Positions 1 through 64,000 of a stretch of 64,000 bases of DNA are shown here, one piece after another. Source of the DNA: Alphaproteobacteria bacterium (GTDB lineage: Bacteria; Pseudomonadota; Alphaproteobacteria; UBA7887); NCBI GenBank assembly GCA_965216755.1, contig CBDCGL010000011.1:1888001-1952000 (forward strand), read 5' to 3'. How positions within the stretch are numbered: position 1 is the first letter of the stretch; the number at the start of each line of letters is the position of its first letter. The translations under genes were made by a program, and so were the position numbers. A model generated the notes under the pieces. It did no database searches, was not told where the DNA came from, and saw only the letters and a list, made by a program, of their open reading frames with translations.

Positions 1-972
1 ATCGTCGGAGATCGCGCCTTCGGGGCGGACCTTTGGTTGCGCTTAACCAGTGACACCAAGAACGGAATCGATGTGGTTTGCACTTGCCTTGGTGTAAACC
101 AACATCAGGGCTCAAAAGACGTCTGGGATTTTCAGAAGAAGCTGCACGATTTCCGTGAATTTGCACGCAATAACCCGCTCGATCAAGTCATCATAGCCTC
201 AGATTGGTCAAACACGCGTGGCATCCAGAGAATTGTTGACGCACTGAGCGAGTTGGCACTGGATATCCGTTTGGCGCCGACCGGCAGCATATTGGATATC
301 GCGGGTCATTCGTTTGGCGTTGTCGGTGGTATTCCCATGCTCAACCTTGGGAAAAAGCCCCTGGACGACTGGTGGCGCTTTGGCAAATCAGTCGGAGATC
401 GCTTTATTGCGAGTTTCTTATTGGCTACATCCACACCAACAATAGTACTAATCGCAATATTGATAAAACTCCAAAGCCCGGGACCGATATTATTTCGGCA
501 AGCTCGCTATGGTTTTCACAAGAAGTTGTTTCGTGTCTATAAATTCCGCACAATGTACGTAGAGAATCAGGACCTCGCTGCAGAAAGGCTTGTGACGCGG
601 GACGATTCGCGTGTCACGCCTCTGGGGCGTCTCTTGCGACGTTATAGCCTCGACGAACTACCCCAACTTTATAACGTTATTCGGGGTGACATGTCGCTTG
701 TCGGACCTCGGCCACATGCGCCGGCGGCGAAAGCCGGGGACCGCCTTTATCAAGACGTCGTCAGCGACTACGCTAAACGCCATAAAATGAAACCTGGGAT
801 CACCGGCCTGGCGCAAGTTAGAGGATGGCGCGGCGAAACGGATAATGAAGACAAGATTCTTGGCCGCGTGAAGTGTGACTTGGAGTACATTGATAATTGG
901 TCGATTTGGCTTGATTTAAAGATCCTTGTCAGAACAATTATTGTGGTGGTCCGAGGTACTAATGCCCATTGA
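1..972 (+). CDS. Undecaprenyl-phosphate sugar phosphotransferase (WcaJ/WbaP family priming glycosyltransferase), 5'-partial
   Basis: Frame is open from base 1; bacterial sugar transferase motifs GPILFRQ.R.G, KFRTM, D.RVT.LG..LRR.SLDELPQL.NV..GDMSLVGPRP, KPGITGLAQV, DLEYI..WS.WLDLKIL. Confidence 0.93.
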   Translation: MVGDRAFGADLWLRLTSDTKNGIDVVCTCLGVNQHQGSKDVWDFQKKLHDFREFARNNPLDQVIIASDWSNTRGIQRIVDALSELALDIRLAPTGSILDIAGHSFGVVGGIPMLNLGKKPLDDWWRFGKSVGDRFIASFLLATSTPTIVLIAILIKLQSPGPILFRQARYGFHKKLFRVYKFRTMYVENQDLAAERLVTRDDSRVTPLGRLLRRYSLDELPQLYNVIRGDMSLVGPRPHAPAAKAGDRLYQDVVSDYAKRHKMKPGITGLAQVRGWRGETDNEDKILGRVKCDLEYIDNWSIWLDLKILVRTIIVVVRGTNAH

Positions 973-1092
973 CATTTTTTTTCGAAACTTGAACGGCCTG
1001 CGGAATTGATGCGACTCTCTTGTTGAAAGCGCAGATCGGAACGGATTTGATCGTTTTCTGAATTAGGTTCGATTCGAACAAGCTATTTGTAA

Positions 1093-2457
1093 ATGGTTTT
1101 TTGGGTCCTCGTTGCCGCTGTACTGCTAACACCCTTGGCAATTGGCTCAGTTGTCATGATGGCGTGGGCAATGTTGGCGTGTCTCGTTGGCGTATTGCTT
1201 CTGGTCTGGTGTTCTTGTCTGTTTGGTGGTTGGGATAGCGCAAGCCTTCGTACGCGGTTGTCGCCATGGTACGTTGTACCTTTCGTACTGATCTGTTTTT
1301 GGATCGGAATCCAACTGTGGCCCACCAATCTGCAAAGCCCCACCACCGAATTCTGGCAAGGAGCGTTCGATGCATTGGAAATGATGCCACGACCGGCTCC
1401 GTTGTCGATCAATCCCTTCGAAACCGTGTCGGCCCTTGTCCGACTCTTAACTTATGCGGGCATTTTTTGGCTTGCAGCTCAATATTGCTATTCCACTCGG
1501 CGTGCGGAACAAGCTTTCGTTTCAATAGCCGTCACCGGGCTCGCATACGGTCTTTACGGACTCGTAGTACAGTTTGGCGGTTTCGACAAAGTCCTGTGGT
1601 TGGACAAAGCGGCCTATGCAAACGTTGTCACGTCGACGTTCGTCAACAGAAACAGTTACGCCACATTCGCTGGAATCGGATTGATTTGCACCATAGGCGT
1701 TTTGGTCAAACGATATGTCGACAGTACCGACTTTGACGCGAGCCTTCGGCGAAATGTCTTAAATGTTATTCGCCTGGCCATGGAAGAAAATCCGGTGCTC
1801 GTTCTGGCTGCACTGGTCATATTGACATCGCTGACCTTGACTGCTTCGCGTGCGGGGATCCTTTGCACTTTTGTTGGGCTCGCTGCGTTCTTTCTTACTT
1901 TTCGTCCAGCGGGTGCGATGACGTCCCGCAATCTTGGAAAAGTCGCTTTTGTGGTGGCACTGTGCATCGTCGGCGTGGCGACCTATAACGGTGCAAAAGT
2001 CCTCGATCGCATGACCACAGCCGATGCCGACATGGACGAACGGCTGAAGATCTACCAGGTGACCTTAGAGGCAATTAAAACAGCCCCGCTAACCGGATTC
2101 GGGTTTGGCACATATGCTGACGCGATTCCACGTTTTCGCGACGAACGCATCGACGGACCGTTCGATAAGGCACACAGCACTTACCTAGAAATGGCCGTTG
2201 AGGTCGGTTTGCCGGCGGCGGCTCTTATATTACTTGCGCTGGTGGGACTGATTCGCCAGTGCGCGTCAGCAATACGGACGCCCAATACGGCCTCAGCATA
2301 TCCGGCGATCGGACTGGGTGTTACCGCGCTCGTCGCCACACATTCTCTTGTGGATTTCAGTATGCAGATTCCTGCGGTAGCGGCCCTCTATGCCATGGTC
2401 ATGGGCATTGCGGTGGGGCAATCTGTGCGTTGCCGGGAATCAGTTCGGGACCTCTGA
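1093..2457 (+). CDS. O-antigen ligase / Wzy_C family membrane protein
   Basis: Many TM segments; TFVNRN, LTASRAG, PLTGFGFGTY and AHSTYLE..VE.G motifs; EPS locus context. Confidence 0.85.
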   Translation: MVFWVLVAAVLLTPLAIGSVVMMAWAMLACLVGVLLLVWCSCLFGGWDSASLRTRLSPWYVVPFVLICFWIGIQLWPTNLQSPTTEFWQGAFDALEMMPRPAPLSINPFETVSALVRLLTYAGIFWLAAQYCYSTRRAEQAFVSIAVTGLAYGLYGLVVQFGGFDKVLWLDKAAYANVVTSTFVNRNSYATFAGIGLICTIGVLVKRYVDSTDFDASLRRNVLNVIRLAMEENPVLVLAALVILTSLTLTASRAGILCTFVGLAAFFLTFRPAGAMTSRNLGKVAFVVALCIVGVATYNGAKVLDRMTTADADMDERLKIYQVTLEAIKTAPLTGFGFGTYADAIPRFRDERIDGPFDKAHSTYLEMAVEVGLPAAALILLALVGLIRQCASAIRTPNTASAYPAIGLGVTALVATHSLVDFSMQIPAVAALYAMVMGIAVGQSVRCRESVRDL

Positions 2458-3204
2458 TGGCACGACGATCTGACCCTGCAAGATTCTGTTGAACGCCGCG
2501 CTGTCTTCCGCGTTGTCTCCAATCGCACGAATCGCGATATCCGCCCGCGCCAAATGATGTGCGAGGGCGACAACACTCCGACGATCATCATGTTTCCAAG
2601 CCAGACGAATTTCGCTTAGAACAGCGTCGCGTGCAAAAGTGCTGAGATGATCCCAAAGCGCAAGGCCAAGCTCAAGCCGGGGGAACGACAAGTCACGTTC
2701 GTGGGGGGCGGATGTGAATGACATTTCGAGTGCTTCGGCCGCGTGCGGCGTCGGTCCATTTATCACCGCCTCCGCAAACGACAGACGCGCCCAAGCAAAC
2801 GGGCGCACCGGCGATAGGGACAGTCCGCGACGAAGCGAAGCAATTGCGGCTCGTCCGGACGTCACATCGATGACCCCCTCACCACCCAGCAGCTCGCCCA
2901 ATGTCAGGTGCGCAGATCCCAAATCCGTGTGGACGCGCCCCGAGGCGACGTACCGCGCCATCGCGGTTCGTGATTCGATAAGCTCTCTGAGTTCGGAAAC
3001 CGTTGGATCTAGACCGGCACGCATGACAGCCAGCGTCGGTTCGCCCGGCAACCCGATAACTGCCGCCACGAGGCGCGATAAGCCACAATACACCAGGAAC
3101 ACGCCAACAATCGCCGGTACGGAAACGGAAACGACACCGATTACGCCGAGCGGCTGTTTTATTGAGTTCTTCGATGTCTTATGGAGCCGTTGCCACACAT
3201 CCAA
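2440..3204 (-). CDS. Membrane-anchored TPR-like hypothetical protein of the EPS locus
   Basis: 254-aa ORF with an N-terminal TM segment and helical TPR-like stretches (ASLRRGLSLSPVRPFAWARL, ALEMSFTSAPHE); start uncertain. Confidence 0.6.
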   Translation of the reverse strand: MDVWQRLHKTSKNSIKQPLGVIGVVSVSVPAIVGVFLVYCGLSRLVAAVIGLPGEPTLAVMRAGLDPTVSELRELIESRTAMARYVASGRVHTDLGSAHLTLGELLGGEGVIDVTSGRAAIASLRRGLSLSPVRPFAWARLSFAEAVINGPTPHAAEALEMSFTSAPHERDLSFPRLELGLALWDHLSTFARDAVLSEIRLAWKHDDRRSVVALAHHLARADIAIRAIGDNAEDSAAFNRILQGQIVVPSEVPN

Positions 3205-3240
3205 TCAAAGCTCCAAAGAGATCTCCACCCGGAGGACGAG

Positions 3241-3669
3241 CTAAAAAACCAGCCTGCGCGGCGCGTGGCCAAACCTTCGCCCTCTCAAATACATACTATG
3301 CTTCTTGTGATTGCCGCCGTAGGCATATGCAAAGTGATGGCGCCTCTTTTTCGCCAGTCTCTGGCGGATCAATCTTATGCGCTCTCTGATCTGTCGTTTT
3401 AGGTGCCTTATTCTCTTAAGTTTCTTTTTGAGTATGTCCGGGATGGTCGGGCTCTTCATCTTGTGGCCGCCATGTCCCGACATATACTTCGACGAAACAA
3501 AGTAATTTGTCGGTACGAAATATCTGGCAGGTTGCTCATGCCGGTGCCGCTCCGGCATTCCCCAGCCGTCATCCGCAGACGCCTCGCCAACGTCAAAGCC
3601 GACCAACGCCATAAAGGCGATGACCATCGTGAAAGCCGTCGCGGCTTTGAAAAAAACTTTCACAATCAA
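3241..3669 (-). CDS. Secreted, highly basic hypothetical protein
   Basis: Sec-type signal ending ASA|DD; K/R/H-rich C-terminal half; GGGGGA upstream of a TTG start. Confidence 0.55.
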   Translation of the reverse strand: MIVKVFFKAATAFTMVIAFMALVGFDVGEASADDGWGMPERHRHEQPARYFVPTNYFVSSKYMSGHGGHKMKSPTIPDILKKKLKRIRHLKRQIRERIRLIRQRLAKKRRHHFAYAYGGNHKKHSMYLRGRRFGHAPRRLVF

Positions 3670-3889
3670 ATTCCCCCGAGCTTAAGCTCCCACAAACGCA
3701 CGCTGGACGTACATACAGTTAATATTTGTCGGCTTCCTGTCAAATTCACCACCAACAATAAAGAAAGAATATTTATAGCACAATGCTAACGACACGAGGG
3801 ATTCTTTTGGCCTGGGATACTGTGCAAATCATCGGCACATCAGCGGTAACGACCATGGCGAACCCGGCGCGGACAAGCGACAATGCCAT

Positions 3890-6184
3890 TTAGCTCGTGT
3901 AGTAATTTTTGCCATATTTGGATTTGTAATATACACCAGCCTCGCCGGATCGGTATGCTGCAAGTCTTCGTACATCGACACGCGATAGTAACACACCGGC
4001 AATGTCGCCACCGGCGTCCTGCAGGCGTTTCGTCGCCAGTCGTGCGGTCTCCCGGCGTGTTTCGGCCCAACGCACAAGAAAGACAATTTTGTCGGCCCGC
4101 TTCGCGAGGATCTGCGCATCTGATACGGCCATTACGGGCGGCGTATCGACAACAACGTAGTCAAATGACTTGCGCAGCTGACGCAATAAGTTCGCGAACT
4201 TCTCGGAACGCAATAGATTGGGCGGATTGACCGTCGGCATACCCGCGGTGATGAAATGTGTGCCACTCTTGGCATCCCGCTGCAAAACCACCTCGGGTCC
4301 CGCATCCTCGATCAGATAGTCCACCAAGCCCGGTTTCCGTGTCGAGGACAGGAGCATGTGTACCATGGGGCGGCGCAGGTCGCAGTCAACGATGACAACA
4401 TTCTTGCTAACCGCCGCCAACGCGCGCGCGAGGCAAACGGCCACCGTGCTCTTACCTTCGCCCGCGACCGACGAGGTCAACATTATGGTTTTGGGTTCTT
4501 GATCCAAAGCTGACAGCATCAAATTCGTATGCAGTGTGCGAATCGACTCGGCAAAGGCAGATGCCGGCTTGTCCAACGAATAGTCTTGCGGTGAGATCCG
4601 GCCAAAGCGGCTCAACGACGGCACCAACCCAAGATTGCCGACGCCCAATTGAGCCTCGATCTGCTCTCCGTTTCTGAAGCCGCTATCAAGGGTTTCTACC
4701 AGGAAAGCAAGGCCGACCCCCAGCACGCCGGCCCCGACAAACGCCAGACTCAACAATAGCTTGACCTTCGGAAATGATGGTTCGAGGGACTCGGTCGCCT
4801 CGGTTATTATTTGGCCTTCGGCCCTATCAAATCCTTCTTGGCTACCGATTTCTTTGAATCGCGTTAGGAAGCGCGCAAACAGGGCCCGATTTGCTTCGGC
4901 TTCCCGTTCCAAGGCACGCAACTTGACCTCAGAGCCTTTAAGGGCTGCGGCCTGCGTGTTCAAACGCGCCACCTCGCCTCTCAGATACCTTTCGCGTGCA
5001 GCGGCGACGTCCAGATTGGTTCGCCGCCGCTGCAGCTCCTTCCGTATTTCGTTTCCGATCTGCGCATTCAGGTCGTCGATCTCCGCGGCGACACTCAGCA
5101 TTTTCGGGTGACGCGGCCCATATTCTTGCGCCATGTCGGCGACCCGCCGGGTCAATAGTGCCTGCTCGCTACGCAAGTCTTGAATAAGGCGCGAGTCCAA
5201 GATCTCCGCCGCTGCGGGTAGCCCGCCGGTATTGGTGATCGATTCCAATTGGCGCACCTCGGCTTCGGCCTCGGCTTTGGCGCTGTTCGCCAGTACAAGC
5301 TGTGTGTTCAACTCCGAAATCTGTTCGGCCGCCAGCGACGAGTCCTTACCCTCGAACAAGCCGGAGGCGGCTCGGTACTCCTCCACCGCACGATCCGACA
5401 CCAGCGCCTTTTCGCGCAATTCTTCCAGGCGCTCGCCGAGCCACTGGCTCGCCCGTTCGGTGGCTTCAAAGCGTTCATCGAGTTGCGAGACGATATAAAG
5501 ATCGGCGATCTTGTTCGCCACCGCCGCCGCAGTGGCAGGTTCGGCAGATTTGAACGAGATTTCGATCGCCCGCGACAACCCCTTTTGCTTTACGGTAATC
5601 GAATCCAAGACTCTACTAACAACTTTAGCGCGTGTATGTGCGGCTTCCTCGGCCACATCTTCAACCAGCTCATCCTCTGCGCCGACCGTGCTCAACCACG
5701 CCGTTGGAACCAATTGGGACAGATCAAGCAATTTTTTCGCCGGATGCGGATCACGCAACGCGTCGTTAAATTCCGGATTCGCCAGCAATCGCAGGTCGTC
5801 GACCGCGCGGCCGATCAACTTTGTCGATGTTATCCGTTGAATTTCGCTCTGCACCGCTTGAGCATCGCTAGGCAAACCGCCAACGACGGCATCAATGTCA
5901 ACAACCGATCGCTCACGCGGGTCAAGCATGATCACCGCCGTCGCGGTGTAGATCGGCGTCAATTGAAACAATATTAGGGCGGCGATCGTGGTGCATATGG
6001 CCGTCATACCGGCGATTATCACCTTGCGTCGCCAAATCATGTTCAACAACGCTTTGAAGTCGACCAGCTCGTCATCGGGCCCAAGGCCTGATGCGGTCGC
6101 AAGCGGCTCCAAATTCTCTATTGTCGCGAAACGCGACCCGAGAGCTTCATCTTTTCTCACTAACACGTGTGCCATATCGGCCAT
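3890..6184 (-). CDS. wzc: Polysaccharide co-polymerase / tyrosine autokinase (Wzc/GumC/ExoP family)
   Basis: Wzz N-terminus with PIYTATA, coiled-coil periplasmic region, YGPRHP, Walker A SSVAGEGKS, DCDLRRP, VVVDTPP, C-terminal Tyr cluster YYKSKYGKNYY. Confidence 0.93.
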   Translation of the reverse strand: MADMAHVLVRKDEALGSRFATIENLEPLATASGLGPDDELVDFKALLNMIWRRKVIIAGMTAICTTIAALILFQLTPIYTATAVIMLDPRERSVVDIDAVVGGLPSDAQAVQSEIQRITSTKLIGRAVDDLRLLANPEFNDALRDPHPAKKLLDLSQLVPTAWLSTVGAEDELVEDVAEEAAHTRAKVVSRVLDSITVKQKGLSRAIEISFKSAEPATAAAVANKIADLYIVSQLDERFEATERASQWLGERLEELREKALVSDRAVEEYRAASGLFEGKDSSLAAEQISELNTQLVLANSAKAEAEAEVRQLESITNTGGLPAAAEILDSRLIQDLRSEQALLTRRVADMAQEYGPRHPKMLSVAAEIDDLNAQIGNEIRKELQRRRTNLDVAAARERYLRGEVARLNTQAAALKGSEVKLRALEREAEANRALFARFLTRFKEIGSQEGFDRAEGQIITEATESLEPSFPKVKLLLSLAFVGAGVLGVGLAFLVETLDSGFRNGEQIEAQLGVGNLGLVPSLSRFGRISPQDYSLDKPASAFAESIRTLHTNLMLSALDQEPKTIMLTSSVAGEGKSTVAVCLARALAAVSKNVVIVDCDLRRPMVHMLLSSTRKPGLVDYLIEDAGPEVVLQRDAKSGTHFITAGMPTVNPPNLLRSEKFANLLRQLRKSFDYVVVDTPPVMAVSDAQILAKRADKIVFLVRWAETRRETARLATKRLQDAGGDIAGVLLSRVDVRRLAAYRSGEAGVYYKSKYGKNYYTS

Positions 6185-6547
6185 CGGCGACGGAACGTTG
6201 CGTTAAGCGTTAATCATCTCGCCTGAGTGGTTATATCAACGATCTGGCCCGTATTCCTCCGTGCCCAGAGGTGGCGGCCATGGTTGATCTCGATCGATCC
6301 CATTCCCTGTGGCGCGCTCTTTGTAGCCTTCGATCCAAGAGAGAGACCTTGGTTGATGTAATGCCCGTTTCGGGCGTTGGTTGCAATAGCAATTGATTTA
6401 TTTTGCAGGCCTGCGGTGTTTGCCCTCCTAACGATGAATGGAGCCGAACATGGTTTTGATCTTATTGCCAAAGTGAAATGGCCGCGCGTGCCCGTTCTAA
6501 AGACGAGAACGATGCCTCTTTCACCGATTCGCCTGGGAGATACCGGA

Positions 6548-7010
6548 TAGAGCATTCGGCCCGTGCACCGGCATTTCTTAAACGTGATACACCGTTTGCC
6601 AAAAAACTGCATCACCGCCGAACGAACGACAGATACGCCATATTTATTCTTCCGACGCTCGGCGACCTCCGAAAGGTTGGCGCCCGGTTGTGCCGGCCCC
6701 AGGCCGATAAGAATGTCTCATGCTGGTCCCACATAAAACCGTATGGTTGACCCTGCTTGGGTCCACCCATCTGGCCGTAACCTCGATAGCGACGAAACCA
6801 TATTCCCGCTGTCGATATACAAGTCCCAAATCGATTCGCCGTCCGACGGGTCGACTGGCAGTATTCTATCACTCCAATCACGCGTGAACGCCAATCCGAA
6901 CTCTTGCTCCCAGCCACGATCGTCTCCCGGTGCGTCGACAAGAAGAGTGATTCGCATCTTGAATCATACGAAAATCGCCAAACGACTCTGTTGTCACCAG
7001 AGCCGCTCTA
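6548..7010 (-). mobile_element. Degenerate, internally deleted IS630-family element
   Basis: Minus-strand frames give SSDWRSRVIGVI...STRRTANRFGTCISTAGIWFRRYR...KQGQP and QFFGKRCITFKK, resembling the IS630 OrfA HTH; bounded by TAGAGC (6548) and GCTCTA (7010); no DDE domain. Confidence 0.7.
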
Positions 7011-7291
7011 GCCCCCTTCGCACCCTCTTTTTGCCCCGGCACAGATCGGTTCCTTGCCGGCCCTTTTGTAGTCCGTGGTTGATTCCCGAACAGGCAGCGA
7101 CCTGCGCGGGGATCATTGGAACCTGGCGATTTCACCACATCGATGGATATTCTTGCCGCAAGCAGGGCATGTCGATTGTGGTTGCAGATCTGCATCCGTT
7201 GCACGCAACCACGTTTTTCGCTGTGCTATCTTTGCGGGAGCCAGTGCCGAAACGCCACTTGCGATGGGAAACAGCTCGGAAGCGAGGAAAG

Positions 7292-8353
7292 ATGTCAGAA
7301 TCAAAATACAAGGTTGTTGTCCAAAAACAGAAAGGCATCTCATTCGATCTGGCCGACTCGGCCTATGAGATGGAACGCGAAGCGCTGGATCCCATCGGGG
7401 CAGAGATCGTCGAAGTGGCGGCGGAGACCGAAGCGGACTTCATTGCCGCTGCACGAGACGCCGATGCGCTGATCGGGCGCGGCCGCCGGATCACGCGTCC
7501 GATTATCGAACGCCTTGAGAAATGCGTGGCAATCGGTCTTGGCAGCGTTGGCGCCGATACGGTCGACGTGGACGCAGCGACCGAGCACGGCATCGTCGTC
7601 ACGAACGTGCCGGATGTGTTCATTGAAGAGGTCGCGGATCACACCATGGCGCTCTTGCTGGCCGCGTTTCGCCAACTGCCGGCAATGCATACCTTGACTG
7701 CCGAAGGGCGCTGGGCCGAAGGCCGGCCACAGTTTGCCAATCTGCCGCGTCTATGGGGACAGACGATCGGGCTGATCTCGTTCGGCAACGTCGCGCGTGC
7801 TGTCGCGCGCCGCTGTCCCGCCTTTGGCCTGCGGGTTCTCGCCCATGACCCTTATGTTGGCGAACTGGAGATGACCGAGGCGGGCGTGGAGCCGGTGACC
7901 AGCCTGATGGAGTTGCTCGATCGGTCCGACTTCGTTTCCATGCACGCGCCCCTCAACGCCGAAACGCGCCACATGCTGACCGACCGACATTTCGAACGGA
8001 TGAAACGCACCGCTTTATTCATTAACACCGGCCGCGGCCCAACCGTCGATGAAGCTGCTTTGATTCGGGCGTTACAACAAGAAGCCATTGCCGGTGCTGC
8101 CCTCGATGTGTTTGAGACGGAACCCCTGCCCACGGACAATCCCCTGCTTCAAATGCCGAACGTACTCTGCACGCCGCATATTGCCTCGGCCAGCGCGCGA
8201 ATGGCACCGGAAACGCGGCGCCGTCTTGGCCGAGAACTCGCCACCGTCTTGCAAGGTCGTTGGCCGCGCAGTGCCGTCAATCCATCCGTCTTGCCCCGCA
8301 TGCCGTTGCTTCGCTGGCAACCCTACGCGCAGCGCCGCGGCCCCAATCGCTAA
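7292..8353 (+). CDS. D-isomer-specific 2-hydroxyacid dehydrogenase (CtBP/SerA-like)
   Basis: SVGADTVD, VTNVPD...EVADH, FGNVARAVA, INTGRGPTVDE, AALDVFETEP, TPHIAS; ATG at 7292 preceded by GAGGAAAG. Confidence 0.9.
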   Translation: MSESKYKVVVQKQKGISFDLADSAYEMEREALDPIGAEIVEVAAETEADFIAAARDADALIGRGRRITRPIIERLEKCVAIGLGSVGADTVDVDAATEHGIVVTNVPDVFIEEVADHTMALLLAAFRQLPAMHTLTAEGRWAEGRPQFANLPRLWGQTIGLISFGNVARAVARRCPAFGLRVLAHDPYVGELEMTEAGVEPVTSLMELLDRSDFVSMHAPLNAETRHMLTDRHFERMKRTALFINTGRGPTVDEAALIRALQQEAIAGAALDVFETEPLPTDNPLLQMPNVLCTPHIASASARMAPETRRRLGRELATVLQGRWPRSAVNPSVLPRMPLLRWQPYAQRRGPNR

Positions 8354-8356
8354 CCT

Positions 8357-8450
8357 TATTTCGGTGACAGTTTACTAAATACACTACGCTTAGTAAGCGC
8401 TTATATGAACATACAATTATTAGTGTATTTAGTAAACTGTCACCGAAATA
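8357..8450. repeat. 94-bp AT-rich palindromic element with perfect 30-bp inverted arms (REP/REPIN- or MITE-like)
   Basis: 8357-8386 TATTTCGGTGACAGTTTACTAAATACACTA is the exact reverse complement of 8421-8450. Confidence 0.9.
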
Positions 8451-9409
8451 GCGCAACTTGCAACTCATCCAGCAATGCCCTTGCCTGCTTCAAATCGGCC
8501 GTGTCGAAACCTTCGCTGAACCAGCCATAGACGGGCACGAGAAAATCGTACGCCTGCTTATGTTTGTCTTGCTGATGCCACAAACGGACAAGCGTGGTGG
8601 CGGCCCGAAGTTCCCAAGATTTCGCTCGCTGTGACCGAGCAACCTCAAGTGCCTTTAAGTAGGCCGCCTCGGCCAGTGCGTGTGGACTTGGAGTTCCCCC
8701 GGTTTGATGGACACATTTTGACCGATAGGAGAAAGTGTGCGAATGCTGCAAACAAGAAACCCGTATCCCACGGAATTTGGGGAGCAGATAATTTCGTTGA
8801 CCCGAGCAGGGCGCAGTGCTGAGAGCTTTGCCCGCGAGTTTGAGCCATACGCGGCAACGGGCCATCGAGCGCAAAGCGATCGCCAACGTTGGCCGGCAGG
8901 GCCTTGCCACCTGTCACCTTGTCCACCAACGCCGCGCCATCCCTGCGGCCCAAGCGGTTGAGGGTCAGCGTCGTGACATGGCCACGACCGGTCCACGGCG
9001 GGTCGAACGCCAGCCGAACGGTGATCAGCACCGGCCCGCCCGCGGCCAGCGCCGCGATCAGGGCAAAGGTCTCACCCATGTCATCGGCATTGCGTAGCAG
9101 CCGTGCCCCCATCTTTGCGCGCTTGGTCAAGTGTGTCGTCACGGCCAAAGCCAGCGCTCAAGGCGAACGGCTCGATGATCGGATAGAACGCCGAATTGGT
9201 GTGATGCGGCTTTTGCCGATACCTGGCTCGCCGGATAGCAGCAACACTTGGCGTTCCCCATCCTGGGCTTGGTTCCAACGTCGCAACAGCAGGCCGATCT
9301 CTTCTTCGCGGCTGACCAAGGGTGTCAAAGCGGCGCTATGTGCGGCCTCGAACGCCTCGGCATATTCGCCCACGTCCTGCTCCCGCAGCCACGCCCGGAT
9401 ATCCGACAT
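8440..9409 (-). pseudogene. Collapsed SAM / AAA-ATPase / TPR (adenylate cyclase family) pseudogene
   Basis: Ordered fragments across frames: MSDIRAWLREQDVGEYAEAF (SAM), TPLVSREEE...LSGEPGIGKSR (Walker A), HTNSAFYPII, FDPPW...LTLNRL, and C-terminal AKSWELRAATTL.RLW...VYGWFSEGFDTADL..ARALL; GGAGG RBS before ATG 9409. Confidence 0.85.
8689..8865 (+). mobile_element. IS3-family left-end fragment (IRL plus OrfA N-terminus)
   Basis: TGGAGTTCCCCCGGTTTGATGGACAC terminus, AGGAGA RBS, then ATG 8743 MLQTRNPYPTEFGEQIISLTRAGRSAESFAREFEP, similar to IS3 OrfA HTH; truncated. Confidence 0.75.
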
Positions 9410-9673
9410 CCGTTTCCTCCACGCGTAAGACCACGCGCAGCACAACCAACATGCAGCTGTCAGGTCAAAAGCCGATTGCCCGGCGAAGACTGTGGGTCGG
9501 CGCACAAATCATTGAAAAGTTGAAGATAATGTCCAAAGCACGGGCGGGCGAACGATGTCGTCCACCAAGAATGCCACAGCATGTTCGCACCGCCCGTGAC
9601 CCTATTCTGGCCAAGTGCACGTGTTAACCACTGCCCCGGACGCGCAACCGGCCACACATCACCGAGAGAGACG

Positions 9674-9949
9674 ATGCAAAGAACCATGATCCCGTTTTTT
9701 GCGGCTCTGCTTTTGAGCGTTTCCGCGACCGCCCAGCAGGCGGCAGCCATGCCCCTCGACAACACGAATTCAACGATCCATAGCGTGGGCTATGCCAACG
9801 ACGCACCGGTTCGCTGTGCACTGCCATCCAAAGTGAAGCGCATGGGCCGCAATCTAACCGTATTGGCGGCCCGACAGGTTGTGGGGGCCACAGCGCCGCA
9901 TTGCTCTGAACGCGGCGGCACGCAGCTCGTCCGGACCACATATCGGTAG
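9674..9949 (+). CDS. Small secreted hypothetical protein with two cysteines
   Basis: Signal peptide MQRTMIPFFAALLLSVSATAQQAAA; motif CALPSKVKRMG...C..RGG; GAGAGAG upstream. Confidence 0.6.
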   Translation: MQRTMIPFFAALLLSVSATAQQAAAMPLDNTNSTIHSVGYANDAPVRCALPSKVKRMGRNLTVLAARQVVGATAPHCSERGGTQLVRTTYR

Positions 9950-10094
9950 AAGGCGAACCATGATTCCTAAGACCTCACAAGGATATCAGCGTTGAACCGA
10001 ACCTTGGCGGCTTCAATGCCACGCCCTGGTGGGAATCAACGACGGGTCGTGATACCTGTATGCGTCGCTTTATGGTGCCGCTAGGAGGGACGCG

Positions 10095-11039
10095 ATGTGC
10101 TCTGATGTCTTGACTTCCAGGTTAAACGTGTCTGCTCGGATCAGTATGGCCGTTACTTTTCTGGTGACGCTGACAGCCTCAACCGGCAATGCCGTGGCTC
10201 AGGATCGTGATTTCAGCACTGTCGAAATCAAGACGCATCAAGTTGCCGAGACGATCTACATGCTCGAAGGCGCCGGCGGTAATATTGGCGTGTGGGCTGG
10301 CAATGACGGTGTATTCTTGATTGACGATCAATACGCGCCACTCACCGACAAGATCCTCGCAGCGATCCGTGAGATCTCAGACCAAGGCGTTCGTTTTCTG
10401 ATCAACACCCACATTCATCCCGATCATGTGGGCGGCAATGAGAATCTCGGTCGTCACGGAGCCGCGATCATTGGCCATGAGAATATTCGAAAGCGGTTGA
10501 TGGAGGGTGTGTTCGGCAATCCGCCCGCGCCAGCAATTGCCTTGCCTGTCATCACTTTTGAGCACGACCTCATGTTCCATCTTAATGGCGAGGACGCACG
10601 CGCCTTCAAAGTGCCGGATTCACACACGGATGGCGACACGATCGTGCATTTCCAGGGATCAGACGTCATTCATACCGGCGACGTATTTCGCACCACAAGC
10701 TATCCTGTCATTGACACGCGCAATGGCGGCACGTTTCGCGGCACGATCGAAACCCTCGATATAATTCTCCAGACCGCCGGTCCCAATACCAAGATCATTC
10801 CCGGCCATGGAATGGTGACCGATAGAGCCATGGTCCAGACATTTCGGGATATGGTCGCGGATATCGGCGCGCGGATTGCTGCACGCGTCGACAAAGGACA
10901 GTCGCGCGACGAGGTCGTGGCGGCGAAAGTGACCGCCAGCTATGACGCGCAGTGGGGTTATCCGGAAGGCTTTTTCTTTACCAACGATCGCTTGGTCGAG
11001 ATCATTTACGATGAACTGGCGGGTGACGGCCAACGGTGA
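10095..11039 (+). CDS. Secreted MBL-fold metallo-hydrolase
   Basis: GGNIG, LIDDQ, NTHIHPDHVGGN (HxHxDH), HTDGD, HTGD, IIPGHG; signal peptide; AGGAGG RBS. Confidence 0.9.
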   Translation: MCSDVLTSRLNVSARISMAVTFLVTLTASTGNAVAQDRDFSTVEIKTHQVAETIYMLEGAGGNIGVWAGNDGVFLIDDQYAPLTDKILAAIREISDQGVRFLINTHIHPDHVGGNENLGRHGAAIIGHENIRKRLMEGVFGNPPAPAIALPVITFEHDLMFHLNGEDARAFKVPDSHTDGDTIVHFQGSDVIHTGDVFRTTSYPVIDTRNGGTFRGTIETLDIILQTAGPNTKIIPGHGMVTDRAMVQTFRDMVADIGARIAARVDKGQSRDEVVAAKVTASYDAQWGYPEGFFFTNDRLVEIIYDELAGDGQR

Positions 11040-11076
11040 AGCCGTCCCAATGCCATCAGCCCAAATACCGGTCTAC

Positions 11077-11739
11077 CTACCGAGGCAACAGCTCGCTCGA
11101 CGCGATTAGTTCCGCGTGGCTTGGATGCTGCGCATAGGCGCTGAAGTCGTCTTGGGCGACCACATGCGTCCAGCGAACGATGCCGCTACGGTCTATCAGA
11201 AAATAGCTAATTAATGGTGATACATCGTCCGGCGGGCCTTCCTCCGACGCGTCTTGTGCTTTGAAGCCGTCCTCCGCATCAATGCGCTTGCCGGCTTCAA
11301 GAACCGTGACCGGCTCGCTGAAGTCGTCGCTATCTTTGAGTAAAGTGCGCCCAAAATCGGCGACATTCAGGACTTCGGGCCAAGCTGTCGGTTGGTCTTT
11401 CGAGAACCGATATATTGGTACGCCGTATCTACGATGAATACCGAGCGTCGGGTCGGCCGCCAGTGGCAATCCTGGTTTCCGATATTTCGTATATAGCCGC
11501 GCCGCCGCGATGGATGTGGTGGTGACAGCCAACGTCTCGACCCCCTGCGTATCCAGTTCCTTTGCTGTATAGGCGAGCGCCGCCAAGTTACGCCGACAAA
11601 ATGGACATTCGAAGCTGCGTAACAAGGCCAGCAACAAGGGTGCGCGTTCGAGGTAGTCGGTCAACCGTACCCGATTGTCACCATTCACCAATGGCAAATC
11701 GAAATCAGGCGCTCGCGCGCCCGGCGCAACCATTGTCAT
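11077..11739 (-). CDS. AhpC/TSA (peroxiredoxin-like, thioredoxin-fold) protein with CPFC motif, paralogue A
   Basis: PGARAPDFDLP, LLRSFECPFCRR, AADP...HRRYG, FLIDRSGIVRW. Confidence 0.85.
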   Translation of the reverse strand: MTMVAPGARAPDFDLPLVNGDNRVRLTDYLERAPLLLALLRSFECPFCRRNLAALAYTAKELDTQGVETLAVTTTSIAAARLYTKYRKPGLPLAADPTLGIHRRYGVPIYRFSKDQPTAWPEVLNVADFGRTLLKDSDDFSEPVTVLEAGKRIDAEDGFKAQDASEEGPPDDVSPLISYFLIDRSGIVRWTHVVAQDDFSAYAQHPSHAELIASSELLPR

Positions 11740-12034
11740 TTGAGCTGATCCCTTTGTCGCAACACCTTCCGCTCTCCGCCGCAATATGGGCGTGCGCGCG
11801 CGGATCTTCAATCACATTGCTCAACAGCCGCGGCGCATCCGCCCACGACATCCGGAACCGCTCCAGATGACCGTGGGAATTGAGTTCCGCCCCACGTGCC
11901 AGCGCGGTCAATCAGAGTTCGCCAGCGGAGTAAACGCCTTGCGCAAGTCGTGTTGATTCGTCGCATATGATAGGTTTCGTGGAAGTGTGTGTGGAAACGC
12001 AACGAGGAAACGCGCCGGTGCGACCAACCGTAAG

Positions 12035-15000
12035 ATGAACTGCTCGACTTGCCAATACGAGCTCGAATCTGAATTCCGGTTTTGCCCGAAATGTGGGTCG
12101 AGACAAGCGCGAACTTGCGCGAGTTGCGGCACCGAATGCGCACCGGATTTCTCTTTTTGCCCGCGCTGCGGCAATACCCTCGATAGCCAGCCATCCGCGA
12201 CGGCATCCAAGCCTGCCGCAAACCTGGAAAAAGAGGCTGATCGTCGGCCTGTGACGGTCATATTTGCGGACTTGTCCGGGTTTACCACCCTGAGCGAGCG
12301 TATGGATCCCGAGGAAGTGCGCGCCCTTCAGGATGACTTCCACCACGCAATCCGTGATGTGGTACGTGAATTTGACGGTTTTCTAGAGAAGTTTGTTGGC
12401 GATGCCGCGCTCGTCATATTTGGCGCCCCAATCGCCCATGAGGATGATCCGGAACGTGGGTTGCGTGCCGCCCTTGCCCTGATGGAACGGATAGACACGC
12501 TCAACGAACGCTGGCAAGCCCGCGTAGGCCAGCCGCTTCGACTCCACATCGGCGTCAATACCGGACCGGTGGTGGCCGGCGCACTTGGGGCCGCGGGGGA
12601 CGCTGCCTACGCGGTCACCGGCGATACCGTCAATACGGCAGCAAGATTACAGTCCGCGGCTGGACCGGGCGAGATCCTTGTCGGCCCGCAAACCCATAGT
12701 CTGACCCGTCAGCTGTTCACATTCGAGCCTGTCGGCGAAATAAGCATGAAAGGGAAGTCCGTACCGATATTTGTCTATCGGTTATCAAACCAAGGACTGG
12801 CATCCGGTCTCGGTCCGGCCCGCGGCCTGGCAAGCTTTGGTCTTTCGGCGCCGCTGATCGGGCGAGTCAAGGAAATGACGCAGCTCAAGACTGTCTATGC
12901 GCGCGCTATCGGTGGTCGCGCCCAAATCGCGCGCATCGTGGGCGATGCCGGCAGCGGCAAGACCCGCTTAGTTGATGAATCGCTGGGCGAATTCGCCGAC
13001 GAAATGGAACAATCGAACGCGACAGTTCATCGGACATCTTGTTCCGCCCTCGGCCGTCAGGGTTTTGGTGTGTTGGCACAACTCGTTCGAAACGCCTTCG
13101 AACTCGATGAAACAGACGATTTTGAGAGTGCCCGTAACAAGATACGCCGCGGGCTTGTTGCGGCAAGCGCAGATGGTGATGTGCACCATATTGTGTCATC
13201 ACTCGGCCCCATCTTAGGGTTGGCGTCACAAGACGGCGACCCCAATACCGTGCCGCCTGAGCAGCTGAAACGCCAAATATTTGTAGCTGCCCGCGACATG
13301 CTTGAGACTTGGTTGAACGCCGGCCCAGTGATCATCGTGATTGAAGACCTACACTGGAGCGATCCGGCATCAGTCGAAGTATTGCGGTACATGGTCGAAC
13401 ACGTCTCCCAGCAACGCGTTCTTCTACTCGTAAGCCACCGCCCAACGTGGGATGCCGCTGCGTTACACACAGAAAACACGCCGCAAACGATCGTTAGGTT
13501 GTCGCCACTTGATGAGACACATTGTCACGCGCTATTCGATTGCTATTTCGGCGCGTCAACGTCGACTATTTCGGACAAGGTGCGCAGCTTCGTCGCGGCG
13601 CGTGCAGGTGGTAATCCGTTCTACCTTGAAGAACTCGTTCGCAGCCTAATTGAAAAGAAACTCATCTATCGGGAGGAAGGCATTTGGACCTCCGCCCACG
13701 CGGATGCGCCGGTCGATATCCCGATGACAATCCAAGGTCTGCTCATTTCCCGCCTTGATCGGCTTTCCGATGAGCTGCGGGCGCGGATCCAGGAAGCGGC
13801 CATATTGGGGGTCGTGTTTCGCCGCAATTTGCTTGCCACCCTGGCCGGTCCCGAAGCCGATGTCGAAAGCGGTCTGGCGGCGCTGTGCGAAGCGGAAATC
13901 GTTGAGCGGATCGACCAGCCTGGCATGCCGTACGATCGCGACGGAGACCCGCAATTTCGATTTACGCATGCCATCGTGCAAGAGGTGATCTACGAAAATC
14001 TGCTGATGCGGCGGCGGACAGAACTTCACGGTTTAGCCGGTGAGGCACTCGAAAAACATTGTAGTGGCACGCCACAACGTTTGGAAGACGCGGACGCACT
14101 GGCGCGTCATTTCAGCCGCTCCGCTGACCAAACGAAAGGGCTCAAATATCTCGTTGCCGCAGGAGATTGGTCGCGACGCAGTTTTGCAGCGGAGAATGCC
14201 GCCAGTCACTTTCGCATCCCGCTTCAATTGGTGGAAAGAAACGGGCGCAACTCTGCTCTCCATTGCGATATATTGGAACGCCTCGCTGACACGCTTGGCG
14301 CACTCGGTGAACGTGATGCCGCTTTGGCTTACTATCGCACCCTTTTGGAGATGGTGACCGCGCCAGATCACGCGATAGTGCGGGCGCGTACGCTGCGCAA
14401 GATGGCGGGTTTGCACTGGGAGGCTGGCGAACGCGACACATCGTTTGCGAATTTGCAGGCGGCGCTTGGTTTGGTTGGCGAGCATGAATCGTCAACCGAG
14501 CGTGGATACCTTTGCCAAGAGATGGGGCGACTCGCCTTTCGCAGTGGTGACAACGAGAAAGCCATTGATTGGGCCGGTCGGGCGCTTAGCGCAGTGGATC
14601 CAGCGGTTACCGCTGCCGCGACAGCCCATGGGCAACCGAATGGGGATGCTGCACGTATTGTTGCCGAAGCATATAACACGATCGGCGTTGCAAAAGCGCG
14701 TCTCGGAGAGTTTACTGATGCCGTTGCCGATGTTGAACGGAGTCTCGAAATTGCTGAATTCAATGAGCTCCACGATGTCTCTTGTCGCGGCTATACAAAT
14801 CTTGGGGTTCTTTACAGCACGCTTGATCCAAGACGCGCGATCGACGTGTGTCAGCGCGGTCTCGCGGTGGCGATCAAAATTGGCGACTTAGCATATCAAT
14901 CACTGCTCTACGCAAATCTCGGCGTGTCATACTGTACATTCACCGGGCGTTGCGAGGGTGAAGGTGTGGATGCCGTGCGCCGCGCCATCGAACTCGACCG

Positions 15001-15292
15001 ACAGCTGGGCCTGGTCGACCATCTACCGGTATCGCTCATCGCGTTGGGGCAAATCTATCAATGCCACGGCCAACCGCGTATGGCGATTGAGTTCTACCAA
15101 GAGGCGCTTGAGCTGGCAGTTGATTCAAACGAACCGCAGCTCTTGTTTCCTTGTTACGACGGACTGGCCACCGTTCATCTTGACATCGACGATTTGACCA
15201 GCGCTGAGAAATACATGGAGCAAGCGCAAGCGGTGTGCGAGCGCGCGGGCCTGGATCCGGATTCGTTGGTCGTCATGCCATTCCTGTGTTGA
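12035..15292 (+). CDS. Double zinc ribbon / class III nucleotide cyclase / AAA-ATPase / TPR protein
   Basis: Four CxxC pairs; FADLSGFT, KFVGDA, GDTVNTAARL; Walker A GDAGSGKT; Walker B IEDLHWSD; GGNPFYLEE; FTHAIVQEV; TPR C-terminus ending PFLC. Confidence 0.93.
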   Translation: MNCSTCQYELESEFRFCPKCGSRQARTCASCGTECAPDFSFCPRCGNTLDSQPSATASKPAANLEKEADRRPVTVIFADLSGFTTLSERMDPEEVRALQDDFHHAIRDVVREFDGFLEKFVGDAALVIFGAPIAHEDDPERGLRAALALMERIDTLNERWQARVGQPLRLHIGVNTGPVVAGALGAAGDAAYAVTGDTVNTAARLQSAAGPGEILVGPQTHSLTRQLFTFEPVGEISMKGKSVPIFVYRLSNQGLASGLGPARGLASFGLSAPLIGRVKEMTQLKTVYARAIGGRAQIARIVGDAGSGKTRLVDESLGEFADEMEQSNATVHRTSCSALGRQGFGVLAQLVRNAFELDETDDFESARNKIRRGLVAASADGDVHHIVSSLGPILGLASQDGDPNTVPPEQLKRQIFVAARDMLETWLNAGPVIIVIEDLHWSDPASVEVLRYMVEHVSQQRVLLLVSHRPTWDAAALHTENTPQTIVRLSPLDETHCHALFDCYFGASTSTISDKVRSFVAARAGGNPFYLEELVRSLIEKKLIYREEGIWTSAHADAPVDIPMTIQGLLISRLDRLSDELRARIQEAAILGVVFRRNLLATLAGPEADVESGLAALCEAEIVERIDQPGMPYDRDGDPQFRFTHAIVQEVIYENLLMRRRTELHGLAGEALEKHCSGTPQRLEDADALARHFSRSADQTKGLKYLVAAGDWSRRSFAAENAASHFRIPLQLVERNGRNSALHCDILERLADTLGALGERDAALAYYRTLLEMVTAPDHAIVRARTLRKMAGLHWEAGERDTSFANLQAALGLVGEHESSTERGYLCQEMGRLAFRSGDNEKAIDWAGRALSAVDPAVTAAATAHGQPNGDAARIVAEAYNTIGVAKARLGEFTDAVADVERSLEIAEFNELHDVSCRGYTNLGVLYSTLDPRRAIDVCQRGLAVAIKIGDLAYQSLLYANLGVSYCTFTGRCEGEGVDAVRRAIELDRQLGLVDHLPVSLIALGQIYQCHGQPRMAIEFYQEALELAVDSNEPQLLFPCYDGLATVHLDIDDLTSAEKYMEQAQAVCERAGLDPDSLVVMPFLC

Positions 15293-15382
15293 AAGAAAAA
15301 AGCTATGACAGATGAAAGCGTGGGTCTGATGGCAGCATTGCACGCGCCCGCGACGACGCCCCACCTAGCCTTTGGCCGATAG

Positions 15383-16072
15383 ATGAACGCAGTCATGTCG
15401 AACGAGCCCCAAATCAACGAGCCGCTGCGGATCGGCGATGCCGCGCCAGACTTCACATTGCCGGCAGTGAATCGCGAAGGTGAAATAGGCCTCGCCGACT
15501 ACGCTGGCCGGCATGCCCTATTCCTGGGGCTGTTCCGTGGTCTCCACTGCCCTTTTTGCCGGCGCCAAGTTGTGCAGATGAATGGACTGGCAGCAAAACT
15601 CCGTGAGCTTGGCATCGAATCCGTCGCGGTCGTCAACACCACATTGGCGCGGGCGCGTCTCTACTATGGGCGTCGCGCGATGAATATGGCTCTGGCCGTC
15701 GACCCCGAATGGGACACGCACAGGCGCTATGGCCTTGGTCGGCCCACATTGACCGAAGGCCAATCAGATTGGCCGCGCACGATGAATTTGAACGAGTTTC
15801 TGGCGATGCGAACCAACCCAACCGGGGAACTGCCAGAATCGCTTTCGCCGCTCGACGCGAACGAAGCCCTTAATCAACACGATGGCTTCGAGCCGACCGA
15901 AGTTGACCGACAGATACAAGCGGACCACGGTTTGACAGGCGCCGGCTATACACTGATCGGTACCGACCGTCGCGTCCATTGGACTTGGTTGGAAGGCCAA
16001 ACCGGCATGGCCGACATCGCCAAGTTTCCATCCGAAGACGAGATATTCGGCGCGGTCAAATGCGCCGTTTAA
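15383..16072 (+). CDS. AhpC/TSA (peroxiredoxin-like, thioredoxin-fold) protein with CPFC motif, paralogue B
   Basis: IGDAAPDFTLP, LFRGLHCPFCRR, AVDP...HRRYG; start may be ATG 15395. Confidence 0.87.
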   Translation: MNAVMSNEPQINEPLRIGDAAPDFTLPAVNREGEIGLADYAGRHALFLGLFRGLHCPFCRRQVVQMNGLAAKLRELGIESVAVVNTTLARARLYYGRRAMNMALAVDPEWDTHRRYGLGRPTLTEGQSDWPRTMNLNEFLAMRTNPTGELPESLSPLDANEALNQHDGFEPTEVDRQIQADHGLTGAGYTLIGTDRRVHWTWLEGQTGMADIAKFPSEDEIFGAVKCAV

Positions 16073-16104
16073 GGCGCATATCGAGCGCGCGCGGCACCAA
16101 GCGC

Positions 16105-16566
16105 TAGAGCGCTTTCCGACCATATTGAACCATTCTGTCGGAGCGACTTTGTGACAAGATCAAGTCGATGTCCGCAGGCCGTATCGGGCATACGGCTACG
16201 GACAGCGTCGTCGCGATTGTCACAAAATCGCCCGGCCCTGCGGGTTTGCGACCGGCAGGCGTCCCCCAATGGGAATCCATGTGGACGACCACATTGGTCG
16301 GCCGACTTGCCCGATGCGCGCGTGCGGTGGATCGGACGTTCGCTTGATCTCGCAGCGAGCACCAGAGCGAACGTTCGATCCGTGAACCGCACGAGATCCA
16401 AATATTCGGCTCGTGTCCTGACGAAACCGAAGTTCGTAAGGTGCCTGGGGTCAGACGTGACCAACTGCGGTTTCGGGACACGAGCGGCGCGTTGCGGCGC
16501 CCTTTGTGTGGACCACCGCGCCGGACCGCAAACAGAATTGATTCAATATGGTCGGAAAGTGCTCTA
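16105..16566. mobile_element. 462-bp non-coding MITE-like element with ~35-bp terminal inverted repeats and nested hairpins
   Basis: Left end TAGAGCGCTTTCCGACCATATTGAACCATTCTGT; right end reverse complement TAGAGCACTTTCCGACCATATTGAATCAATTCTGT; TA at both ends. Confidence 0.85.
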
Positions 16567-16577
16567 ACACCGGCAGC

Positions 16578-17315
16578 TCAAGACTTACGCTGGCGCCGGA
16601 ATTCCTCATACATCTCGGGCGAAGGCGGATAGTAGCGGCCCGGTGGCACCTGGTCGCGAACGATCCTTTCTTTGACGTACGCCTCCACCGCTTCATGTTC
16701 CTCAACAATCACCACACATTCTTCGGCGAACCACGACGGAACCACAACAACACCGTCCCCATCACCGACCAACACGTCACCGGGGCGCACCAGCACGCCG
16801 CCGCACTGAATTTGCACGTTCTCCTCGGCAGGTTCAGCCCAAGGCTCGGACGCATAAGGCGTCCGGCTCCGCGCATAGACGATCAAGTCGTATCGCTCCG
16901 CGGCCATGACGTCGAGATCACGCATGCCGCCATCCGTGACGATACCGTCGGCGTTGTTCATTTTCAGTTGCAGTGCCTTGACATCACCAAAAACGCACGC
17001 CCGCGTCTCACCCATCAAGTCACACACCAATACGTCGCCGGGGCCGCACCGCGCCATGGCGCGATATTCGGGCGAATCCTCCCCCTTCCTGACTTCGGCA
17101 ATAAGATCTGGTCGAGGCGGCAAAAACCGAAGCGTGCGGGCCCGCGCCGCCAGTCGCTCTTGTTCCCGGGTGTAAAGTTCGAGACCTTCGATGAAAGGCA
17201 ACGCCACGCCGGCATCGTGAACAACATGATGCCAAATCGTCGCGACCGGCAGTTTCTTGAAGCGGTCAAGAATTTCCTGCCCGATAATCCGCGTTTCGAA
17301 CGATGATCGAGACAT
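16578..17315 (-). CDS. RraA-like / HMG aldolase family protein
   Basis: ARTLRFLP.RPD, GDVLVCD, FGDV, GIVTDGGMRD, IQCGGVLVRPGDVLVGDGDGVVVVP; GGAGGG RBS. Confidence 0.88.
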   Translation of the reverse strand: MSRSSFETRIIGQEILDRFKKLPVATIWHHVVHDAGVALPFIEGLELYTREQERLAARARTLRFLPPRPDLIAEVRKGEDSPEYRAMARCGPGDVLVCDLMGETRACVFGDVKALQLKMNNADGIVTDGGMRDLDVMAAERYDLIVYARSRTPYASEPWAEPAEENVQIQCGGVLVRPGDVLVGDGDGVVVVPSWFAEECVVIVEEHEAVEAYVKERIVRDQVPPGRYYPPSPEMYEEFRRQRKS

Positions 17316-17362
17316 CAGCTTCGTTCCCTCCGAAAGCTCGACACGCGCAAGCATAGGCGCGA

Positions 17363-17474
17363 GGTTACGTCGATCTTGAACAGAGAACCCTGCAACCCCT
17401 CGACAACCCGTTCGGCGCGTGGTTGTCACCCATGTCTTAGGTACAAACTGTTACCTATGTCTCCGGGCTGGACC
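17363..17474 (+). mobile_element. IS481-family 3'-end remnant
   Basis: Translates GYVDLEQRTLQPLDNPFGAWLSPMS*, recognised from memory as an IS481 transposase C-terminus; followed by the doubled end motif TGTCACCCATGTCT..TGTTACCTATGTCTCCGG. Confidence 0.75.
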
Positions 17475-17484
17475 AAGAGAAGAA

Positions 17485-17561
17485 TGGTAGCGGAGGAGGG
17501 ATTTGAACCCCCGACACATGGATTATGATTCCACTGCTCTAACCAGCTGAGCTACTCCGCC
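17485..17561 (-). tRNA. tRNA-Met (CAT), probably the elongator
   Basis: GGCGGAGTAGCTCAGCTGGTTAGAGCA-GTGGA-ATCATAA-TCCAT-GTGTCGGGGGTTCAAATCCCTCCTCCGCTACCA; full cloverleaf, encoded CCA, paired G1-U72, no 3-GC initiator stem. Confidence 0.95.
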
Positions 17562-17615
17562 CCAGGCTGACCGTCCGCATATACGGGGCCGATCAGACGC
17601 TGTCAAGAAACTGCG

Positions 17616-18749
17616 CTAGGGCCGTGGTGTTGCCGGGGTGCCAGCATCATCACGGGCAATCCAGCCACCACCCAAAAGGCGCGTGCCTTGGTAAAAGACC
17701 GCCGCTTGCCCGGGCGAAATCGCCCCAGCCGGTTCGGCCAAAGCGACGTAAACCTGGCCATCATCATCGATGCGGATGGTGGCACGCGCGCCGGCGTGCG
17801 CCGATCGAACTCGGACCGTCGCCGCGCGCGCCGTACCCGGCCGCATGGTGCGATCGAGCCAATTGGTCTCGCGCACCGCAAAGACCGTGCGCGCCAGCGC
17901 TGCCTTGGGACCCACCACGACGCGGCGCGCCTCAGGTTCCAAACGCACAACGTAGAGCGGCGCCGCACCCGCCACGCCCAGCCCGCGGCGTTGTCCGACT
18001 GTATAGTGGACGACGCCATCGTGCCGCCCCACGACGTCGCCAGACATGGTCACAATCTCTCCCGGCTCGACGGCACCAGGACGCAGTTGCTCGATCACGC
18101 GCGCATAATTTCCATTAGGCACAAAACATATGTCTTGGCTATCGGGTTTGTCAGCCACGGGCAGATCAAAGCGCGCCGCCAAATCCCGCGTATCCGATTT
18201 CTCCATGTCACCAAGCGGAAACCAGATAAAGTCCAATTGGTCGGGTCGCGTCGCAAACAAGAAATAGCTTTGGTCCCGCGCAGCATCACGGCCGCTATGC
18301 AATTCAGGGCCGTCCGCCCCCTCGATCCGACGCGCATAGTGGCCGGTTGCCAGCGCGTCCGCGCCCAAATCACGCGCGCTCCGCAAGAGATCTCGAAATT
18401 TGGTTCGCTGATTGCATCGAATACACGGGATCGGCGTTTCACCAGCGACATAGCTGTCAACAAAATCATCAATCACATCGGACTTAAACCGATCTTGGTA
18501 GTTCAGCACGTAGTGGGGAATATCCAACGTCTCGGCGATGCGGCGCGCATCATAGATATCTTCGCCGGCACAACATGCGCCTTTCCGGCCGACCGATGAC
18601 CCATGATCATAAAGTTGCAGTGTCGCGCCAATTACATCGTAACCCTGTTCGACCAGGAGCGCGGCGGTCACCGCGCTGTCGACACCGCCCGACATGGCGA
18701 CCATAACACGCGTGGCCTTGGACGGCTTGTCATATCCTGGGCTGTTCAT
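17616..18749 (-). CDS. mnmA: tRNA 2-thiouridine(34) synthase
   Basis: [60 protein letters not shown]; ATG 18749 overlaps the tenA stop. Confidence 0.97.
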
Positions 18750-19417
18750 CGGCGTCCTGCATCCCAACCCATTTGCCAAAATGCGGTCTCTAAGCGCGTC
18801 GCCTGTTCAAACATGGTGCGTAAACCCGGATAACGGTCTTGACCGCCGCGCCGCGCGGCCAATCGGTCTAGTGTTTCAATCGCACTCTGCGCAACGGCTT
18901 GATATTCGTCGCCCGCATACATCTTTACCCACGACGCATACATGTTCTCATCGTCGAGCGCACCTGGCCGCGTTGCCAATTCCCGACCAATTTCGGCATA
19001 TCCAATAACGCATGGTGCCAGCGCAACATGAAGCTCCAACAAGTCTCCGGCCATCCCGCAATCCAGCACATAGCGCGTGTAGGCGACCGTCTCCAGCGTC
19101 TCGCTGGCGCCGGCCAGATCGGTCTCGGTCAACCCCCAATCGGCGCAATAACGCACATGCAATTGCATTTCGACGTTGAGTATCGCATGCATGATCTCCG
19201 CTGCGGCGCGCATGTCTTCCAACCGTTCCGCCTTATAGCTCGCCAAGGCGTACGCGCGCGCAAACTGGATTAAGAACAGATAGTCTTGGACGAGGTAATG
19301 GCGAAATGCTGGCTCTGGCAGTGACCCATCCGCCAGTCCGTCAACAAAAACATGCCCAACATGTTTTCGCCACGTCGGCTCCACATCGGCACGCAATTTA
19401 TCAAACAACGTCGTCAC
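18746..19417 (-). CDS. tenA: Thiaminase II / TenA
   Basis: [54 protein letters not shown]. Confidence 0.93.
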
Positions 19418-20182
19418 GTTTGTACCTTGCTTGGCTCGTCGTTATTGATCTGATGATCATCTTGCTTGCTATTTTCTGATTCCGCCGCGGCAGCCACCTC
19501 TGCCGCTTCGCGTTCGTGCCGTTCTTGTATCTGAGCACGCAGTGATTGCAATGCCGGCAAAGCGAACTCGTCCCCCCATTCCGGCACAAAATGGCCCGCC
19601 TGTTGTAGGAACATGGCGTCAGCCCCGCCGCGGATCTGGCTGTGTCGTCGGCGCATCGCCGTGTGGCCGACCACCGAATCACGACCGCCAACCAATCACA
19701 CCATCCGGCAAAGGCCGGTCACCTGTCGCCAACCAGCAATTCATGATCAACAACCCGACATAGCGCGCGGGATCGTCCATGGGCAGTGTCAATCCTATGG
19801 TGCCGCCCCAGTCGTGCATCACAAGTACAATATTCTGTAAAGACAAATGGGTAACCAGCCCGTGCGCACACCCACGCAGAACGTCGAAACTGAACGCCGC
19901 CTCGTCGACCGGCTTGTCGGAGCGACCAAAGCCGGGCAGGTCCGGCGCCACCACTCGGCATCCCGCCGCAACCCACACCGGTATGACGCGCCGATACAGA
20001 TGACTCCAACTCGGATGGCCATGGAGACACAAGAGCGTCACGTCGGCATCGTGATCGCCTTCGTCCACATAGTGAATCCGGAGACTGGGAAGGCCCGGCA
20101 ATTCATCAACGTAATGCGGCGCATACGGGAAATCCTGCAATCCCTCGAAGCGCTCGTCTGGCGTACGCAGTATCTCTGTCAT
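19414..20182 (-). pseudogene. Haloalkane dehalogenase-like hydrolase, internally deleted and frameshifted
   Basis: N-terminal part LRTPDERF, HYVDEG, LHGHPSW, DLPGFGRSDKP, HDWGG stops at 19679; C-terminal part VGGRDSVVG...AGHFVPE lies in the +1 frame; cap region absent. Confidence 0.8.
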
Positions 20183-20354
20183 CAGCGGCAATCGAACCTT
20201 TCGGCGGATTTGTTCGCGTCAATCAACCTATTAGCATGCCGTCCTTGGAGTGTGAACGTGTGCCGATGGCCCAACCGCCAACGGCCGGCTTGACGCGCGC
20301 GGGCCGTTAGGCCTTGTTAGAGCCCCGTAGTCAGTGCCGTGCTGGGAGCCCACA

Positions 20355-21146
20355 ATGCGTGTCGAACAGATCTTTACCGAGAACGCCTATCGCAACTTCA
20401 ACTATCTCATCGCCTGCGACGAGACTGGTGAGGCCCTTGCCGTAGATCCGCTCGATCATCGTAAATGCCTGGCCGCGGCCAAAGCCCATGGCTGGGACAT
20501 CACATTGGTTCTCAACACCCACGAACATGGTGACCATACCGGCGGCAACAAGGCGATGATTGCCGCGACCGGCGCCAAGCTCCTCGCCCACGCCGGCGCG
20601 AAAGAAAAGATTCCGGGAATTGATCGTGGTCTTGTCGCGGACGATGCCATACGGATCGGCAGGACGGTGGAGCTGCAAGTGCTCGATACGCCGGGCCACA
20701 CAATGAGCCATGTGTGCGTTTTGGCGCACGCCGACGGTCCAGCGCTATTTTGCGGCGACACGCTCTTCAATGCCGGGGCCGGCAACTGCCATAATGGCGG
20801 CCATCCGGAAGAGCTTTTCGACACATTTGCCGAACAGTTGGCGCAGCTGCCAGACGATACCAAGATTTTTCCCGGACATGACTATATCGGCAACAATCTC
20901 GAATTTACGCTGGACCGCGAACCAGACAATCAGCGCGCGCGCGCGTTGCTCAAAGACGTCAAGGACCAAGACCCGCACTGCCCGCTCGTGACAACGATCG
21001 CGTTGGAAAAACAGGTCAACACGTTTTTCCGACTCAGCAACCCGGCGGTGATCGCCGCCCTTTGCGAAAGATTTCCGGATTTGCCGGACACGCCGACGCC
21101 GAAACAGGTCTTCCTGAAACTACGGGAGTTGCGTAACAGCTGGTAG
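20355..21146 (+). CDS. gloB: Hydroxyacylglutathione hydrolase (glyoxalase II)
   Basis: NTHEHGDHTGGN, TPGHT..H, FCGDTLF.AG.G, FPGHDY, EK..N.F. Confidence 0.85.
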   Translation: MRVEQIFTENAYRNFNYLIACDETGEALAVDPLDHRKCLAAAKAHGWDITLVLNTHEHGDHTGGNKAMIAATGAKLLAHAGAKEKIPGIDRGLVADDAIRIGRTVELQVLDTPGHTMSHVCVLAHADGPALFCGDTLFNAGAGNCHNGGHPEELFDTFAEQLAQLPDDTKIFPGHDYIGNNLEFTLDREPDNQRARALLKDVKDQDPHCPLVTTIALEKQVNTFFRLSNPAVIAALCERFPDLPDTPTPKQVFLKLRELRNSW

Positions 21147-21153
21147 GCGCGCG

Positions 21154-21486
21154 TCAACCCATCAGGGCGTTTCTGGCGTCGCTGGGCACGTGCACAATCA
21201 GTCCGTCAAGCGCTTCGCTCAACACGATTTGGCAGCCAAGCCGCGAGGTCTTGGTCAGGCCGTAAGCCAGATCAAGCATGTCTTCCTCGTCTTCGCTCGG
21301 CGCAACGAGGCGATCGAAGAATTCGTTTTCGACGATAATGTGGCATGTCGAACACGCCATGGATCCCTCGCAGGCACCCTCTAGATCGATGCCGTGGCGA
21401 TGCGCAACTTCTAAGACCGACCACCCGACCGGTGCCTCAACCTTCAGGCGGGAACCGTCTGGATTGACGAACGTTATCTTCGGCAT
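21154..21486 (-). CDS. fdx: 2Fe-2S ferredoxin (ISC/adrenodoxin type)
   Basis: [28 protein letters not shown]. Confidence 0.95.
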
Positions 21487-21491
21487 GGGCC

Positions 21492-22721
21492 CTATGAACC
21501 TGAAAGGACTGCGTGGCTGGCCGTGTTGGATACCGCATCTGACCGAATTGTGTTAACCGCGCGAACGACACTTGCGATCACCGCGTCGACCTCTGCCTGC
21601 GTCGTGAAGCGCCCGACGCCAAACCGGATTGAACTGCGTGCGACAGCCTCGCCAACACCAGTCGCCTGCAACACGTAGGACGGCTCGACCGCCGCAGATG
21701 TGCACGCCGAACCAGTTGATACGGCAATTTCCGGCATCAATGTCATCAGATCCTCCGCATCGACACCGAGAAAACTTACGTTGAGATTGCCGGGCAATCG
21801 ATCTTCCATGTCTCCGTTGACTACCAGGTCCGGCAGTGCGTGCGACAGGCCATTCAGCAAACGATCACGTAACGCACGCAAACGGGACGATTCCTCGCCT
21901 AGGGCAGCGTCGGCTATCGCACAAGCTTGGCCCAAGCCGACGCACAGGGCCGGTGCGACCGTGCCGGATCGCAACGTTCGTTCTTGACCACCACCGCTCA
22001 TCTGCGCGGCAATGCGGGCGCGTGGACGGCGACGCACGAATAACGCGCCAACGCCCTTTGGGCCGTACATCTTGTGCGCTGATATGCTCAACAAATCGAT
22101 CTTCATCATGCCGACGTCCAGCGGTATCTTTCCGGCCGCTTGGGCACAGTCGCTATGAAATAGCACGCCCGCGGCGCGGCATAATGCCCCGATTTCCGCG
22201 ATCGGCTGGATCACACCGATCTCGTTGTGTGCGGCCATGATGGAAACCAAAACCGTCTCCGCCGTAAGCGCCGCGCCGACGGTCTTTGGTTTGACCAAAC
22301 CATTGCGCGCGACCGGCAAATAAGTGACCGCAAAGCCCTGTTGTTCCAGCCATCGGCAACTTTCCAAAACGCATTTGTGTTCGGTCTCGAGGGTTACAAT
22401 GTGGTTTTTCTTACCACGGTGAAACTGCGCCGCGCCCTTGATCGCCAAATTGTTTGCCTCGGTGGCACCCGAAGTGAACACGATTTCGCGTGGCTCCGCG
22501 CCAATCAGCGCGGCTACTTGACCTCGTGCACGCTCGACCGCGGCCGCCGCTTCGCGCCCATAGCTATGGCTTTGCGAGTGTGGATTGCCATAGCACTCGG
22601 TAAAGAATGGCATCATGGCTTCCAAAACCCGCGGATCGACAGCGGTGGTCGCCTGATTGTCCAAGTAAATGGGCTTGCGGGTCATGCCTGTGTGGACCGT
22701 TTTGCCGGTCGCTTCGTTCAT
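21492..22721 (-). CDS. iscS: Cysteine desulfurase IscS
   Basis: [49 protein letters not shown]; start may be 22685. Confidence 0.95.
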
Positions 22722-22743
22722 GCGTCGACTTCCAACTAAATCC

Positions 22744-23862
22744 CTATGCTGCGCTTTGTCCGTGACGCGCGCGCGTTCGTCGATAGAGCGCCAACCATGC
22801 GGCGACAGCTCTATCTATATCGCTTTCGGTCGTCGTCCAACCAAGACTAAATCTTATCGCCCCACCAGCTTTCGCGTCATCGGCGCCCATGGCACGCAAG
22901 ACGTGACTTGGCGCGACAGTCCCAGAACTACAGGCAGCACCGGCACTGACCGCGATTTCACTGATGTCCATGGCCATGACCTGCACGTCCGCTCGCACGC
23001 CCGGCATACCCACACAGCTGGTATTTTCGATCCGGGCGGAGTCGGCCCCATATATCGTGGCATCCGGTGCCGCAGACCTGATGGCGTCCTCTAATTGTGC
23101 GCGCAGCTTCTCAACTATTTTCCACTGCCCAAATTGCTGTTGGGCCACTGTGGCGGCGACCCCAAACCCGATAATCCCTGCAACATTCTCGGTGCCCGCC
23201 CGGCGGCCGCGTTCTTGACCCCCGCCAAGTATGATCGGCTCGACATCCAATGTGTCGCGAATGACCAATGCACCAATGCCTTGTGGGCCGCCAAGCTTGT
23301 GCGCCGAGACCGTCACCATATCGGCACCGCTCTCGCGCAAATTGAACGGACGTCGACCAACCCATTGCACGGCGTCGCAATGATAGATCGCGCCAAATTC
23401 GTGTGCCGTGGCGGCAATCTCTGGCACCGGCTGGATAACCCCGGTTTCGTTGTTGGCCGCCATAACCGATACCAACGCCGGCATGCTCGACGACCGCAGC
23501 AGCGCGGCCAATGCGTCAAGCATCACGATGCCTTTGGAATCAACGGGTATGTGGGTAACACCTGTTCGCGCGGCCAGAATCGAGGGGTGTTCCACGGAAG
23601 ACGCGAGGACCGCGCGCGGCGTCCCATTGACGGCCATGGCGTTGGCCTCGGTGCCACCGCTGGTGAAGACCACCTGACGCGGATCCGCCTCGACAAGGGC
23701 GGCAATTGCGGCGCGCGCCCTCTCAACCCCCTGCCGTGCTTCGCGCCCAAATCGGTGAACCGAAGAAGGATTGCCCACCCGGGCCAGCGCCACGTTCATC
23801 GCTTCGCGAACTTCCGGCCTTAGCGGCGCGGTGGCGTTGTAATCCAAATAACCCTTTAACAC
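22744..23862 (-). CDS. Second cysteine desulfurase (NifS/IscS-like)
   Basis: YLDYNATAP, GNPSSVH, FTSGGTEAN, SAHKLGGPQG, SAGAACSSG. Confidence 0.93.
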   Translation of the reverse strand: MLKGYLDYNATAPLRPEVREAMNVALARVGNPSSVHRFGREARQGVERARAAIAALVEADPRQVVFTSGGTEANAMAVNGTPRAVLASSVEHPSILAARTGVTHIPVDSKGIVMLDALAALLRSSSMPALVSVMAANNETGVIQPVPEIAATAHEFGAIYHCDAVQWVGRRPFNLRESGADMVTVSAHKLGGPQGIGALVIRDTLDVEPIILGGGQERGRRAGTENVAGIIGFGVAATVAQQQFGQWKIVEKLRAQLEDAIRSAAPDATIYGADSARIENTSCVGMPGVRADVQVMAMDISEIAVSAGAACSSGTVAPSHVLRAMGADDAKAGGAIRFSLGWTTTESDIDRAVAAWLALYRRTRARHGQSAA

Positions 23863-23994
23863 GATGCTTCGGTCGCGCCGCCCATGGCAAGTTGCATCAG
23901 TGCCAGAACAAATCGGCCAAATCGAACCTCAACCGAGCAGACAAGATCAGCGCGATCCGAAATGGCCGCGCCGACCAGAGGCATGTGTCTCGTT

Positions 23995-24513
23995 CTAACG
24001 AAGACCGACAACAACCTCGTCCATTGGCGCACAGGGATTACACGGAGCGCTTGGTGAACAGGGACTCGAAGGCGTTCCCGCCAGTCGCGCCGCGCCATTG
24101 CCCAATCGGCGATGACACACATCATCCAGCGAAACTGAGCTCAAATAGTCCAGAATTTGATTGCCCAGCTCTTCCCACAGATCATGGGCCACACATCGTG
24201 ACCCGTCACTCATACATCCCCTATCGGTCTCCGGCGAACAACGCGGGACCCGCAATGGTTCATCGACGGCAACCACAATTTCGGAGATCTTTACGTCCAT
24301 CGCCGGCCTGGTCAGCATGTAACCCCCGCCCGGACCTCGTACGCTCTTTACCAGCCCCGCGCGCCGCATGCGGCTAAATAGTTGCTCCAAATATGACAAC
24401 GAAATTTCCTGTCGCGCGGCAATATCTGACAAAGCTGTCGGCCGGTCTGCCGCGTTCCGCGCCAAATCAACCATGGCCATGACTGCATAACGACCTTTGG
24501 TACTCAGTCGCAC
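23995..24513 (-). CDS. iscR: Rrf2-family Fe-S regulator IscR
   Basis: MRLSTKGRYAV, ISLSYLEQLF, SVRGPGGGY, C-x7-C-x6-C-x2-H. Confidence 0.92.
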   Translation of the reverse strand: MRLSTKGRYAVMAMVDLARNAADRPTALSDIAARQEISLSYLEQLFSRMRRAGLVKSVRGPGGGYMLTRPAMDVKISEIVVAVDEPLRVPRCSPETDRGCMSDGSRCVAHDLWEELGNQILDYLSSVSLDDVCHRRLGNGAARLAGTPSSPCSPSAPCNPCAPMDEVVVGLR

Positions 24514-24622
24514 AACCTCGATCTCCTCGACAATTGATCCCCTCGCCGTGCGTTGCTCACACGGCGTCTACCGTCGTATCCGCGCGTTTGCGACACCGCC
24601 CCGATGCACACGTGGCCACGGC

Positions 24623-25390
24623 TCAATCCGGCGGAAGGTGGGAGCTCAATCGGTCGCCCGAAATCTGACGCTCGCTACCTGACTCTATGCGCGTTGCCGG
24701 AAGCTGCGCCTCGTCTTGAACGGATTTCGATTCCAATTCCACGATCCGAGCCCGCAAACTACTGACTTCATCCAACAAACCGTCCAGCGCGCGCGCCACC
24801 GGATCCGGAATGTCGCCCGGTGTGCCGTACGCCATAAAACTCTGCTCTTTGGGCTGACTTCGTCGCTTGCCCACCTCTCGCCCAGGGACGCCGACGATCG
24901 TTGCGCATGGCGGTACGTCCTTGATGACCACCGCGTTCGAACCGATGCGTGCGCCGGCGCCGACAGTGATCGGGCCCAAGACCTTGGCGCCCGCGCCGAC
25001 GATGACACCGTCTTCCAAAGTTGGATGCCGTTTGACACCTCGGTCTAGGGATGTTCCGCCCAATGTAACGCCGTGATATATCGTCACTTCGTTCCCAATT
25101 TCGGCGGTTTCCCCAATCACGACACCCATGCCGTGGTCGATGAAAAAGCGATCACCGATGGTCGCACCTGGGTGGATCTCAATGCCCGTCAGCACGCGTC
25201 CCAAATGCGATACAAACCGACCCATGAGATACCATTTGTGACGCCAGAAAAAGCGCGCCAGTCGATAAAACAAAAGCGCATGCAAGCCGGGATAGCACAA
25301 CAATATCTCAATCCGAGAACGTGCTGCCGGGTCGCGCGCCACGATCGTGGCTATATCGTTCCTAAGTCTCTTGAAGGTCATCGGGGCCAT
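24623..25390 (-). CDS. cysE: Serine O-acetyltransferase
   Basis: [41 protein letters not shown]. Confidence 0.96.
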
Positions 25391-25477
25391 CGTGCTATCA
25401 TGGGTTTCGAAACCTCGCAGGAAGAACTAAGAACTAAGAATATTCCGTCAGTCGTCATCATCCCAGCTCGAATTCTA

Positions 25478-25503
25478 GATCTCTGACTATTTTAGTCAAC
25501 ATT
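25478..25503 (-). promoter_or_regulatory. IscR type-1-like operator upstream of cysE-iscR-iscS
   Basis: Minus strand ATGTTGACTAAAATAGTCAGAGAT resembles ATASYYGACTRwwwYAGTCRRSTAT. Confidence 0.65.
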
Positions 25504-25588
25504 ATTGCTCTCGGGTCGGGCGATGTGTCAAAGACATGTGCGGCCGTTGTCCGGAAACCAGTGTCAGAGTAGTGGGGTGGAAATTACC

Positions 25589-26230
25589 GTGCCAGAGGTA
25601 ATCTTTAACGGTCCCGAGGGCCGCCTGGAAGGGCGGTATCATCACAGCCCGAGCCCGAATGCGCCGATTGCGCTGGTGTTGCACCCACATCCGCAGCACG
25701 GCGGAAACATGAATAATAAGGTTGTCTACAACATCTTCCACACATTCACCCGTATGGGTTTTTCCGTATTGCGATTCAATTTTCGCGGTGTTGGTCGCAG
25801 CCAAGGTGTCTATGACAATGGCCAAGGCGAACTCAGCGATGCGGCTTCCGCGCTCGACTGGATGCAAACCTACAATGCCGACTCCCGTGCTTGCTGGATA
25901 AGCGGCTTTTCGTTCGGCGCATGGATCGCCTTTCAACTCTTGATGCGGCGCCCCGAAATAACGGGATTCGTAACGATCGCGCCGCCGGCGAACATGTTCG
26001 ATTTTTCGTTTTTGGCGCCCTGCCCCGTGTCCGGCATGGTGATTCACGGTGAAGACGACCGGCTCGTACCGGCCGCCTCGGTCGCCAAATTAGCCCATAA
26101 GCTATCGTCCCAAAAGGATGTCGAGATTGACTACCGCCGACTCGCCGGCGCCGACCACTTCTTTGAAGGCTATCTCGAAGAATTGCGGCGTCTGGTTGAG
26201 GAATACGTCGGCGCGCGCATGGTCGCCTAA
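25589..26230 (+). CDS. Alpha/beta hydrolase (conserved next to cysE/iscR in Alphaproteobacteria)
   Basis: GTG start MPEVIFNGPEGRLEGRY; HPHP..GG.M.N, RFNFRGVG, GFSFG, ADHFF. Confidence 0.9.
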   Translation: MPEVIFNGPEGRLEGRYHHSPSPNAPIALVLHPHPQHGGNMNNKVVYNIFHTFTRMGFSVLRFNFRGVGRSQGVYDNGQGELSDAASALDWMQTYNADSRACWISGFSFGAWIAFQLLMRRPEITGFVTIAPPANMFDFSFLAPCPVSGMVIHGEDDRLVPAASVAKLAHKLSSQKDVEIDYRRLAGADHFFEGYLEELRRLVEEYVGARMVA

Positions 26231-26241
26231 GGCGGCTAGTT

Positions 26242-27345
26242 TCACTGCCCAGATTTGTTGCGATGTTGGCGCGCGTAAAATCGCCGACCGCCTGTGGCAG
26301 GCGCTGTGACCCCGGTCGTCGCCGGTAAACTCAGGGGCAGGCCACGGGCACCGCGCACCGCCAAATAGGCAAATGCTTGTGCTTCAAGCGCGTCACCTTG
26401 CCAGCCGACTGCCTCGACTGGATCGACCGCCACCTGCAGAACGCTTCGAAGCGCCGCCATCATCGCCGAATTGTGACGGCCCCCACCGGTGACCAAGACC
26501 CGCCGCGGCGCCGCTGAAAAGAACAACATCGCACGCTTGACAGCGACCGCCGTGAATGCCGTCAGCGTCGCCGCACCGTCTTCCACGGATAAACCCTGCA
26601 ATACCGTCTTGGTCATTTCACTGAAATGGTCCCGATCCAGGGATTTCGGCGGCGGCAGCCTGAAAAATGCATCTTCGAGCAAGCGATCGACTCGGCTGCT
26701 GTCAACAGTGCCGGCGCGCGCCGCAGCGCCGTTTGTGTCGCGTGATTGCCCCGTACCAACGCGCATCCAGTCGTCCAGCAATGCATTGCCTGGACCTGTG
26801 TCGCAAGCCACGATCTGTCCGTCCTTTCCGACCCAGGTGGTGTTGGCAACGCCACCGATATTCAGAACGACAATCGGACCGGATAATTCGCGACACAATG
26901 CCTGATGAAACAAAGGCGCAAGCGGCGCGCCCTCGCCACCGGACGCCACATCCGCGCTGCGAAAATCGGCAATCACATCAATGCCAATCGTGTCCGCCAG
27001 ACGCTGGGCGTTGCCGATTTGTATTGTCACCCCACGTTCCGGCGCGTGCACAATCGTGTGCCCGTGGAATCCGACCAATTCAACATGCGCGTCGTTCGGT
27101 CCGGCTTCGGCCAACAATTTTTGGACGGCGGCGATATGCACATCTGTCACCGCGTTGGCTGCGGCTTCAAACTCGGTCTCGCGCCCCAGCGCCTCCCGAA
27201 TTGTGGTTTGGTCGGCGGCGCTGTACGGCATTGTCAAATGCGGACCGAACCCGCCGATGACTTCGCCGTCGGTGGTTAGGATTGCGCCGTCGACGCCATC
27301 CATTGACGTGCCGCTCATCAATCCAAGTGCTTTCACTGCCGCCAT
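26242..27345 (-). CDS. anmK: Anhydro-N-acetylmuramic acid kinase
   Basis: GLMSGTSMDGVD, GFHGHT, DFR..D...GGEGAPL, NIGGVAN, DTGPGN, PPKSLDR, EAQAFAYLA. Confidence 0.95.
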   Translation of the reverse strand: MAAVKALGLMSGTSMDGVDGAILTTDGEVIGGFGPHLTMPYSAADQTTIREALGRETEFEAAANAVTDVHIAAVQKLLAEAGPNDAHVELVGFHGHTIVHAPERGVTIQIGNAQRLADTIGIDVIADFRSADVASGGEGAPLAPLFHQALCRELSGPIVVLNIGGVANTTWVGKDGQIVACDTGPGNALLDDWMRVGTGQSRDTNGAAARAGTVDSSRVDRLLEDAFFRLPPPKSLDRDHFSEMTKTVLQGLSVEDGAATLTAFTAVAVKRAMLFFSAAPRRVLVTGGGRHNSAMMAALRSVLQVAVDPVEAVGWQGDALEAQAFAYLAVRGARGLPLSLPATTGVTAPATGGRRFYARQHRNKSGQ

Positions 27346-27492
27346 CTTCCCGTTCCAGTTACCAATATGCGCATCGATGATCCGCGCGACCATGCCACTG
27401 GGTCCGATCAGGCGCCATTGCCGCGTGCCGAGTGGTTGTGCTAAGTGGCATCTCCGAAGCGATCACGCCGCGATATAAGGCCCCGCATTTTC

Positions 27493-28746
27493 ATGACAAA
27501 TGCTGAATCCGAATTTCTCCGCACCGTCATCGAACGCGGCTATTTGCACCAATGCACCGACCTTGAGGGGCTGGATCGTGCACTGAACGCTGGCGTTGTC
27601 TCCGCATATATTGGTTTTGATTGCACGGCCGACAGTCTGCACGTCGGTAGCCTGCTTGTGATCATGCTTTTACGGCGACTGCAGCAATGCGGCCATAGAC
27701 CGATCGTGCTGATGGGTGGCGGTACGTCGCGTATCGGCGATCCGTCGGGTAAGGACACGGCACGTCAACTGCTCGGCGATGACCAAATTCGGCGCAATAT
27801 GGAAGGTATTCAGACCGTCTTCCAACGGTTCCTAGATTTCGGCAATGGCCCGACGGGCGCCATCATGGTCAACAACGCGGACTGGTTGGATCAGATCAAC
27901 TACATCGATTTTCTGCGCGACTACGGCCGTTACTTTTCGGTCAATCGCATGTTGTCGTTTGACTCCGTGAAAATTCGTATCGATCGCCAGCAGCCGCTGA
28001 CGTTTCTTGAGTTCAACTACATGGTTCTGCAGGCTTATGATTTTGTTGAATTGGCGCGCCGCGAGAATTGCCGACTGCAAATGGGTGGTTCAGATCAATG
28101 GGGAAACATTGTCAACGGTGTTGATCTGGCGCGACGCCTCGATAACCAGACCCTTTTTGGCCTGACCGCGCCGCTGATGACGACGGCGTCGGGCGCCAAG
28201 ATGGGCAAGACCGCGGAAGGCGCCGTTTGGCTCAACGAAGATCGTTTGTCCGCCTACGACTATTGGCAATACTGGCGCAATACCGAAGACGAAGATGTCG
28301 GCCGTTTTCTGCGGATGTTTACCGACCTGCCAATCGATGAAATCTCACGTCTGGAAGCGTTGCGCGGCGCCGAGATTAACGACGCCAAGAAAGTCTTGGC
28401 GGATGCGGCGACGACCATGTGCCGCGGCGACGCAGCGACACGGCAAGCGGCAGAAACTGCGCATCGGACCTTTGAGCAAGGCGGCCATGGCACAGCGCTG
28501 CCAGTTTTTGAGTTTCCGCGCGCAGATTTTGACGCAGGCATTCCCGTTTTTGACGCCATCCACAAGTCTGGATTATGCGCTTCGAAAGGCGAAGCGCGGC
28601 GATTGATCCGCGGTCGCGGTGCTCGGATCAACGATGCGGTGATCGAGTCCGAAGACCGACTTGTCGATGCAAGTGACTTGAACGCCGACGGCCTGGTCAA
28701 ACTGTCGGCCGGTCGCAAACGGCACGTCTTGATCCGGCCGGTGTGA
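27493..28746 (+). CDS. tyrS: Tyrosine--tRNA ligase
   Basis: [38 protein letters not shown]-terminal S4 domain. Confidence 0.98.
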
Positions 28747-28763
28747 GCGCGCCGAGGCAAGGT

Positions 28764-29192
28764 TTATTCGAACTGATCGGCCCGTAGCGCCTCGTTCAAC
28801 GTGACCCCTAAGCGGTCTTCGACAACAACGACCTCGCCCTGGGCGACACGCCGTTTGTTGACGTAGATGTCGACCGGATCGCCGACGGTTCGATCCAATT
28901 CCAAGACCGCGCCGCGGCCCATCTTAAGCAATTGTGAAACTTGAATCTGCGCCGATCCCAAGACACAGGAGATTTCGACCGGGACCTCGAACACGGCACT
29001 TGAATCATCGGGCACGACAGTCGCCGACTTGGACATATTGACCGTTTCGGGATGGCTGGTATCGCCCTCGCTTTCGGTCAGATTGCCTTGATCCGATCCG
29101 GCCTCAGTTGGAACCGATTCAGTGCCAACCTCGTCGTCCTGATCGGCACTCTCAGCGGCCGCCTCGGTCTGTTCTTGATCGTCGTCCGACAT
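28764..29192 (-). CDS. fliN: FliN/FliM C-terminal (SpoA) domain protein
   Basis: VPVEISCVLG, LLKMGRGAVLELDR.VGDPVDIYVN, GEVVVVEDRLGV; acidic N-terminus. Confidence 0.8.
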   Translation of the reverse strand: MSDDDQEQTEAAAESADQDDEVGTESVPTEAGSDQGNLTESEGDTSHPETVNMSKSATVVPDDSSAVFEVPVEISCVLGSAQIQVSQLLKMGRGAVLELDRTVGDPVDIYVNKRRVAQGEVVVVEDRLGVTLNEALRADQFE

Positions 29193-29222
29193 AGCGCTTC
29201 GCCCCTTTGACCAAACGTTCTC

Positions 29223-32200
29223 TCAGCGTGAGATCGGTGCGCCCGGCTGCGCCCGACGCGGATTTGCGGCGCCGTCGGCACTCGTCCCGTTCGTCGTCTG
29301 ACGGTCGCCAAAGGCGGAGAACAGCTCGCGCAAGATCCCTGGTGCCAGCGCCGTAAGTGGATTGACCGAAACGTCGGGCTCTTCCATGGTGCCGGTAACC
29401 CGGTAAGTTGCGGCGAACACGCCGCTGCCTTCGCCGCCCGTCAGAATATCGCCGATCAGCGGTATTCTTCCGATCAGACTGTTCAACATATATGCCGGCA
29501 CTATGGTGCCTTTCAGATTAAGATTTTCTTCACTCAGAAGCACACGTCCGTTCATGGTCAGCCCGATTGAAATGCCACTGGCGCGGGCACGCTCGATCGT
29601 CAGTACGTCGCCCCGTATGCCAAACGGGGCTTCGAGAGAGTTGAACGCCAATCCCCCGCCGTCCAACATCTCCAATGCACCGGTCAGCGTTGCCGCGGTC
29701 AGAACGCGGGCCAACAGCGGCGCGTCAACAACACGAAAATCGTCGACCCGAACAAAGCCCGTAACATCCGCGTCATCCGCTTCGTCGTGCAAGAGCGCTT
29801 CGACGTGCAGAGCACCGCCGACCATGTTTTGACTGAGACCGAAAGCGCGCGCCACGGCACCAGCGTCCGGCCCGCTAAGCGTGGCCAAACGATTGCTGCC
29901 GCTGGGTTCGACCCGTAACGAGAGATCGGAGCCGGCGTCGACGCTGGCATGAAATCGCATCTGGCTTAGTTTTTCGCCGTCGTACCAGCCGGACACATTC
30001 GCATCACGCACGACAATTTCGTCGGACAGGACCAATTCATCGACTTCGCCTTCGAATGTCGCTGTCACCGGCGTTGCATCAGGTTCCGTCCGATCGACGC
30101 CCAGCGAGTCGCCAGCCTCGTCTGAGTCATCTAGTATAAATGGTCTTAAATCCAGTATTTTACCGGAAAAAGTTAAATTTATGTTTGAGCTATCCCTGGC
30201 CACCAACTTCACAGACAATTCGCTGCCGCGATGAGACAAACGTTGAAATGTGATGGTTCTTCGACCGTCATCGCCGGGTTCCAATGAAGCAGCACCAAAA
30301 CCCTTTATCTCTGTCCCTTCGATCTCGAGGTCCGAAATGTCGAGCCTGCCGTCGGGATCTAAACGAATGGTCGATAACACGGATAGATTTTCAGCTGCGG
30401 GTTTGGTCCAACGCAGCATGGGCATGAAGACATCTGCAGCATCGAGATTCAGGGCCAACTGCCCCACCCACGACCCGTTAGCCCTACCAGTGATTTCTCC
30501 GTCAAGGTCGATCGGACCGGCAACACGCGGATCTGCCAGCCGGATCGCGCGACGTGCGGTCTCTGTCACACGCCCGGCCACGGTAATCTCGCGTACAATA
30601 CCCTCTGGCGCGGGTTCAAAGATCTCGTGCCACGAAAGATTGACGGTCTCACCATCGACATCGGCGGCACCGCCAAGATGGAACCCTGAAGTATTGAGCA
30701 CCAAGGAGAAGTGACCATTCCGCGCGCTGACCTCGCGTCGCGGTACGCCCGCAAAGCTGTAGCGCGTCGCGACGCCCGACAATTCAGCCAGGACATCAAT
30801 ACTCCATTGTCCGGGCCCGGGGTCGTCGCGCAACGGCGTAACAAGACGAAACTCCGAAACAAACTCGCCGCCCACCGCATCGGGATCCAGTCCCATGGCC
30901 TGCGTGTATCGAAACCGCGGTAACGAAAGCAGAGCAAGTGCCTCGGAAATGGGCCCTTCGACCGCGATATCGAACTCACCTTGTTCCTGGTCACGACCCA
31001 AATTGCGAAGTCTGACGGAACTTGGCCCCATTTCGAGTACCCCGCTCGACGCCATAGCGACGTCAATGCTCAGGTCGATGGGATCAAAGGTTCCTTGCAG
31101 TTCGATATTCTCAATTGCTGGCATCCCATCCAGATACCGCGTCGCGCCATTCGTAATCGTGAACGCACCGCGAACCCGATCGCGCGCCAAATGGCGCTTT
31201 GACCAGTCGTCACCGGCGAGGTTCAAGCTCAGCGTTAAGCGCTCGAGGTGGCCACCCTGAATATTCTCACGGACCCAACGCAATCCGCCGGGGGCCACGC
31301 CGCTAGGCCAATAATGCGCAACCTCCAGGGCCGGCACATTGCCGACAAGAACGTCACCGCGCACTTCGGGCATCGACCACGGCGCCTTCACAATCCCGGA
31401 GAACGCTGCCGTGGGGCCTTCAAAATCAATGAATGCATCGTCGATGCGCAGGGTGTCTTTGGCGGCATCGTACACCCCCTTCACTTGCGCCAGCCCGACC
31501 TCGAACAATGGTCTTTCCGGGTCCAATTCCGGCAAATTCAATGTTCCGGCACCGGATGACACGTCAAATGCCGCCCGCATCACCCGGCCATCGGCCCCCG
31601 TTGACATCTCCACGTTGGCCGACACGGGCAAATTTATCGACGCCAGTCGCGCTAACTGTGGCGACATCTCCGCCAACTTCGATGGCCAGACGTCTGCAAA
31701 ATTCACAGCCACATCAAACTTGCGCGTGTCGTTGTCAAAACGCATTGTCGCGGTTGCCGACCAAGGCATCCCGCCGACATCGACTGTCAGATCGGCATCG
31801 CCACTCAATCCGCGGTCATCGCGGTAAACCGCGATTGTTGCGCTTGGCGCGACCCACTGCGTGTGCAGTTTCATATCGTCCACGGTCACACGCGCGCGCG
31901 CGATGCTCAGGCCCTCAAGGTATCCTAAGGTCTGGCTTCGATCGGGCGTATCCAAGAGCTCTGCCACGACGCGCTCAACCACGACTTCGTCGCCTGCTGC
32001 GTCGGCGTCGCTGGCGTCAGTCGCGGCGACACCCGCGGTCCGAACCGCGCCATCCGGCCGCCGCACCAAATGGATCTCCGGCCCGCTGATTTCCAACCAG
32101 GTCGGCGCGATCAGTCCACGCGAAAGCGCCAACACACTCAGTCCAAAGCCCATTTCTGGGATGACGGCGGCGACCGCTTTGTCGTTCTGACTGTCGATCG

Positions 32201-32447
32201 CGCGGACATTGAACGCACGCACCGAGACGGCATTCTGCCAACCCGACCAGTTGATACTCAAATCGTCGAAACGGATGTCGATATCGTCGAAGCCATCACT
32301 CAGCGCCGCCTCGACGTAGGGCGCAAAAGTCTGCAGAGAGATCGGACCACTGGATAGTCGCCACGCCGCAGCCGCAACAAGCATGGCCAGCATTGCGGCC
32401 AACGCTGCCAGTCCGTGCAACAGTCCTCTTGTGGCTGGACGGATCAA
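29223..32447 (-). CDS. AsmA-like / DUF3971 (YhdP-like) envelope protein
   Basis: N-terminal TM anchor then RLSSGPISL; beta-rich body; C-terminal GTIVPAY.LN....IP.IG...GEG.GVFAATY.VTG...P.VSVNPL.ALAPG; TTG start estimated. Confidence 0.85.
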   Translation of the reverse strand: MIRPATRGLLHGLAALAAMLAMLVAAAAWRLSSGPISLQTFAPYVEAALSDGFDDIDIRFDDLSINWSGWQNAVSVRAFNVRAIDSQNDKAVAAVIPEMGFGLSVLALSRGLIAPTWLEISGPEIHLVRRPDGAVRTAGVAATDASDADAAGDEVVVERVVAELLDTPDRSQTLGYLEGLSIARARVTVDDMKLHTQWVAPSATIAVYRDDRGLSGDADLTVDVGGMPWSATATMRFDNDTRKFDVAVNFADVWPSKLAEMSPQLARLASINLPVSANVEMSTGADGRVMRAAFDVSSGAGTLNLPELDPERPLFEVGLAQVKGVYDAAKDTLRIDDAFIDFEGPTAAFSGIVKAPWSMPEVRGDVLVGNVPALEVAHYWPSGVAPGGLRWVRENIQGGHLERLTLSLNLAGDDWSKRHLARDRVRGAFTITNGATRYLDGMPAIENIELQGTFDPIDLSIDVAMASSGVLEMGPSSVRLRNLGRDQEQGEFDIAVEGPISEALALLSLPRFRYTQAMGLDPDAVGGEFVSEFRLVTPLRDDPGPGQWSIDVLAELSGVATRYSFAGVPRREVSARNGHFSLVLNTSGFHLGGAADVDGETVNLSWHEIFEPAPEGIVREITVAGRVTETARRAIRLADPRVAGPIDLDGEITGRANGSWVGQLALNLDAADVFMPMLRWTKPAAENLSVLSTIRLDPDGRLDISDLEIEGTEIKGFGAASLEPGDDGRRTITFQRLSHRGSELSVKLVARDSSNINLTFSGKILDLRPFILDDSDEAGDSLGVDRTEPDATPVTATFEGEVDELVLSDEIVVRDANVSGWYDGEKLSQMRFHASVDAGSDLSLRVEPSGSNRLATLSGPDAGAVARAFGLSQNMVGGALHVEALLHDEADDADVTGFVRVDDFRVVDAPLLARVLTAATLTGALEMLDGGGLAFNSLEAPFGIRGDVLTIERARASGISIGLTMNGRVLLSEENLNLKGTIVPAYMLNSLIGRIPLIGDILTGGEGSGVFAATYRVTGTMEEPDVSVNPLTALAPGILRELFSAFGDRQTTNGTSADGAANPRRAQPGAPISR

Positions 32448-32524
32448 CGTGAATTCGACATGTTCGTCGGGCGGCGAATGACCGCCGATTACCCCCAATC
32501 TTGACCTGGTCGCTGGGGACCTTA

Positions 32525-35479
32525 ATGGACAACGCCTGTCAATCCAACCTCCGCCACCCGCCACGCGCCGGCAATCCTGAGGCGGCGGCGCGCGGGCTCG
32601 AAGATTGGCGCACGCAAAGCGCCAATTCCGATCGCCCCGAATTGAGAACCGCAGCTGGTCTGGCCGACGCCGAAAACAGCCGCGTTGTTCTGGAAGCGCT
32701 ATTTGGAAATGCGCCATTTCTTGGCCGCTGTGCCCTGGCGGAACCCGAGTTCTTCGCTTGGGCGCTCTCGGCGACACCAGAAACATGCTGGAACGGCATT
32801 CTTTCCGCCATCGCCTACGATGCGACCAAGGACCTGGACGACGATAGCGTTAAACGGGCCCTACGCATCGCGCGGCGGCGGGCTGCGTTGTTGGTCGCGA
32901 TCGCTGACTTGACCGGTAAGTGGTCGATCGAAACCTCCGCCCATGCCCTGTCCCGCTTCGCGGAAGCCGCGATCGCGCGAGCGGTCGAACATGTGATCGC
33001 TCGGGGTGCCGATACCGGCGATCTGGACGTTGCCGACCCGCTGGATCCGGCAAAAGACTGCGGATTGATCGTGCTTGGCATGGGAAAGCTCGGCGGCGGC
33101 GAGCTGAACTACTCAAGCGACGTCGACCTGATCGTTCTCTATGATCTTGACAAAGTGGCGTATCGCGGGCGGCGCACCGTGCAGGACTATTTTGTCCGCC
33201 TAACCCGCTCCTTAGTGTCAATATTGGACGATCGCACTGTCGACGGTTACGTGTTTCGTACTGATCTGCGTCTGCGACCGGATCCGGGCGCAACGCCACT
33301 CGCGCTTTCGGTCTCGGCGGCGGAAACGTACTACGAGAGTCTCGGCCAGAATTGGGAACGCGCGGCCATGATCAAAGCCCGCCCGATCGCCGGTGATCGC
33401 GATGCAGGCGACGCATTTCTCCAATCAATTCGGCCGTTTGTTTGGCGACGCTTCTTGGATTTTGCCGCCATTCAGGACATCCACGCCATCAAACGACAAA
33501 TTCACAGCCACAAGGGCGGTGGCGAGATCCAGCTGGCCGGGCACAACATCAAGCTCGGCCGTGGCGGTATTCGCGAAATCGAGTTCTTTGCGCAAACGCA
33601 GCAACTTATTTGGGGTGGCCGCTATCCGGAGCTGCGCACGCGCGGAACGATTGACGCGCTCAACGGACTCGCCACGTCGCACCGCATTTCGCCAGATGCG
33701 AAATCCGATTTGACCGCCGCATATTGGTTTCTCCGCGGCGCCGAACAGCGGCTGCAAATGGTCGAAGACCGACAGACCCACGTGCTGCCCAACGACGACG
33801 GCGAACTTGCCCGGTTTGCGACCTTTCTCGGCTACGACGACCCGCAGACTTTTTTGGCCACACTGCACCATCACCTCCACGCGGTCGCAGATCATTATGG
33901 GCGATTGTTCGAAGAGTCGCCCGATCTCGCAGCGCCGACCGATCGGGGCGGTAGTCTGGTGTTTACAGGCGTCGAGGGTGACGAGGAGACCTTGACCACA
34001 TTGTCGGATATGGGGTTCGAGCGCACCGAGACTGTGTGGGACATCATTCGTGGCTGGCATCATGGCCGTCTGCGCGCTATGCGTTCGACACGAGCGCGCG
34101 AAATATTGACCAGCATCATGCCGAACTTGCTGGCGGCATTTTCGCGAACCGCGAATCCGAGTCAGGCGCTGCTCAACTTCCACGAATTCTTGAGCAATCT
34201 TCCAGCTGGCGTTCAGCTGTTCAGTCTGTTTCAGGCTCATCCGCCCTTGCTTGACTTGGTCGCGCAGATCATGGGCACAGCCCCCAAACTGGCCATCTAT
34301 TTAAGCCGCCATGCGCGCCTATTTGATGTTGTCCTAACCGAAGGTTTTCTCGATCCGATGCCTGAGAAGCCGGTCCTTGCCGAAGCGCTGCGTACCGCGC
34401 TGGCGCCGGCTGTCGACTTTCAGGACACGCTCGACATGGTGCAGCGGTGGACCGGTGACGCGAAGTTCCAAGTGAGCGTGCAACAGTTGAAGGGGCTGGT
34501 CGACAGCGAAGCCAGTGGTCGCACCCTTGCCGATATCGCGGATCTGGCCTTGGAGGCCATGACCAATGCGGTCCAGGTCGAGTTCGCGAAGAACTACGGC
34601 CGTGTGCCAGGGGCCGGGTTGGCGATTTTGGGCTATGGCAAACTCGGCAGTCGCGCGCTCAATCGTGGGTCCGATCTGGATATCGTCTTCGTTTACGATA
34701 TCGATTCCAGCGGCAGCGGGTCTGACGGTCCCAAATCCTTGATGCCCAGCACGTATTACAACCGCCTTTGCCAGCGCCTGATCACGGCGCTCAGCGCGCC
34801 GACAGCGGAGGGTAAACTCTACGAAGTTGACATTCGCCTGCGCCCCATGGGCAATGACGGTCCGATAGCGTCCGAGTTTATTGGTTTCGGGAGGTACTAC
34901 CACGAGGATGCGTGGACATGGGAACTCATGGCCCTCACCCGCGCGCGGGTGGCGGTAGCAGCGCCGGAACTAGCGAACCGACTGGCGGACGTCTTTCATG
35001 ATGTCATCACGCGCAAAAGAGAACCAGCACCCTTGATGCGCGACGTCGTGGAAATGCGCGTACGCATGGCTCAAGAACACGGAACATCCGATCCCTGGTC
35101 CGTCAAGCATGTTCGGGGTGGATTGATCGACGTCGAGTTTATCGCCCAAGCGCTGCAGCTCCGCTACGCGGCGGAAAATGAACAGATACTGAGCGTGGAC
35201 ACGGCGCTCGCACTGCGCAAATTGGTTGAAGCCGGTTACCTGTCCGCCGATGATGGCGGCGACTTGATTGCAGCGTTACGGTTGTATCTCGATGTTCAAG
35301 CCATGGCCCGATTGTGCTTGGTCGAGGCCATTGATGAGAATGCACCCGCCGGCCTCCGCGAGGCCTTGGCACGCGTCGGCGGTTGCGAAAGTTTTGCGAC
35401 ACTTCACGATCATTTGCGAGACACGCAATCGCGTATCCACGGCATCTTCAAAGCATTGATCGAAGCACCGATCACGTAG
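32525..35479 (+). CDS. glnE: Bifunctional glutamine synthetase adenylyltransferase / adenylyl-removing enzyme
   Basis: Two nucleotidyltransferase repeats: GMGKLGGGELNYSSDVDL...DLRLRP and GYGKLGS....SDLD...DIRLRP; WERAA; GGIREIEF. Confidence 0.97.
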   Translation: MDNACQSNLRHPPRAGNPEAAARGLEDWRTQSANSDRPELRTAAGLADAENSRVVLEALFGNAPFLGRCALAEPEFFAWALSATPETCWNGILSAIAYDATKDLDDDSVKRALRIARRRAALLVAIADLTGKWSIETSAHALSRFAEAAIARAVEHVIARGADTGDLDVADPLDPAKDCGLIVLGMGKLGGGELNYSSDVDLIVLYDLDKVAYRGRRTVQDYFVRLTRSLVSILDDRTVDGYVFRTDLRLRPDPGATPLALSVSAAETYYESLGQNWERAAMIKARPIAGDRDAGDAFLQSIRPFVWRRFLDFAAIQDIHAIKRQIHSHKGGGEIQLAGHNIKLGRGGIREIEFFAQTQQLIWGGRYPELRTRGTIDALNGLATSHRISPDAKSDLTAAYWFLRGAEQRLQMVEDRQTHVLPNDDGELARFATFLGYDDPQTFLATLHHHLHAVADHYGRLFEESPDLAAPTDRGGSLVFTGVEGDEETLTTLSDMGFERTETVWDIIRGWHHGRLRAMRSTRAREILTSIMPNLLAAFSRTANPSQALLNFHEFLSNLPAGVQLFSLFQAHPPLLDLVAQIMGTAPKLAIYLSRHARLFDVVLTEGFLDPMPEKPVLAEALRTALAPAVDFQDTLDMVQRWTGDAKFQVSVQQLKGLVDSEASGRTLADIADLALEAMTNAVQVEFAKNYGRVPGAGLAILGYGKLGSRALNRGSDLDIVFVYDIDSSGSGSDGPKSLMPSTYYNRLCQRLITALSAPTAEGKLYEVDIRLRPMGNDGPIASEFIGFGRYYHEDAWTWELMALTRARVAVAAPELANRLADVFHDVITRKREPAPLMRDVVEMRVRMAQEHGTSDPWSVKHVRGGLIDVEFIAQALQLRYAAENEQILSVDTALALRKLVEAGYLSADDGGDLIAALRLYLDVQAMARLCLVEAIDENAPAGLREALARVGGCESFATLHDHLRDTQSRIHGIFKALIEAPIT

Positions 35480-35513
35480 TGGCACAAACTTTGTTTGATG
35501 GAGAGGGATTGGT

Positions 35514-35993
35514 ATGGCAACGAGCCAATTGGGGCCGCAGGTCGGAGACAAAGCTCCCGCATTCGATCTACCGGCCGACGGTGGCGAGCACATCACACTT
35601 ATGGACTTCAATGGTAAGCCGCTGGTCCTTTACTTCTATCCGAAAGACGACACAGCCGGCTGCACGAAAGAGGCAATTGGCTTTACCGAGGCGGCATCCG
35701 ACTTCGAGAAACTCGATGTCACTGTACTTGGCTTATCGAAAGATAGCGTCGCGACCCATGACAAGTTTATCAAGAAGCATGGTTTGAACGTGCGCCTTTT
35801 GTCTGACGAAAATGGCGCGGTGTGTGAGTCCTATGGCGTGTGGGTCGAAAAGAACATGTATGGGCGCAAATATATGGGCATCGAGCGCGCCACATACCTC
35901 ATTGATGGCAAAGGCATCATTCGCAATGTGTGGCGAAAAGTGAAGGTCACCGGCCACGTTGCGGCGGTACTCGAAGCTGCGCGCGCGCTATGA
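35514..35993 (+). CDS. bcp: Peroxiredoxin Bcp/PrxQ
   Basis: YFYPKDDTAGCTKEA, YGVW.EKNMYGRKYMGIERAT. Confidence 0.93.
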   Translation: MATSQLGPQVGDKAPAFDLPADGGEHITLMDFNGKPLVLYFYPKDDTAGCTKEAIGFTEAASDFEKLDVTVLGLSKDSVATHDKFIKKHGLNVRLLSDENGAVCESYGVWVEKNMYGRKYMGIERATYLIDGKGIIRNVWRKVKVTGHVAAVLEAARAL

Positions 35994-36027
35994 TTTGATA
36001 TCCACATAACGACCGGATGACCGGGCT

Positions 36028-36867
36028 TTGGCAGCGTCAGGTTTCGAGACCCTGACCGCGGCAGCGTGCGCCGTTCTCGAAATGCCAGTGCCCAACGCCA
36101 AGGTCGCGCTCAGCCTGCAAATCGCCGCTGAATGGCGGAATCGGCGCCTGGTCAAAATTGGCGACCGGCGCCCCCCGGACACACCGCGGCGGCCTCAGCG
36201 CCCGTTGTTGCGGCCGCCGCGAGACATGGCGCGGCGGCGGCGCGGACAAAGCCGTTCAGGGCGCACCGCGTTGCTACATGCGGTAACACACATCGAACTC
36301 AACGCCATTGATCTGGCATGGGATCTGATCGCGCGTTTCGCCGCTATCGCGCCACACCCGGACTTCTTCGATGACTGGGTGCGGGTTGCGTGCGAGGAAG
36401 CTCTCCATTTTCGGCTCCTCGCGAGGCGCCTTGTAGCACTTGATTGCATGTACGGTGACCTGCCCGCCCATGATGGACTGTGGCAGGCGGCCCATGAAAC
36501 ACGCCACGATATCCTTGCCCGGCTGGCGATTGTACCGCTGGTTCTCGAGGCACGCGGCCTCGACGTGACACCAGCGATGATTCGTAACCTCGAACGCGCC
36601 GGAGATGCGCAAAGCGGTACCGTACTGCGTCGGATCTACCTTGACGAAATTGGCCATGTCGCCGTCGGCCTGCGTTGGTTCAACCAAATTGCGCAGGATC
36701 GCGGCCTTGATCCGAGACAAGCATGGCATAGATTGGTCCGCACGCACTTCAAAGGCACGCTCAAGCCACCGTTCAACGACGAAGCGCGCGCCCAAGCAGG
36801 ATTTGACGACGGCTACTACGGCGCGCTTGCCAGTGAGACCCGATCAGCCAACACTCGATCAACATAA
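36028..36867 (+). CDS. Ferritin-like DUF455 protein
   Basis: ALLHAVTHIELNAIDLAWD, EEALHF, YGDLPAHDGLW, LEARGLDVTP, DEIGHV. Confidence 0.9.
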   Translation: MAASGFETLTAAACAVLEMPVPNAKVALSLQIAAEWRNRRLVKIGDRRPPDTPRRPQRPLLRPPRDMARRRRGQSRSGRTALLHAVTHIELNAIDLAWDLIARFAAIAPHPDFFDDWVRVACEEALHFRLLARRLVALDCMYGDLPAHDGLWQAAHETRHDILARLAIVPLVLEARGLDVTPAMIRNLERAGDAQSGTVLRRIYLDEIGHVAVGLRWFNQIAQDRGLDPRQAWHRLVRTHFKGTLKPPFNDEARAQAGFDDGYYGALASETRSANTRST

Positions 36868-37009
36868 CGCGGTGTGACCTCGGTCGCGGGCCCATGGCCA
36901 TCCCAATCTCGAAACATATGCGACCATGCTTCCTTGGATATGTCCGCGCTGGTCAGACCGACGATTGGCGTTCTCGGATCCACAGCAAGCACGTCCACAG
37001 AGAAGGCCG

Positions 37010-37813
37010 TCAAACCTTATACGCGTAGTTTTTGCCGGGCTCTCGTTCGATATCCGGCGGAAAATTCGCCCGCTTCTCGGCGAAATATCGCTCCCGATGA
37101 TCGCCGTGCTCGGCCAAGCCATAGGTCACATACAAAATCCGCCGCCGGAGTGTAGACAGATTTGGCGCAGACCGGTGTGGCGCGAAAGAGTCGAAGAAGA
37201 CAACGTCGCCCGGATCAGTTGGAAGCTTCTCAAAATGTAGATCCGCGATATCACTCTCGGACAGCGGCTTCCACATTTCGCCGATCAAACCGTCTTCGTG
37301 GTGTCCTGCCACCAACTCCAAGCAGCCGTTTTGCTTTGTCGCCGGATCGATTGAAATCATCATCGTGGTGTGGCGCGCACCATACACAGCCCACCCTGCC
37401 TGCACATCCTGATGGGGCTCAAATCCCTGCCCCCCAGGCAACTTCAGGTTGACTTTCTCCTTGAACAGGATGGCAGGTGCGCCAAACAAAGTCGAAACGC
37501 GGCCACACATTTCCGGCCCCCGCATCAGTGCACCCAGCTCAGCATGAAAATCCGCAAAATATTCAATGCGCGACAGCACGCGTTGACTGGCGTCACGAAC
37601 ATGGTCTTCGTAATAGAACATCGCGCCGCCCGGCGTTTCGGGCATTGCTTGCAGCGCATCGACCCAACGCGTCACCGATGCCATGCGCTCGGGCCCAAAC
37701 ATGCCTCGACACACCAGGAATCCGTCGCGCCTAAACGCCTGACACTGCCGTTCCGTGATCTCCGTCCCGTGTTCCGTCGCTGCAACCGCCATTGCCGCCC
37801 CCGCATTTGACAT
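37010..37813 (-). CDS. Fe(II)/2-oxoglutarate dioxygenase, PhyH family (PhnY-like)
   Basis: LFKEKVNLKLPGG.GFEPHQD (HxD), NGCL, PGDVVFFDS..PHRS..N....RR.LY.TY, KRANFPP; start at 37813 or 37792. Confidence 0.85.
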   Translation of the reverse strand: MSNAGAAMAVAATEHGTEITERQCQAFRRDGFLVCRGMFGPERMASVTRWVDALQAMPETPGGAMFYYEDHVRDASQRVLSRIEYFADFHAELGALMRGPEMCGRVSTLFGAPAILFKEKVNLKLPGGQGFEPHQDVQAGWAVYGARHTTMMISIDPATKQNGCLELVAGHHEDGLIGEMWKPLSESDIADLHFEKLPTDPGDVVFFDSFAPHRSAPNLSTLRRRILYVTYGLAEHGDHRERYFAEKRANFPPDIEREPGKNYAYKV

Positions 37814-38030
37814 TGCCAAGATCGATCCGGAACATGCCGAAATCGGCGGCCGTACTGTGACGGGGGGCTTGCAAAGTTGCAACCAAAGACAACAGAGGAT
37901 GAGAGGCAAAGGCGGAGACTTGACACGTCCGGCCAGTGATAAAATGTCGTGGCGTGTTTCGCCTTGTTTCTATCGGCTCCGATGCCGATCTTTGTCCGAA
38001 ACGTTGACCGCTGAAAGAGGAACGAGACCG

Positions 38031-38930
38031 ATGATACCGAAGTGGAGAATGATCCCATTGGTCGCAGCGCTGGCAGGGTTCGTTGCCGATAGCGCTTGGG
38101 CCATGCCCCTCCAATCGCGCAACACTCGCGCTTCGGAGGTTTTGGAAAGCGAGTCAGGCGTTCGCGCGCGGGGTTCGACCAATTACCAAGGACGTGGAAA
38201 CATTCGTGGCCAACGCGCGGCCGCGGCCGTACAAGTGCCGGTCTATCCGTGGGTTTGGGAGCAAGAGGCCGTTTTCCAGCGCGAAGGCAGCACCAAATTC
38301 CTCGTTCGTATGGAGAACATTTCTCCTGAAACGGCAATGCAATATGGAGATGGCACAACCGAAGCTGCCGGCATGTCGCATGGCGTCTACAGTGTGTTTC
38401 GCGATCAATCCCCAATGTACCAGGTCGGCCAAGTCGTCGCGTCGGGCAATGGTTTCGAAGCGCTTGCCGAAGATGGCAACGTCCGCCCTTTGCAGTCGTT
38501 TTTGGAAGGCGCCCCCTCGTCACTCGAATCCGGGATCTTCTATAAGCCGGTTGGCGCGGTCCGCGACGAAGAATTGTGGCCGGGCAAGATCTATGAATTT
38601 GTCGTCACCGCCGATCCCGGTGATCAGCTGACCTTCGCCACCATGTTGATGCAGTCGAATGACCTGGTCTACGCGCCGGCGTCAGGATCGATCGCATTGT
38701 TTGACCGCGAGGGGCGCCCTGTTTCGGGCGATATTACGCCTCAGCTCGCGCTCCTCGATGCCGGCACCGAGGTCAACGAAGAGCCGGGCTTCGGTGTTTG
38801 TAGTGGCATGAATCAAACGACGCTCAACGAAGGGCCAAGCGAGAGTCTCCCGGTCGAGCCGGTGAATGACGGCTATACCTATCCGTCCGTGGCAGAGGTG
38901 CTGCGGGTCACAATCGTGCCCCTTGACTAA
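38031..38930 (+). CDS. Secreted spondin-domain protein
   Basis: Signal peptide; S.GV..V, EALAEDGN, FATMLMQSND, DAGTEVNEEPG.G. Confidence 0.8.
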   Translation: MIPKWRMIPLVAALAGFVADSAWAMPLQSRNTRASEVLESESGVRARGSTNYQGRGNIRGQRAAAAVQVPVYPWVWEQEAVFQREGSTKFLVRMENISPETAMQYGDGTTEAAGMSHGVYSVFRDQSPMYQVGQVVASGNGFEALAEDGNVRPLQSFLEGAPSSLESGIFYKPVGAVRDEELWPGKIYEFVVTADPGDQLTFATMLMQSNDLVYAPASGSIALFDREGRPVSGDITPQLALLDAGTEVNEEPGFGVCSGMNQTTLNEGPSESLPVEPVNDGYTYPSVAEVLRVTIVPLD

Positions 38931-38935
38931 GCGCT

Positions 38936-40067
38936 TCAGGACGGCGCATCACGGCTTTCGTCGCGTGTGTTCCCGACCCTCGCGGCCAAAGCGGCGGCGA
39001 GGAAATCATCGATGTCGCCGTCCAATACCGCGGTAGTATTGCTGGTCTCCACGCTGGTGCGCAGGTCCTTGACCATCTGATAGGGGTGTAGCACGTACGA
39101 CCGGATTTGGTGGCCCCATCCGATATCAGATTTCGCCGCCTCGGCCGCTTGCATTTCCTCGTCGCGTTTTTGCAGTTCCAACTCGTAGAGTCGCGACCGC
39201 AGCATGCTGAAAGCGGTCGCGCGATTCTTGTGCTGTGATCGCTCGTTTTGGCATTGGACGACAATCCCAGTTGGCAAATGGGTGATGCGTACCGCGGAAT
39301 CGGTCTTGTTCACATGTTGTCCGCCTGCCCCGGACGCGCGGTACGTATCGACGCGAATGTCTCTGTCAGCGATCTCCACCTCGATCGCTTCATCAATCAC
39401 CGGGTACACCCAAACACTTGCGAAACTGGTGTGCCGACGAGACGAAGAGTCGAAAGGCGAAATACGCACCAAACGGTGGACACCACTCTCGGTCTTGAGC
39501 CAGCCATAGGCGTTGACACCGGAAATCCGCGCCACGGCTGATTTGATTCCGGCTTCTTCGCCCTCGCTTTCCTCAACGAACGCAGTCTTGTAATCGTGGG
39601 ATTCGGCCCAGCGAAGGTACATCCGACAGAGCATTTCGGCCCAATCCTGGCTTTCAGTACCGCCAGCGCCCGCATGGATTTCTATGAAACAGTCATTGCC
39701 GTCGGCTTCGCCCGACAGCAGTGTTTGCAGCTCCAATTTGCTGGCGCGCGCCTTCAACACACGCAGGGCTTCGCCGGCTTCGTTGACCACCTCGTCATCG
39801 CCCTCGGCTTCACCCAGTTCGACAAGCTCGACATTGTCTGACAAGGCCGTTTCGAGTTGGGCGAACGCCGACAAGTCGGATTCCAACCGCGTGCGCTCAC
39901 GCATCAACGCCTGTGCCCGTTGCGGATCATCCCACAAATTAGGATCCTCGGCCTGGCGATTCAGCTCAGCAAGTTTCTGGCGCGTCGCGTCGGGGTCAAA
40001 GATGCCTCCTCAGCAGAGCCAACGACTGCTCAATTTCGTTGGCGACCGCCTGCAGTTCGGTGCGCAT
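38936..40067 (-). CDS. prfB: Peptide chain release factor 2 (programmed +1 frameshift)
   Basis: [23 protein letters not shown] then CTT-TGA-C, continuing in +1; SPF and GGQ motifs. Confidence 0.97.
39995..40010 (-). promoter_or_regulatory. prfB frameshift signal
   Basis: Minus strand AGGAGG-CAT-CTT-TGA-C (internal SD, slippery codon, UGA). Confidence 0.95.
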
Positions 40068-40187
40068 GGTCCATTCACCAATGTCTCATGTGGAATTCGT
40101 CCCCAACGACTAAGCGCTCTCCACCTTAATATCAACAGGGTCCGCCAAACAGTCTCCCTAGGGGCCCCGCGCGCTTGGGCCAGGGCG

Positions 40188-42644
40188 CTAGTACAAGCTG
40201 CTGTCAAACGATGGTGCCGCATCTGGCCGCTGGGCAGCGCCGACAGTCGTCACGCCGGGCGTCGCGGTCGTCCGCGGCTCGGTGCCAGGCCGAAACGCTT
40301 CCAGGATCACGCGTTTGCTATTTGGACCGGGCAAGACGCCGGTTTCGGCATCAATACGCACCATGCGGATGGATGGCGGAATTCGAAATGGAATGGCGGG
40401 TTCGCCCTCCAGCGCCATTTCAAAGAACGCTTTAAACACAGGCGCGGCGACGTTGGAGCCGGTTTCTTTCGGCCCCAGTGTGCGGGGTTCGTCAAATCCA
40501 ATGAAAACACCCACCACCAAATCGGGCGAGAATCCTACGAACCACGTATCAAAGCTCTCATTGGTCGTGCCGGTCTTGCCAGCCAGCGGGCGCCCCAGTG
40601 TGGAGATGCGCCGCCCGGTGCCACGGTCGACCACGCCTTTCAGAATCCACGTCAACTGAAATGCCGTCGCCGGTGACGTCAGTCGCGGTCGTGTATCAAC
40701 CAAGGTTGGCACCGCGGTCACCGCTTGTACGCCCTGGCAGCCCGTACATTCGCGTTGATCGCGCCGATAGATGGTTTGGCCGTCTCGGTCTTGGATTCTT
40801 TCGATGATGGCAGGATCTACCTGCCGTCCGCCGTTTACCAAACTGGCATAGGCCGACACCAGATTTATCAGTGTGGTTTCGCCGGATCCGAGCGCGATTG
40901 ATAGTATCCCTGGGTAATTGCCGATCCCAAATCGGCGCGCCACTTCCTGAATGCTGCCAATGCCGATCTTGTTGGCCAGCCGCACCGTCATGACATTCCG
41001 CGACTTTTCGACACCGATCCGCATCGTCGATGGACCATAGAAGTCGCGGCTATAATTCTGCGGTTTCCAAATATCCAGCCCGGGCCCCTGCTCGATCGTG
41101 AAAGGCGCGTCCAATATCAGACTCGCCGGTGTATAGCCGTGTTCCAGAGCCGACAAATACACGAAAGGTTTAAATGCCGACCCAGGCTGACGGCGCGCTT
41201 GAGTCGCCCGATTGAACTCGCTTTCTTCGAAATTCCAACCGCCCGACATCGCCAAAACACGGCCTGTATGAGGGTCCAATGCGACAATCGCGCCTTCGAT
41301 GTTCGGTTTTTGGCGAAGATCATATAGATCATCACCGATATCCGGCGCCGAATCGTCATCCGCGCTCTCGCCGTCGGCCGTGGCTTCGCCGCGCGTCTCT
41401 GGGCGCTTCTCGACCAGCACGACGTCGCCAACGGCAACAACGTCGGCGGCGCTCTCAACATCGGGGCCAACCGTCTGGTCGGGCAACCACGGCCGCGCCC
41501 ACGACAAACCGTCAAAAGGCACCCGCCCCATTTGACCGTCGGCAAAGCCGACCATCGTATCGCTGCCGTCAAATCCCAAGACGACGGCAAGGCGCCACGG
41601 CAACGGCACCGCCGGCCGCCCGACGCGCATGAGGTTCATCGGCCAGTTCGCGTCGGCGGAGATCCTTTCGATAGGCCCGCGCCAACCGTGTCGTCGATCG
41701 TAGCCAATAAGGCCTTGGCGCAAAGCGTCCACGGCGATTGACTGCAAACGGGGATTTACCGTGGTTCGGACAGAAAGCCCGCCTTCATACAGGGCATCTT
41801 CGCCATAGAGCGCGGCGATCTGACGCCGGACCTCCTCGGTGAAAAACGGCGCATCGGCGAATACTTCAGCGCCGCGCTCGCGCATCACGATCGGCTCCGC
41901 CATGGCGGACGCCGCTTCATCAGGCCGGATATATCGGTCTTCCAGCATGCGCCGCAGCACGTAGTTGCGTCGCGCCCGCGCCGATTCGGGTTGGCGCTCA
42001 GGATGATAGTTGTTCGGTCCTTTTGGCAACCCGGCCAGATATGCAATTTCCGACAGGCTCAATTCGTCAAGTGAGCGATTGAAATAGTTGATCGCGGCCG
42101 CCGCAACGCCATAGGCCCGCTGTCCAAGGAAAATCTCGTTCAAGTAGAGTTCCAGTATTTCGGCTTTAGACAGAGCCTTCTCGATCCGCAGCGCCAGCAA
42201 GGCTTCCTTGATCTTTCGTTCATAGGAAACTTCCCCGGAAAGGAGAAAATTCTTGGCGACTTGCTGGGTGATTGTCGATGCTCCGATCAATCGCCGATTG
42301 CTGCCGATGTTGGAAATGTTTTGAACCGCCGCGCGGGCAATTCCAAATATGTCGACGCCCGGATGGCGTTGGAAATTCTTATCTTCCGCGGAAATGAAGG
42401 CCTGGATCAGCCGCCTGGGCATGGCTTGAATGGGCACGAAGACGCGTTTTTCGGTTGCGAATTCAGCCAACAGGCGGCCGTCGCCCGCATGGAGCCGGGT
42501 CAGCGTTGGCGGCTCGTAGGCGGCCAATTGACTGTAGTCGGGTAGTTCACGCCCGTAGTGGTAGAGCCCCCAGAGCACAGCACCGGCAAGCACCAACACC
42601 GCGAGCACGGCGCTCGCGGCCATAAAGCCAAGAAGTCTCAGCAT
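40188..42644 (-). CDS. mrcA: Penicillin-binding protein 1A
   Basis: AEDKNF..H.G, GASTITQQVAKN, RKIKE, RQPGSAFKP (SxxK), SRN, KTGT. Confidence 0.96.
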   Translation of the reverse strand: MLRLLGFMAASAVLAVLVLAGAVLWGLYHYGRELPDYSQLAAYEPPTLTRLHAGDGRLLAEFATEKRVFVPIQAMPRRLIQAFISAEDKNFQRHPGVDIFGIARAAVQNISNIGSNRRLIGASTITQQVAKNFLLSGEVSYERKIKEALLALRIEKALSKAEILELYLNEIFLGQRAYGVAAAAINYFNRSLDELSLSEIAYLAGLPKGPNNYHPERQPESARARRNYVLRRMLEDRYIRPDEAASAMAEPIVMRERGAEVFADAPFFTEEVRRQIAALYGEDALYEGGLSVRTTVNPRLQSIAVDALRQGLIGYDRRHGWRGPIERISADANWPMNLMRVGRPAVPLPWRLAVVLGFDGSDTMVGFADGQMGRVPFDGLSWARPWLPDQTVGPDVESAADVVAVGDVVLVEKRPETRGEATADGESADDDSAPDIGDDLYDLRQKPNIEGAIVALDPHTGRVLAMSGGWNFEESEFNRATQARRQPGSAFKPFVYLSALEHGYTPASLILDAPFTIEQGPGLDIWKPQNYSRDFYGPSTMRIGVEKSRNVMTVRLANKIGIGSIQEVARRFGIGNYPGILSIALGSGETTLINLVSAYASLVNGGRQVDPAIIERIQDRDGQTIYRRDQRECTGCQGVQAVTAVPTLVDTRPRLTSPATAFQLTWILKGVVDRGTGRRISTLGRPLAGKTGTTNESFDTWFVGFSPDLVVGVFIGFDEPRTLGPKETGSNVAAPVFKAFFEMALEGEPAIPFRIPPSIRMVRIDAETGVLPGPNSKRVILEAFRPGTEPRTTATPGVTTVGAAQRPDAAPSFDSSLY

Positions 42645-42828
42645 GTCTTACCGATGTGGAGCCCGACTTGTTCGACCAGATCTACAATCAATCTAGAGCC
42701 ATTTCAGTTGGCTGAAACGAGCCATACGCACTATCACCCGATTGGGGCGACGATATGGCACGACGTACCGGCAATCGCCGAAATTGTCCATCAAGGTTGT
42801 TACAGTCGATTGGTCGCGGGCGCGGTAC

Positions 42829-44118
42829 TCACATGCTACCAGCGATACGGGTGTCAAAATGACGGTGAACCGCACGCGCAATAGAAGTCACCAACGGCGC
42901 CCGAGATGACCGATCAACGAGCATTCTTTCGTCTTCCACGTTCGACAGAAATCCCAATTCAATCAGGATCGACGGTACGTCCGGTGCCTTCAAAACAGCA
43001 AATCCCGCCTGCCGATGCGGCTTTCGCACCGTATGCACGCCGGTGACTCGAAACTCGTCAACGACCGTGTCCGCGATATCCGACGAAACATTGTTTGTCT
43101 CGCGCTGCGCGAGATCCAACAAAATGCTGCCGACCTCGGCGGTAAACATCGTCAGATCAACGCCAGCAATAATATCGGCGCGATTTTCTTTGGCCGCTAG
43201 GGCTGCCGCCTCGGCGTCAGAAGCCTTCTCTGAGAGCGAATAGACGTGGGCGCCACGTATGGAGCGATCGTCAATCGTATCCGCGTGCAACGACAAGAAC
43301 AGATCCGCACCGCGTTCGCGCGCGATCGCAACGCGGTCACGGAGCCGCAAGAATATGTCCTGTGCGCGAGTCAGAGCCACTTGGTAGCGGCCGGTCTGTT
43401 CCAGCTTGGTCTTCAAGTCGCGGGCGACGGCCAAAGCGATATCCTTCTCATGGATACCGCCGCGTCCCGTGGCACCCGGATCGATACCGCCATGGCCCGG
43501 ATCGATGACGACAGTGAATTTGTTTCCGTCGCGCCGCGGTTTGCGCATCGGCGGTGCCACACGCGGTTGGGCAGAATCGACCGCCGGCACCGTGGCGTTA
43601 GGTCGTGCTCTTGCGGTTTCAGGCTTCGGAGGACGCACCGCCGCCGCCAAGAACGCCTCTTCGGTCACAGGCTCCAGATCGATCACCAGCCGAAACGGTC
43701 GTCCCTCGCCGGGCGGCAACACGAAATCGCGTACGATGGTCGCAGGTTGGCTCAAATCCAACACCATGCGCGAAGTGCCCGATTCGAACAGGCCATATCG
43801 AAATCCCGCCACCAACCCAACATCTTGCTGGCCCGGCTGCGGCCCAGGCGGCAACTCGAAAACCAACTGAGGAAAATCGATGACCAGGCGATTTGGTTCC
43901 GACAGCGAGAAATACGAGTAGGTTGGTGCCGACGCCGCCTCAAGCACAAAGCGCGTATGTTTAGGATGCGCCCAAGCGCGCACAGAGGTGACGCGGTTTT
44001 CACCCGCTTCCACCCGCGGCACCCAGGCAGCCACGGTGACGACTGCCATGATCAGCACGATCACCGGGCGCAAAAGGCGCCAATCTGCAAAAGTGCGAAT
44101 CGCGTCCATTGTCCTCAT
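42829..44118 (-). CDS. amiC: N-acetylmuramoyl-L-alanine amidase (AMIN + Amidase_3)
   Basis: RLVID AMIN repeats; IDPGHGGIDPGA, EKDIAL, SLHAD, AGFAVLKAPDVPSILIELGFLSN. Confidence 0.92.
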   Translation of the reverse strand: MRTMDAIRTFADWRLLRPVIVLIMAVVTVAAWVPRVEAGENRVTSVRAWAHPKHTRFVLEAASAPTYSYFSLSEPNRLVIDFPQLVFELPPGPQPGQQDVGLVAGFRYGLFESGTSRMVLDLSQPATIVRDFVLPPGEGRPFRLVIDLEPVTEEAFLAAAVRPPKPETARARPNATVPAVDSAQPRVAPPMRKPRRDGNKFTVVIDPGHGGIDPGATGRGGIHEKDIALAVARDLKTKLEQTGRYQVALTRAQDIFLRLRDRVAIARERGADLFLSLHADTIDDRSIRGAHVYSLSEKASDAEAAALAAKENRADIIAGVDLTMFTAEVGSILLDLAQRETNNVSSDIADTVVDEFRVTGVHTVRKPHRQAGFAVLKAPDVPSILIELGFLSNVEDERMLVDRSSRAPLVTSIARAVHRHFDTRIAGSM

Positions 44119-44713
44119 TCAGTGGGCATAGAGCTCAGTGCTGCTACGCCATCTTGCTAATTTCCGCTAACCCGATGACTCTTGGGCATATATTTACCAT
44201 ATAGTTGTGTGTATCGCATGCCCTTTCCACTCCAACACGGGCAAAAAACACGGCATATCGGCCCCAAAACCCAGCGCTGCCGGCTCTTTGCAATATCTAC
44301 ATCGCCCGTTGAGCGCGATCAGACAAGTGACTATGATTGGACATTGCCACGTACCTCTATTGTCCTCGGTTTGCCGTGTATCCCCCGTGGGGCCTGGGCT
44401 TGGATACCGCGAAACTGCGGGGCAACGACGGAAGCGCCCGTCGAGACGATGAGAAAACGTGGTGTGTAGCCCGGCAGCCGTCGGGTGATCTGTAAGATCA
44501 CGGAGTTTCTTAACGTGACCCCAAACCGTGCGGAGCACCGCACCGCGCAGACGGTGTATTTGCATACTGGTCCTGGAGGCCGGGTGCGGACGCGATGGCG
44601 TGCGTCTGCACCGAGCCGTCCACAGCTCGAACACGGTATTGGGGCAAACCATAACGCGACGCCGCGGGGCCAACCGGACCCTGCACGGCTGACGCGCGAA
44701 GGACCAAACCTGA

Positions 44714-47392
44714 ATGTCAACGAAAATGCTTATCGATGCGGCCCACGACGAGGAGACTCGGGTCGTTGTGTTGAAAGGGAAGTCGCTAGAAGAATTTGAC
44801 TTCGAAACCTCCACCAAACAACAGATCAAAGGAAACATTTACCTCGCTAAAGTGACACGGGTCGAACCGTCCCTGCAGGCTGCCTTTGTTGACTATGGCG
44901 GCAATCGACACGGTTTTCTGGCCTTTAGCGAAATACATCCCGATTACTACCAAATCCCCATCGCGGACCGTGAGGCCCTGATCCAGGGAGAGGGCGGCGA
45001 GGCAGATGGGAATGGCGTCAAGGCCAACGGCGAGGCCAAGAACAGCGGCGACGAAGGCGGCAACGGTAGCGTAGAGACCGTGAGTGGCGAGGAAATCGAC
45101 GAGATCTCGCGACGCCCGCCAATCCACCAGCGTTATCGCATTCAAGAAGTTATCAAGCGCCGGCAGATCATGTTGGTGCAGGTTGCCAAAGAGGAACGCG
45201 GCACCAAGGGCGCCGCGCTCACGACGTTTATCTCGCTTGCCGGGCGCTATTGCGTACTGATGCCCAACACCACCCGGGGTGGCGGGATTAGCCGGAAGAT
45301 CCAGTCTGGTGAAGCCCGCAAACGCCTGCGTGCTGTTGTCAGCGCTCTGAATTTGCCAGACGGCATGGCCGTGATTCTGCGGACGGCCGGACAAGAACGC
45401 TCCAAAGCTGAGATCAAACGTGACTATGAGTATCTGGTCAGGGTGTGGGACACCATTCGCGAACTCACCATGACCTCGACCGCGCCAGCGCCGATTTTCG
45501 AAGAAGCCAATTTGATTCGCCGCTCCATACGGGATCTCTATCGACCTGATATCGAAGAGATCTTGGTGGAGGGCGACGCTGGTTACCGCGTCGCCAAGGA
45601 GTTCATGCGAACTCTGATGCCCAGCCGCGCCAAATTGGTGCAACCCTACCGCGACGCACTCCCCCTCTTCCAGCGCTTCCAGGTTGAAAGTCAGCTCGAC
45701 GCAATGCACAGCGACACCGTGCAATTACGCTCTGGCGGCTACATTGTCATTAATCCGACCGAGGCTCTGGTTGCCATCGACGTCAATTCGGGTCGCGCAA
45801 CGAAAGAGCGCAACATCGAAGAAACGGCGACCAAAACCAACCTCGAAGCCGCAGAAGAAGTAGCCCGCCAGTTGCGCCTACGTGACTTGGCCGGATTGAT
45901 TGTGATCGATTTCATCGATATGGAGGAGTCGCGCAACTGCCGCGCTGTCGAAAAACGGTTGAAAGAAGCTGTGCGCTCTGACCGCGCACGCATTCAAATG
46001 GGTCGAATTAGTCCATTCGGGCTGCTCGAATTGTCCCGGCAGCGCCTGCGGCCTAGTCTGATCGAAGCGAGTTCGGAGATCTGCGCGACCTGCCACGGTC
46101 TGGGTCGCGTGCGTTCGGTCGAGTCGACTGCGCTGCAAGCCTTGCGCGCCGCCGAGGAAGAGTCTCTGCGCGACCGTGCCGATGAACTGTGTCTATCAGT
46201 GCCGACACCCGTGGCGTTGTATCTTTTGAACAACAAGCGGACGCTGTTATCAGAGATCGAGACCCGTTACAAACTGCAGATCCGGATCGCCGCAGACGAC
46301 GCGTTGGCACCGCCCGGGATCAAGGTCGAGGTGCTGGCCCCACGGACCACCGATGCGCCCGACGCGGTGGAGGCCAAAGAGACGGCAGACAAAATGGTTG
46401 CCGAGGCTGAACCGGAGAAAGACGGCGAAGGGCGCCGCCGCCGCTCGCGGCGACGACGCGGACGTGCCAGCGGCGAAAGCGAGACCAGCACCGAAAAGCC
46501 GGTCGAAGCCAAGGGAAACAAGGACGCTGACGCCGAAGGCGAGGCGCCTGGCGAAGACCGTGCACCGCAGCATTCCGCAGATGGCGATGGCGAACCGGGT
46601 CGTCGGCGCAGACGCGGACGGCGTGGCGGACGCCGGCGTGGGCGTGGCCGCGAGGTCCAGGCCACAGCCGACATCTCGGACGATAGCGCCGAGTCGCCAG
46701 TGGAACCACGTACCGCTGTTGCGGATCAACCAGAGACCGCGGAGCCAAGTACCGCTGCTGCGGATCAACCAGAGACCGCGGAGCCGAGTACCGCTATTGC
46801 GGATCAATCAGAGCCAGTCGCACCCGCGCCGACCGACAACGAACAATTCGCAAGCAAGCCGACGCCTGAGGACAAGCCGGCCACGACGGCGCCCAAGGCG
46901 CCCCGGCGGCGCGGACGCCGCCGCCCGGCGCCCAAGGCAGAGGCCAGTCTCGCGGCCACGGAAGATACCAAATCGCAAACCGTCGCCGCCGGCGGCGAAA
47001 CGACAGACCAAGCGGGGCCAACCGAAGTCGCAGCGGGTACCGGCGATGGCGATGCCGGGCCCAAACCCCGACGCCGGCGCGCGGCGGCGGGATCCAAGGA
47101 CGACGCGAAGGCGGCGAAGCCGAGGCGAACACCGCGCCGGCGCAGCAAGGCGACGACCAATGACGCCCCCCCACCCCCGGACACGCCCGCCGGCCCGGAT
47201 GCGGCAACGCGCCAACCGGAAGTGGTGCCAAGCCAACAGCCGGCAGCATCGGGAAATGGCAATGGCGGCGAGGCCGACCAGCGGCTCACCGATGACGCGC
47301 CGACATTGCCCGAAACCACGCCGGCCTTGCCTGGGGATTCCGACGGCCAACCTCGTCGCCGCGGCTGGTGGCAACGGATTACGGGCGCGTAG
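44714..47392 (+). CDS. rne: Ribonuclease E
   Basis: MLIDA...EETRV, GNIYLAKVTRVEPSLQAAFVDYG, IDVNSG, IDFIDM, CxxC zinc link; Arg-rich disordered C-terminus ending GWWQR. Confidence 0.97.
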   Translation: MSTKMLIDAAHDEETRVVVLKGKSLEEFDFETSTKQQIKGNIYLAKVTRVEPSLQAAFVDYGGNRHGFLAFSEIHPDYYQIPIADREALIQGEGGEADGNGVKANGEAKNSGDEGGNGSVETVSGEEIDEISRRPPIHQRYRIQEVIKRRQIMLVQVAKEERGTKGAALTTFISLAGRYCVLMPNTTRGGGISRKIQSGEARKRLRAVVSALNLPDGMAVILRTAGQERSKAEIKRDYEYLVRVWDTIRELTMTSTAPAPIFEEANLIRRSIRDLYRPDIEEILVEGDAGYRVAKEFMRTLMPSRAKLVQPYRDALPLFQRFQVESQLDAMHSDTVQLRSGGYIVINPTEALVAIDVNSGRATKERNIEETATKTNLEAAEEVARQLRLRDLAGLIVIDFIDMEESRNCRAVEKRLKEAVRSDRARIQMGRISPFGLLELSRQRLRPSLIEASSEICATCHGLGRVRSVESTALQALRAAEEESLRDRADELCLSVPTPVALYLLNNKRTLLSEIETRYKLQIRIAADDALAPPGIKVEVLAPRTTDAPDAVEAKETADKMVAEAEPEKDGEGRRRRSRRRRGRASGESETSTEKPVEAKGNKDADAEGEAPGEDRAPQHSADGDGEPGRRRRRGRRGGRRRGRGREVQATADISDDSAESPVEPRTAVADQPETAEPSTAAADQPETAEPSTAIADQSEPVAPAPTDNEQFASKPTPEDKPATTAPKAPRRRGRRRPAPKAEASLAATEDTKSQTVAAGGETTDQAGPTEVAAGTGDGDAGPKPRRRRAAAGSKDDAKAAKPRRTPRRRSKATTNDAPPPPDTPAGPDAATRQPEVVPSQQPAASGNGNGGEADQRLTDDAPTLPETTPALPGDSDGQPRRRGWWQRITGA
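46710..46813 (+). repeat. 39-bp in-frame tandem repeat (~2.7 copies) in the rne C-terminal region
   Basis: Units start at 46710, 46749 and 46788 (GTACCGCT..TGCGGATCAA.CAGAG...), encoding TA.ADQPETAEPS. Confidence 0.9.
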
Positions 47393-47429
47393 CTGGCGCG
47401 GGCGCGGCGGCGTCCACCGCCGGCGTCAG

Positions 47430-48575
47430 TTATACATCCCAGGCCAAAATGCGTTCGGCAGCCGCGACGATATCATCGTGGTGGCCGGCGAACGATATGC
47501 GCATGAAACGATGACCACGGCGCGGATCAAAATCGACGCCGGGCGTTGTCGCCACGCCGATTTCATCTAGCATGCGCGCGCACAGCACCTGGGCGTCGTC
47601 CGTCAAGTTGGAAACATCGGCGTAGATATAAAAGGCGCCATCGGCCGGAGCCAGCCTATCGAATCCCGCGCGCGGCAAAGCATCGAGCAGAACGGCACGA
47701 TTGCGCCGATAGATCTCCACATATCCGTCGAGGACGTCACGACAAGAAAAGGCGGCCAACGCGGCCCGCTGTGGCAGGGTCGGTGGCGAAATGAACAGAT
47801 TCTGTGCCAGGCGGTCGACGCCATCGACCAGATCGGTGGGGACGATCATCCAGCCAAGCCGCCACCCGGTCATGGCAAAGTATTTTGAGAAGCTATTGGC
47901 GATGACGCAGCTTTCCGAAAGACTGGCGACGCTAACGGCATCGGCTTGATAGGTGATGCCATGATAGATCTCGTCTGATATCAGGCGGACACCCTGGCTG
48001 TCGCACCATTCGACCAGAGCGCCGAGAGCGGCGCGATCGAGCATGGTTCCGGCGGGGTTCGATGGACTGGCGATCACCAGCCCGTCGAGCGGGCCCGCTT
48101 CCGCCAACATGTCCGGCGTCGGCTGAAAGCGGTCGGCCAAGGTCGCCGCAAGCGGGACCACTTCGATGCCCAATGCCGACAGAATGTTTCGGTAAGCCGG
48201 ATAGCTGGGCTCGGCCAGGGCCACTCTGTCTCCGGTGTCAAACGCGGCCAGGAACGCCAACATAAAGGCGCCCGATGCGCCAGTCGTTACGACAATACGA
48301 TCCACCGGAATTCTAACGCCATACGTGCCTTCATAATGGCCGGCAATGGCTTCTCGCAGCCCCCTCATCCCGCACGCTTCGGTGTAACCGAGCGGCTCAT
48401 TCGCCAAGGCGTCTTGCGCCGCGGCAATGACTGCCGGTGGCGCGCCGGCGGCCGGCTCGCCGACTTCAAGGCGCAAGATATGGGCTCCGCCGGCGGCGCG
48501 AGCGTTGGCGGCTCGAAACACCTCCATCGCGTAAAACGGTGCGACCGCGCTACGGCGCGCAACTTTCAGAACCAT
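47430..48575 (-). CDS. PLP-dependent class I/II aminotransferase
   Basis: LEVGEP, TTGASGAF, SPSNPAG, SDEIYHG, NSFSKYFAMTGWRLGW. Confidence 0.93.
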   Translation of the reverse strand: MVLKVARRSAVAPFYAMEVFRAANARAAGGAHILRLEVGEPAAGAPPAVIAAAQDALANEPLGYTEACGMRGLREAIAGHYEGTYGVRIPVDRIVVTTGASGAFMLAFLAAFDTGDRVALAEPSYPAYRNILSALGIEVVPLAATLADRFQPTPDMLAEAGPLDGLVIASPSNPAGTMLDRAALGALVEWCDSQGVRLISDEIYHGITYQADAVSVASLSESCVIANSFSKYFAMTGWRLGWMIVPTDLVDGVDRLAQNLFISPPTLPQRAALAAFSCRDVLDGYVEIYRRNRAVLLDALPRAGFDRLAPADGAFYIYADVSNLTDDAQVLCARMLDEIGVATTPGVDFDPRRGHRFMRISFAGHHDDIVAAAERILAWDV

Positions 48576-48723
48576 GATTTCCCCTATTGCAACTTGTCCC
48601 ATGGTGGCCCGTCAACGTCCGCCGCTTGCCACCAAAGATCTAGTCACAAGTTTGGACGGGTGACGTCATTGAATTGACCTGGTGTGATCGCTAGCTTTTG
48701 TCTAAGGAATCAGGAGCGCCCCA

Positions 48724-50100
48724 GTGGCATTCAATAAACTTACTATGGTCTGTGCTTGGCTCTTGGCCGTATTTCCGGCGATCGTGGCACCGGCCCACGC
48801 CCAAAAGCTATCACTCATTCGCGATTCTGAAATCGAGATGATTCTACGGGAGTGGGCGAATCCGCTGTTCGACGCCGCCGGGCTGGATCGATCGGCCGTA
48901 CGAATATTGATCGTTAACGATCAGCGGCTGAACGCCTTTGTGGCTGGTGGTCAAAACCTATTTCTGAACACCGGGCTGCTCATGTCCAGCGACGACCCGG
49001 ACCAAGTTATTGGCGTGATCGCACACGAGACTGGCCATATCGCCGGCGGCCACCTGGCGCGCACTGGCGATGCGTTGGAAAACGCACAGAACCTGTCGCT
49101 TTTGCACACACTGCTTGGTCTCGGCATCCTCGCTGCTGGTGCGGCCGCCGGCGCCAGTGGGACCACCGAAGTTGGCGGGGCCCTCATAGCCGGCGGCCAA
49201 CTCACGGGGGTTCGATCGTTCCTGCAATACACCCGGGCCCAGGAGAACGCCGCCGATCAGGCCGCGCTCACTTACCTCGATCGATCCGGCCGGACGGCGC
49301 GGGGGTTATTGACGTTCCTGGACAAACTCATCGATCAGGAGCTCTTGGTGGCAGACCGACAAGACCCGTATCTGCGCACCCATCCACTGACGCGCGACCG
49401 CATCGAGGTGATCGCGGCCCATACGGAAACGTCCGAATGGACCGACAGCATTGCCGATGCCCGCGTGCGCGATCAGCACGCGCGCATGCGCGCCAAGCTC
49501 AAAGGCTATCTCGACCGCCCACAAAGGGTCATGCGCGCTTATCCCGCCGGTGACCAAAGCTTGTACGGACGCTATGCGCGGGCAATTGCGCTGCATCGAC
49601 GATCCGATATGTCTGGCGCCCTAGCTGAAATCGACAGCCTGTTGGCGGAGCGACCGGAAGACCCGTTTTTTCATGAGATGAAGGGCCAGATCCTGCTCGA
49701 AAACGGCCGGGCAAACGACGCCATGGCCGCTTACGAAGCCGCCAATCGACTTCGGCCAGACGATCCATTGCTCCTTACCGGCTTGGCTCAAGCACAGCTC
49801 GAATCAGGTGATCCGGCCGTTACCGCACCAGCAATCGAGTCCTTGCAACGGGCGACCAGGCTAGATCAGGCCAACTCAACCTCTTGGCGTCTGCTTGCCG
49901 TGGCACATGGCCGCACCGGCGACGTCGGGGCTTCATCACTGGCCGCGGGCGAGCAAGCACTCCTCGAAGGCCGCCCGAAAGACGCGGTCTTGCATGCACG
50001 TCGCGCCGACCGAACTTATGCCGAGGGTTCGCCGGAGTGGCTGCGGGCACAAGACATACTGGAACTCGCCGAGCGACAAATCGACAATCTCAACAAGTAA
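48724..50100 (+). CDS. bepA: M48 metalloprotease with TPRs (BepA/YfgC-like)
   Basis: LIRDSEIE, NAFV.GG, HETGH (HExxH), E..AD, YLRTHP; signal peptide. Confidence 0.85.
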   Translation: MAFNKLTMVCAWLLAVFPAIVAPAHAQKLSLIRDSEIEMILREWANPLFDAAGLDRSAVRILIVNDQRLNAFVAGGQNLFLNTGLLMSSDDPDQVIGVIAHETGHIAGGHLARTGDALENAQNLSLLHTLLGLGILAAGAAAGASGTTEVGGALIAGGQLTGVRSFLQYTRAQENAADQAALTYLDRSGRTARGLLTFLDKLIDQELLVADRQDPYLRTHPLTRDRIEVIAAHTETSEWTDSIADARVRDQHARMRAKLKGYLDRPQRVMRAYPAGDQSLYGRYARAIALHRRSDMSGALAEIDSLLAERPEDPFFHEMKGQILLENGRANDAMAAYEAANRLRPDDPLLLTGLAQAQLESGDPAVTAPAIESLQRATRLDQANSTSWRLLAVAHGRTGDVGASSLAAGEQALLEGRPKDAVLHARRADRTYAEGSPEWLRAQDILELAERQIDNLNK

Positions 50101-50322
50101 TGATCAGCATAAAATCTAGCCGATCAAAAGTCTGCACTGTCTCATCCACCTGCGAACATATATTGATGTCAAAGCCCGAAGGTCAAAAGGGTGTGTAATT
50201 TGCGGCGGAGTGCAGAAAATAGCTTGTTCGCGCCAAGTGAAACTTGCATGCTAAGATAATGTGGTGCGTTTGACAGTCCCCGTATCTTAGGCTTTGTCCG
50301 CAAAATCCGGAGTGTTCGAGTC

Positions 50323-51093
50323 ATGCAATTTTCACGCCTGAAAATGGGCATTTCCAAAATCTGGCCCTTGGTCGCGATCGGTCTGGTGTTGACCCTTGGG
50401 CTCACGCCAGCATGGTCACAAGAGCAATTGACCGATGAGCAGATCGCAAATATTGAAAGTCTGATTCACAAATATATCGTCGAACACCCTGAGGTCATTG
50501 TCGAATCTGTACGCTCCTTGCGCGAACGCGAAGAGACCGCGGCGCGCGAGCGCGCGCAGCAGAACCTGGTTGATTTGCGTGAAAAACTCATCTCGGACCC
50601 GAATGCGCCAGCGGTCGGCGCTGCCGGCGCTGATGTGACGATCGTAGAGTTTTTTGACTACCGCTGCGGCTATTGTAAGGCGTCGCTGGCAGCCATACAG
50701 CAGATCTTGGACGAAGATAAGAATGTTCGCGTGGTCTTTAAGGAGTTCCCGATACTGAGCCCCGAGTCGGAGCGTGCCGCGCGCGCCGCACTGGCTGCAC
50801 ATCGGCAGGGCAAATATTTTGACTTGCACAACGCATTGATGGCGGCCCGTGGCTCATTCAGCGACGACCAAATTATGGAGATCGCCCAAGAAGTTGGCGT
50901 CGATTTGTCGGAAATGCGCCGCGACATGGACTCGCCCGAAATCCAGGCGATGCTGGATGAAAACATGGCACTGGCACAGGCACTGGATATCAGCGGCACG
51001 CCAACTTTTATCATTGGCGACTCTTTGTATCCGGGTGCCTTGGATGTGGAGACGCTGCGCGAGATGATCGCCAAACAGCGGTCATCCAGCTAG
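50323..51093 (+). CDS. DsbA-family thioredoxin (Com1/ScsC-like)
   Basis: EFFDYRCGYCK, KEFPIL, GTPTF; signal peptide; start may be 50344. Confidence 0.9.
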   Translation: MQFSRLKMGISKIWPLVAIGLVLTLGLTPAWSQEQLTDEQIANIESLIHKYIVEHPEVIVESVRSLREREETAARERAQQNLVDLREKLISDPNAPAVGAAGADVTIVEFFDYRCGYCKASLAAIQQILDEDKNVRVVFKEFPILSPESERAARAALAAHRQGKYFDLHNALMAARGSFSDDQIMEIAQEVGVDLSEMRRDMDSPEIQAMLDENMALAQALDISGTPTFIIGDSLYPGALDVETLREMIAKQRSSS

Positions 51094-51290
51094 TCGGACC
51101 GCGACCGCAGCGGTGAACGGCTCTTGGACTCTGGATGGTGCGGCGCAGTGCCCAGTTGTGGTGGTGCCAAACGACGTCACGACATGGCAGTGCATCGGAC
51201 CCGCAATTCGTGCAAACGCAATAACAAATAATGCCGCTTGGCGTTTCGGCCGCTGGTGGCAAATGACAACAACGGGGTCGCGCCAGAATC

Positions 51291-52829
51291 ATGCGTCAAT
51301 ATCTTCGAACACATAGGGATCGTGAGCTATCTCGGCGGCATAACGCCACTTTGGTCAAGCGCTTGGGCAGCGCCGCGATCGGCCTCGCCGCGGTTCTGGT
51401 CCTGTCAATGCAGTTTGCGGGATGTGCGACCGGGCAATTGCCCTCGGGCGTGCTCAGTTTGCGGAGCCATAGCTACGAGCGCTCGGCAGAACGCTATCCT
51501 GAAATGTCGCGCATCGCGAGCGCTTTCGATTCAGTAGCCGTTCCCGTACCCGACCAACATGAACGGACTCGGCAACTCAACCTGTTTGCGGAAGTTTTCG
51601 AGCTGACTCGGAGCGACTATGTGGACCAGGTGCCCACAACTCAGTTGATCGACGCCGCGGTGAACAGCATGGAAGGCCAACGCGAGGCCGACCCGGAGTC
51701 AGGAACACGCGCGCCACATAAACTGATGACCCTGGCCATGAGCGACATGCTGCATGCGCTGGATCCGCATTCAGATTATCTGTCGGCAGACGACTACCAG
51801 GAAATGCAGGTCAGAACCCGCGGCGAATTCGGCGGACTTGGTATCGAAGTCACCATGGAAGAAGGGTTGATCAAGGTGGTGGCGCCCATCGACGACACCC
51901 CCGCCGCCGCCGCAGGCGTATTAGCCGGCGATTTGATCACCCATGTCGACAACAATCCCATTCTAGGCAAGACCCTTGCCGAGGCCGTCGATTTGATGCG
52001 CGGCCCAATCGGCAGCGAAGTCATTATCTCCGTACTGAGAGGTGAGGAAGAACAGACGCTGGAAATCGGTATCGTACGCGACATGATCCGGATCCAACCG
52101 GTGCGCGCCCACCTGGAAGACGAAATCGGCTACGTGCGGATCACCACATTCAACGAGCGAACCATATCTGGTTTGCGTAAGGCATTGCGAAGGCTCGAGT
52201 CAGATCATGATGGAGCGTTGTCGGGAATCGTCTTGGATCTTCGAAATAACCCAGGTGGTCTGCTTGATCAGGCCTTGGACGTTTCGGACGCCTTTTTGAC
52301 CGAGGGCGAGATTGTCTCGACGATTGGACGTGGCAACAAGCATGTACGCCGTTTTACCGCCGATAGCGATGATTTGTCAGACGGTGTGCCGATGATGGTT
52401 CTTATCAACAGTGGCAGCGCGTCGGCATCGGAAATTGTTTCTGGTGCGTTACAGGATCATGGCCGCGCGACCGTGATCGGCACGCGATCGTTCGGCAAAG
52501 GGTCGGTCCAGACAATCATCCCGGTGCGCAGCGGCGGTGCGGTCCGCCTGACAACGGCAAGATATTACACGCCATCTGGCAACAGCATCCAACTTACGGG
52601 TATTCGCCCAGATGTGACGATCGCGTCGGACGACGAAACCGAGCGCGAACGGGAAGCCGATTTAGAGAACGCGCTACCAGCCGAAGAAAACCCGCTGGCC
52701 ATCGATGCCAAGACGGAAGCGACCAGCCTGTGTCCGGGGGCGCAGCAAAAGGAAGATCCGCCACTGGCGTGTGCCTTGGATATGCTTCGCGGTGCGAGCG
52801 AACTGGCACAAACACCGATCAGTCAGTAG
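51291..52829 (+). CDS. ctpA: S41 carboxyl-terminal processing protease
   Basis: LDPHS, GEFGGLGIEV (PDZ), DLRNNPGGLL, SASASEIV, FGKGSVQ, TTARYYTPSG. Confidence 0.92.
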   Translation: MRQYLRTHRDRELSRRHNATLVKRLGSAAIGLAAVLVLSMQFAGCATGQLPSGVLSLRSHSYERSAERYPEMSRIASAFDSVAVPVPDQHERTRQLNLFAEVFELTRSDYVDQVPTTQLIDAAVNSMEGQREADPESGTRAPHKLMTLAMSDMLHALDPHSDYLSADDYQEMQVRTRGEFGGLGIEVTMEEGLIKVVAPIDDTPAAAAGVLAGDLITHVDNNPILGKTLAEAVDLMRGPIGSEVIISVLRGEEEQTLEIGIVRDMIRIQPVRAHLEDEIGYVRITTFNERTISGLRKALRRLESDHDGALSGIVLDLRNNPGGLLDQALDVSDAFLTEGEIVSTIGRGNKHVRRFTADSDDLSDGVPMMVLINSGSASASEIVSGALQDHGRATVIGTRSFGKGSVQTIIPVRSGGAVRLTTARYYTPSGNSIQLTGIRPDVTIASDDETEREREADLENALPAEENPLAIDAKTEATSLCPGAQQKEDPPLACALDMLRGASELAQTPISQ

Positions 52830-52854
52830 ACGAATGGCGGTTTGAGATCGCCGC

Positions 52855-53664
52855 TCACCCGGACGATGGCGCCCTGGCAACGGTCTCGTAGGTGTCGACA
52901 TAGCTCGTATGGCTGACCAAAACGTCGCCGGTCGTCCACAAATGTAGTTGGACGCACGGCGGTTCATACACAAATCCGGGCTTCACACCTGGAACCAGGG
53001 TCAAGCCAACCTGGTGAGAGGTTGACGGTGTCGTCGACACAGTCGTTCCGTGCCAATTGGCAACGATCGGGCGGTGGACATGGCCGCAGAGAATTCGCAC
53101 CACATTGCCGTGATCAGCGACAATCGCGCCCAATTGTCCAGCACCCTCGGCCAAGCCCATATGATCCATGTGTTCTATGCCGGTCGCAAATGGTGGGTGA
53201 TGCATCATGACCAGTACCGGTCGGTCGGCCATTGCCCGCATTTGGCGCGCTATCCAGTCGAGCCGCGCGTCACACAATCTGCCGCCATGTGAACCCGGGT
53301 CCAACGTATCCAAGGCAATGACATGCAACGATCCTAACGCGAAAGCATATTGAATAAATCCGTCCGGCGGCATCGTGGGGATAACGTCCCGAAAAGTCGT
53401 GCGCAATTGATCGCGATCATCGTGATTGCCCGGAATCAGGAAATAGCGCCTGTCCAACCCATCAAGCATGGCACGCAAACGTGCATACTCGGCCGCCGAA
53501 CCCTGATCGACCAGATCTCCAGTCAAAAAAATCGCGTCCGGTCGCGGACGAAGACGATTCACGTGAGCAACCGCGCGTTCCAGATATGCGCCAGTGTCAA
53601 CACTGCCACTGGCAAGCGCGCCCGCCGCACAAATGTGAAGATCCGTCATGTGAGCGATCAACAT
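52855..53664 (-). CDS. Metallophosphoesterase (CpdA/GpdQ-like phosphodiesterase)
   Basis: TDLH, TGDL, PGNHD, HHPP, CGHVH. Confidence 0.9.
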   Translation of the reverse strand: MLIAHMTDLHICAAGALASGSVDTGAYLERAVAHVNRLRPRPDAIFLTGDLVDQGSAAEYARLRAMLDGLDRRYFLIPGNHDDRDQLRTTFRDVIPTMPPDGFIQYAFALGSLHVIALDTLDPGSHGGRLCDARLDWIARQMRAMADRPVLVMMHHPPFATGIEHMDHMGLAEGAGQLGAIVADHGNVVRILCGHVHRPIVANWHGTTVSTTPSTSHQVGLTLVPGVKPGFVYEPPCVQLHLWTTGDVLVSHTSYVDTYETVARAPSSG

Positions 53665-53716
53665 CGTGGGCGGCCCGAGAGACTCGGCTAAAGCACCCCG
53701 GCACGCATAGCGATCA

Positions 53717-54721
53717 TCAAATCAACCCAGCCAGAGGCGAAGACGGATCCGCATAGGTCCGTTTCGGCATACGTCCGGCAAGATAGGCGAGCCGACCCGA
53801 TTCAACAGCAAGCTTCATCGCCGCCGCCATCAAGATCGGATCCTTGGCTTCGGCAATTGCCGTATTCATCAAAACACCATCACAACCAAGCTCCATCGCC
53901 ACCGCGGCATCGGACGCCGTCCCCACGCCCGCATCCACCAAGACCGGCACCGATGCCTGTTCAACGATGAGCCGAATATTGACGGGATTCTGTATGCCAA
54001 GGCCCGAACCTATCGGCGCGGCCAGGGGCATGATCGCACAGCAGCCGATGTCTTCGAGACGTTTCGCCATCAAAGGATCATCACTGCAATAAACCATCAC
54101 CTCGAAGCCGTCTTTGATCAGCGCCTCGGCCGCCGCCAACGTCTCAACCATGTCCGGATACAACGTCTTCCGATCGCCAAGGACCTCCAATTTCACCAGT
54201 GACCAGCCACCGGCTTCACGCGCCAGCCTTAGGGTGCGCAGGGCGTCTTCCGCCGAAAAACATCCGGCGGTGTTGGGCAAATAGACGTACCGTTTGGGAT
54301 CGACATAGTCCATCAACATCGGCGCATTCGGATCTGTGACATTGACCCGTCGCACGGCGACAGTGACAATCTCCGCGCCCGAGGCCGCCAAAGCATCGGC
54401 CGTCTGCCGAAAATCCTTGTATTTTCCGGTACCCACGATCAAACGAGACGCGAACGCATGCCCGCCGACCTGCCAAACGTCGCCGTTGCCGGTTAGCACG
54501 GCCGCTTCAGTCGCGGCTTGATTGCCGCCGCCGATGAAATGGACAATCTCCAACACATCCCCATCGGACAGTCGAACTTGTTCATAACGGGACCGCTGCA
54601 CAATTTCGCGGTTGCGCTCGACAGCGATCTTTCGTGCGTCCAAGCCCAGGCACCCCAGCAAGCCGTCAATTGTCAATGCCGTGTCAAAGGTGCGGTCTTC
54701 GCCATTGATCGTAATGCGCAT
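53717..54721 (-). CDS. thiG: Fused sulfur carrier ThiS / thiazole synthase ThiG
   Basis: N-terminal ThiS (IAVERN.EIV...EIVHFIGGG) followed by ThiG ([36 protein letters not shown]). Confidence 0.95.
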
Positions 54722-54897
54722 TGCTGTTTGATTCCCGTTCAGTCGTCGCGCCGCTATTGCGCGGTGCCTTGGTCTCGCCCTAAATGATCAGAAATGCAAT
54801 CGCCGTCAAGACAACACCAGCGCGACGCGGACGACAATCGATATCGGCAATTGAAGTCAGACAAGCGAGGCATGATATAAGCAGGCCGAAACGTGAG

Positions 54898-55341
54898 ATG
54901 TGCACATTCCTGATCCTCAATGGTCCCAATCTGAACATGTTGGGGCTGCGCCAGCCCGAAATTTACGGTCGGGAGAGCCTTGCCGACGTCCGGCAGCTAT
55001 GCGAATCGGCGCTGGAACCACTGGGGGTTTCACTCGACTTTCGACAGACCAATGGCGAAGGTGAACTTGTGACCTGGGTCCAAGAGGCACGCGAAACGGC
55101 CGATGGCATTGTCATCAATGCCGGCGCGCATACACACACTTCCATCGCCCTTCTCGACGCGCTGTTGGCCAGCGCAGTGCCGACCGTCGAAGTGCACATG
55201 TCTAATATTCACGCCCGCGAAGCGTTTCGCCGGCACTCCTACGTGTCACGTGCCGCCCATGGCATGATCTGCGGCTTCGGCGCGTATGGCTATGTGTTAG
55301 GATTGCGCGCGCTCCACAAGGTGGTAACCAAAGAAAGTTAG
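54898..55341 (+). CDS. aroQ: Type II 3-dehydroquinate dehydratase
   Basis: LNGPNLNMLGLRQPEIYG, INAGA.THTS, EVHMSNIHARE.FR. Confidence 0.96.
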   Translation: MCTFLILNGPNLNMLGLRQPEIYGRESLADVRQLCESALEPLGVSLDFRQTNGEGELVTWVQEARETADGIVINAGAHTHTSIALLDALLASAVPTVEVHMSNIHAREAFRRHSYVSRAAHGMICGFGAYGYVLGLRALHKVVTKES

Positions 55342-55344
55342 TCG

Positions 55345-55809
55345 GTGGCAGGAAAGTTTGAGGTAGACGGGGGCCTTATACGTCAACTTGCTGAATTGCT
55401 TGACGAAACAGGGCTAACAGAAATCGAAATTGGCACAGGCAACCGGCACGTCAGAGTCGCACGAACGCCGGATCGGTCGCCCGCCATGGTCGCTCAAGAG
55501 GGCCTTGTCGCCCCCGCGACACCGGCAACTGGAGCGCCCGCTTCGGCCCAGGACAACGCCGACGGACAACCTCCGGCCGGCGCGGTGACCTCGCCGATGG
55601 TGGGCACCGTCTATGTCGCCGCGGAGCCTGGCGCGGCGCCATTTGTTACCATCGGTTCGATGGTGGCCGAAGGCGACACACTGTTCATCATCGAGGCCAT
55701 GAAGACAATGAATCCGGTACGCGCGCCGCGATCCGGCAAGATCGGAGATATTCTGGTCAACAACGGCACTCCGGTCGAATATGGCGAAACCCTCGCCATC
55801 CTGAGTTAG
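55345..55809 (+). CDS. accB: Biotin carboxyl carrier protein
   Basis: SPMVGT, IIEAMKTMN. Confidence 0.96.
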   Translation: MAGKFEVDGGLIRQLAELLDETGLTEIEIGTGNRHVRVARTPDRSPAMVAQEGLVAPATPATGAPASAQDNADGQPPAGAVTSPMVGTVYVAAEPGAAPFVTIGSMVAEGDTLFIIEAMKTMNPVRAPRSGKIGDILVNNGTPVEYGETLAILS

Positions 55810-55823
55810 CGCGCGGCGCGCCC

Positions 55824-57176
55824 ATGTTCGAAAAAGTGCTCATTGCGAATCGCGGCGAAGTCGCATTGCGCATTCACCGCGCATGCCGCGAGATGGGCAT
55901 CCGAACCGTTGCCATCCATTCCACCGCGGATTCCGACGCTATGCACGTCCGCTTGGCCGACGAATCGGTGTGTATCGGGCCACCGCCGGCACGCGCCAGC
56001 TATTTGAACATTCCGTCAATCATGGCCGCGGCCGAAGTCACCGGCGCCGACGCCGTCCATCCCGGCTATGGTTTTCTGGCTGAGAATGCGAATTTTGCCC
56101 GCATTGTTGCCGAGCATGGTCTGAAACTGATCGGACCCAGCGCCGAGCACATGGCGCTGATGGGCGACAAAGTCGCCGCGCGGAAAGCTATGTCCGGCCT
56201 GGGGTTGGCAATGGTGCCCGGATCGGACGGTCCGGTGCGCGACCCAACCGCCGCGCGCGCGATCGCGCAAGAGATCGGCTTTCCGGTCATCGTCAAGGCA
56301 AGCGCCGGTGGCGGCGGCCGCGGTATGAAAATCGTTCGCGACCCCACCACTCTTGAACCCTTGATAGCCGCCGCTCGCGCCGAGGCACGCGAATCATTCG
56401 GCGACGACACGGTCTATATCGAGCGCCTCCTGGAGCGGCCACGTCATATTGAGATCCAAATTCTCGCCGACGACCACGGCAATGTCGTGCAGTTTGGCGA
56501 ACGCGATTGTTCGTTACAGCGTCGACACCAGAAGATCCTTGAGGAAGCGCCGTCACCCGCGTTGCCACCCACGTTACGGGCGCGCATGGGCGAGCTGGCG
56601 CAGACGGCCATGACGCGGCTCGGATATAGCGGCGTCGGCACAATCGAATTTCTGTTGGATGGCGATTCGTTCTATTTCATCGAGATGAACACGCGTTTGC
56701 AGGTCGAACACCCGGTTACCGAAATGATCAGCGGCGTTGACCTGGTGCGTGAGCAGATTCGCATCGCCGCCGGCGAAGAGCTGGGTTATGCACAGACGGA
56801 CGTCCGCCTTCAAGGCCATGCGATCGAGTGTCGAATCACGGCTGAAGATCCGGAAACATTTGCGCCAATGCCTGGACGGGTCAGCGATTACCATCCGCCT
56901 GGTGGGCTCGGCGTTCGAGTCGACTCAGCGCTTTACTCAGGCTACGCGGTGCCACCTTATTACGACAGCATGATCGCCAAACTGATCGTCCACGGCGCCA
57001 ACAGGGACGAATGTTTGATGCGTCTCAGACGCAGCCTGGAGGAGTTCGTTATCGGCGGGATTGAGACCACATTGCCCCTTCATCGACGCCTGGTTGATGA
57101 CGCTGATTTTGCCGCTGGCGCTTATGATATCAATTGGTTAGAAAGGTTCATCGGTAGCGTCCGCAAGGAGCCATAG
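55824..57176 (+). CDS. accC: Biotin carboxylase
   Basis: [48 protein letters not shown]. Confidence 0.97.
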
Positions 57177-57220
57177 ACATCGACGCCATAAAGCCGCCGC
57201 GCATCACCGCCGATACCCTG

Positions 57221-57868
57221 TTGCGCGCCTATCAATGGGGCCTCTTCCCGATGGGCGAGAGCCGCGACGACCCGACCATTTACTGGGTCGACCCCGAATC
57301 GCGTGGCATCTTGCCGATTGCGTCATTTCACATTCCGCGTCGTTTGCGCCGCACCCTGCGTCGCACACCCTTTCGGGTCTCGGTTGACCATGCGTTTGGC
57401 GCGGTCATCGAGGCTTGCTCCGAACCGGCCAACGGCCGACCCACAACCTGGATCAACAACCGGATTATTGAGCTCTATTCGGATTTACATCGAATGGGTT
57501 ACGGACATTCGGTTGAATGTTGGGATGGCGAGCGATTGGTTGGTGGCCTGTATGGGGTCTCCATCGGCGCCGCTTTTTTCGGGGAAAGCATGTTCAGTCG
57601 AGCTGCCGATGCCAGCAAAATCGCGTTGGTCCACCTGGTTCAGCGCCTGTCGGCTGGTGGTTATACCCTGCTCGACACGCAGTTCGTAACAGACCATTTG
57701 GCCCAGTTCGGCGCGATCGACGTGCCGCGTGCCCACTACCTGAAGCTGCTGGCGAACGCGCTGCGGCGTCGCGGGGATTTCTACTCGCTGCCACCCGATG
57801 TGGGGTCGGTCGCCGAAATCTCGCCCGTCGGCGTCACCGGTGAGGTATTTGGGTCAGTCGACTCATAG
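57221..57868 (+). CDS. aat: Leucyl/phenylalanyl-tRNA--protein transferase
   Basis: [46 protein letters not shown]; true start probably upstream (see findings). Confidence 0.93.
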
Positions 57869-58287
57869 TTTTTGCACGACAATACAATGATGTCGTAGAC
57901 GGGATGTTCTAACGTCGACAAACCGGGACTCGATGCGAACATCCAACCTTGAAAAATCAGCTCGGGCGGTTCACCGGGCTTCGCTTCCGCGATTTCCATA
58001 AACACGGTGCTTTCCGGCGTTTCCTCGGGCGGGGCCTGTAAACACTGGCGTGCCATGACCCGCAGATTTCCGAAAGCGAGCTCCAAATTCATCGGCACAT
58101 CAAGGACATAAACACGCCCGGTGACTTTGTCCAAAGCCTCCAGAACGGCGATTTCCATGGGATCCGCACCATATGCCGACCCCGGCCCCGCCACGGATAC
58201 CGCGGACGCCCATACGGCCCAAAACAAGGCTATCCAGCGCCCATGACGTGCACAGCCCCGCGGTCGTTCAGTCTTCAAATGGTGCAT
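57781..58287 (-). CDS. DUF2155 family protein
   Basis: LDKVTGR, FGNL, C...[27 protein letters not shown]. Confidence 0.88.
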
Positions 58288-58546
58288 CCAATTCCGCCAC
58301 CAGAGCCGCGAGAACCGATCGAACCTGTTGTTCGTCACACCCCATGAGAACCGCGTCTTCCAAGGCCTCCTGACACATTTCGCGGATTTCGAGAATGTTC
58401 TCGTTCAAAACCTTGATTTTCTCTGTGCACGAAACTGGTGTGCCGTCACGACCACGCCATTCGTCTGGCACCAAAGTGCCTTTCTGATTTGCGTCCAAGT
58501 TGGTCATCTTGGGCGATATCGACTCCGGTTTTTCCGCGTCAGCCAT
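58268..58546 (-). CDS. Conserved hypothetical protein
   Basis: W...DG.PVSCTEKIKVLNEN..E....Q.ALEDAVLMGCDE.Q.R motif; operonic position. Confidence 0.75.
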   Translation of the reverse strand: MADAEKPESISPKMTNLDANQKGTLVPDEWRGRDGTPVSCTEKIKVLNENILEIREMCQEALEDAVLMGCDEQQVRSVLAALVAELDAPFED

Positions 58547-58552
58547 GCTGAC

Positions 58553-59002
58553 TTAGTTGGTGTTCTTCTGGCTAAACACAAGCTGCGTGATCAACCCGAT
58601 GAGATCAGGCGCGGCCTGTGTATATTGAATTTCGTCGCCGGCAGCCAAAACCGCGTCCTCGCCGCCCGGCTCCAGCGCGATGAACGCGCCGCCCAGCAAG
58701 CCTTCCGCACCAATCGATGCCGATGTGTCTAGCGGAAGTTTAATTTCATCGTCGATGCTCAACGTGACCCGCGCGAGATAGGTCTCCGGGTCAATGTCCA
58801 TGCGGTGAACCGAGCCAACCTTGATGCCGCTGATCCGGACATCGGCGCCTTCGTTCAGCGTGCCAATCGCCGTGAACTGCGCGACCACGGTGTAGCCGCT
58901 TACCCGACGCACGTCAGATTGCGTGTAAGCGAATACCAAAAAAATTACCGCGACGGCCAAGACAACCGCGCCGATCAAAGTTTCAGCAATGTTCCGTGTC
59001 AT
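58553..59002 (-). CDS. mlaD: MCE-domain lipid asymmetry protein MlaD
   Basis: N-terminal TM; GADVRISGIKVGSV, DTSASI..EGLLGG.FI.L.PG. Confidence 0.9.
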   Translation of the reverse strand: MTRNIAETLIGAVVLAVAVIFLVFAYTQSDVRRVSGYTVVAQFTAIGTLNEGADVRISGIKVGSVHRMDIDPETYLARVTLSIDDEIKLPLDTSASIGAEGLLGGAFIALEPGGEDAVLAAGDEIQYTQAAPDLIGLITQLVFSQKNTN

Positions 59003-59049
59003 GGTGCCTTTCCGTGACGCCGCGTGACCACGTTATCTCGGTCAGCACA

Positions 59050-59673
59050 TCACTCGCTCGCGTGTATGTTTGGATAGCGTTCAGTCAGGTCGTCCAAGAG
59101 TGCGTCGTCGATTTCGCCGGTGACAGGCAATCCGGCGTCAATTTGAAAATTGCGAATACCGCGCCGCGTAATCGGCCCAAGCAACCCATCGACCGCGTGA
59201 TCATAATAGCCCCGCGATTTCAGCTCGGCTTGGATCTCAATGACCAGCGCTTGCGCCGGTGTTGGCGTCGCGCGTGCGGTAAACCCCGGCCGATAGATCT
59301 TTGGCGACGCGAACTTCAGATGATCCAGCAGATCGCGCGAGAGCTGGCCATCGACGGGCAGGCCCGCCGCGGATTGATAATCGCGCACCGCCTGGACCGT
59401 GTCGCGCGTCACCGTACCGTTGATTTGTCCCGAATCAAATCCGTGGATCGCCAATTCCTTTTGAATCGCCACAATATAGGCGGCCCGCATGCCGGCCGGC
59501 ATTTCTGTGACAAGCTGCGCCACGCGCACGGCATGCGGCGTGGCTTGACTCGCCGCGTTCTTCAAGATCGTGTGCACGAGTATTCCTGCCGACGCCGTCG
59601 ACATTGCCCAAACGGTGAACCCGACAGCCACAACGGGCCCGCACATCACAATGGACCATTTCGATCTAACCAA
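59050..59673 (-). CDS. Peptidoglycan-binding domain protein (2x PG_binding_1)
   Basis: IQKEL..HGF..G..NG.....T..AVRDYQ...GLPVDG and IQAEL..RGY....VDG..G..TR..IRNFQ...GLPVTG; start uncertain. Confidence 0.8.
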   Translation of the reverse strand: MVRSKWSIVMCGPVVAVGFTVWAMSTASAGILVHTILKNAASQATPHAVRVAQLVTEMPAGMRAAYIVAIQKELAIHGFDSGQINGTVTRDTVQAVRDYQSAAGLPVDGQLSRDLLDHLKFASPKIYRPGFTARATPTPAQALVIEIQAELKSRGYYDHAVDGLLGPITRRGIRNFQIDAGLPVTGEIDDALLDDLTERYPNIHASE

Positions 59674-59843
59674 TTGTCCCCCGAATATCTGTGGAAGATA
59701 TAAAACCACTTATGGCGCCAGACTGTGCGTTTCCAGCGTGACGATCACAGCAAACGGTGGCGCGGCAAGCAAAGAATCCGCATGTTTTTCCGCCGTTTGA
59801 TCGCCGCACGCTGCGGTGGCGTGACAAGACCAATGTTGCAGCC

Positions 59844-60212
59844 TCAATTCGCGTTCGGCGTCCACGGTTCATAATCACCGGTCGCGGCCGCACGTTGGCC
59901 ACCGCGCTCCAAGGCTCCGGACGGGCGATAGGCCGCGTGTGTGCCTGTCAAGTTGGGTTCGTGCTCTTTTTGCCACGATCGCTCGATCACCGGGCTCACC
60001 GTCGGTGGCTCGGCAAACGTATGAGTCAACCAGCCCTGCCACTCCGGCGGCACCGCTGACGCTTCAGGCTCGCCATGATAGATCACCCAGCGCCGTTCTT
60101 TGGTGCCCGCCTTGCGGCGTCGATCACGATAATAATGATTTCCGAACTGGTCCTCGCCGACCAGTTCGCCGCGCCAATAAGTGAAAAGCCGCGTTCCCCA
60201 AGTTGCGCCCAT
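59844..60212 (-). CDS. NADH:ubiquinone oxidoreductase subunit NDUFA12-like
   Basis: GELVGEDQFGNHYY, RRWVIY.G..EAS.VPPEW.GWL, W.K.H.PNLTGT..AYRP. Confidence 0.92.
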   Translation of the reverse strand: MGATWGTRLFTYWRGELVGEDQFGNHYYRDRRRKAGTKERRWVIYHGEPEASAVPPEWQGWLTHTFAEPPTVSPVIERSWQKEHEPNLTGTHAAYRPSGALERGGQRAAATGDYEPWTPNAN

Positions 60213-60381
60213 CGCACAGTCTGCCCCGATTTTTGCGCCAGCATCCAACACCGGTCAGCGCCGCCACAGTGGACCGAATATGGCGTCGCGGCTCGCGTCC
60301 GTCCAGCACACAATTGCCACCATTCCCGGCACCCCATGGCTCGGCTAAAATCACGCAAAGCGTGGCGCAAAGGAGCTGGCT

Positions 60382-61707
60382 ATGACATTCGAACATTTAC
60401 TTTTTCGTTTCGGCGTCGTCATCGCGACGCTCTTGCTCCTAACGACGCCGGCCTCGGCGGAACCCTATTACGACAGGGAAATCAGCGCATTGGCTGACCG
60501 AATTGAAGCCCAAGTCATCGCCTGGCGGCGCGATATCCATGCCAATCCGGAACTCAGCAATCGTGAATTTCGAACCTCCGCCTTGGTCGCCAAACATTTG
60601 ACCACGCTTGGTTTTGATGAAGTGCGTACAGATGTCGCGCACACCGGTGTCGTCGGTTTGCTGGTCGGCGGCCAGCCGGGCGGCGTTGTGGCTCTACGGG
60701 CGGATATGGACGCACTGCCCGTCACGGAACAAACCGGCCTACCTTTCGCTTCCACAGTACGCACCACGTACAATGGCCAGGACGTCGGCGTCATGCATGC
60801 CTGTGGTCATGACGCCCATACCGCGATGTTGATGGGTGTTGCGTCGATTTTGGCTGAGATGCGCGACACGATCCCTGGCACCGTCAAGTTCATCTTTCAG
60901 CCGGCAGAAGAAGGGCCACCAGAAGGAGAGAATGGTGGCGCTAAGATGATGGTCGAGGAAGGCGCTCTGACGAATCCAACGCCGCAAGCGATTTTTGGAC
61001 TTCATGTGGGTCCACGAAACCGAAATGTGCTGTTTGCCGCCAAAGGCGCCATGCTCGCCAGTGCGGACGTTCTCAAGATCGAAGTCGAAGGGCGACAAAC
61101 CCATGGTGCCGCGCCTTGGCGCGGTGTCGACCCAATTGTCGTGGCGGCCCAGATCATCTTGGGGCTGCAAACAATTCATAGCCGGCAGGTCGATACCCGT
61201 GAGCCGGCAGTGATTTCGGTTGGCAGTATCCATGGCGGCGTCCGCAACAATATCATTCCCGATCGTGTTGAAATGATCGGGACAGTGCGCACGCACAGCC
61301 AAGACGTCCGCGCCGACATCAAAGATCGCATTCGCCGCACGGCAACACACATTGCCGAGAGCGCCGGCGCAACGGCCACTGTATCATTTGGATTTGGCAT
61401 TCCGGTCGCGTACAACGAACCCGCATTGGTCGAAGACATGCTACCGAGTCTGGTCCGCGTGGCGGGCCCCCGCCATGTCAAGCCGACGGTGGCCGTCATG
61501 GGCTATGAGGATTTCGCGTTTTTTCAGCAGCAGATCCCGGGCATGTTTGTGTTCCTGGGGGCACGACCAGCCGACATTCCCGCGGACCAAGCCGCGCCAA
61601 ACCATTCGCCAAGATTTATCATCGACGAGACCGCGTTGAAAACCGGCGTGCGGGCGCTCACAACTTTGGCGCTTGACTTCTTGCATAAACCATCGGCAAG
61701 GAATTGA
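60382..61707 (+). CDS. Secreted M20 family amidohydrolase
   Basis: RRDIHANPELSN.E, LRADMDALP, MHACGHDAH, FQPAEEG, EDF, NHSP.F; signal peptide. Confidence 0.92.
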   Translation: MTFEHLLFRFGVVIATLLLLTTPASAEPYYDREISALADRIEAQVIAWRRDIHANPELSNREFRTSALVAKHLTTLGFDEVRTDVAHTGVVGLLVGGQPGGVVALRADMDALPVTEQTGLPFASTVRTTYNGQDVGVMHACGHDAHTAMLMGVASILAEMRDTIPGTVKFIFQPAEEGPPEGENGGAKMMVEEGALTNPTPQAIFGLHVGPRNRNVLFAAKGAMLASADVLKIEVEGRQTHGAAPWRGVDPIVVAAQIILGLQTIHSRQVDTREPAVISVGSIHGGVRNNIIPDRVEMIGTVRTHSQDVRADIKDRIRRTATHIAESAGATATVSFGFGIPVAYNEPALVEDMLPSLVRVAGPRHVKPTVAVMGYEDFAFFQQQIPGMFVFLGARPADIPADQAAPNHSPRFIIDETALKTGVRALTTLALDFLHKPSARN

Positions 61708-61900
61708 CAGGCGGACGGTCAAGCGCCCCATGGCCGATTGGGTGATTCGTTAACCCCAAATCCGGGGCGAATTGGCGATCGTTTCGGCTTCGTCAAAGAC
61801 GTTTTGGCGGTCTCGAACAGCATCTAGTGGTGCGCCTCGATCGCTAGGCTATTGGATCCACTACATTTCGAAAAAAAGCTTTGCGCACCGAACATATGTC

Positions 61901-61947
61901 AGCCTATATGTAGCGCCACAAGCGACCTCGGTCACAAAATATTGGGG
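61901..61947 (+). promoter_or_regulatory. Tandem NrdR boxes upstream of nrdJ
   Basis: AGCCTATATGTAGCGC (61901) and TCACAAAATATTGGGG (61932) match acaCwAtATaTwGtgt; 31 bp apart. Confidence 0.8.
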
Positions 61948-62043
61948 GCTAATGGGACACATTCGGCGGTGTTCGGGCATCGCCAGACCGTTCAATGTGT
62001 CTCAACAACTAAAACCAGCTAGCGAACGGGTTTCGGGGGGTCT

Positions 62044-64000
62044 ATGCGAATCGATCGTCACTTTACCAGGGCCAATACGTCACCCTATGAGGGTATCGCG
62101 TTTCGGACGGCATCCAGCGAAATCCGCAATCCGGATGGTTCGGTGGTATTCCGCAATACCGATATCGACGTACCGGCGTCATGGTCACAGGTGGCCGTCG
62201 ATATCTTGGCACAAAAGTACTTTCGTAAGGCCGGAGTCCCGACCATCCTCAAGCGCGTCCCCGAGCCGGACGTGCCCGAATGGCTATGGCGGTCCGAAGC
62301 CGACCAAGATGCCTTGGCCACGAAACCCGAACAAGAACGCTTCGAAGGCGAAACGAAAGCCACACAAGTGTTCGACCGTATGGCCGGTACATGGACCTAT
62401 TGGGGCTGGCGGGGCGGCTATTTCACGTCGGAAGCAGATGCGCGCGCGTTCTATGACGAACTGCGCTTCATGCTTGCCCAACAGATGGCCGCCCCCAACA
62501 GCCCGCAATGGTTCAATACCGGATTGCATTGGGCATACGGCATCGACGGGCCGCCACAGGGACATTCTTATGTCGACCATAAAACCGGTGATCTGACTCG
62601 GTCGACGTCCGCCTACGAACATCCCCAACCACACGCCTGCTTTATCCAAAGTGTCGACGATGACTTGGTGAATGAAGGTGGGATCATGGATCTATGGGTC
62701 CGTGAAGCCCGGCTGTTCAAATATGGCTCCGGAACGGGCTCGAACTTCTCCAAATTGCGCGGCGAAGGCGAGCCCTTGAGCGGTGGCGGCAAATCATCCG
62801 GCCTGATGAGCTTTCTAAAGATCGGCGATCGCGCGGCGGGCGCCATCAAATCGGGCGGCACGACAAGACGCGCGGCAAAAATGGTGGTGGTCGATTGTGA
62901 CCATCCGGATATCGAGACATTCGTCAACTGGAAGTCGGTAGAGGAACAAAAAGTTGCCGCGCTTGTCGCAGGATCTAAAGCCACCGCCAAGCATCTCACG
63001 GCAGTGATGGAAGCCTGCCAAATCGGTGGCACCAGCCGATTTAGCCCCAAGGATAATCCGCAACTCAAGAAAGCGGTTGCGGCGGCACGGGCGGCGTCGA
63101 TACCGGAAACGATGATCCAACGGACCATAGAATTGGCCAAACAGGGGGTCGAAGAGATCATCTTCCCGATCTATGACACCGATTGGGATTCGGAAGCCTA
63201 CCTGACCGTTTCAGGACAAAACGCTAACAACACGGTGCGGGTCACCGATGCTTTTTTGGATGCGGTTGCCAACGGCGGCAAATGGACGCTGACCAGGCGC
63301 ACTGACGGCAGCGCTGCAAAAGTTATCGACGCGGCCGCTTTGTGGGCTGATATGGCGGCTGCCGCGTGGCAGTCCGCGGATCCCGGCGTGCAGTTTGATA
63401 CCACGATCAACGCGTGGCACACATGCCCGGCGGGTGGGCGGATCCGCGCCTCTAACCCGTGCTCTGAGTATATGTTCTTGGACAACACGGCATGCAATCT
63501 CGCATCGCTCAATTTGCTCGCGTTCCGCAATGCCGATGGCACCTACAACATCGATGGTTTCGTCCATGCGTCGCGTCTGTGGACTATCGTTCTCGAAATC
63601 TCGGTGTTGATGGCCCAATTCCCGTCAGCTGAAATTGCCCAACGCTCCCATGACTACCGTACGCTTGGGCTTGGCTTTGCCAATATCGGCGGTTTGCTGA
63701 TGAGTGCGGGTCTGCCCTATGACAGCGCCCCCGGTCGTGCCATGTGCGGCGCCATTTCAGCGATCATGACCGCAACCGCGTACGAAACGTCAGCCGAAAT
63801 GGCGGCATTGCTAGGGCCCTTTTCGCGCTACGCTGACAATCGTGAGTCGATGCTGCGCGTCATGCGAAATCATCGTCGGGCGGCGCATGGCCTGGCCGAA
63901 GGCTATGAGAGCCTTTCAACCCACCCGGTCCCGTTGGACATCGCGAACTGCCCCGATCCCAAATTGGCCGATCGCGCCGCCGAAGCTTGGGACAAGGCTG
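62044..64000 (+). CDS. nrdJ: Vitamin B12-dependent (class II) ribonucleotide reductase, 3'-partial
   Basis: Manual translation MRIDRHFT...APNSPQWFNTG...PQPHACFIQSV...GSGTGSN...GGTTRRAAKM...ASNPCSEYMF; runs off the window end. Confidence 0.96.
   Translation, partial: MRIDRHFTRANTSPYEGIAFRTASSEIRNPDGSVVFRNTDIDVPASWSQVAVDILAQKYFRKAGVPTILKRVPEPDVPEWLWRSEADQDALATKPEQERFEGETKATQVFDRMAGTWTYWGWRGGYFTSEADARAFYDELRFMLAQQMAAPNSPQWFNTGLHWAYGIDGPPQGHSYVDHKTGDLTRSTSAYEHPQPHACFIQSVDDDLVNEGGIMDLWVREARLFKYGSGTGSNFSKLRGEGEPLSGGGKSSGLMSFLKIGDRAAGAIKSGGTTRRAAKMVVVDCDHPDIETFVNWKSVEEQKVAALVAGSKATAKHLTAVMEACQIGGTSRFSPKDNPQLKKAVAAARAASIPETMIQRTIELAKQGVEEIIFPIYDTDWDSEAYLTVSGQNANNTVRVTDAFLDAVANGGKWTLTRRTDGSAAKVIDAAALWADMAAAAWQSADPGVQFDTTINAWHTCPAGGRIRASNPCSEYMFLDNTACNLASLNLLAFRNADGTYNIDGFVHASRLWTIVLEISVLMAQFPSAEIAQRSHDYRTLGLGFANIGGLLMSAGLPYDSAPGRAMCGAISAIMTATAYETSAEMAALLGPFSRYADNRESMLRVMRNHRRAAHGLAEGYESLSTHPVPLDIANCPDPKLADRAAEAWDKA

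Follow-up and report, generated by a model that had tools for sequence, protein, structure and literature searches.

We analysed a 64,000-nucleotide stretch of alphaproteobacterial DNA (the window) and found that the gene of a predicted STAND-type class III nucleotidyl cyclase is linked, there and in other genomes, to genes of one redoxin family with a CPFC motif. The two gene families occur in the same genomes, seven cysteines in the last tetratricopeptide repeats (TPR) of the cyclase protein are conserved specifically in its orthologues, and an in-frame TGA codon replaces the first active-site cysteine in part of the redoxin family. Together, the adjacency seen in both search directions, the co-occurrence, the cysteine conservation relative to paralogues and the Sec/Cys pair strongly support, at the level of comparative genomics, the redoxins as dedicated partners of the cyclase and the importance of its TPR cysteines. 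We give about an even chance to the more specific reading that the three genes form a single redoxin-coupled signalling module, in which the redoxin would act on the TPR cysteines to control the cyclase.

Organization of the locus

The first-pass annotation had described a cyclase/ATPase/TPR gene of ~1085 aa flanked by a divergent and a co-directional redoxin gene, and both the open reading frames and the Pfam matches agree with this layout:

11077-11811, minus strand: redoxin A (P0001), ORF from TTG 11811; AhpC/TSA-fold, CPFC, family insertion; divergent from the cyclase
ATG 11739, minus strand: probable start of redoxin A, ~220 aa, read from the sequence
11812-12034: intergenic region separating the divergent redoxin A and cyclase genes (11740-12034 with the inner start codons)
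11987-15292, plus strand: cyclase gene (P0002), ORF from GTG 11987
ATG 12035, plus strand: probable start of the cyclase, giving 1085 aa
12041-12172, plus strand: double zinc ribbon (DZR), residues 19-62 (Pfam)
12245-12763, plus strand: class III nucleotidyl cyclase domain, residues 87-259 (Pfam Guanylate_cyc, PF00211)
12851-13426, plus strand: AAA_16/STAND NTPase core, residues 289-480 (Pfam)
14273-15256, plus strand: TPR sensor region, residues 763-1090 (Pfam; predicted all-helical superhelix)
14783-15289, plus strand: Cys-rich last TPRs and tail, with C933, C955, C983, C989, C1026, C1056 and C1084
15293-15382: 90-bp spacer from the cyclase stop to the start of redoxin B
15383-16072, plus strand: redoxin B (P0003), AhpC/TSA-fold, CPFC, family insertion; co-directional, downstream of the cyclase

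The cyclase start at ATG 12035 is likely because orthologues begin MxCxxCGF. In the region between redoxin A and the cyclase, a single weak sigma-70-like match lies at 11995-11967 of the minus strand, no better than chance. No terminator-like site was found in the gap ahead of redoxin B, which is compatible with co-transcription of the cyclase and redoxin B.

A STAND-type class III cyclase with intact catalytic motifs

The cyclase domain matched Guanylate_cyc with 102.3 bits (cut-off 21.9) and the NTPase core matched AAA_16 with 67.2 bits (cut-off 32.6); the carboxy-terminal repeats matched TPR_12 with 91 bits and TPR_MalT with 43.8 bits, the latter under its cut-off of 45. Across 18 orthologues D95, D139, N216 and R220 do not vary, and the conservation of K135 is 90% or more; we take these residues to be the two metal-binding aspartates, the transition-state asparagine and arginine, and the substrate-specifying lysine. 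Judged by sequence, the catalytic motifs are intact, and we read the protein as a cytoplasmic STAND-type class III nucleotidyl cyclase, probably an adenylate cyclase. In the orthologue alignment the STAND core carries an invariant Walker A GxGK and a Walker B-like DLHWxD, while of the zinc ribbons the first CxxC...CxxC is kept in 17 of the 18 orthologues and the second in only three.

Two named systems were considered and rejected. The TOMM system kinase/cyclase fusion (TIGR03903) scored 243.6 bits against a cut-off of 705.75, covering the cyclase and NTPase part only, and Pfam places no kinase domain in the protein. For Pycsar and other anti-phage defence, only generic cyclase-domain matches were obtained (best 61.8 bits) with none for the redoxins, and no effector gene recurs in the flanks.

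The redoxins as CxxC oxidoreductases

Redoxins A and B matched AhpC-TSA with 57.5 and 51.2 bits, respectively (Pfam cut-off 26). They align over 208 aa with 33% identity (E 1e-38), including the motifs quoted at first pass, and share an insertion of ~45–50 aa absent from the Bcp of the window (35514-35993); alignment thus upholds both the lengthwise similarity and the ~50-aa insertion noted earlier. The insertion occupies the site of the active-site loop in thioredoxin (Trx) and peroxiredoxin (Prx) folds. In alignments to this one Bcp reference, the Prx Thr position corresponds to the first Cys of CPFC, the Bcp Cys to the second, and the Bcp Arg to non-Arg residues, so that the redoxins lack the peroxiredoxin catalytic triad (Thr/Ser three residues before the peroxidatic Cys, plus Arg). 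By sequence they are Trx-like CxxC oxidoreductases on a peroxiredoxin scaffold and not canonical peroxidases.

By inspection, the redoxin family has neither a hydrophobic amino terminus nor a signal peptide. Searches of the PDB by sequence profile and by fold returned generic Trx/Prx folds for the redoxin and generic TPR folds for the cyclase repeats only, the query-normalised TM-scores of the redoxin to its best folds being just 0.46–0.59. In the ESM Atlas the redoxin falls in unnamed 'redoxin domain-containing' clusters. Assignment to the SelL-related redox protein family (NF040769) was rejected, as the two redoxins scored 52.3 and 37.2 bits against a cut-off of 120.

Across 185 redoxins, 25 have an in-frame TGA and one a TGG as the first Cys codon of CPFC; those of the window use Cys. 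We checked one genome, G346, for the selenocysteine (Sec) machinery of TGA-containing redoxins, and found selB (359.9 bits, cut-off 242.25) and, on the same contig, tRNA-Sec (71.3 bits), such that TGA at a conserved Cys and the Sec machinery coexist in the organism. In G000 no selB above the cut-off was found. The Sec/Cys pair marks the first position of CPFC as the catalytic redox centre. Just downstream of the TGA, where a bacterial SECIS hairpin would lie, single-sequence folds gave hairpins with GU-containing loops. The mean minimum free energy of the TGA forms (−21.8) equalled that of the Cys forms (−21.3). Folding the alignment gave five pairs, none with a compensatory change, so that covariation lends a SECIS no support.

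Linkage and phyletic distribution

We searched genome contigs with the redoxin and metagenomes with the TPR domain, each yielding more than 500 matches, and examined loci by targeted tblastn and by Pfam on candidate ORFs. Among the best 80 loci of the redoxin-led search, 34 have an orthologous cyclase directly beside the redoxin; this cyclase is a remnant in four of them and in 30 is either complete or truncated at a contig end. In these 30 the cyclase lies upstream and co-directional in 21 and is convergent in seven; the remaining two are L098, with one divergent and two downstream redoxins as a window-like arrangement, and L077, with redoxins on both sides. Five genomes whose best redoxin stands alone each encode one orthologous cyclase elsewhere, followed immediately by a further redoxin copy in four of them; in the fifth (L204), the contig ends about 26 aa into a redoxin-like match (E 5.8e-5).

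Among the matches listed in the TPR-led search, the redoxin adjoins the cyclase in 76 of 80 loci, 74 of which have it directly downstream and co-directional (gap −15 to 77 bp, once 301 bp) and two of which have two redoxins upstream. Redoxin B of the window thus holds the usual place. The bracketing by two redoxins, emphasized at first pass, is found in the window, L098 and L077 as one variant of several, a single downstream redoxin being the common form.

In a sample of 301 genomes the same nine carry both cyclase and redoxin and the other 292 carry neither, with the two genes adjacent in all eight positive genomes other than that of the window. Together with the 76 adjacent loci, this bears out the anticipated co-occurrence of cyclase homologues with this redoxin subfamily. 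Seven of these eight genomes belong to one family; as many of the loci come from few lineages, the counts overstate independence. Of 41 relatives, seven have both genes, one (G013) has a cyclase fragment at a contig edge, and 33 have neither. We see at least three deep lineages. The module is widespread, with soil Methylomirabilota-type MAGs, Burkholderiales and Rhizobiaceae among its hosts.

The linkage persists through three gene orientations, paralogue replacement and joint decay in one genome. In the redoxin tree, the two redoxins of the window sit in clades otherwise not adjacent to cyclases, relatives using a third clade, which implies that paralogues have restored the linkage. In G028 a DDE transposase interrupts the cyclase, and the neighbouring redoxin carries a frameshift. 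In G006 just a 31-aa redoxin remnant adjoins the cyclase. Adjacency is not strictly required, as G003 (92% complete) shows: its cyclase is intact, yet the 2.4 kb upstream and the 3.8 kb downstream contain no redoxin. The flanks of the module are otherwise unrelated across loci, apart from those shared by Methylomirabilota-type loci, and no third conserved partner gene was found in them across lineages. Sporadic neighbours include cNMP-binding, REC-cyclase, DUF5939-cyclase and LysR genes.

Linkage of this kind could reflect co-regulation without direct interaction, the redoxin being a co-expressed antioxidant or repair enzyme or an output of the pathway. Many members of the redoxin family do stand alone in heterogeneous contexts, and oxidative-stress genes appear now and then in the flanks (a catalase-like gene in L060, MsrA in L196). 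Adjacency and exact co-occurrence maintained despite changing flanks and orientations would nevertheless be unusual for a general antioxidant, and the redoxin lacks the Prx Thr and Arg, which makes this explanation very improbable in our view.

No fused cyclase–redoxin protein was found at E ≤ 1e-10 among longer homologues, which is weak evidence. One MAG (L038) has a single 657-aa ORF joining a redoxin to a TolB-like/TPR part, perhaps an assembly or frameshift artefact.

Conserved cysteines in the terminal repeats

All TPR cysteine motifs quoted at first pass, as well as the PFLC end, are present in the translation. Within the Cys-rich block C1026 directly precedes H1027, and the block ends in a conserved ...PFL followed by the non-conserved C1101. 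Across 114 distinct orthologues, C933, C983 and C1026 are present in all 114, C989 and C1056 in 113, C1084 in 111 and C955 in 108 (94.7–100%), a conservation that the first-pass proposal required, whereas none of the seven is found in eight own-genome paralogues without redoxin neighbours. The weight placed on the terminal Cys is not borne out, this residue being present in only 8 of 18 orthologues and in 44 of the larger set of 114; the P-F-L ahead of it is invariant, giving a ...LPFL tail. The TPR domain is highly conserved overall, with 131 of 352 columns at least 90% conserved, and the conservation of the cysteines is therefore striking, not unique.

The model of the TPR region is an all-helical superhelix (pLDDT 88.6), in which the cysteines sit at differing positions inside their repeats. 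As a CX5C, C983 and C989 lie on either side of one helix A–B turn, and C1026-H1027 stand at the end of helix A in the following repeat. Under canonical TPR geometry C983, C989, C1026 and H1027 could meet as a Cys3His site. These features bear on the main rival to thiol/selenol exchange, our preferred reading, namely a metal cofactor (Zn, Fe-S or other), held by the TPR cysteines and H1027, that does the actual sensing of O2, NO, ROS or metal availability, with a redoxin that only keeps the ligands reduced or assembles or repairs the site. Near-invariance of the seven Cys and the His would suit such a site, as does L077, the single orthologue lacking C989, which also has R in place of H1027. 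The TPR shows, however, no classical Fe-S or Zn motif, with the potential ligands spread over ~150 residues, cofactor-assembly genes do not recur in the flanks, and dedicated Sec/Cys oxidoreductases are more usual in thiol exchange than in the insertion of cofactors. We consider a cofactor as the primary sensor unlikely.

The best fold matches of the TPR model are LGN/Pins-like and consensus TPR folds. Its resemblance to such peptide- and protein-binding superhelices, the insertion at the active-site loop of the redoxin and the invariant tail of the cyclase would also fit a non-covalent arrangement, in which the redoxin itself senses peroxide or electrophiles and the TPR groove recognizes its redox-dependent shape, for example via the insertion, with structural TPR cysteines. 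We regard this as quite improbable, since it leaves unexplained why the seven cysteines are conserved solely in the redoxin-linked orthologue group. Complex prediction of the TPR (residues 734-1085) with the redoxin scored 0.00 against a mark of 0.32 and is no evidence either way.

Proposed mechanism and relation to known systems

Comparative genomics sustains the first-pass proposal of dedicated redoxin partners; its further step, a redox or metal switch on cNMP synthesis, stays conditional here. In the thiol/selenol exchange that we favour, the first Cys or Sec of the redoxin would attack, or give a disulfide or selenylsulfide to, cysteines of the TPR sensor, whose conserved residues are seven cysteines and a histidine. 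Through its redox state this sensor, which may be a Zn-thiolate switch, would govern how the STAND core is activated in an NTP-dependent manner, which in turn would set cNMP synthesis. Electrons could flow in either direction, the redoxin being a resetting reductase or an oxidising relay; its physical contact with the TPR, the direction of flow and the effect on cyclase activity are inferences. Tentatively, and with less confidence than in the module as such, we extend this to a relay in which the C/U-P-F-C redoxin writes the oxidant or reductant load onto a Cys3His-type, possibly Zn-containing, site in the last TPRs, controlling STAND oligomerisation and cAMP/cGMP output, with stand-alone paralogues feeding the same sensor. 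Gating by a redoxin of its own would make this protein the first of its kind among bacterial cyclases and among STAND proteins.

The mycobacterial proteins Rv0386, Rv1358 and Rv2488c are multidomain class III cyclases of cyclase–ATPase–TPR–LuxR architecture. They likewise combine an N-terminal class III cyclase with a STAND/AAA_16 NTPase and helical repeats, presumably with sensor repeats gating an effector. The cyclase of the window differs by lacking the LuxR HTH and by having a zinc ribbon, a Cys-rich terminal TPR and a redoxin neighbour, none of which has, to our knowledge, been described for the mycobacterial cyclases. MalT-type STAND regulators, activated by ligand-dependent, NTP-driven oligomerisation, share the NTPase and the C-terminal TPR-like sensor. 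Their effector is a DNA-binding domain in place of a cyclase, and the input of MalT is a small sugar, whereas here it would be the redox state of sensor cysteines or a partner protein.

Thiol peroxidase redox relays are known from Orp1/Gpx3-Yap1 and Tpx1-Pap1, and Zn-thiolate switches from RsrA-SigR and Hsp33. As proposed here, a Trx/Prx-fold protein transfers oxidising equivalents to regulatory cysteines or removes them; the targets in those systems are transcription factors, anti-sigma factors and chaperones, whereas the putative target here would be a STAND-cyclase sensor. TlpA/ResA/DsbE and AhpE, the best PDB matches, share with the redoxins the fold and a CxxC at a helix N-terminus, and 3hdc has a CPYC close to CPFC. 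TlpA/ResA/DsbE are extracytoplasmic proteins of ~140–160 aa, in contrast to the redoxins with their insertion and without a signal peptide.

Prx-like UxxC/CxxC proteins, among them the SelL-related redox proteins and CDD PRX_like2, share with the redoxins a Prx scaffold that has its Thr-x-x-Cys turned into Cys/Sec-x-x-Cys, with Sec/Cys pairs at the first position. The redoxin family is set apart by its ~50-aa insertion, its fixed C/U-P-F-C-R-R motif and its cyclase linkage. The 'Prx-like 1' selenoprotein family is assigned to pfam00578 with UxxC (PMC2398784), and cyclases go unmentioned in that paper. Our literature search found no paper on a redoxin-linked cyclase; PMC5498481 treats other S. 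meliloti cyclases.

For most class III cyclases of bacteria, and for most STAND sensors, no input signal is known, and the module offers a concrete candidate input, redox state read via a dedicated Cys/Sec oxidoreductase. This suggests an undescribed route from cell redox state to a second-messenger signal. If true, it would give a function to the large 'redoxin domain-containing / peroxiredoxin-like family' group and to a set of bacterial selenoproteins, both now without one. Sinorhizobium plasmid records carry no annotation at the module locus, while annotated examples exist in Phyllobacterium and Variovorax; both genera, along with Rhizobium and Sinorhizobium, are cultivable and genetically tractable hosts of the module.

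Organisation of the module

ORF calls and translations reproduced the three-gene layout reported in the first-pass annotation, with a cyclase gene between two redoxin genes:

11077-11811, minus strand: redoxin A (P0001), upstream; ORF, Pfam AhpC-TSA/Redoxin
11987-15292, plus strand: cyclase-NTPase-TPR gene (P0002); ORF, Pfam
15383-16072, plus strand: redoxin B (P0003), downstream; ORF, Pfam AhpC-TSA/Redoxin

Pfam assigned to the cyclase a double zinc ribbon, Guanylate_cyc (87-259), AAA_16 (289-480) and TPRs (~763-1090). Orthologue N-termini argue for ATG 12035 as its start, giving a product of 1085 aa, and the upstream redoxin likely starts at ATG 11739. As had been described, the two redoxins align lengthwise (33% identity across 208 residues, E 1e-38) and both contain an insertion of ~45-50 residues relative to the ordinary peroxiredoxin of the window (Bcp, 35514-35993). 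The components are individually of known kinds; the redoxin-cyclase module is described nowhere in the literature searched, PADLOC, NCBIfam or Atlas.

The surrounding housekeeping genes (2-hydroxyacid dehydrogenase, MBL-fold hydrolase, RraA-like, MnmA, TenA and others) have no evident relation to the module. Elsewhere in the window, a gene for a YhdP-like giant protein (29223-32786, minus strand) overlaps glnE (glutamine synthetase adenylyltransferase; 32501-35479, plus strand) by ~285 nt as called ORFs, probably reflecting an over-extended glnE start codon. The GC/AT-skew peak at 46-48 kb (GC 0.657, AT skew 0.27) is unremarkable: it falls on the C-terminal half of an RNase E/G gene (44714-47392, plus strand), which is repetitive and includes a 39-nt repeat of ~2.9 copies (46702-46813).

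A search of the host genome (G000) yielded only the two redoxins of the window as subfamily members, along with ~10 full-length cyclase-NTPase-TPR paralogues of 27-32% identity (contig C11; L005-L013), none with a redoxin within the 1.5-kb flanks examined. Together with ~14 shorter cyclase-domain matches, this represents an unusually large cNMP signalling repertoire.

Conserved adjacency of cyclase and redoxin

We surveyed gene neighbourhoods in both directions. Using the redoxin query against 185,579 species genomes, we obtained at least 579 stretches, at least 525 of them confirmed, and analysed the best 80, detecting cyclases by tblastn with the cyclase domains. An orthologous cyclase (56-66% identity in the cyclase domain, 47-55% in the TPR domain) directly adjoined the redoxin in 34 of these best 80. 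It lay upstream and co-directional in 21 and convergent in seven; four loci held cyclase remnants, L098 was window-like with a divergent upstream redoxin and two downstream, and L077 was a distant form with redoxins on both flanks. Several Burkholderiales-type loci carried tandem redoxin pairs 3' of the cyclase. The 46 loci without a flanking cyclase came from Rhizobium, Ensifer/Sinorhizobium, most Variovorax and Rhodospirillaceae-labelled MAGs. Five genomes drawn from them each encoded exactly one such cyclase elsewhere, directly followed by a further redoxin copy in four; in the fifth (L204), a redoxin-like match covered only about the first 26 aa (E 5.8e-5) before the contig end.

The reverse scan of metagenomes with the TPR domain gave at least 600 stretches, at least 577 confirmed. 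Among the best 80 of these, the redoxin was directly downstream on the same strand in 74 and two redoxins lay upstream in two, so that the expected neighbourhood was recovered in 76/80. At the four loci without a redoxin the upstream side was unseen or very short, and one had only 149 bp downstream. In RefSeq, the module is annotated as BLM14_RS24610/RS24615 in Phyllobacterium zundukense and as E5P2_RS36380/RS36375 in Variovorax sp. SRS16. It lends itself to testing in rhizobia and Variovorax that can be cultured.

Phyletic distribution

In a phylum-wide sample of 301 genomes (cut-offs E<=1e-40 for the cyclase, E<=1e-25 for the redoxin family), the same nine genomes carried both families and the other 292 neither, bearing out the anticipated co-occurrence. 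A redoxin copy was directly 3' of the cyclase in all eight positive genomes other than the window's. Seven of these belong to one family, and related genomes do not count as independent cases. Among 41 relatives, the cyclase was found in G000, G002, G003, G004, G006, G016 and G028, and the redoxin family in exactly those seven plus G013, whose cyclase is only a contig-edge fragment (L041). Weak redoxin matches in G010 and G023 proved to be other Trx-fold proteins. At least three deep lineages carry the module: Rhodospirillales-like, Rhizobiaceae/Phyllobacteriaceae, and Burkholderiales with Methylomirabilota-type loci, the latter sharing flanks even on contigs labelled Verrucomicrobiia, Dormiibacterota or delta proteobacterium.

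Dynamics of the linkage

On a FastTree phylogeny of the redoxins (186 rows), cyclase adjacency changed at least 13 times. The other eight members of the P0003 clade are not cyclase-adjacent, P0001 falls into another clade of non-adjacent members, and the cyclase-linked redoxins of the relatives (L030, L041, L124, L125) form a third. Because these copies occupy three different clades, the window layout arose through paralogue replacement, which argues that the linkage itself is under selection. In G028, a DDE transposase gene splits the cyclase between NTPase and TPR, and the immediately following redoxin carries a frameshift (L222, G028:C1:741000-750000; features at 1188-4100, 3773-5131(-), 5239-6198 and 6320-6936); both genes are decaying jointly. 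Two exceptions were G003, with an intact cyclase and no neighbouring redoxin, and G006, where only a 31-aa redoxin remnant remains beside the cyclase. We consider it very likely that the module genes constitute one functional unit; that cyclase and redoxin are merely co-expressed is the least probable of the alternatives weighed here.

Redoxin active site and probable selenocysteine forms

Residues C56, F58, C59, R60 and R61 are among those invariant across 25 relatives. Aligned to Bcp, the first Cys of the CPFC motif lies opposite the catalytic Thr and the second opposite the peroxidatic Cys, and the peroxiredoxin Arg is not kept; we therefore read the redoxins as a peroxiredoxin-like scaffold with a thioredoxin-like active site. 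The closest NCBIfam model, 'SelL-related redox protein', scored far under its cut-off. The AlphaFold model (pLDDT 92.3) gave only generic fold matches to TlpA/ResA/DsbE and peroxiredoxins, in which the insertion has no counterpart. By inspection the N-terminus is not hydrophobic, so the redoxins are probably cytoplasmic.

An in-frame TGA was located exactly at the first CPFC Cys codon in 25 of 185 distinct redoxins, a TGG in one, and Cys in the rest. The TGA motifs read U-P-F-C, U-A-F-C or U-H-F-C (L133:7215-7280, L068:7490-7555, L151:2342-2407 and 22 further loci), and these proteins are therefore probably selenoproteins. The tree places them in three or more clades, and 23 of them lie next to a cyclase. 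The one Sec-form source genome searched, the MAG of L068, contains selB above cut-off and tRNA-Sec on the same contig; in the window's genome, whose redoxins use Cys, no selB exceeded the cut-off. Folding gave no established SECIS hairpin for the TGA redoxins. Catalytic redox residues are typically recognised by such a Sec/Cys pair, and its occurrence at the first motif residue, not at the peroxidatic position, favours Trx-like exchange as the putative chemistry. Prx-like UxxC selenoproteins are a known class (PMC2398784), and cyclases go unmentioned in that paper.

Conserved cysteines of the TPR domain

The redoxins had been proposed as dedicated partners that set the redox or metal state of the TPR cysteines. 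We give roughly even chances to a mechanism in which the redoxin would exchange disulfides or selenylsulfides with these cysteines, thereby gating the STAND core and controlling cNMP synthesis. Seven cysteines were conserved as anticipated, both in 18 full-length orthologues (44-49% identical, one at 36%) and in 114 distinct TPR domains, and were found in none of eight own-genome paralogues:

C933: 18/18 full-length; 114/114 TPR domains
C955: 16/18; 108/114
C983: 18/18; 114/114
C989: 17/18; 113/114
C1026: 18/18; 114/114
C1056: 18/18; 113/114
C1084: 16/18; 111/114

The terminal Cys did not hold up as a feature: C1101 occurs in only 8/18 and 44/114 sequences, after an invariant P-F-L. The TPR domain is strongly conserved as a whole (131 of 352 columns at >=90%).

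The TPR model is an ordinary superhelix (pLDDT 88.6), with C983 and C989 on either side of one helix A-B turn and C1026-H1027 at the end of the next repeat's helix A. By textbook TPR geometry, C983, C989, C1026 and H1027 could meet in space. The main rival reading, in which there would be a metal or Fe-S site and the redoxin would service it, is unlikely in our estimate; non-covalent recognition of the redoxin appears less probable still.

Flanking genes and unusual loci

Module flanks are variable (transporters, dehydrogenases, LysR regulators), occasionally including cNMP-binding, REC-cyclase, DUF5939-cyclase, catalase-like or MsrA genes, and stand-alone redoxin paralogues have unrelated neighbours. 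At one otherwise syntenic Methylomirabilota-type locus, an NRPS-like A-T-TE gene fills the cyclase slot 5' of the redoxin (L056:7215-9893). A single 657-aa ORF (L038:136-2106, minus strand; G013:C25) joins a redoxin of the family, truncated by ~20 residues at its end, to a C-terminal part of TolB-like/TPR type, being either a true redoxin-TPR fusion or a MAG frameshift/assembly artefact. A response-regulator-cyclase is convergent to the module at Burkholderiales-type loci (L072:10683-11771(-), L070:5273-6361(-), L073:8684-9802(-)). A DUF5939-cyclase occurs at an alphaproteobacterial locus and a divergent cNMP-binding protein at the Variovorax SRS16 locus (L121:10931-12373(-) and L211:2577-3287(-), respectively); the latter protein could be the receptor.
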